From the NCBI RefSeq assembly GCF_006345805.1, contig NC_043022.1, positions 17,050,001-17,114,000 on the forward strand: a DNA stretch of 64,000 nt, given 5' to 3'. Positions within the stretch are counted from its first letter, which is position 1. Each line of letters starts with the position of its first letter. A program made the position numbers and the translations under genes. A model generated the notes under the pieces. It ran no database searches, was not told the origin of the DNA, and was given only the letters and a program-made list of their open reading frames with translations. The DNA is from Octopus sinensis. Its lineage: Eukaryota. Shown here one piece after another: positions 1 to 64,000 of this stretch.

Positions 1-3000
1 GAAATTTTATGGAAATACTTTCAAATGGCATACATTACGATTATAAAGAAATTTGTGGGGGAAATCTTTTCCAAAAGTGTAGGGCAAAGGGCTTCGAAAA
101 TTCAATAGATCCGACCTTTTCCCTCGTCAATTTTAGGAAAATGGATTTATTTTGCAAAAAAATTTTATGGAAATACCTTTCAGATGGCATACATTACGAT
201 TATAAAGAAATTTATGGGGAAACCTTTTCCAAAAGTGAAGGGCAAAGGGCTTCGAAAATTCAAAAGATCCGAGGTTTCCCTCGTAAATTTTGGGAAAATG
301 GATTTATTTTTCAATGAAATTTTATGGAAATACCCTTCAAAAGGCATACATTACTATTATAAAGAAATTTGTGGGGGAAATCTTTTCCAAAAGTGTAGGG
401 CAAAGGGCTTCGAAAATTCAATAGATCCGACCTTTTCCCTCGTCAATTTTAGGAAAATGGATTTATTTTGCAAACAAATTTTATGGAAATACCTTTCAGA
501 TGGCATACATTATGATTATAAAGAAATTTATGGGGGAAACCTTTTCCAAAAGTGAAGGGCAAAGGGCTTCGAAAATTCAAAAGATCCGAGGTTTTCCCTC
601 GTAAATTTTGGGAAAATGGATTTATTTTTCAATGAAATTTTATGGAAATACCCTTCAAAAGGCATACATTACTATTATAAAGAAATTTATGGGGGAAATC
701 TTTTCCAAAAGGGTGGGGGAAAGGGCTTCGAAAATTCAATAGATCCGACCTTTTCCCTCATCAATTTTAGGAAAATGGATTTATTTTGCAATGAAATTTT
801 ATGGAAATACCTTTCAAATGGCATACATTATGATTATAAAGAAATTTATGGGGGAAATCTTTTCCAAAAGTGTAGGGCAAAGGGCTTCGATAATTCAAAA
901 AATCCGAACTTTTCCCTCGTAAATTTTAGGAAAATGGATTTATTTTTCAGTGAATTTTTATGGAAAACCCTTCAAATGGCATACATTATGATTATAAAGA
1001 AATTTATGGGGGAAATCTTTTCCAAAAGGGTGGGGGAAGGGCTTCGAAAATTCAAAAGATCCAAGCCGTTCCCTCGTAAATTTTAGGAAAATAGATTTAT
1101 TTTCAATGAAATTTTATGGAAATACCTTTCAAATGGCATACATTATGATTATAAAGAAATTTATGGGGGAAATCTTTTCCAAAAGGGGGGGAAAGGGCTT
1201 CAAAAATTCAAAAGATCCGAGGTTTTCCCTTGTAAATTTTAGGAAAATGGATTTATTTTTCAATGAAATTTTATGGAAATACCCTCCAAAAGGCATACAT
1301 TATGATTATAAAGAAATTTATGGGGCAAATCTTTTCCAAAAGGGTGGGGAAAGGGCTTCCAAAATTATAAATAAATCCAAGCCGTTCCCTCGTAAATTTT
1401 AGGAAAATGGTTTTATTTTTCAATGAAATTTTATGGAAATACCCTTCAAAAGGCATACATTACGATTATAAAGAAATTTATCGGGGAAATCTTTTCCAAA
1501 AGGGTGGGGAAAGGGCTTCGAAAATTCAAAAGATCCAAGCCGTTCCCTCGTAAATTTTAGGAAAATGGATTTATTTTTCAATGAAATTTTATGGAAATAC
1601 CCTTCAAAAGGCATACATTACGATTATAAAGAAATTTATGGGGGAAATCTTTTCCAAAAGGGTGGGGGAAAGGGCTTCGAAAATTCAAAAGATCCAAGGT
1701 TTTCCCTTGTAAATTTTAGGAAAATGGATTTATTTTTCAATGAAATTTTATGGAAATACCTTTCAAATGGCATACATTACGATTATAAAGAAATTTATGG
1801 GGGAAATCTTTTCCAAAAGGGTGGGGCAAAGGGCTTCCAAAATTCAAAAGATCCGAGGTTTTCCCTCGTAAATTTTAGGAAAATGGATTTAATTTTCAAT
1901 GAAATTTTATGGAAATACCTTTCAAATGGCATACATTACGATTATAAAGAAATTTGTGGGGGAAATCTTTTCCAAAAGTGTAGGGCAAAGGGCTTCGAAA
2001 ATTCAATAGATCCGACCTTTTCCCTCGTAAATTTTAGGAAAATGGATTTATTTTGCAATGAAATTTTATGGAAATACCTTTCAAATGGCATACATTATGA
2101 TTATAAAGAAATTATGGGGGAAATCAGTTCCAAAAGTGTAGGGCAAAGGGCTTCGAAAATTCAAAAGATCCGAACTTTTCCCTCGTAAATTTAGGAAAAT
2201 GGATTTATTTTTCAATGAAATTTTATGGAAATACCCTTCAAATGGCATACATTAAGATTATAAAGAATTTATGGGGGAAATCTTTCCAAAAGGGTGGGGG
2301 AAAGGGCTTCGAAAATTCAAAAGATCCGACCTTTTCCCTCGTAAATTTTAGGAAAATGGATTTATTTTGCAATGAAATTTTATGGAAATACCTTTCAAAT
2401 GGAATACATTACGATTATAAAGAAATTTGTTGGGGAAATCTTTTCCAAAAGTGTAGGGCAAAGGGCTTTGAAAATTCAATAGATCCGACCTTTTCCCTCG
2501 TCAATTTTAGGAAAATGGATTTATTTTGCAAAGAAATTTTATGGAAATACCTTTCAAATGGCATACATTACGATTATAAAGAAATTTATGGGGGAAACCT
2601 TTTCCAAAAGTGAAGGGCAAAGGGCTTCGAAAATTCAAAAGATCCGAGGTTTTCCCTCGTAAATTTTGGGAAAATGGATTTATTTTTCAATGAAATTATG
2701 GAAATACCCTTCAAAAGGCATACATTACTATTATAAAGAAATTTATGGGGGAAATCTTTTCCAAAAGGGTGGGGGAAAGGGCTTCGAAAATTCAATAGAT
2801 CCGACCTTTTCCCTCATCAATTTTAGGAAAATGGATTTATTTTGCAATGAAATTTTATGGAAATACCTTTCAAATGGCATACATTATGATTATAAAGAAA
2901 TTGTGGGGGAAATCTTTTCCAAAAGTGTAGGGCAAAGGGCTTCGAAAATTCAAAAGATCCGAACTTTTCCCTCGTAATTTTAGGAAAATGGATTTATTTT

Positions 3001-6000
3001 GCAATGAAATTTTATGGAAATACCTTTCAAATGGCATACATTATAATTATAAAGAAATTTATGGGGGAAATCTTTTCCAAAAGTGTAGGGCAAAGGGCTT
3101 CGAAAATTCAAAAGATCCGAACTTTTCCCTCGTAAATTTTAGGAAAATGGATTTATTTTTCAATGAAATTTTATGGAAATACCCTTCAAATGGCATACAT
3201 TATGATTATAAAGAAATTTATGGGGGAAATCTTTTCCAAAAGGGTGGGGGAAAGGGCTTCGAAAATTCAAAAGATCCAAGCCGTTCCCTCGTAAATTTTA
3301 GGAAAATGGATTTATTTTTCAATGAAATTTTATGGAAATACCTTTCAAATGGCATACATTATGATTATAAAGAAATTTATGGGGGAAATCTTTTCCAAAA
3401 GGGTGGGGAAAGGGCTTCAAAAATTCAAAAGATCCGAGGTTTTCCCTTGTAAAATTTAGGAAAATGGATTTATTTTTCAATGAAATTTTATGGAAATACC
3501 CTTCAAAAGGCATACATTATGATTATAAAGAAATTTATGGGGCAAATCTTTTCCAAAAGGGTGGGGAAAGGGCTTCGAAAATTATAAATAAATCCAAGCC
3601 GTTCCCTCGTAAATTTTAGGAAAATGGTTTTATTTTCAATGAAATTTTATGGAAATACCCTTCAAAAGGCATACATAACGAATATAAAGAAATTTATCGG
3701 GCAAATCTTTTCCAAAAGGGTGGGGAAAGGGCTTCGAAAATTCAAAAGATCCAAGCCGTTCCCTCGTAAATTTTAGGAAAATGGATTTATTTTTCAATGA
3801 AATTTTATGGAAATACCCTTCAAAAGGCATACATTACGATTATAAAGAAATTTATGGGGGAAATCTTTTCCAAAAGGGTGGGGGAAAGGGCTTCGAAAAT
3901 TCAAAAGATCCAAGGTTTTCCTTGTAAATTTAGGAAATGGATTTATTTTTCGATGATGAAATTTATGGAAATACCTTTCAAATGGCATACATTACGATTA
4001 TAAAGAAATTTATGGGGGAAATCTTTTCCAAAAGGGTGGGGCAAAGGGCTTCGAAAATTCAAAAGATCCGAGCTTTTCCCTCGTAAATTTTAGGAAAGTG
4101 GATTTAATTTTCAATGAAATTTTATGGAAATACCTTTCAAATGGCATACATTACGATTATAAAGAAATTTGTGGGGCAAATCTTTTCCAAAAGTGTAGGG
4201 CAAAGGGCTTCGAAAATTCAATAGATCCGAACTTTTCCCTCGTAAATTTTAGGAAAATGGATTTAATTTTCAATGAAATTTTATGGAAATACCTTTCAAA
4301 TGGCATACATTACGATTATAAAGAAATTTGTGGGGGAAATCTTTTCCAAAAGTGTAGGGCAAAGGGCTTCGAAAATTCAATAGATCCGACCTTTTCCCTC
4401 GTAAATTTTAGGAAAATGGATTTATTTTGCAATGAAATTTTATGGAAATACCTTTCAAATGGCATACATTATGATTATAAAGAAATTTATGGGGGAAATC
4501 AGTTCCAAAAGTGTAGGGCAAAGGGCTTCGAAAATTCAAAAGATCCGAACTTTTCCCTCGTAAATTTTAGGAAAATGGATTTATTTTTCAATGAAATTTT
4601 ATGGAAATACCCTTCAAATGGCATACATTAAGATATAAAGAAATTTATGGGGGAAATCTTTCCAAAAGGGGGGGGAAAGGGCTTCGAAAATTCAAAAGAT
4701 CCGACCTTTTCCCTCGTAAATTTTAGGAAAATGGATTTATTTTGCAATGAAATTTTATGGAAATACCTTTCAAATGGAATACATTACGATTATAAAGAAA
4801 TTTGTTGGGGAAATCTTTTCCAAAAGTGTAGGGCAAAGGGCTTTGAAAATTCAATAGATCCGACCTTTTCCCTCGTCAATTTTAGGAAAATGGATTTATT
4901 TTGCAAAGAAATTTTATGGAAATACCTTTCAAATGGCATACATTACGATTATAAAGAAATTTATGGGGGAAACCTTTTCCAAAAGTGAAGGGCAAAGGGC
5001 TTCGAAAATTCAAAAGATCCGAGGTTTTCCCTCGTAAATTTTGGGAAAATGGATTTATTTTTCAATGAAATTTTATGGAAATACCCTTCAAAAGGCATAC
5101 ATTACTATTATAAAGAAATTTATGGGGAAATCTTTTCCAAAAGGGTGGGGGAAAGGGCTTCGAAAATTCAATAGATCCGACCTTTTCCCTCATCAATTTT
5201 AGGAAAATGGATTTATTTTGCAATGAAATTTTATGGAAATACCTTTCAAATGGCATACATTATGATTATAAAGAAATGTGGGGGAAATCTTTTCCAAAAG
5301 TGTAGGGCAAAGGGCTTCGAAAATTCAAAAGATCCGAACTTTTCCCTCGTAAATTTAGGAAAATGGATTTATTTGCAATGAAATTTTATGGAAATACCTT
5401 TCAAATGGCATACATTATAATTATAAAGAAATTTATGGGGGAAATCTTTTCCAAAAGTGTAGGGCAAAGGGCTTCGAAAATTCAAAAGATCCGAACTTTT
5501 CCCTCGTAAATTTTAGGAAAATGGATTTATTTTTCAATGAAATTTTATGGAAATACCCTTCAAATGGCATACATTATGATTATAAAGAAATTTATGGGGG
5601 AAATCTTTTCCAAAAGGGTGGGGGAAAGGGCTTCGAAAATTCAAAAGATCCAAGCCGTTCCCTCGTAAATTTTAGGAAAATGGATTTATTTTTCAATGAA
5701 ATTTTATGGAAATACCTTTCAAATGGCATACATTATGATTATAAAGAAATTTATGGGGGAAATCTTTTCCAAAAGGGTGGGGAAAGGGCTTCAAAAATTC
5801 AAAAGATCCGAGGTTTCCCTTGTAAATTTTAGGAAAATGGATTTATTTTTCAATGAAATTTTATGGAAATACCCTTCAAAAGGCATACATTATGATTATA
5901 AAGAAATTTATGGGGCAAATCTTTTCCAAAAGGGTGGGGAAAGGGCTTCGAAAATTATAAATAAATCCAAGCCGTTCCCTCGTAAATTTTAGGAAAATGG

Positions 6001-9000
6001 TTTTATTTTTCAATGAAATTTTATGGAAATACCCTTCAAAAGGCATACATAACGAATATAAAGAAATTTATCGGGCAAATCTTTTCCAAAAGGGTGGGGA
6101 AAGGGCTTCGAAAATTCAAAAGATCCAAGCCGTTCCCTCGTAAATTTTAGGAAAATGGATTTATTTTTCAATGAAATTTTATGGAAATACCCTTCAAAAG
6201 GCATACATTACGATTATAAAGAAATTTATGGGGGAAATCTTTTCCAAAAGGGTGGGGGAAAGGGCTTCGAAAATTCAAAAGATCCAAGGTTTTCCCTTGT
6301 AAATTTTAGGAAAATGGATTTATTTTTCGATGAAATTTTATGGAAATACCTTTCAAATGGCATACATTACGATTATAAAGAAATTTATGGGGGAAATCTT
6401 TTCCAAAAGGGTGGGGCAAAGGGCTTCGAAAATTCAAAAGATCCGAGCTTTTCCCTCGTAAATTTTAGGAAAATGGATTTAATTTTCAATGAAATTTTAT
6501 GGAAATACCTTTCAAATGGCATACATTACGATTATAAAGAAATTTGTGGGGCAAATCTTTTCCAAAAGTGTAGGGCAAAGGGCTTCGAAAATTCAATAGA
6601 TCCGACCTTTTCCCTCGTAAATTTTAGGAAAATGGATTTATTTTGCAATGAAATTTTATGGAAATACCTTTCAAATGGCATACATTATGATTATAAAGAA
6701 ATTTGTCGGGGAAATCCTTTCCAAAAGTGTAGGGCAAAGGGCTTCGAAAATTCAAAAGATCCGAACTTTTCCCTCGTAAATTTTAGGAAAATGGATTTAT
6801 TTTTCAATGAAATTTTATGGAAATACCCTTCAAATGGCATACATTAAGATTATAAAGAAATTTATGGGGGAAATCTTTTCCAAAAGGGTGGGGGAAAGGG
6901 CTTCGAAAATTCAAAAGATCCGACCTTTTCCCTCGTCAATTTTAGGAAAATGGATTTATTTTGCAAACAAATTTTATGGAAATACCTTTCAGATGGCATA
7001 CATTACGATTATAAAGAAATTTATGGGGGAAACCTTTTCCAAAAGTGAAGGGCAAAGGGCTTCGAAAATTCAAAAGATCCGAGGTTTTCCCTCGTAAATT
7101 TGGGAAAATGGATTTATTTTTCAATGAAATTTATGGAAATACCCTTCAAAAGGCATACATTAATTATAAAGAAATTTATGGGGGAAATCTTTCCAAAAGG
7201 TGGGGGAAAGGGCTTCGAAAATTCAATAGATCCGACCTTTTCCCTCATCAATTTTAGGAAAATGGATTTATTTTGCAATGAAATTTTATGGAAATACCTT
7301 TCAAATGGCATACATTACGATTATAAAGAAATTTATGGGGGAAATCTTTTCCAAAAGGGTGGGGGAAAGGGCTTCGAAAATTCAAAAGATCCGAGGTTTT
7401 CCCTCGTAAATTTTAGGAAAATGGATTTATTTTGCAATGAAATTTTATGGAAATACCTTTCAAATGGCATACATTATAATTATAAAGAAATTTATGGGGG
7501 AAATCTTTTCCAAAAGTGTAGGGCAAAGGGCTTCGAAAATTCAAAAAATCCGAACTTTTCCCTCGTAAATTTTAGGAAAATGGATTTATTTTTCAGTGAA
7601 ATTTTATGGAAATACCCTTCAAATGGCATACATTATGATTATAAAGAAATTTATGGGGGAAATCTTTTCCAAAAGGGTGGGGGAAAGGGCTTCGAAAATT
7701 CAAAAGATCCAAGCCGTTCCCTCGTAAATTTTAGGAAAATAGATTTATTTTTCAATGAAATTTTATGGAAATACCTTTCAAATGGCATACATTATGATTA
7801 TAAAGAAATTTATGGGGGAAATCTTTTCCAAAAGGGTGGGGAAAGGGCTTCAAAAATTCAAAAGATCCGAGGTTTTCCCTTGTAAATTTTAGGAAAATGG
7901 ATTTATTTTTCAATGAAATTTTATGGAAATACCCTCCAAAAGGCATACATTATGATTATAAAGAAATTTATGGGGCAAATCTTTTCCAAAAGGGTGGGGA
8001 AAGGGCTTCCAAAATTATAAATAAATCCAAGCCGTTCCCTCGTAAATTTTAGGAAAATGGTTTTATTTTTCAATGAAATTTTATGGAAATACCCTTCAAA
8101 AGGCATACATTACGATTATAAAGAAATTTATCGGGGAAATCTTTTCCAAAAGGGTGGGGAAAGGGCTTCGAAAATTCAAAAGATCCAAGCCGTTCCCTCG
8201 TAAATTTTAGGAAAATGGATTTATTTTTCAATGAAATTTTATGGAAATACCCTTCAAAAGGCATACATTACGATTATAAAGAAATTTATGGGGGAAATCT
8301 TTTCCAAAAGGGTGGGGGAAAGGGCTTCGAAAATTCAAAAGATCCGACCTTTTCCCTCGTCAATTTTAGGAAAATGGATTTATTTTGCAAACAAATTTTA
8401 TGGAAATACCTTTCAGATGGCATACATTACGATTATAAAGAAATTTATGGGGGAAACCTTTTCCAAAAGTGAAGGGCAAAGGGCTTCGAAAATTCAAAAG
8501 ATCCGAGGTTTTCCCTCGTAAATTTTGGGAAAATGGATTTATTTTTCAATGAAATTTTATGGAAATACCCTTCAAAAGGCATACATTACTATTATAAAGA
8601 AATTTATGGGGGAAATCTTTTCCAAAAGGGTGGGGGAAAGGGCTTCGAAAATTCAATAGATCCGACCTTTTCCCTCGTAAATTTTAGGAAAATGGATTTA
8701 TTTTGCAATGAAATTTTATGGAAATACCTTTCAAATGGCATACATTACGATTATAAAGAAATTTATGGGGGAAATCTTTTCCAAAAGGGTGGGGGAAAGG
8801 GCTTCGAAAATTCAAAAGATCCGAGTTTTCCCTCGTAAATTTTAGGAAAATGGATTTATTTTGCAATGAAATTTTATGGAAATACCTTTCAAATGGCATA
8901 CATTATAATTATAAAGAAATTTATGGGGGAAATCTTTTCCAAAGTGTAGGGCAAAGGGCTTCGAAAATTCAAAAAATCCGAACTTTTCCCTCGTAAATTT

Positions 9001-12000
9001 TAGGAAAATGGATTTATTTTTCAGTGAAATTTTATGGAAATACCCTTCAAATGGCATACATTATGATTATAAAGAAATTTATGGGGGAAATCTTTTCCAA
9101 AAGGGTGGGGGAAAGGGCTTCGAAAATTCAAAAGATCCAAGCCGTTCCCTCGTAAATTTTAGGAAAATAGATTTATTTTTCAATGAAATTTTATGGAAAT
9201 ACCTTTCAAATGGCATACATTATGATTATAAAGAAATTTATGGGGAAATCTTTCCAAAAGGTGGGGGGAAAGGGCTTCAAAATTCAAAAGATCCGAGGTT
9301 TTCCCTTGTAAATTTTAGGAAATGGATTTATTTTTCAATGAAATTTTATGGAAATACCCTCCAAAAGGCATACATTATGATTATAAAGAAATTTATGGGG
9401 CAAATCTTTTCCAAAAGGGGGGGAAAGGGCTTCCAAAATTATAAATAAATCCAAGCCGTTCCCTCGTAAATTTAGGAAAATGGTTTTATTTTTCAATGAA
9501 ATTTTATGGAAATACCCTTCAAAGGCATACATTACGATTATAAAGAAATTTATCGGGGAAATCTTTTCCAAAAGGGTGGGGAAAGGGCTTCGAAAATTCA
9601 AAAGATCCAAGCCGTTCCCTCGTAAATTTTAGGAAAATGGATTTATTTTTCAATGAAATTTTATGGAAATACCCTTCAAAAGGCATACATTACGATTATA
9701 AAGAAATTTATGGGGGAAATCTTTTCCAAAAGGGTGGGGGAAAGGGCTTTGAAAATTCAAAAGATCCAAGGTTTTCCCTTGTAAATTTTAGGAAAATGGA
9801 TTTATTTTTCAATGAAATTTTATGGAAATACCTTTCAAATGGCATACATTACGATTATAAAGAAATTTATGGGGGAAATCTTTTCCAAAAGGGTGGGGCA
9901 AAGGGCTTCCAAAATTCAAAAGATCCGAGGTTCCCTCGTAAATTTTAGGAAAATGGATTTAATTTTCAATGAAATTTTATGGAAATACCTTTCAAATGGC
10001 ATACATTACGATTATAAAGAAATTTGTGGGGGAAATCTTTTCCAAAAGTGTAGGGCAAAGGGCTTCGAAAATTCAATAGATCCGACCTTTCCCTCGTAAA
10101 TTTTAGGAAAATGGATTTATTTTGCAATGAAATTTTATGGAAATACCTTTCAAATGGCATACATTATGATTATAAAGAAATTTATGGGGGAAATCAGTTC
10201 CAAAAGTGTAGGGCAAAGGGCTTCGAAAATTCAAAAGATCCGAACTTTTCCCTCGTAAATTTTAGGAAAATGGATTTATTTTTCAATGAAATTTTATGGA
10301 AATACCCTTCAAATGGCATACATTAAGATTATAAAGAAATTTATGGGGGAAATCTTTTCCAAAAGGGTGGGGGAAAGGGCTTCGAAAATTCAAAAGATCC
10401 GACCTTTTCCCTCGTAAATTTTAGGAAAATGGATTTATTTTGCAATGAAATTTTATGGAAATACCTTTCAAATGGAATACATTACGATTATAAAGAAATT
10501 TGTTGGGGAAATCTTTTCCAAAAGTGTAGGGCAAAGGGCTTTGAAAATTCAATAGATCCGACCTTTTCCCTCGTCAATTTTAGGAAAATGGATTTATTTT
10601 GCAAAGAAATTTTATGGAAATACCTTTCAAATGGCATACATTACGATTATAAAGAAAATATAGGGGGAAACCTTTCCAAAAGTGAAGGGCAAAGGGCTTC
10701 GAAAATTCAAAAGATCCGAGGTTTTCCCTCGTAAATTTTGGGAAAATGGATTTATTTTTCAATGAAATTTTATGGAAATACCCTTCAAAAGGCATACATT
10801 ACTATTATAAAGAAATTTATGGGGGAAATCTTTTCCAAAAGGGTGGGGGAAAGGGCTTCGAAAATTCAATAGATCCGACCTTTTCCCTCATCAATTTTAG
10901 GAAAATGGATTTATTTTGCAATGAAATTTTATGGAAATACCTTTCAAATGGCATACATTATGATTATAAAGAAATTTGTGGGGGAAATCTTTTCCAAAAG
11001 TGTAGGGCAAAGGGCTTCGAAAATTCAAAAGATCCGAACTTTTCCCTCGTAAATTTTAGGAAAATGGATTTATTTTGCAATGAAATTTTATGGAAATACC
11101 TTTCAAATGGCATACATTATAATTATAAAGAAATTTATGGGGGAAATCTTTTCCAAAAGTGTAGGGCAAAGGGCTTCGAAAATTCAAAAGATCCGAACTT
11201 TTCCCTCGTAAATTTAGGAAAATGGATTTATTTTGCAATGAAATTTATGGAAATACCCTTCAAATGGCATACATTATGATTATAAAGAAATTTATGGGGG
11301 AAATCTTTTCCAAAAGGGTGGGGGAAAGGGCTTCGAAAATTCAAAAGATCCAAGCCGTTCCCTCGTAAATTTTAGGAAAATGGATTTATTTTTCAATGAA
11401 ATTTTATGGAAATACCTTTCAAATGGCATACATTATGATTATAAAGAAATTTATGGGGGAAATCTTTTCCAAAAGGGTGGGGAAAGGGCTTCAAAAATTC
11501 AAAAGATCCGAGGTTTTCCCTTGTAAATTTTAGGAAAATGGATTTATTTTTCAATGAAATTTTATGGAAATACCCTTCAAAAGGCATACATTATGATTAT
11601 AAAGAAATTTATGGGGCAAATCTTTTCCAAAAGGGTGGGGAAAGGGCTTCGAAAATTATAAATAAATCCAAGCCGTTCCCTCGTAAATTTTAGGAAAATG
11701 GTTTTATTTTTCAATGAAATTTTATGGAAATACCCTTCAAAAGGCATACATAACGAATATAAAGAAATTTATCGGGCAAATCTTTTCCAAAAGGGTGGGG
11801 AAAGGGCTTCGAAAATTCAAAAGATCCAAGCCGTTCCCTCGTAAATTTTAGGAAAATGGATTTATTTTTCAATGAAATTTTATGGAAATACCCTTCAAAA
11901 GGCATACATTACGATTATAAAGAAATTTATGGGGGAAATCTTTTCCAAAAGGGGGGGGGAAAGGGCTTCGAAAATTCAAAAGATCCAAGGTTTTCCCTTG

Positions 12001-15000
12001 TAAATTTAGGAAAATGGATTTATTTTTCGATGAAATTTTATGGAAATACCTTTCAAATGGCATACATTACGATTATAAAGAAATTTATGGGGGAAATCTT
12101 TTCCAAAAGGGTGGGCAAAGGGCTTCGAAAATTCAAAAGATCCGAGCTTTTCCCTCGTAAATTTTAGGAAAATGGATTTATTTTGCAAACAAATTTTATG
12201 GAAATACCTTTCAGATGGCATACATTACGATTATAAAGAAATTTATGGGGGAAACCTTTTCCAAAAGTGAAGGGCAAAGGGCTTCGAAAATTCAAAGATC
12301 CGAGGTTTTCCCTCGTAAATTTTGGGAAAATGGATTTATTTTTCAATGAAATTTATGGAAATACCCTTCAAACGGCATACATTACTATTATAAAGAAATT
12401 TGTGGGGAAAAATTTTCCAAAAGTGTAGGGCAAAGGGCTTCGAAAATTCAATAGATCCGACTTTTCCCTCGTCAATTTTAGGAAAATGGATTTATTTTGC
12501 AAACAAATTTTATGGAAATACCTTTCAGATGGCATACATTACGATTATAAAGAAATTTATGGGGGAAACCTTTCCAAAAGTGAAGGGCAAAGGGCTTCGA
12601 AAATTCAAAAGATCCGAGGTTTTCCCTCGTAAATTTTGGGAAAATGGATTTATTTTTCAATGAAATTTTATGGAAATACCCTTCAAAGGCATACATTACT
12701 ATTATAAAGAAATTTATGGGGGAAATCTTTTCCAAAAGGGTGGGGGAAAGGGCTTCGAAAATTCAATAGATCCGACCTTTTCCCTCATCAATTTTAGGAA
12801 AATGGATTTATTTTGCAATGAAATTTTATGGAAATACCTTTCAAATGGCATACATTATGATTATAAAGAAGAATTTGTGGGGGAAATCTTTTCCAAAAGT
12901 GTAGGGCAAAGGGCTTCGAAAATTCAAAAGATCCGAACTTTTCCCTCGTAAATTTTAGGAAAATGGATTTATTTTTCAAATTTTATGGAAATACCTTTCA
13001 AATGGCATACATTACGATTATAAAGAAATTTATGGGGCAAATCTTTTCCAAAGTGTAGGGCAAAGGGCTTCGAAAATTCAAAGATCCGAACTTTTCCCTC
13101 GTAAATTTTAGGAAAATGGATTTATTTTGCAATGAAATTTTATGGAAATACCTTTCAAATGGCATACATTATGATTATAAAGAAATTTGTCGGGGAAATC
13201 CTTTCCAAAAGTGTAGGGCAAAGGGCTTCGAAAATTCAAAAGATCCGAACTTTTTCCTCGTAAATTTTAGGAAAATGGATTTATTTTTCAATGAAATTTT
13301 ATGGAAATACCCTTCAAATGGCATACTTATTATATAAAGAAATTTATGGGGGAAACCTTTTCCAAAAGGGTGGGGGAAAGGGCTTCGAAAATTCAAAAGA
13401 TCCGACCTTTTCCCTCGTAAATTTTAGGAAAATGGATTTATTTTGCAATGAAATTTTATGGAAATACCTTTCAAATGGCATACATTACGATTATAAAGAA
13501 ATTTGTGGGGGAAATCTTTCCAAAAGTGTAGGGCAAAGGGCTTCGAAAATTCAATAGATCCGACCTTTTCCCTCGTCAATTTTAGGAAAATGGATTTATT
13601 TTGCAAACAAATTTTATGGAAATACCTTTCAGATGGCATACATTACGATTATAAAGAAATTTAAGGGGGAAACTTTTCCAAAAGTGAAGGGCAAAGGGCT
13701 TCGAAAATTCAAAAGATCCGAGGTTTTCCCTCGTAAATTTTGGGAAAATGGATTTATTTTTCAATGAAATTTTATGGAAATACCCTTCAAAAGGCATACA
13801 TTACTATTATAAAGAAAAATTTGGGGGAAATCTTTTCCAAAAGTGTAGGGCAAAGGGCTTCGAAAATTCAATAGATCCGACCTTTTCCCTCGTCAATTTT
13901 AGGAAATGGATTTATTTTGCAAACAAATTTTATGGAAATACCTTTCAGATGGCATACATTACGATTATAAAGAAATTTATGGGGGAAACCTTTTCCAAAA
14001 GTGAAGGGCAAAGGGCTTCGAAAATTCAAAAGATCCGAGGTTTTCCCTCGTAAATTTTGGGAAAATGGATTTATTTTTCAATGAAATTTTATGGAAATAC
14101 CCTTCAAAAGGCATACATTACTATTATAAAGAAATTTATGGGGGAAATCTTTTCCAAAAGGGTGGGTGAAAGGGCTTCGAAAATTCAATAGATCCGACCT
14201 TTTCCCTCATCAATTTTAGGAAAATGGATTTATTTTGCAATGAAATTTTATGGAAATACCTTTCAAATGGCATACATTATGATTATAAAGAAATTTGTGG
14301 GGGAAATCTTTTCCAAAAGTGTAGGGCAAAGGGCTTCGAAAATTCAAAAGATCCGAACTTTTCCCTCGTAAATTTTAGGAAAATGGATTTATTTTTCAAT
14401 GAATTTTATGGAAAATACTTTCAAATGGCATACATTACGATTATAAAGAAATTTATGGGGCAAATCTTTTCAAAAGTGTAGGGCAAAGGGCTTCGAAAAT
14501 TCAAAAGATCCGAACTTTTCCCTCGTAAATTTTAGGAAAATGGATTTATTTTTCAATGAAATTTTACGGAAATACCTTTCAAATGGCATACATTACGATT
14601 ATAAAGAAATTTATGGGGCAAATCTTTTCCAAAAGGGTGGGGGAAAGGGCTTCGAAAATCCAAAAGATCCGACCTTTTCCCTCGTAAATTTTAGGAAAAT
14701 GGATTTATTTTGCAATGAAATTTTATGGAAATACCTTTCAAATGGCATACATTACGATTATAAAGAAATTTGTGGGGGAAATCTTTTCCAAAAGTGTAGG
14801 GCAAAGGGCTTCGAAAATTCAATAGATCCGACCTTTTCCCTCGTCAATTTTAGGAAAATGGATTTATTTTGCAAACAAATTTTATGGAAATACCTTTCAG
14901 ATGGCATACATTACGATTATAAAGAAATTTATGGGGGAAACCTTTTCCAAAAGTGAAGGGCAAAGGGCTTCGAAAATTCAAAAGATCCGAGGTTTTCCCT

Positions 15001-18000
15001 CGTAAATTTTGGGAAAATGGATTTATTTTTCAATGAAATTTTATGGAAATACCCTTCAAAAGGCATACATTACTATTATAAAGAAATTTGTGGGGGAAAT
15101 CTTTTCCAAAAGTGTAGGGCAAAGGGCTTCGAAAATTCAATAGATCCGACCTTTTCCCTCGTCAATTTTAGGAAAATGGATTTATTTTGCAAACAAATTT
15201 AATGGAAATACCTTTCAGATGGCATACATTACGATTATAAAGAAATTTATGGGGGAAACCTTTTCCAAAAGTGAAGGGCAAAGGGCTTCGAAAATTCAAA
15301 AGATCCGAGGTTTTCCCTCGTAAATTTTGGGAAAATGGATTTATTTTTCAATGAAATTTTATGGAAATACCCTTCAAAAGGCATACATTACTATTATAAA
15401 GAAATTTATGGGGGAAATCTTTTCCAAAGGGTGGGGGAAGGGCTTCGAAAATTCAATAGATCCGACCTTTTCCCTCATCAATTTTAGGAAATGGATTTAT
15501 TTTGCAATGAAATTTTATGGAAATACCTTTCAAATGGCATACATTATGATTATAAAGAAATTTGGGGGGGAAATCTTTCCAAAAGTGTAGGGCAAAGGGC
15601 TTCGAAAATTCAAAAGATCCGAACTTTTCCCTTGTAAATTTTAGGAAAATGGATTTATTTTTCAATGAAATTTTATGGAAATACCTTTCAAATGGCATAC
15701 ATTACGATTATAAAGAAATTTATGGGGGAAATCTTTTCCAAAAGTGTAGGGCAAAGGGCTTCGAAAATTCAAAAGATCCGAGGTTTTCCCTCGTAAATTT
15801 TAGGAAAATGGATTTATTTTTCAATGAAATTTTACGGAAATACCTTTCAAATGGCATACATTACGATTATAAAGAAATTTATGGGGGAAATCTTTTCCAA
15901 AGGGTGGGGGAAAGGGCTTCAAATTCAAAAGATCCGAGCTTTTCCCTCGTAAATTTTAGGAAAATGGATTTATTTTTCAATGAAATTTTATGGAAATACC
16001 CTTCAAAAGGCATACATTACTATTATAAAGAAATTTATGGGGGAAATCTTTTCCAAAAGGGTGGGGGAAAGGGCTTCGAAAATTCAATAGATCCGACCTT
16101 TTTCCCTCGTAAATTTTAGGAAAATGGATTTAATTTCAAAGAAATTTTATGGAAATACCTTTCAAATGGCATACATTACGATTATAAAGAAATTTGTGGG
16201 GAAATTTTCCAAAAGTGTAGGACAAAGGGCTTCGAAAATTCAATAGATCCGACCTTTTTCGCTCGTAAATTTTAGGAAAATGGATTTAATTTTCAATGAA
16301 ATTTTATGGAAATACCTTCAAAAGGCATACATTACTATTATAAAGAAATTTATGGGGGAAATCTTTTCCAAAAGGGTGGGGGAAAGGGCTTCGAAAATTC
16401 AATAGATCCGACCTTTTCCCTCATCAATTTAGGAAAATGGATTTAATTTTCAATGAAATTTTATGGAAATACCTTTCAAATGGCATACATTACGATTATA
16501 AAGAAAATTTGTGGGGGAAATCTTTTCCAAAAGTGTAAGGCAAACGGCTTCGAAAATTCAATAGATCCGACCTTTTTCCTCGTATCGTAAAATTTAAAAT
16601 GGATTTAATTTTCAATGAAATTTTATGGAAATACCTTTCAAATGGCATACATTACGATTATAAAGAAAATTTGGGGGAAATCTTTCCAAAAGTGTAGGGC
16701 AAAGGGCTTCGAAAATTCAATAGATCCGACCTTTTTCCCTCGTAAATTTTAGGAAAATGGATTTAATTTTCAATGAAATTTTATGGAAATACCTTTCAAA
16801 TGGCATACATTACGATTATAAAGAAATTTGTGGGGGAAATCTTTTCCAAAAGTGTAGGGCAGAGGGCTTCGAAAATTCAATAGATCCGACCTTTTTCCCT
16901 CGTAAATTTTAGGAAAATGGATTTAATTTTCAATGAAATTTTATGGAAATACCTTTCAAATGGCATACATTACGATTATAAAGAAATTTGTGGGGGAAAT
17001 CTTTTACAAAAGTGTAAGGCAAAGGGCTTCGAAAATTCAATAGATCCGACCTTTTTCCCTCGTAAATTTTAGGAAAATGGATTTATTTTTCAATGAAATT
17101 TTATGGAAATACCTTTCAAATGGCATACATTACGATTATAAAGAAATTTGTGGGGGAAATCTTTTCCAAAAGTGTAGGGCAAAGGGCTTCGAAAATTCAA
17201 TAGATCCGACCTTTTTCCCTCGTAAATTTTAGGAAAATGGATTTAATTTTCAATGAAATTTTATGGAAATACCTTTCAAATGGCATACATTACGATTATA
17301 AAGAAATTTGTGGGGGAAATCTTTTCCAAAAGTGTAAGGCAAAGGGCTTCGAAAATTCAATAGATCCGACCTTTTTCCCTCGTAAATTTTAGGAAAATGG
17401 ATTTATTTTTCAATGAAATTTTATGGAAATACCTTTCAAATGGCATACATTACGATTATAAAGAAATTTGTGGGGGAAATCTTTTCCAAAAGTGTAGGGC
17501 AAAGGGCTTCGAAAATTCAATAGATCCGACCATTTTCCCTCGTAAATTTTAGGAAAATGGATTTAATTTTCAATGAAATTTTATGGAAATACCTTTCAAA
17601 TGGCATACATTACGATTATAAAGAAATTTGTGGGGGAAATCTTTTCTAAAAGTGTAGGGCAAAGGGCTTCGAAAATTCAATAGATCCGACCTTTTTCCCT
17701 CGTAAATTTTAGGAAAATGGATTTAATTTTCAATGAAATTTTATGGAAATACCTTTCAAATGGCATACATTACGATTATAAAGAAATTTGTGGGGGAAAT
17801 CTTTTCCAAAAGTGTAGGGCAAAGGGCTTCAAAAATTCAATAGATCCGACCTTTTTCCCTCGTAAATTTTAGGAAAATGGATTTAATTTCAATGAAATTT
17901 TATGGAAATACCTTTCAAATGGCATACATTACGATTATAAAGAAATTTGTGGGGGAAATCTTTTCCAAAAGTGTAAGGCAAAGGGCTTCGAAAATTCAAT

Positions 18001-21000
18001 AGATCCGACCTTTTCCCTCATCAATTTTAGGAAAATGGATTTATTTTGTAATGAAATTTTATGGAAATACCTTTCAAATGGCATACATTATGATTATAAA
18101 GAAATTTGTGGGAGAAATCTTTCCAAAAGTGTAGGGCAAAGGGCTTCGAAAATTCAAAAGATCCAAACTTTTCCCTCGTAAATTTTAGGAAAATGGATTT
18201 AATTTTCAATGAAATTTTATGGAAATACCTTTCAAATGGCATACATTATGATTATAAAGAAATTTATGGGGGAAACCTTTTCCAAAAGTGTAGGGCAAAG
18301 GGCTTCGAAAATTCAAAAGATCCGAGGTTTTCCCTCGTAAATTTTAGGAAAATGGATTTATTTTCAATGAAATTTCATGGAAATACCCTTCAAAAGACAT
18401 ACATTACGATTATAAAGAAATGTATGGGGCAAATCTTTTCCAAAAGGGTGGGGGAAAGGGCTTCAAAAATTCAAAAGATCCGAGCTTTTCCCTCGTAAAT
18501 TTTAGGAAAATGGATTTAATTTTCAATGAAATTTTATGGAAATACCTTTCAAATGGCATACATTACGATTATAAAGAAATTTGTGGGGGAAATCTTTTCC
18601 AAAAGTGTAAGGCAAAGGGCTTCGAAAATTCAATAGATCCGACCTTTTTCCCTCGTAAATTTTAGGAAATGGATTTATTTTTCAATGAAATTTTATGGAA
18701 ATACCTTTCAAATGGCATACATTACGATTATAAAGAAATTTGTGGGGGAAATCTTTTCCAAAAGTGTAGGGCAAAGGGCTTCGAAAATTCAATAGATCCG
18801 ACCTTTTTCCCTCGTAAATTTTAGGAAAATGGATTTAATTTTCAATGAAATTTTATGGAAATACCTTTCAAATGGCATACATTACGATTATAAAGAAATT
18901 TGTGGGGGAAATCTTTTCTAAAAGTGTAGGGCAAAAGGCTTCGAAAATTCAATAGATCCGACCTTTTTCCCTCGTAAATTTTAGGAAAATGGATTTAATT
19001 TTCAATGAAATTTTATGGAAATACCTTTCAAATGGCATACATTACGATTATAAAGAAATTTGTGGGGGAAATCTTTTCCAAAAGTGTAGGGCAAAGGGCT
19101 TCGAAAATTCAATAGATCCGACCTTTTTCCCTCGTAAATTTTAGGAAAATGGATTTATTTTTCAATGAAATTTTATGGAAATACCTTTCAAATGGCATAC
19201 ATTACGATTATAAAGAAATTTGTGGGGGAATCTTTTCCAAAAGTGTAGGGCATAGGGCTTCGAAAATTCAATAGATCCGACCTTTTCCCTCGTAAATTTT
19301 AGGAAAATGGATTTAATTTTCAATGAAATTTTATGGAAATACCTTTCAAATGGCATACATTACGATTATAAAGAAATTTGTGGGGGAAATCTTTTCCAAA
19401 AGTGTAAGGCAAAGGGCTTCGAAAATTCAATAGATCCGACCTTTTTTCCTCGTAAATTTTAGGAAAATGGATTTATTTTTCAATGAAATTTTATGGAAAT
19501 ACCTTTCAAATGGCATACATTACGATTATAAAGAAATTGTGGGGGAAATCTTTTCCAAAAGTGTAGGGCAAAGGGCTTCGAAAATTCAATAGATCCGACC
19601 TTTTTCCCTCGTAAATTTTAGGAAAATGGATTTAATTTTCAATGAAATTTTATGGAAATACCTTTCAAATGGCATACATTACGATTATAAAGAAATTTGT
19701 GGGGGAAATCTTTTCCAAAAGTGTAAGGCAAAGGGCTTCGAAAATTCAATAGATCCGAACTTTTTCCCTCGTAAATTTTAGGAAAATGGATTTATTTTTC
19801 AATGAAATTTTATGGAAATACCTTTCAAATGGCATACATTACGATTATAAAGAAATTTGTGGGGGAAATCTTTTCCAGAAGTGTAAGGCAAAGGGCTTCG
19901 AAAATTCAATAGATCCGACCTTTTTCCCTCGTAAATTTTAGGAAAATGGATTTATTTTTCAATGAAATTTTATGGAAATACCTTTCAAATGGCATACATT
20001 ACGATTATAAAGAAATTTGTGGGGAAATCTTTTTCAAAAGTGTAGGGCAAAGGGCTTCGAAAATTCAATAGATCCGACCTTTTCCCTCGTCAATTTTAGG
20101 AAAATGGATTTATTTTGCAAACAAATTTTATGGAAATACCTTTCAGATGGCATACATTACGATTATAAGAAATTTATGGGGGAAACCTTTTCCAAAAGTG
20201 AAGGGCAAAGGGCTTCGAAAATTCAAAAGATCCGAGGTTTTCCCTCGTAAATTTTGGGAAAATGGATTTATTTTTCAATGAAATTTTATGGAAATACCCT
20301 TCAAAAGGCATACATTACTATTATAAAGAAATTTGGGGGGAAATCTTTTCCAAAAGTGTAGGGCAAAGGGCTTCGAAAATTCAATAGATCCGACCTTTTC
20401 CCTCGTCAATTTTAGGAAAATGGATTTATTTTGCAAACAAATTTTATGGAAATACCTTTCAGATGGCATACATTACGATTATAAAGAAATTTATGGGGGA
20501 AACCTTTTCCAAAAGTGAAGGGCAAAGGGCTTCGAAAATTCAAAAGATCCGAGGTTTTCCCTCGTAATTTTGGGAAAATGGATTTATTTTTCAATGAAAT
20601 TTTATGGAAATACCCTTCAAAAGGCATACATTACTATTATAAAGAAATTTATGGGGGAAATCTTTTCCAAAAGGGTGGGTGAAAGGGCTTCGAAAATTCA
20701 ATAGATCCGACCTTTTCCCTCATCAATTTTAGGAAAATGGATTTATTTTGCAATGAAATTTTATGGAAATACCTTTCAAATGGCATACATTATGATTATA
20801 AAGAAATTTGTGGGGGAAATCTTTTCCAAAAGTGTAGGGCAAAGGGCTTCGAAAATTCAAAAGATCCGACCTTTTTCCCTCGTAAATTTTAGGAAAATGG
20901 ATTTATTTTTCAATGAAATTTTATGGAAATACCTTTCAAATGGCATACATTACGATTATAAAGAAATTTATGGGGCAAATCTTTTCCAAAAGTGTAGGGC

Positions 21001-24000
21001 AAAGGGCTTCGAAAATTCAAAAGATCCGAACTTTTCCCTCGTAAATTTTAGGAAAATGGATTTATTTTCAATGAAATTTTACGGAAATACCTTTCAAATG
21101 GCATACATTACGATTATAAAGAAATTTATGGGGCAAATCTTTTCCAAAAGGGTGTAAAGGGCTTCGAAAATCCAAAAGATCCGACTTTTTCCCTCGTAAA
21201 TTTTAGGAAAATGGATTTATTTTGCAATGAAATTTTATGGAAATACCTTTCAAATGGCATACATTACGATTATAAAGAAATTGTGGGGGGAAATCTTTTC
21301 CAAAAGTGTAGGGCAAAGGGCTTCGAAAATTCAATAGATCCGACCTTTTCCCTCGTCAATTTTAGGAAAATGGATTTATTTTGCAAACAAATTTTATGGA
21401 AATACCTTTCAGATGGCATACATTACGATTATAAGAAATTTATGGGGGAAACCTTTTCCAAAAGTGAAGGGCAAGGGCTTCGAAAATTCAAAAGATCCGA
21501 GGTTTTCCCTCGTAAATTTTGGGAAAATGGATTTATTTTTCAATGAAATTTTATGGAAATACCCTTCAAAAGGCATACATTACTATTATAAAGAAATTTG
21601 TGGGGGAAATCTTTTCCAAAAGTGTAGGGCAAAGGGCTTCGAAAATTCAATAGATCCGACCTTTTCCCTCGTCAATTTTAGGAAAATGGATTTATTTTTC
21701 AAACAAATTTTATGGAAATACCTTTCAGATGGCATACATTACGATTATAAAGAAATTTATGGGGGAAACCTTTTCCAAAAGTGAAGGGCAAAGGGCTTCG
21801 AAAATTCAAAAGATCCGAGGTTTTCCCTCGTAAATTTTGGGAAAATGGATTTATTTTTCAATGAAATTTTATGGAAATACCCTTCAAAAGGCATACATTA
21901 CTATTATAAAGAAATTTATGGGGGAAATCTTTTCCAAAAGGTGGGGAAAGGGCTTCGAAAATTCAATAGATCCGACCTTTTCCCTCATCAATTTTAGGAA
22001 AATGGATTTATTTTGCAATGAAATTTTATGGAAATACCTTTCAAATGGCATACATTATGATTATAAAGAAATTTGTGGGGGAAATCTTTTCCAAAAGTGT
22101 AGGGCAAAGGGCTTCGAAAATTCAAAAGATCCGAACTTTTCCCTTGTAAATTTTAGGAAAATGGATTTATTTTTCAATGAAATTTTATGGAAATACCTTT
22201 CAAATGGCATACATTACGATTATAAAGAAATTTATGGGGCAAATCTTTTCCAAAAGTGTAGGGCAAAGGGCTTCGAAAATTCAAAAGATCCGAACTTTTC
22301 CCTCGTAAATTTTAGGAAAATGGATTTATTTTTCAATGAAATTTTACGGAAATACCTTTCAAATGGCATACATTACGATTATAAAGAAATTTATGGGGGA
22401 AATCTTTTCCAAAAGGGTGGGGGAAAGGGCTTCAAAAATTCAAAAGATCCGAGCTTTTCCCTCGTAAATTTTAGGAAAATGGATTTATTTTTCAATGAAA
22501 TTTTATGGAAATACCCTTCAAAAGGCATACATTACTATTATAAAGAAATTTGTGGGGGAAATCTTTTCCAAAAGGGTGGGGGAAAGGGCTTCGAAAATTC
22601 AATAGATCCGACCTTTTTCCCTCGTAAATTTTAGGAAAATGGATTTAATTTTCAAAGAAATTTTATGGAAATACCTTTCAAATGGCATACATTACGATTA
22701 TAAAGAAATTTGTGGGGGAAATCTTTTCCAAAAGTGTAGGACAAAGGGCTTCGAAAATTCAATAGATCCGACCTTTTTCGCTCGTAAATTTTAGGAAAAT
22801 GGATTTAATTTTCAATGAAATTTTATGGAAATACCCTTCAAAAGGCATACATTACTATTATAAAGAAATTTATGGGGGAAATCTTTTCCAAAAGGGTGGG
22901 GGAAAGGGCTTCGAAAATTCAATAGATCCGACCTTTTCCCTCATCAATTTTAGGAAAATGGATTTAATTTTCAATGAAATTTTATGGAAATACCTTTCAA
23001 ATGGCATACATTACGATTATAAAGAAATTTGTGGGGGAAATCTTTTCCAAAAGTGTAAGGCAAACGGCTTCGAAAATTCAATAGATCCGACCTTTTTCCC
23101 TCGTAAATTTTAGGAAAATGGATTTAATTTTCAATGAAATTTTATGGAAATACCTTTCAAATGGCATACATTACGATTATAAAGAAATTTGTGGGGAAAT
23201 CTTTTCCAAAAGTGTAGGCAAAGAGCTTCGAAAATTCAATAGATCCGACCTTTTTCCCTCGTAAATTTTAGGAAAATGGATTTAATTTTCAATGAAATTT
23301 TATGGAAATACCTTTCAAATGGCATACATTACGATTATAAAGAAATTTGTGGGGAAATCTTTTCCAAAAGTGTAGGGCAAAGGGCTTCGAAAATTCAATA
23401 GATCCGACCTTTTTCCCTCGTAAATTTTAGGAAAATGGATTTAATTTTCAATGAAATTTTATGGAAATACCTTTCAATGGCATACATTACGATTATAAAG
23501 AAATTTGTGGGGAAATCTTTTCCAAAAGTGTAGGGCAGAGGGCTTCGAAAATTCAATAGATCCGACCTTTTTCCCTCGTAAATTTTAGGAAAATGGATTT
23601 AATTTTCAATGAAATTTTATGGAAATACCTTTCAAATGGCATACATTACGATTATAAAGAAATTTGGGGGGAAATCTTTTACAAAAGTGTAAGGCAAAGG
23701 GCTTCGAAAATTCAATAGATCCGACCTTTTTCCCTCGTAAATTTTAGGAAAATGGATTTATTTTTCAATGAAATTTTATGGAAATACCTTTCAAATGGCA
23801 TACATTACGATTATAAAGAAATTTGTGGGGAAATCTTTTCCAAAAGTGTAGGGCAAAGGGCTTCGAAAATTCAATAGATCCGACCTTTTTCCCTCGTAAA
23901 TTTTAGGAAAATGGATTTAATTTTCAATGAAATTTTATGGAAATACCTTTCAAATGGCATACATTACGATTATAAAGAAATTTGTGGGGGAAATCTTTTC

Positions 24001-27000
24001 CAAAAGTGTAAGGCAAAGGCTTCGAAAATTCAATAGATCCGACCTTTTCCCTCGTAAATTTTAGGAAAATGATTTATTTTCAATGAAATTTTATGGAAAT
24101 ACCTTTCAAATGGCATACATTACGATTATAAAGAAATTTGTGGGGGAAATCTTTTCCAAAAGTGTAGGGCAAAGGGCTTCGAAAATTCAATAGATCCGAC
24201 CATTTTCCCTCGTAAATTTTAGGAAAATGGATTTATTTTCAATGAAATTTTATGGAAATACCTTTCAAATGGCATACATTACGATTATAAAGAAATTGTG
24301 GGGGGAAATCTTTTCCAAAAGTGTAGGGCAAAGGGCTTCGAAAATTCAATAGATCCGACCTTTTTCCCTCGTAAATTTAGGAAAATGGATTTAATTTTCA
24401 ATGAAATTTTATGGAAATACCTTTCAAATGGCATACATTACGATTATAAAGAAATTTGTGGGGAAATCTTTTCCAAAAGTGTAGGCAAAGGGCTTCGAAA
24501 ATTCAATAGATCCGACCTTTTCCCTCATCAATTTTAGGAAAATGGATTTATTTTGTAATGAAATTTTATGGAAATACCTTTCAAATGGCATACATTATGA
24601 TTATAAAGAAATTTGTGGGAGAAATCTTTTCCAAAAGTGTAGGGCAAAGGGCTTCGAAAATTCAAAAGATCCAAACTTTTCCCTCGTAAATTTTAGGAAA
24701 ATGGATTTAATTTTCAATGAAATTTTATGGAAATACCTTTCAAATGGCATACATTATGATTATAAAGAAATTTATGGGGGAAACCTTTTCCAAAAGTGTA
24801 GGGCAAAGGGCTTCGAAAATTCAAAAGATCCGAGGTTTTCCCTCGTAAATTTTAGGAAAATGGATTTATTTTTCAATGAAATTTCATGGAAATACCCTTC
24901 AAAAGACATACATTACGATTATAAAGAAATGTATGGGGCAAATCTTTTCCAAAAGGGTGGGGGAAAGGGCTTCAAAAATTCAAAAGATCCGAGCTTTTCC
25001 CTCGTAAATTTTAGGAAAATGGATTTAATTTTCAATGAAATTTTATGGAAATACCTTTCAAATGGCATACATTACGATTATAAAGAAATTTGTGGGGGAA
25101 ATCTTTTCCAAAAGTGTAAGGCAAGGGCTTCGAAAATTCAATAGATCCGACCTTTTCCCTCGTAAATTTTAGGAAAATGGATTTATTTTTCAATGAAATT
25201 TTATGGAAATACCTTTCAAATGGCATACATTACGATTATAAAGAAATTTGTGGGGAAATCTTTTCCAAAAGTGTAGGGCAAAGGGCTTCGAAAATTCAAT
25301 AGATCCGACCTTTTCCCTCGTAAATTTTAGGAAAATGGATTTAATTTTCAATGAAATTTTATGGAAATACCTTTCAAATGGCATACATTACGATTATAAA
25401 GAAATTTGTGGGGGAAATCTTTTCTAAAAGTGTAGGGCAAAGGGCTTCGAAAATTCAATAGATCCGACCTTTTTCCCTCGTAATTTTAGGAAAATGGATT
25501 TAATTTTCAATGAAATTTTATGGAAATACCTTTCAAATGGCATACATTACGATTATAAAGAAATTTGTGGGGAAATCTTTTCCAAAAGTGTAGGGCAAAG
25601 GGCTTCGAAAATTCAATAGATCCGACCTTTTTCCCTCGTAAATTTTAGGAAAATGGATTTAATTTTCAATGAAATTTTATGGAAATACCTTTCAAATGGC
25701 ATACATTACGATTCTAAAGAAATTTGTGGGGAAATCTTTTCCAAAAGTGTAGGGCAAAGGGCTTCGAAAATTCAATAGATCCGACCTTTTTCCCTCGTAA
25801 ATTTTAGGAAAATGGATTTAATTTTCAATGAAATTTTATGGAAATACCTTTCAAATGGCATACATTACGATTATAAAAATTTGTGGGGGAAATCTTTTCC
25901 AAAAGTGTAAGGCAAAGGGCTTCGAAAATTCAATAGATCCGACCTTTTTCCCTCGTAAATTTTAGGAAAATGGATTTATTTTTCAATGAAATTTTATGGA
26001 AATACCTTTCAAATGGCATACATTACGATTATAAAGAAATTTGTGGGGGAAATCTTTTCCAGAAGTGTAAGGCAAAGGGCTTCGAAAATTCAATAGATCC
26101 GACCTTTTCCCTCGTAAATTTTAGGAAAATGGATTTATTTTCAATGAAATTTTATGGAAATACCTTTCAAATGGCATACATTACGATTATAAAGAAATTT
26201 GTGGGGGAAATCTTTTCCAAAAGTGTAGGGCAAAGGGCTTCGAAAATTCAATAGATCCGACCTTTTTCCCTCGTAAATTTTAGGAAAATGGATTTAATTT
26301 TCAATGAAATTTTATGGAAATACCTTTCAAATGGCATACATTACGATTATAAAGAAATTTGTGGGGGAAATCTTTTCCAAAAGTGTAAGGCAAAGGGCTT
26401 CGAAAATTCAATAGATCCGACCTTTTCCCTCATCAATTTTAGGAAAATGGATTTATTTTGTAATGAAATTTTATGGAAATACCTTTCAAATGGCATACAT
26501 TATGATTATAAAGAAATTTGTGGGAGAAATCTTTTCCAAAAGTGTAGGGCAAAGGGCTTCGAAAATTCAAAAGATCCAAACTTTTCCCTCGTAAATTTTA
26601 GGAAAATGGATTTAATTTTCAATGAAATTTTATGGAAATACCTTTCAAATGGCATACATTATGATTATAAAGAAATTTATGGGGGAACCTTTTCCAAAAG
26701 TGTAGGGCAAGGGCTTCGAAAATTCAAAAGATCCGAGGTTTTCCCTCGTAAATTTTAGGAAAATGGATTTATTTTTCAATGAAATTTCATGGAAATACCC
26801 TTCAAAAGACATACATTACGATTATAAAGAAATGTGGGGCAAATCTTTTCCAAAAGGGTGGGGAAAGGGCTTCAAAAATTCAAAAGATCCGAGCTTTTCC
26901 CTCGTAAATTTTAGGAAAATGGATTTAATTTTCAATGAAATTTTATGGAAATACCTTTCAAATGGCATACATTACGATTATAAAGAAATTTGTGGGGGAA

Positions 27001-30000
27001 ATCTTTTCCAAAAGTGTAAGGCAAAGGGCTTCGAAAATTCAATAGATCCGACCTTTTTCCCTCGTAAATTTTAGGAAAATGGATTTATTTTTCAATGAAA
27101 TTTTATGGAAATACCTTTCAAATGGCATACATTACGATTATAAAGAAATTTGTGGGGGAAATCTTTTCCAAAAGTGTAGGGCAAAGGGCTTCGAAAATTC
27201 AATAGATCCGACCTTTTTCCCTCGTAAATTTTAGGAAAATGGATTTAATTTTCAATGAAATTTTATGGAAATACCTTTCAAATGGCATACATTACGATTA
27301 TAAAGAAATTTGTGGGGAAATCTTTTCTAAAAGTGTAGGCAAAGGGCTTCGAAAATTCAATAGATCCGACCTTTTTCCCTCGTAAATTTTAGGAAAATGG
27401 ATTTAATTTTCAATGAAATTTTATGGAAATACCTTTCAAATGGCATACATTACGATTATAAAGAAATTTGTGGGGGAATCTTTTCCAAAAGTGTAGGGCA
27501 AAGGGCTTCGAAAATTCAATAGATCCGACCTTTTTCCCTCGTAAATTTTAGGAAAATGGATTTAATTTTCAATGAAATTTTATGGAAATACCTTTCAAAT
27601 GGCATACATTACGATTCTAAAGAAATTTGTGGGGGAAATCTTTTCCAAAAGTGTAGGGCAAAGGGCTTCGAAAATTCAATAGATCCGACCTTTTCCCTCG
27701 TAAATTTTAGGAAAATGGATTTAATTTTCAATGAAATTTTATGGAAATACCTTTCAAATGGCATACATTACGATTATAAAGAAATTTGTGGGGGAAATCT
27801 TTTCCAAAAGTGTAAGGCAAAGGGCTTCGAAAATTCAATAGATCCGACCTTTTTCCCTCGTAAATTTTAGGAAAATGGATTTATTTTTCAATGAAATTTT
27901 ATGGAAATACCTTTCAAATGGCATACATTACGATTATAAAGAAATTTGTGGGGGAAATCTTTTCCAGAAGTGTAGGCAAAGGGCTTCGAAAATTCAATAG
28001 ATCCGACCTTTTTCCCTCGTAAATTTTAGGAAAATGGATTTATTTTTCAATGAAATTTTATGGAAATACCTTTCAAATGGCATACATTACGATTATAAAG
28101 AAATTTGTGGGGGAAATCTTTTCCAAAAGTGTAGGCAAAGGGCTTCGAAAATTCAATAGATCCGACCTTTTTCCCTCGTAAATTTTAGGAAAATGGATTT
28201 AATTTTCAATGAAATTTTATGGAAATACCTTTCAAATGGCATACATTACGATTATAAAGAAATTTGTGGGGGAAATCTTTTCCAAAAGTGTAGGCAAAGG
28301 GCTTCGAAAATTCAATAGATCCGACCTTTTTCCCTCGTAAATTTTAGGAAAATGGATTTATTTTTCAATGAAATTTTATGGAAATACCTTTCAAATGGCA
28401 TACATTACGATTATAAAGAAATTTGTGGGGGAAATCTTTTCCAAAAGTGTAGGGCAAAGGGCTTCGAAAATTCAATAGATCCGACCTTTTTCCCTCGTAA
28501 ATTTTAGGAAAATGGATTTAATTTTCAATGAAATTTTATGGAAATACCTTTCAAATGGCATACAGTACGATTATAAAGAAATTTGTGGGGGAAATCTTTT
28601 CCAAAAGTGTAGGGCAAAGGGCTTCGAAAATTCAATAGATCCGACCTTTTTCCCTCGTAAATTTTAGGAAAATGGATTTAATTTTCAATGAAATTTTATG
28701 GAAATACCTTTCAAATGGCATACATTACGATTATAAAGAAATTTGTGGGGGAAATCTTTTCCAAAAGTGTAAGGCAAAGGGCTTCGAAAATTCAATAGAT
28801 CCGACCTTTTTCCCTCGTAAATTTTAGGAAAATGGATTTAATTTTCAATGAAATTTTATGGAAATACCTTTCAAATGGCATACAGTACGATTATAAAGAA
28901 ATTTGTGGGGGAAATCTTTTCCAAAAGTGTAGGGCAAAGGGCTTCGAAAATTCAATAGATCCGACCTTTTTCCCTCGTAAATTTTAGGAAAATGGATTTA
29001 ATTTTCAATGAAATTTTGGAAATACCTTTCAAATGGCATACATTACGATTATAAAGAAATTTGTGGGGGAAATCTTTTCCAAAAGGGTAAGGCAAAGGGC
29101 TTCGAAAATTCAATAGATCCACCTTTTCCCTCGTAAATTTTAGGAAAATGGATTTAATTTTCAATGAAATTTTATGGAAATACCTTTCAAATGGCATACA
29201 TTACGATTATAAAGAAATTTGTGGGGGAAATCTTTTCCAAAAGTGTAGGGCAAAGGGCTTCGAAAATTCAATAGATCCGCCTTTTTCCCTCGTAAATTTT
29301 AGGAAAAGGAAATGGATTATTTTTCAATGAATTTTATGGAAATACCTTTCAAATGGCATACATTACGATTATAAAGAAATTTGTGGGGGGGAAATCTTTT
29401 CCAGAAGTGTAAGGCAAAGGGCTTCGAAAATTCAATAGATCCGACCTTTTTCCCTCGTAAATTTTAGGAAAATGGATTTATTTTTCAATGAAATTTTATG
29501 GAAATACCTTTCAAATGGCATACATTACGATTATAAAGAAATTTGTGGGGGAAATCTTTTCCAAAAGTGTAGGGCAAAGGGCTTCGAAAATTCAATAGAT
29601 CCGACCTTTTTCCCTCGTAAATTTTAGGAAAATGGATTTAATTTTCAATGAATTTTATGGAAATACCTTTCAAATGGCATACATTACGATATAAGAAATT
29701 TGTGGGGGAAATCTTTTCCAAAAGTGTAAGGCAAAGGGCTTCGAAAATTCAATAGATCCGACCTTTTTCCCTCGTAAATTTTAGGAAAATGGATTTATTT
29801 TTCAATGAATTTTATGGAAATACCTTTCAAATGGCATACATTACGATTATAAAGAAATTTGTGGGGGAAATCTTTTCCAAAAGTGTAGGGCAAAGGGCTT
29901 CGAAAATTCAATAGATCCGACCTTTTTCCTCGTAAATTTTAGGAAAATGGATTTAATTTTCAATGAAATTTTATGGAAATACCTTTCAAATGGCATACAG

Positions 30001-31789
30001 TACGATTATAAAGAAATTGTGGGGGAAATCTTTTCCAAAAGTGTAGGGCAAAGGGCTTCGAAAATTCAATAGATCCGACCTTTTTCCCTCGAATTTTAGG
30101 AAAATGGATTTAATTTTCAATGAAATTTTATGGAAATACCTTTCAAATGGCATACATTACGATTATAAAGAAATTTGTGGGGGAAATTTTCCAAAAGTGT
30201 AAGGCAAAGGGCTTCGAAAATTCAATAGATCCGACCTTTTTCCCTCGTAAATTTTAGGAAAATGGATTTAATTTTCAATGAAATTTTATGGAAATACCTT
30301 TCAAATGGCATACAGTACGATTATAAAGAAATTGTGGGGGAAATCTTTTCCAAAAGTGTAGGGCAAAGGGCTTCGAAAATTCAATAGATCCGACCTTTTC
30401 CCTCGTAAATTTTAGGAAAATGGATTTAATTTTCAATGAAATTTTATGGAAATACCTTTCAAATGGCATACATTACGATTATAAAGAAATTTGTGGGGGA
30501 AATCTTTTCCAAAAGTGTAAGGCAAAGGGCTTCGAAAATTCAATAGATCCGACTTTTTCCCTCGTAAATTTTAGGAAAATGGATTTAATTTTCAATGAAA
30601 TTTTATGGAAATACCTTTCAAATGGCATACATTACGATTATAAAGAAATTTGTGGGGGAAATCTTTTCCAAAAGTGTAGGGCAAAGGGCTTCGAAAATTC
30701 AAAAGATCCGACCTTTTTCCCTCGTAAATTTTAGGAAAATGGATTTAATTTTCAATGAAATTTTATGGAAATACCTTTCAAATGGCATACATTACGATTA
30801 TAAAGAAATTGTGGGGGGGAAATCTTTTCTAAAAGTGTAGGGCAAAGGGCTTCGAAAATTCAATAGATCCGACTTTTCCCTCGTAAATTTTAGGAAAATG
30901 GATTTAATTTTCAATGAAATTTTATGGAATACCTTTCAAATGGCATACATTACGATTATAAAGAAATTTGTGGGGGAAATCTTTTCCAAAAGTGTAGGCA
31001 AAGGGCTTCGAAAATTCAAAATCCGACCTTTTTCCCTCGTAAATTTTAGGAAAATGGATTTAATTTTCAATGAAATTTTATGGAAATACCTTTCAAATGG
31101 CATACATTACGATTATAAAGAAATTTGTGGGGGAAATCTTTTCCAAACGTGTAGGGCAAAGGGCTTCGAAAATTCAATAGATCCGACCTTTTTCCCTTGT
31201 AAATTTTAGGAAAATGGATTTAATTTTCAATGAAATTTTATGGAAATACCTTTCAAATGGCATACATTATGATTATAAAGAAATTTATGGGGGAAATCTT
31301 TTCCAAAAGGGTGGGGGAAAGGGCTTCGAAAATTCAAAAGATCCAAGGTTTTCCCTTGTAAATTTTAGGAAAATGGATTTAATTTTCAATGAAATTTTAT
31401 GGAAATACCTTTCAAATGGCATACATTATGATTATAAAGAAATTTGTGGGGGAAATCTTTTCCAAAAGTGTAGGGCAAAGGGCTTCGAAAATTCAAAAGA
31501 TCCAAGGTTTTCCCTTGTAAATTTTAGGAAAATGGATTTAATTTTCAATGAAATTTTATGGAAATACCCTTCAAATGGCATACATTACGATTATGAAGAA
31601 ATTTATGGGGGAAATCTTTTCCAAAAGGGTGGGGGAAAGGGCTTCGAAAATTCAAAAGATCCAAGCCGTTCCCTCGTAAATTTTAGGAAAATGGATTTAT
31701 TTTTCAATGAAATTTCATGGAAATACCCTTCAAAAGGCATACATTACGATTATAAAGAAATTTATGGGGCAAATCTTTTCCAAAAGTGT
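1..31789. repeat. Tandem satellite array, 158-160-bp monomer, ~200 copies, head-to-tail, truncated by the left window edge
   Basis: Monomer consensus ~GAAAATTCAA(A/T)AGATCCGA(CC/GG/AC)TTTTCCCTCGTAAATTTTAGGAAAATGGATTTATTTTTCAATGAAATTTTATGGAAATACCTTTCAAATGGCATACATTACGATTATAAAGAAATTT(A/G)TGGGGGAAATCTTTTCCAAAAG(TGTA/GGTG)GGG(C/G)AAAGGGCTTC. CGTAAATTTT recurs at 16741, 16901, 17061, 17221, 17381, 17541, 17701, 17861 (160-bp period). The 53-aa repeating ORFs show 159-bp units. The array stops abruptly at ...CCAAAAGTGT 31789. Confidence 0.99.
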
Positions 31790-32271
31790 GCTGAAATGAC
31801 TATGGGTATTGATTTTATAAATTCGTTCTATTGGCATAATGCTGTATATGTGTAATATTCCGATATCCTTTGAGTAAAATCCAAAAGTCCAACAGAGTTT
31901 AATATGAGTCCATCCCAAAGTAAAGTTTACAAGCAATCTAAGATCCCATAAATGTTGTTCGTTCCCTTTAGGGAATTTATATAGAATGTTGCAGATTCGA
32001 GGTTTGTGTTGAAATACATTCATATACATATATATATATATACATACACGTTTCCGAAGAATTAAACGCATTAAAATATTATCTTTTACATACCTGCTAA
32101 AATTACTGGATATCTTGATCCCAGGGCATCAATTGTTTCCACTTACCTTTAGAAATTTTTCGCTCTGAAAATTTAAGCGGCCGACAAATTAGTCTACGCT
32201 TTCGTGTGGAGAGAGAGTGAAGGGGAGAGAGAGAGAAAGATAGAGAGGTGAGAGAGGGGGAAAGAGTGAGA

Positions 32272-32470
32272 GAAGGGGAGGGAAGGTTTGAGCGAGACAG
32301 AGAAGGGGAGGGAGGAATTGAGCGAGAGATAGAAGGGGAGGGAGGGATTGAGCGAGAGAGAGAGAAGGGGAGGGAGGAATTGAGCGAGAGATAGAAGGGG
32401 AGGGAGGAATTGAGCGAGAGAGAGAGAAGGGAGGGAGGAATTGAGCGAGAGAGAGAGAGAGAGAGAGAGA
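32272..32470. repeat. GA-rich minisatellite, ~30-32-bp unit (AGAAGGGGAGGGAGGAATTGAGCGAGAGAT), ~6 copies, within a wider GA tract
   Basis: Direct reading of tandem units. Confidence 0.9.
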
Positions 32471-33369
32471 AGGGGGGAGGGATGGGGCAAAGTTGTGTTT
32501 TGTTATTTTATGTACTTTTTTTTTTCGCCTGTACAAAATTAATTTTGAAATGCAGGGTTTTTTCGCAGATTCGGAATCTCCGCCGTCGGTATAGTGTTCA
32601 TGTAAAAATAAAACAAAAAAAATATCCATGATCTTTACCCCCCCCCCCCCCCGATTTATATCTATGCATAAGGGGGCACGTAGATAAACTAGACGAAGCC
32701 CCGTTTTGGAAGTATGTTAAAGTTTTTAGTAGACGTATGACGGAGAATTATTCAACATCGTGTTTGCTTCTATGAGGATCTCTAACCTTTAAAGCGAAAA
32801 AACACAAGACCCACGTATACCCCGGGTATGTATAACATGCTGTTTCACTTCTATTTCAGCAGTTCATTTTCTGTGAGCTGTAGAGACTGTTGCGCTCGCG
32901 CGCCCTTCATTGCTGGGTAGGGAAGGGGTACGTGGATCAATTTTGGAGTTTATCAGGGTACATATGTTCCTCATGCATTCCAAAACCGAGTTGTCGATTT
33001 TCACGTATGGGGTGTCAAAAGATTCAGTACTATTTCCACTACTAACTAAACTTTATTTTCATTGACATATTTGAATTACAATAATTTAAAATTATAATCT
33101 TTTCCCTAAGTTATCAACCGTAAACATTTCATACAATGACCATGATAACCTCACGTTTTCTATATGAGTGTCTGCCTCAAAAGACATCCATCATCACCTT
33201 CACTCACTCTATTTCTCTCTCCCTTTCTCTTTCACACACATGCGCGCACAGACTCACAAAATCCTAATCTTGCTCTGACGTCATGGCTCCACGCAACTGT
33301 TGCAATATCACTCTTTATGGAGGAGTTCTCCGTTTCCACGCTCAAACTAATTTTGCCATTACATATTTC

Positions 33370-33580
33370 ATGGAACACGGTGTCCTGCTGTTTACCCACA
33401 ATTGGTGTGCTTCCATCCCCATAACTTAGTAGTTTGGCAAAAAAAGACCGATAGAATAAGTTACAGGCTTAAAAGAAAACTAATTACTGGAATCGATTCA
33501 TTCAACTAAAAATTCTTCGAGGAATTGCTCCAGCGTGGCCGCAGTCAACTGACTGAAACAAGTAAAAGAGTAAAAAAATG
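33370..33580 (+). mobile_element. 3' part of an abundant tRNA-derived SINE family
   Basis: ...CCCATAACTTAGTAGTTTGGCAAAA..GACCGATAGAATAAG...CCAGCGTGGCCGCAGTCAACTGACTGAAACAAGTAAAAGAG; the same tail recurs at 44.8, 49.1, 49.4, 54.9 and 63.9 kb. Confidence 0.8.
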
Positions 33581-33604
33581 AAAAGATATTTTTGTTTTTG
33601 AAAC

Positions 33605-33610
33605 TTTATT
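33605..33610 (-). terminator. Candidate polyadenylation signal (AATAAA) for SUMF2
   Basis: Plus-strand TTTATT ~60 nt beyond the stop codon, followed on the minus strand by a U-rich tract. A second AATAAA lies at 33052-33057. Confidence 0.45.
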
Positions 33611-33671
33611 ACAGAAAGATTTTATGAAAGGAACCAGAAAAAAAAACAAGAAAAAACTAAATCCAAAGTCG

Positions 33672-55148
<21,477 letters not shown>

Positions 55149-55817
55149 GATGAAAAATTAATTAACTTTCACAACGGTTGTCTTTTTCTTTTTAGTTTCC
55201 TTTTTTTTTTGTTAGAATCAAACCCGTTTCTTTCTTCTTTTTCCTTAAAATCACACTTTTTCTGAAAATATTTTTTCACTTCTTTTCTTAATTTTACATT
55301 CAATAATCCAGAATGAAGGGAAAACAAAATAAATAAAAAACGAAAGGTTTTCTTTTTCTCCTTTTTTTCTTTGTCCGAATTTCAATGTGTTTTTCAAAAT
55401 AAATTATATATCCTAATTATGAAATTACAATTCTCTTCAAATAACGTCAATATTTGCCTTCAATTTTCTTTGAGCGAGAAATAAATTGTGAAGAAAACCT
55501 TAAGAAAAAACCCAACGAAGCAGACGAGACGTCCTTGTTGGTTTGAATTACGTCAGTAAAATGTCTGGGCAAGAAAAAATTGCTCCTCTTCCCCTCGCCT
55601 TCTATTTTTATGTTTATAGGTAAAAAGAAGCCAACGTGGAGGGTAAAAATAAAGTAGAAACATGAGATAAGGTCTTGGTTTGTTTCGTGCAATATCAGTT
55701 TGGTTTCGTTGGCAATCGATTTTGAAAACGTTGACTCACAAATTGAGGGTAACAGCTTGGCAGTAACGGATATAAAGACGTTGACAGGGTGGGAATCTAT
55801 CAGACACCGCACACGCT

Positions 55818-55837
55818 CACACACACGCACACGCACG

Positions 55838-55894
<57 letters not shown>

Positions 55895-56160
55895 GTTAAG
55901 AGCAGCAAGAACAATGACAAGAACAACACTATTCAAATAGGTGTCCACATCCGTTGGCTAATAACGGTGATGATTTGGAATTGATCAGTCATCGATGAAA
56001 CTAATAGTGGTGGTGGCGGTGGTGGCAGTTGCGATGTTGGTGGTGGCGTTGATGGCAGTGGCAGTGATGCCGCTGGTGGTGGTGGCGGTGGCGATGTTAG
56101 TAGTGGCCGTGGTGGTGTTGGTGGTGGTGATGCCGAATGGTGGTGGTGGTGGTGACGGTG
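55818..56160. repeat. (CA)n tract (55818-55890) and degenerate (GGT)n tract (56005-56160)
   Basis: Direct reading. Confidence 0.9.
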
Positions 56161-56756
56161 TAATGGAATTGGGTCAAGAAAAGAAAAGGTTTCTTTGTTA
56201 GAATTTTCCTAAACAAACCAAAAGACGTTCAAGATATTTGGTAACCGGAGGACATAACGTATGAACCGGTCTCAAAAAGAGGAATTCGAGAAAATCTTTT
56301 AAGTAGACATTTCCATTGGTTGACTGCTTTAGTTCTTCATTTCAGCCCCTAGGTCACCTGGTGGAGGTCCGTGTCTCAACGGAACTGATTGACGTGGGTC
56401 TTATCTGGATAACCAAACCGCGTATATCCATGTTGGCATTAAAGGGACCGTCGATCGTGAAGAATAGAGTATTTTTCTCCCCATCTCACACGAAGCCATT
56501 CGTGTTTGTTATCAATGTAACTACACTCATTTCCGGCAGACCCTTGGCCAGCATCTATAATCTAGTCTGCTGGTTCCAGCGGTCTGTCTGTCAAGTCGAA
56601 TAGAGAAATAGATATAGAGAGAGGGGCGTGGGGGAGAGAAACGTGAGAAAATAGAGAAGACATAAGAGAAAGAGGTGGGGGGGGGAGAAGGTCTATATTC
56701 TGCATTTGTGTGTTCAAATCACGGACACATTACATGAAATATCATAATGAAATAAT

Positions 56757-57131
56757 CTTTTCTACTCTAAGTACAAGACGCGAAATTTTGGGGAAGGGGG
56801 GGGGCAGACGATTAGATGCACCCCAGTACGTAACTGGTATTTAATCTATCGATCCCGAAAGTCGATCTCGGCGGAATTTGAACTCAGACAAAATACCTGC
56901 TAAGCATTTCGCCCGGCGTGCTAACGCTTATTTCTTTATTGCCCACAAGGGGCTAAACATAGAGGGGACAAACAAGGACAGACAAACGGGTTAAGTCGAT
57001 TATATCGACCCCAGTGCGTAACTGGTACTTATTTAATCGACCCCGAAACGATGAAAGGCAAAGTCGACCTCGGCGGAATTTGAACTCAGAACGTAGCGGC
57101 AGACGAAATACCGATTCTGCCAGCTCACCGC
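56757..57131 (-). mobile_element. Two tandem tRNA-derived SINE units
   Basis: Same arrangement and motifs as 48022-48415. Confidence 0.88.
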
Positions 57132-58204
57132 TTTAAGGATTATAAATGATAAACATTTAATTAACATATGTTTTATCTCCTTAATTCATCTTGTAATTCC
57201 ATTAAAACATATTTAAAGAAACTAAATAAGCAAAACCATCTAAATTCATTTCGATTATGCTTAAAAATGCAGTTTTAATTAAATGGCAGGATTTCAAAAG
57301 ATTCTTTGACAAATTCCTTGCTTGTATTTAATATATTAAGGCAATGTTTCTCAAACACTAAATTACACCTTTAGACTTTCCCGCTAGTCTGTATAATTAT
57401 GTAAATATTGTGATATCCTCCTGTGAAAATAAATGTTATTCAAGCAACGTTCGGAGTTGGCTTTAAAATGGGGCAGCAGACAGTCTAGACATCATACCAA
57501 TATATTGACAGCCATCTAAACCTCTCTCTGATTTTTTATTACCCACAAGGGATCTAAACCTCTCTCAACCGTATATGCACCTCATAAAGACAGCAGCGTG
57601 CCCAGACAGAGAAACGGGAAATAAAATTCCAACATGCAGTTTTATTTTATTTTCATTCCATTATTACTGTCACTGGAAAAGATTTGGTTCGGCCATTATT
57701 TTATTATTATTATTTTTTATTGTCAGCATCATTGAGGTTCTGTAATTTTATTGTCTCGATATTATTATTGTAATATTACTTTTATACTTGTTTTTATATC
57801 ACTACAACCGTTGTGTAACCAACTGATCGGTGGGGAATAATAGACAGAGTATACCCGGGGAAATTCAAAGAAATCCAACAGCGCTCGATCGCATTCCACC
57901 CGAGAAAGCACTCATTCACAGCTGTTGCTGAAAAAATATCTAATTATAGTAGAGAAATTCTAAAGAATTATCTTATATAATGATATGTAGATGTAAACTC
58001 GGTAACTTTAAGCTGGTGTCCTGTGCAAAAACAAATGTGATTTCCTTTTTAAAGCCTGGGATTTTCCATTTTTGTGCTATAGTGAGTGTCTGTGTGAAGG
58101 TGCCTGGCTTAGTGGTTAGTGTGTTCGGCTCATCGTCGAATTCACGAAATCCCTTTACCTTGTTGTCTTGAGGGTATTCATGCGAGGCCGCGTGTGAATT
58201 GTAT

Positions 58205-58588
58205 ATGGAAGCACTCCGTCGGTTACGACGACGAGGGTTCCGGTTGATCCGAATCAACGGAACAGCCTGCTCGTGAAATTAACGTGTAAGTGGTTGAGCA
58301 CTCCACAGACACGTGTACCCTTAACGTAGTTCTCGGGGATATTCAGCGTGACACAGAGAGTGACAAGGCCGGCCCTTTGAAATACAGGTACAACAGAAAC
58401 AGGAAGTAAGAGTGAGAGAAAGTTGTGGTGAAAGAGTACAGCAGGGATCACCACCATCCCCTGCCGGAGCCTCGTGGAGCTTTAGGTGTTTTCGCTCAAT
58501 AAACACTCACAACGCCCGGTCTGGGAATCGAAACCGCGATCCTATGACCGCGAGTCCGCTGCCCTAACCACTGGGCCATTGCGCCTCC
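58205..58588 (-). mobile_element. Full-length tRNA-derived SINE (third family)
   Basis: Minus-strand head GGAGGCGCAATGGCCCAGTGGTTAGGGCAGCGGACTCGCGGTC (A-box) and GGTTTCGATTCCC (B-box); body shared with 40300-40395. Confidence 0.88.
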
Positions 58589-59474
58589 ACGAATTGTATA
58601 ACAACACCATGAAAAACATTTAATTGTTAACTTTTATTCAACCGCATCAGTAATATTTAAGAATTAGAAAATTCCCAGAACAATTCAACACAGTTGAAAG
58701 AAGAATTTTCTGCAGCATCCATAAATAGTTGATTACAAAGGTTCTGTACTGAAAGTGGTCGAAACAGGAGAAGATATACACATTAGGTTCATACGTATCA
58801 AAGATGGGTAGAAATCGCAAAAACGACTTTTATAAACGGCATCGAGTGCGTGGAACCGGACCGTGGCCTGTCACACACTGAAAGGTGTACCATGATGTAC
58901 CCTTGTACAACGACCTTCCAGAAGGATCTAGCATGATCTGTCATGTGAAGTCAGGCTACCGATTAGTCAATAGCTTGACCTCTCACGTGCGCATTGTGGT
59001 TACTAAAACTTCGCAAAGTAACGGCTCGGTTTCGAGTCTTGCTACAAACCGTTTTGTTCCCGCTGCCATATTTGCACACTTTAAGTACAATATTCTAGTT
59101 TTCCTGCAACAAATCTCGTTGCTTTATGCAAAAAAAAAAAAAAATTTAAAAAAAGCTAAAAAGCTGCTAAGAATGATATAGTTGTTTTGAACTATTTTCA
59201 CAGTTGATAAACTCGGTCGTAATCATCCAGCATGGCTTCTGCGCGCAACTCATGTTATTTCTGTTGATTTGTTCCTTGTTACTGTAGAAGTCAAGTACCA
59301 GGTTGGACACCTTTAACAACATGGAAGTATCTCAGAAATATTAAGAAACACTTCGATTTTTTACCCAAAACACTCATACATTCTGCACGTGCGTTTTTCT
59401 TTTGTATAAAAGACGGCCTTGTGATGTTTCTACAAAGAACTCTTGCTTTAGTTTTCCCATATTTTACACTTTTC

Positions 59475-59945
59475 ACTCAACGAGTCGCAGTATATTTCGT
59501 TAATAATGAGTCAATAACAAGTTAATGAGTCGCTGTATATTTCTTAATAACGAGTCACTGAGCTGCTATACATTTTTAGTAATGTATCAATGAGTCGCTA
59601 TATATTTCTTGACAATGAGTCAATGAGTCGCTATATATTTCTTGACAATGAGTCACTATATATTTCTTGACAATGAGTCAATGAGTCGCTATATATTTCT
59701 TGACAATGAGTCGCTATATATTTCTTGACAATGAGTCAATGAGTCGCTATATATTTCTTGACAATGAGTCAATGAGTCGCTATATATTTCTTGACAATGA
59801 GTCAATGAGTCGCTATATATTTCTTGACAATGAGTCAATGAGGCGCTGTATATTAATAACGAGTCACTGAAACTGTATCTTTCTTAACAACGAGCCAATG
59901 AGACGCTGTATATTTCTTAATAACGAGTCAATGACTCACTGTATA
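59475..59945. repeat. 25/33-bp minisatellite (AATGAGTC)1-2 GCTATATATTTCTTGAC
   Basis: Near-perfect core at 59589-59840 with degenerate flanking units. Confidence 0.93.
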
Positions 59946-60183
59946 TTTCATAATCGACTTTGACTCCCGCCATTCAACGCGGCCATTTGACTCGTGGTAT
60001 TTCACAACTTGTTACAACATTCCACAGTTACCGACACAATGTATCTGAGGTGTTTAAACATGGCAACATCTTCAACCTCTCCCACAATCCTACGCATCAT
60101 CTAGTTTAACACCTCAGATCTCAGAAATAGGGGTTATCCCACCCACCCCTTTATTTTAATCCCAACACATATCGAGAAGAATC

Positions 60184-60260
60184 ATAATTAACAACTCCAA
60201 TTATAATTAACAACTCCACCAATTATAATTAACAACTTCGCCAATTATAATTAACAACTT
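60184..60260. repeat. 19-22-bp tandem repeat (CCAATTATAATTAACAACT) x4
   Basis: Direct reading. Confidence 0.85.
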
Positions 60261-60591
60261 TATTAACTATAACTAATAACTTCGCAAAACGTTCGTCAAT
60301 AGGAGATCGATAGAATGAGTACCAGGCTTTAAAAAACATCAAGTGCTCTAATCGATTTATTCCACTAAATCCCTTGAAGGGGGTGCTCCAGCATGGGGAC
60401 AGTTCAATGACTAAAAACAAGTAAAAGATAAAGAGACAAAAGATAATTAATGGCCGTACTAATTATAACCAACAATTTACTCCAGCCTTTTATTTTACGG
60501 TTTGAAACCTCACGAATTTGTTGTCCATCAGAATCTCTCTAGGCTATCTCTTCCCCTTTTAAATAATCTAATTTCTACCACCACCACCCAC

Positions 60592-60638
<47 letters not shown>

Positions 60639-60943
60639 CTGTTTCCTTTAAATCGTATACTTTGTACCGCCATGATTTTGACAGACATCATAACTATTGT
60701 TCCCTGATTTTGTTTGCCCTTTACTCTTACAAATCTTTACTCTTTACACTAATACACACGCACGCACGCGTATACACACACATACATGCATACACGCATA
60801 CATGCATACACGCATACATACATACATACATACATACATACATTTCTATAGCCCTACATTATCTCTTCATAAGGATCGTCTCGTATGTAGGTATATATGT
60901 ACATATGTATATTTGCATGCATGTATATCTTTATATATATATC

Positions 60944-60975
<32 letters not shown>

Positions 60976-61137
60976 GTGTGTAAGTTTGTCTGTATATATG
61001 GTACGGTTTGATTGGCTATATTCACGATTGTAACTCTGTCCTTACTTCGTGTTATCAATGTCTCTTTTCAGAAACTATTTTTCACACCCACCCACCCATC
61101 CATCAATACATACATACATATATACATATACATATAT

Positions 61138-61182
<45 letters not shown>

Positions 61183-61185
<3 letters not shown>

Positions 61186-61645
61186 GAAGTATATTTGCCA
61201 CCTAAATGTGGTTAACCCTTAAGGGTCGATGCTACTGTAGCTTGTAGCTCCAGGAAGACATCTCCTCCTGCTGGCCATTGACACACTATCTGTGTCCTAT
61301 GAATATTTGCAAAGGGAAGTGATCGTTCCCATCCGCAGCCTGACGTGATACACATGGACCTGAGTTTCTGAGTATTGACCCTTCATCAGCGTGTGACAAC
61401 CACCGGTTGGCGATGGGAAGTGGTTCTCAATATATATATATACTTTTCCTGGTGACGAAAAGTCACTGATCTCGAAAAAAGTGAAAACAAGCAATAATAA
61501 ATCTCTGAGCGAGGTATAAACAGTAGCTGCACGACATTGTGAAGTATATTTGTCCCTTAAATGTAGCTAACCCTTAAGGGCCGATGCTACTGTAGCGTGT
61601 AACCCCCAGGAAGACATCTCCTCCAGCTGGCGATTGACAGCTATA
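61183..61645 (+). repeat. Two diverged ~110-bp direct repeats (TGAAGTATATTTG...AACCCTTAAGGG.CGATGCTACTGTAGC...CAGGAAGACATCTCCTCC)
   Basis: Copies at ~61183-61290 and ~61538-61645. Confidence 0.75.
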
Positions 61646-61666
61646 TGGATATGGGAAATCCACAGC

Positions 61667-61815
61667 CTACGTTCTGAGTTCAAATTCCGCCGAGGTCGAC
61701 TTTGCTTTTCATCCTTTCGGGGTCGATAAAAAAAGTACCAGTTTCGCACTTAATCCCTTTGTCTGTCCTTGTTTGTCCCCTCTATGTTTAGCCCCTTGTG
61801 GGCAGTAAAGAAATA
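61667..61815 (+). mobile_element. 5'-truncated, internally deleted tRNA-derived SINE
   Basis: CTACGTTCTGAGTTCAAATTCCGCCGAGGTCGAC...TTTAGCCCCTTGTGGGCAGTAAAGAAATA. Confidence 0.85.
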
Positions 61816-61879
61816 TATAACATGGTTCGTTATCAAATGTATACCCCCTCGCCACCCCCACTTTTTTTCTGAACCAAAA

Positions 61880-62604
61880 TAAGGGATTTGCAGCATATTA
61901 GGAGGTCAGGATACTTGATTCCACGCAAAAAATCCGAGGTTTTTTTTTTTCTTAGTGAAACTCGTGCGGGTGTTAATATAAAAATTTACCCTTTTTTTTT
62001 AATGAAATTTCCTAGAAATACCTCTCAGAGTGTGTGGATTACGACATCGAAATTTGATATGAAAAGCATAATGGTGAGCACACATCCATACGTATTGACA
62101 CAAGATTTTTTTCTCTCGAGATTTTAAGCTTCATTTTGTGTATATAGGTGATATATCATTATGAATGAATGCCAGCTAAGCAATTTTCATTTTTTTTTTT
62201 TAATATTGAATTTCGATATAGTCGTAATTAAAACACACTGGAAGTATTTATAGGAAATTTCATTAAAAAATACCAATTTTTCTGGCAGTTATGAAAAAGC
62301 AGAGGCGACTCGTGTGAATTTTCCGAAACGCCTCTCACCACCCTCGGAATAGATACCTTTCAGTGAGTTTTAATTACGATTATATCAAATTTACATCATT
62401 TGAAGGGTATTTGTAGAAAGTTTCATGAAAAAATATCCATTTCTCTGGAAATTATGAAGAACCAAAATGGGGCTGGGATGGCACATTCGTCTCCTACAGA
62501 TGTAGGAGACGAACACTACTCCTCCACATGATCGGCTTGAAAAATTGTTAAGATATTGAGATATTTAACTATTTTTCTCTACATGAAACCAATGGTAGCC
62601 TTAA
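61880..62604. mobile_element. Putative non-autonomous DNA transposon (Kolobok-like TTAA end) with internal repeats homologous to the satellite monomer; left end unresolved
   Basis: Right end ...GGTAGCC|TTAA (62601-62604); perfect 13-bp hairpin at 62486-62513; satellite-like segments in both orientations at ~61925-62055, 62205-62290 and 62352-62460. Confidence 0.5.
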
Positions 62605-62720
62605 TTCACAAAATAGAAATTCTATACATTTTCATCGTTCGACATTTACGTATATATATATATATATATAATATATATATATATATATTACATTTGAGTA
62701 TGGTATGATAGTCCCTCAAA

Positions 62721-62870
62721 ATGAATACTGTTGGGAAAATGGAGATAATACGGATGGACTCATCGCTAAAAGACATACCAATACCAACTAAGGACACTTA
62801 TATTAAGGAGTTAATATTTAGGATTAATGAATTTATCCATAGAATTCGGTGGAAAATGTATTATATACTA
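62721..62870 (+). mobile_element. Penelope-like element ORF N-terminal remnant
   Basis: SLKDIPIPTKDTYIKELIFRINEFIHRIRWKMYY resembles the recalled PLE N-terminal motif (SLKNIP.P....Y...LI...E.F..R.RWK). Confidence 0.55.
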
Positions 62871-63051
62871 TATGTATGTATGTTACTATGGTTGTCGTTT
62901 TCATAAATAAATAAGTCAACATTTTAATATACTAAAGCTGATGAACCAACTAATGTGCTGCCCCATTTTCTTATTTGTAATATATATATATAATATATAT
63001 ATATTATATATATATATAAACTTTTATTAATCTTGTCTCCATCTTCTCTCT

Positions 63052-63094
<43 letters not shown>

Positions 63095-63221
63095 AAGGGT
63101 GGAAAGGAACACACGAGTTGATATATATGAAAAAACATTTTTGACTTGTTTTTTCATATATATATATATATATATATACTTACATATTAGACCAAAAGGG
63201 GTACGGACGTCGCTATATATA

Positions 63222-63602
<381 letters not shown>

Positions 63603-63904
63603 TCACACACATACACACAGACCAAGAGAGAAGATGGGGAAAAGAATAATAAAAGTTAACATTGACAAGTGCTTGCTTTGTGTCAGGCAATTCAACAAGT
63701 CGAATCTTGGATATTTTTATCCCTCCGAGGTTTATATCCTCACGCTGACATAGAACCAACGTTGAACCCTTTATTCGCAATATTAACGAATCTGGAACTT
63801 AACTATGGTCTGTCTATAGCACTCATTCAGCATTACCTGACACCTTCGGGTCTCAATGACACCATTATCTCTTATATATATATTTGTTTATGTATGTATA
63901 TATA

Positions 63905-64000
63905 TTTGTCCCCCTAGCATTGCTTGACAACCGATGCTGGTGTGTTTATGTCCCCGTTACTTAGCGGTTCGGCAAAAGAGACCGATAGAATAAGTACTGG
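63905..64000 (+). mobile_element. SINE 3' half, truncated by the window end
   Basis: GCTTGACAACCGATGCTGGTGTGTTTATGTCCCCGTTACTTAGCGGTTCGGCAAAAGAGACCGATAGAATAAGTAC. Confidence 0.85.

What the first reader, a model, noticed from the sequence alone, without database searches (positions are those of the whole stretch)
61880..62604. The satellite monomer is homologous to internal repeats of a dispersed transposon-like element 30 kb away: a possible birth record of the satellite
The reverse complement of ~62380-62460 (TCATAATTTCCAGAGAAATGGATATTTTTTCATGAAACTTTCTACAAATACCCTTCAAATGATGTAAATTTGATATAA) aligns colinearly with the monomer (TCGTAAATTTTAGGAAAATGGATTTATTTTTCAATGAAATTTTATGGAAATACCCTTCAAATGGCATACATTACGATTATAA), roughly 70% by eye, with an exact 16-mer AAATACCCTTCAAATG. 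Forward segments also match: 62352-62392 (ATACCTTTCAG...TTACGATTATA) and 61925-62055 (AAAAATCCGAGGTTTT...AATGAAATT...GAAATACCTCTCAGA...TTACGA). A further reverse copy lies at ~62205-62290. The element has a 13-bp hairpin and a GG/TTAA end. Established: satellites can arise from tandem amplification of transposon-internal repeats. Inference: this array derives from the subterminal repeats of a Kolobok-like or other non-autonomous DNA element, so a transposase-derived DNA-binding protein (as with CENP-B/pogo) might recognise the monomer.
Basis: partly seen in the sequence, partly recalled or inferred. Interest (0 to 1): 0.8.

Follow-up and report, generated by a model that had tools for sequence, protein, structure and literature searches.

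The report
Octopus satellite born from Merlin transposon repeats
The 159-bp satellite in this window is an over-grown copy of a repeat that normally sits, one to eight times, inside the inverted ends of a Merlin-type DNA transposon; this is a clear new example of a known way satellites arise, and the best evidence lies right next to the array, not 30 kb away.

Summary
Window 62209-62457 (minus strand) aligns to 1.55 satellite monomers (E 7e-19; score 57 against 13.6±1.8 for shuffles).

The interpretation needs correcting in three ways.

1. **What the 62-kb element is.** It is a 5'-truncated copy (61995-~62511) of an old, ~733-bp, almost fully palindromic MITE ('type I'). Each arm carries 1.6 units of a 159-bp repeat. 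Its target-site duplication (TSD) is 8 bp, not TTAA, so it is not Kolobok-like.

2. **A closer relative exists.** A younger family ('type II') has units about 84% identical to the satellite, against about 68% for type I. Its arms start 5'-GG, have perfect 8-bp TSDs and hold 1.9 to ~23 units. Transposase-bearing copies encode a DDE_Tnp_IS1595 (Merlin) transposase.

3. **The array abuts a Merlin remnant.** The array is ~34.5 kb (~217 units) and its variant is private to this one locus. Window 32062-33403 holds Merlin internal DNA and 44 codons of the transposase N-terminus, in the same order and orientation as in intact copies.

The array is therefore most likely an in-situ expansion of a Merlin arm repeat. 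The 62-kb MITE is a distant cousin, not the parent. This is a new member of a known kind (compare Tetris/TIR-220).

The parts
1..31789 (+). 159-bp tandem array. It continues 2,763 bp upstream of the window to C26:17047237, for a total of ~34.5 kb and ~217 units. Units are 82-99% identical (mostly 90-99%) to the array consensus and ~85-87% to the type II transposon unit.
   Evidence: A diagnostic 40-mer matches 118 times genome-wide; all 100 places listed, including every match with <=2 mismatches, lie in this array.
32062..32250 (+). Merlin internal segment. In other copies it is present as an inverted duplicate on both sides of the transposase gene.
   Evidence: 65-86% identity to L061 2573-2769 / 6348-6554, L073, L075, L076 and L083.
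32461..32547 (+). Short further piece of Merlin internal DNA.
   Evidence: 75% identity to L075 and L083.
32660..33403 (+). Merlin 5' internal region, running into the start of the transposase gene. It is broken off at 33403.
   Evidence: 85% over 725 bp to L074; 81-88% to L070, L076 and L061 5006-5186.
33271..33402 (+). 44 codons of the Merlin transposase N-terminus (remnant).
   Evidence: tblastn: 66% identity, E 7.5e-15 to the L074 ORF. That ORF overlaps, and shares its sequence with, the L073 ORF, which carries DDE_Tnp_IS1595 at 48 bits.
33398..33600 (-). Ubiquitous SINE-like repeat that ends the Merlin remnant.
   Evidence: It matches the flanks of many unrelated loci and about seven other places in the window.
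61844..62000 (+). Terminal unit of a different, younger repeat family ('family C'). It abuts and replaces the left arm of the type I element.
   Evidence: 87-94% identity to 13 loci. Not significantly similar to the satellite.
61995..62065 (+). Remnant of the left arm of the type I MITE, equivalent to monomer positions 148-159 plus 1-56.
   Evidence: consensus positions 226-~296.
62066..62208 (.). Central part of the type I MITE, itself partly palindromic.
62209..62457 (-). Right arm of the type I MITE: 1.55 units of the 159-bp repeat.
62458..62511 (-). Right terminal, non-satellite part of the type I MITE. In this copy it is distorted by a 24-nt near-palindrome at 62488-62511.

Best explanation
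**What it is.** The 159-bp unit is a subterminal tandem repeat carried inside the long terminal inverted repeats of a Merlin-superfamily DNA transposon lineage in this Octopus genome. Three forms coexist:
- **Transposase-bearing copies of about 5.4-6.6 kb.** Layout: terminus, then 0.5-23 units, then internal DNA with an IS1595-type DDE transposase, then units, then terminus.
- **Younger non-autonomous derivatives ('type II').** Each arm has a ~120-bp unique terminus and then 1.9-7.8 units.
- **An old 733-bp, almost fully palindromic MITE family ('type I').** Each arm has 1.6 units. The element at window 61995-62511 is a truncated copy of this form.

**How the array arose.** Unit number changes locally within individual copies. 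By inference this happens through unequal exchange, replication slippage, or repair of transposase-induced breaks. In one copy on contig C26, the 5'-side arm array grew to ~217 units (34.5 kb) and was homogenised into a locus-private variant. That is the window's 'satellite'. The copy has since lost its outer terminus and most of its transposase gene.

**Shown:** the homology, the family anatomy, the TSDs, the transposase domain, the adjacency and colinearity, the private variant and the polarity of changes.

**Inferred:** the expansion mechanism, and the idea that the units serve as transposase-binding sites.
For: **Homology is far above chance.**

**Type I anatomy.**
- All 12+ aligned type I copies carry the units with identical boundaries, inside a defined element.
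- Termini are GGCATACCTACAC....
- The 8-bp flanks match at 98 of 184 positions, against 51.6±6.4 in permutations; no permutation of 20,000 reached the observed value.

**Type II anatomy.**
- Arms always start their units at monomer position 83, after a conserved terminus GGTTAATGTTTACATC....
- Unit numbers vary: 1.9, 2.7, 3.3, 4.3 and 7.8 within aligned copies, with arrays of ~12 and ~23 units beside copies on C25 and C3.
- Four perfect 8-bp TSDs were found: AAACACTT, ATGAATTG, AAATATTT and CAGAGTTT.

**Transposase link.**
- ORFs between the arms hit PF12762 DDE_Tnp_IS1595 at 30.4 and 48 bits, against a cut-off of 27.
- The closest relatives of this transposase (61-85% amino-acid identity) lie beside unit arrays at six further loci, seven including L061 itself.
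- The C11 copy (5,365 bp) has both type II termini, a perfect TSD and the transposase inside.

**Adjacency in the window.** The order array(+), then internal segment, then transposase N-terminus(+) matches L061 and the C7 copy.

**Polarity of change.**
- In a unit tree, satellite units form one derived clade (SH-aLRT 99, stem length 0.11) within a comb of type II units. Type I forms the other side (support 100).
- With type I as outgroup, the satellite consensus has 19 private changes and the type II consensus has 5.
- At up to 2 mismatches, the satellite-specific 40-mer occurs nowhere else in the 2.72-Gb assembly.

**Literature.** Merlin families with internal tandem repeats have been proposed as proto-satellite carriers (PMC8101967).
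Against: - **Left edge.** The array's left edge (monomer position ~70) is not preceded by the expected ~120-bp transposon terminus (score 11 against 10.3±1.4 for shuffles). Another repeat sits there instead.
- **Right junction.** The 270 bp between the array's right edge and the first recognisable Merlin segment match no other copy. The array ends at position ~81, not at the 128-130 or 75-77 seen in other copies. In-situ origin therefore rests on adjacency and colinearity on one side only.
- **Tree support.** Nesting of the satellite clade inside type II has only moderate support (87), from 160 columns.
- **Search limits.** The genome search scores only the best candidates and skips very common words, so copy numbers are not exact. 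The assembly may also have collapsed or omitted other arrays.
- **Type I link.** No transposase has been tied directly to type I. Its assignment to Merlin rests on the 8-bp TSD, the GG termini and the shared units.
Confidence: 0.78

Rival explanations
1. The satellite came first. A pre-existing 159-bp satellite was captured, more than once, by DNA transposons, which then spread monomer fragments around the genome.
For: - Capture of satellite DNA by transposons is known in general (my own knowledge).
- The array's left side has no transposon terminus.
- The array is far larger than any transposon-borne run of units.
Against: - Units sit at fixed positions with fixed phase in two families, one of which is old: copies are only 73-87% identical to their consensus.
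- The satellite variant is private to one locus and is the derived state: 19 private changes against 5; one long-stemmed clade.
- No independent array of a more ancestral variant was found away from Merlin DNA among the loci examined.
Confidence: 0.08
2. The type I element at 62 kb, or its family, is the direct parent of the array, and the 30-kb proximity records the birth.
For: - The homology is real.
- The element lies on the same contig, 30 kb away.
Against: - The type I unit consensus is 68% identical to the satellite, against 84% for type II.
- Type I units form a separate clade with support 100.
- Type I copies are scattered over all chromosomes (thousands of first-look candidates), so one lying within 30 kb is unremarkable.
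- A Merlin remnant of the closer lineage abuts the array.
Confidence: 0.04
3. The array derives from the Merlin lineage but did not grow in the neighbouring copy. For example, it expanded from a type II MITE, or arrived by segmental duplication, and the Merlin remnant is a chance or later neighbour.
For: - The outer terminus is missing and the junction sequences are not conserved.
- Type II termini are numerous: 2,159 first-look candidates.
Against: - Transposase-bearing copies of this lineage are few; only about 8 close relatives were found.
- Even so, one lies within 0.3-1.6 kb of the array, on the correct side and in the correct orientation and order.
Confidence: 0.1

Closest known systems
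Tetris foldback transposon and its TIR-220 repeats in Drosophila virilis (Dias et al. 2014, PMC4079207)
   Same: - A non-autonomous, foldback-like DNA transposon whose inverted arms contain tandem repeats of a few hundred bp.
- Repeat number varies between copies.
- The same repeats also form kb-scale satellite-like arrays that arose inside the element.
   Different: - Here the transposase-bearing partner is identified (Merlin / IS1595-type). Tetris's partner was unknown.
- The unit is 159 bp rather than 220 bp, and the host is a cephalopod.
- The large array here is a single 34.5-kb locus with a private variant, not a multi-locus heterochromatic satellite.
Merlin families with internal tandem repeats, such as Symbiodinium Sy.k_F2 with 3-4 units of 163 bp (Lopes et al. 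2021, PMC8101967)
   Same: - Same superfamily hallmarks: DDE_Tnp_IS1595, 8-bp TSD, termini starting 5'-GG.
- Internal tandem repeats of about 160 bp with copy-number differences between copies.
- The authors proposed such repeats as proto-satellites.
   Different: - That paper documents only a few units per element and gives no expanded array.
- Here the series runs from 1.6 to ~217 units.
- Here the repeats lie symmetrically in both inverted arms.
Bivalve MITE-like elements with satellite-like core repeats, such as pearl (Gaffney et al. 2003, cited in PMC12628747); from my own knowledge, also CvA and DTC84
   Same: Mollusc genomes in which tandem-repeat units are shared between dispersed mobile elements and satellite arrays.
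   Different: - In those elements the repeats form a central core between unlike flanks, and they have been linked to Helitrons (my own knowledge).
- Here the repeats are in the inverted arms of a cut-and-paste Merlin element.
CENP-B / pogo
   Same: Only the general idea that a transposase-related protein may bind a motif in a satellite monomer.
   Different: - No domesticated gene, no conserved box and no centromeric location are shown here.
- The array is at one locus on one chromosome.

Membership tests
Merlin superfamily (type II and transposase-bearing copies) | Transposase with a DDE_Tnp_IS1595 (ISXO2-like) domain | tested here: met
   PF12762 at 30.4 bits (L061 ORF) and at 48 bits (L073 ORF); cut-off 27. 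The best database relatives are all ISXO2-like proteins, the top one 98% identical to an Octopus vulgaris protein.
Merlin superfamily (type II and transposase-bearing copies) | 8- or 9-bp target-site duplication (PMC8101967) | tested here: met
   Four perfect 8-bp TSDs: L064 AAACACTT, L066 ATGAATTG, L063 AAATATTT and the C11 5.4-kb copy CAGAGTTT.
Merlin superfamily (type II and transposase-bearing copies) | Terminal inverted repeats beginning 5'-GG (PMC8101967) | tested here: met
   The consensus terminus is GGTTAATGTTTACATCTTGACCC on both ends.
Merlin superfamily (type II and transposase-bearing copies) | TIR length 24-462 bp, as originally described | tested here: inconclusive
   Arms are about 280 bp to more than 1.3 kb once the unit arrays are counted. 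The unique terminal part is ~120 bp. The published range is descriptive, not a strict criterion.
Merlin superfamily (type I MITE, the element at 61995-62511) | 8-bp TSD and 5'-GG termini | tested here: met
   Flank matching peaks at 8 bp (51% against ~26-40% at other lengths). 98 of 184 positions match, against 51.6±6.4 in permutations, p<5e-5. The consensus ends are GGCATACC... / ...GGTATACC. The window's own copy lacks its left end, so its TSD cannot be read.
Merlin superfamily (type I MITE) | Mobilised by a Merlin transposase (termini shared with an autonomous element) | tested here: inconclusive
   Type I shares the 159-bp subterminal units with type II (72-76% over ~260 bp, E down to 1e-48). 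Its outermost ~30 bp are not clearly alignable with the type II terminus, and no transposase-bearing element with type I termini was looked for or found.
   TSDs are 8 bp and of varied sequence. The TTAA strings near 62548 and 62604 lie outside the element as bounded by the family consensus.
Satellite DNA in the strict sense (a genome-wide tandem family) | Long, homogeneous head-to-tail array | tested here: met
   About 217 units over 34.5 kb, 93% matches.
Satellite DNA in the strict sense (a genome-wide tandem family) | Present as arrays at several chromosomal sites or as a major genome fraction | tested here: not met
   The variant-specific 40-mer is confined to C26:17.048-17.078 Mb. Other arrays (C3 3.7 kb, C25 1.9 kb and others) are separate, 75-87% identical expansions, and several lie beside Merlin copies. 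Assembly collapse cannot be excluded.
Transposon-arm-derived satellite (Tetris/TIR-220 type) | The same repeat is found (i) in tandem inside transposon arms with variable number and (ii) as long arrays that start inside an element | tested here: met
   The outer boundary of the window's array is not preserved.
CENP-B-like domesticated transposase binding the monomer | A conserved host gene whose product binds a box in the monomer | not testable with these tools
   No binding or expression data are available. The blocks conserved across all three unit types (for example GAAATTTT and GAAAATTCA) are short and AT-rich.

The most novel reading that the evidence does not exclude
The 159-bp units are the subterminal binding sites of the Merlin transposase. 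Under this reading the 34.5-kb array has a function: either a chromosome-specific transposase sink or heterochromatin/small-RNA nucleation site that restrains the family, or a centromere-associated repeat of contig C26. Array growth itself would be driven by repeated transposase-induced breaks in the arm rather than by passive unequal exchange.
Probability: 0.08. Interest if true: 0.75.

Novelty: new member of a known kind. Interest (0 to 1): 0.4.

Why it matters
It is an unusually complete case of a satellite arising from a transposon. One genome holds the transposase-bearing Merlin element, two generations of non-autonomous derivatives, and a graded series of unit numbers (1.6, 1.9, 2.7, 3.3, 4.3, 7.8, ~12, ~23, ~217). 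The largest array still lies next to the remains of its parent copy.

It gives substance to the suggestion that Merlin elements spread proto-satellites (PMC8101967), and does so in cephalopods, whose satellites are barely described. In the library searched, the one detailed octopus repeat annotation read (O. vulgaris, PMC13282606) lists Merlin but never mentions satellite DNA.

In practice, it tells annotators that this 'satellite' and several thousand dispersed hits belong to one Merlin-derived repeat system. The principle itself is established, so it does not change how the field thinks.

Tried and rejected
- **Chance similarity.** Rejected by dinucleotide shuffles.
- **Orphan monomers inserted in an unrelated element.** Rejected: every aligned family member has them in the same place.
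- **Kolobok / TTAA.** Rejected by TSD analysis.
- **The 61925-61990 stretch as a further forward match.** Rejected at chance level. It is 'family C'.
- **Transposon terminus at the array's left edge.** I located the edge by sampling 200-bp pieces upstream, but found no terminus there. Another repeat flanks it.
- **Rest of the Merlin copy elsewhere in the window (second arm, remainder of the transposase).** None found.
- **Higher-order repeat structure.** Only weak signals at lags of 2 and 14-15 units.
- **Gradient of transposon-like units toward the array edges.** None, apart from the outermost partial unit, which keeps the transposon-type 'ATTCACAAGATCC'.
- **Bulk download of seven Merlin loci.** Smaller pieces were used instead.
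- **Related species.** The genome tools hold no other cephalopod, so the orthologous locus could not be examined.

Full report
**Setting.** The window is G000:C26:17050001-17114000 of a 2.72-Gb, 13,516-contig eukaryotic assembly. The closest database protein to a transposase found during this work is 98% identical to an Octopus vulgaris protein. The genome is therefore an Octopus of the vulgaris complex; from memory, the assembly statistics fit O. sinensis. Window 1-31789 is a 159-bp tandem array of 200.5 copies with 93% matches.

- Against a monomer trimer, the minus strand of 62209-62457 aligns over 257 columns (1.55 units) at 64.6% identity, E 7e-19.
- 61992-62056 aligns on the plus strand at 73.5%, E 2e-6.
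- Local alignment scores are 57 and 28. For 300 dinucleotide-preserving shuffles of 61880-62604 the mean is 13.6±1.8 and the maximum is 21.
- The stated ends (61880, 62604, 'GG/TTAA') are not the element's ends.

**What the 62-kb element is.**
- A whole-genome search with 61880-62604 showed that the interval is two things. Bases 61844-62000 belong to a young family (87-94% identical copies; 'family C'). Bases 61995-62485 belong to a dispersed family whose copies are ~70% identical to it.
- Twelve full copies aligned with flanks give a 733-bp consensus that is almost entirely a palindrome; the two arms match each other over ~330 bp.
- Each arm has a ~35-bp terminus (GGCATACCTACACAAGTGTGCCCC...) that is not in the satellite. 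It is followed by ~255 bp colinear with monomer positions ~120-159, 1-159 and 1-55. That is 1.6 units of a repeat whose period in the consensus is exactly 159 bp.
- The boundaries are the same in every copy, so these are not stray monomers.
- Flank comparison over 23 copies peaks at 8 bp. 98 of 184 positions match, against 51.6±6.4 when flanks are re-paired; none of 20,000 permutations reached this.
- The window's copy matches consensus positions 226-717 at 78%. It has lost its left 225 bp to the family C unit, and its right end is distorted by a 24-nt near-palindrome at 62488-62511.
- I call this family type I.

**A closer relative, and the autonomous partner.**
- Searching the genome with a monomer dimer found units 75-87% identical on many chromosomes, often as inverted pairs of short arrays.
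- These 'type II' elements have a conserved ~120-bp unique terminus (GGTTAATGTTTACATCTTGACCC...). Their units always start at monomer position 83, and unit number varies: 1.9, 2.7, 3.3, 4.3 and 7.8.
- Three well-preserved non-autonomous copies have perfect 8-bp TSDs.
- Type II termini are 89-97% identical to their consensus. This family is therefore much younger than type I, whose copies are 73-87% identical to consensus.
- One inverted pair lies 5.4 kb apart (L061). An ORF between its arms hits Pfam DDE_Tnp_IS1595 above the curated cut-off.
- The closest genomic relatives of that ORF (61-85% amino-acid identity) lie next to unit arrays at six further loci: C3:69.22 Mb (beside ~23 units), C10:24.79 Mb, C10:30.11 Mb, C11:49.43 Mb, C7:63.33 Mb, C25:14.40 Mb (beside ~12 units) and C3:43.65 Mb. 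The C3:43.65 Mb match is only two short fragments.
- A longer ORF from one of these loci scores 48 bits on the same domain.
- The C11 copy is decisive. It spans 5,365 bp, has type II termini on both sides and the transposase gene inside, and is flanked by a perfect 8-bp duplication, CAGAGTTT.
- A DDE_Tnp_IS1595 transposase, an 8-bp TSD and 5'-GG termini are the defining features of the Merlin superfamily as summarised in PMC8101967. The TTAA duplication that defines Kolobok is not met.

**The array's own neighbourhood.**
- Immediately right of the array, window 32062-32250, 32461-32547 and 32660-33403 match internal DNA of the Merlin copies at 65-88%.
- Window 33271-33402 encodes 44 residues of the transposase N-terminus (66% identity, E 7.5e-15).
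- The order and orientation are array(+), internal segment, then transposase start(+). This is the same as in L061 and in the C7 copy.
- The copy is cut at 33403 by a ubiquitous SINE-like repeat. No further transposase and no second arm were found in the window.
- Sampling upstream placed the array's left edge at C26:17047237, giving a total of ~34.5 kb and ~217 units.
- That edge falls at monomer position ~70. It is preceded not by the transposon terminus but by another repeat.
- The outermost partial unit keeps the transposon-type 'ATTCACAAGATCC'.

**Direction of descent.**
- Unit consensus identities are: satellite to type II 84%, satellite to type I 68%, type II to type I 76%.
- With type I as outgroup, the satellite consensus carries 19 private changes and type II carries 5.
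- In a maximum-likelihood tree of 72 units, type I is one clade (support 100). All satellite units form one clade on a long stem (support 99, length 0.11) within an unresolved comb of type II units (support 87). Units of one element tend to cluster together, which indicates local gain and homogenisation.
- A 40-mer diagnostic for the satellite variant, with up to 3 mismatches, occurs 118 times in the genome. All 100 places listed, including every match with up to 2 mismatches, lie within this one array.
- Taken together, the unit was in the transposon lineage before types I and II diverged. The window's array is a late, single-locus, homogenised derivative.

**Mechanism.**
- Shown: a Merlin lineage carries a 159-bp tandem repeat in both inverted arms. 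The number of units differs between copies and even between the two arms of one copy (4.3 against 3.3 in L061; 2.7 against 7.8 in L062). Arrays of 12, 23 and ~217 units sit beside transposase-bearing copies.
- Inferred: growth is by unequal exchange, slippage or break repair within the arm, followed by homogenisation. The window's copy later lost its outer terminus and most of its gene.
- Speculative: the units are transposase-binding sites. Subterminal repeats often play this role in cut-and-paste elements (my own knowledge). Only short AT-rich blocks are invariant across the three unit types.

**Comparison with what is known.**
- The closest described system is Tetris and its TIR-220 repeats in Drosophila virilis (PMC4079207).
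- Merlin families with a few internal ~160-bp repeats have been described and proposed as proto-satellite carriers (PMC8101967).
- The one detailed octopus repeat annotation read (O. vulgaris) lists Merlin families but never mentions satellite DNA (PMC13282606). My searches found no paper on this 159-bp array.
- This is therefore a new member of a known kind. It is well documented and instructive, but not a new principle.

**Verdict.** It is Merlin with 8-bp TSDs rather than Kolobok with TTAA. The 62-kb copy is a distant cousin, and the real 'birth record' is the Merlin remnant at 32.06-33.40 kb.

Noticed in passing
window 61844-62000; loci L011, L013-L017, L021-L025, L027, L029: 'Family C' is a young repeat: its terminal ~155-bp unit is 87-94% identical between loci. 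Units occur in tandem-like clusters in both orientations. C-like pieces (70-87%) also lie just downstream of the transposase gene in five Merlin copies, so it may be another derivative of the same Merlin lineage.
   Followed up: partly
G000:C11:49425449-49430813 (L101, L102, L075): This is a 5,365-bp transposase-bearing Merlin copy with a perfect 8-bp TSD. The inner end of both arms carries an inverted copy of the terminus motif (CAAGATGTAGGGGTTAATGTTTAGG), which might be an additional binding site.
   Followed up: partly
G000:C14:58359200-58362279: A ~3-kb array of a unit variant spaced at 131 bp, 75-77% identical to the satellite. It appears to be a separate expansion of a deleted unit.
   Followed up: no
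G000:C3:69216709-69220448 and C25:14403162-14405067: Intermediate arrays of ~23 and ~12 units, each beside a Merlin transposase remnant. They look like independent expansions of the same arm repeat.
   Followed up: partly
window 32208-32470: A GA-rich 30-bp minisatellite lies inside the Merlin remnant. A similar GA-rich tract sits in L061 at 6938-7166.
   Followed up: no
window 63237-63480: A near-perfect foldback with arms of ~110 bp, flanked by long (TA)n tracts. It looks like another small palindromic mobile element.
   Followed up: no
window 42067-42970 and 59520-59949: A 25-bp minisatellite (~36 copies, strongly G-skewed) and a 33-bp minisatellite (~14 copies).
   Followed up: no
L100 1632-2040 (C26:17046832-17047240): The DNA flanking the array's left edge is itself a repeat with an inverted internal structure. 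It is 85-90% identical to a copy in the flank of L036.
   Followed up: partly
window 61540-61840, 33398-33600 and many other places: Two abundant SINE-like repeats, one of them tRNA-derived in appearance, pepper the window. One of them ends the Merlin remnant at 33403.
   Followed up: no
window 62353-62392: Inside the right arm of the type I copy, a ~40-bp piece is duplicated in inverted orientation. It forms a local hairpin with 62397-62412.
   Followed up: partly
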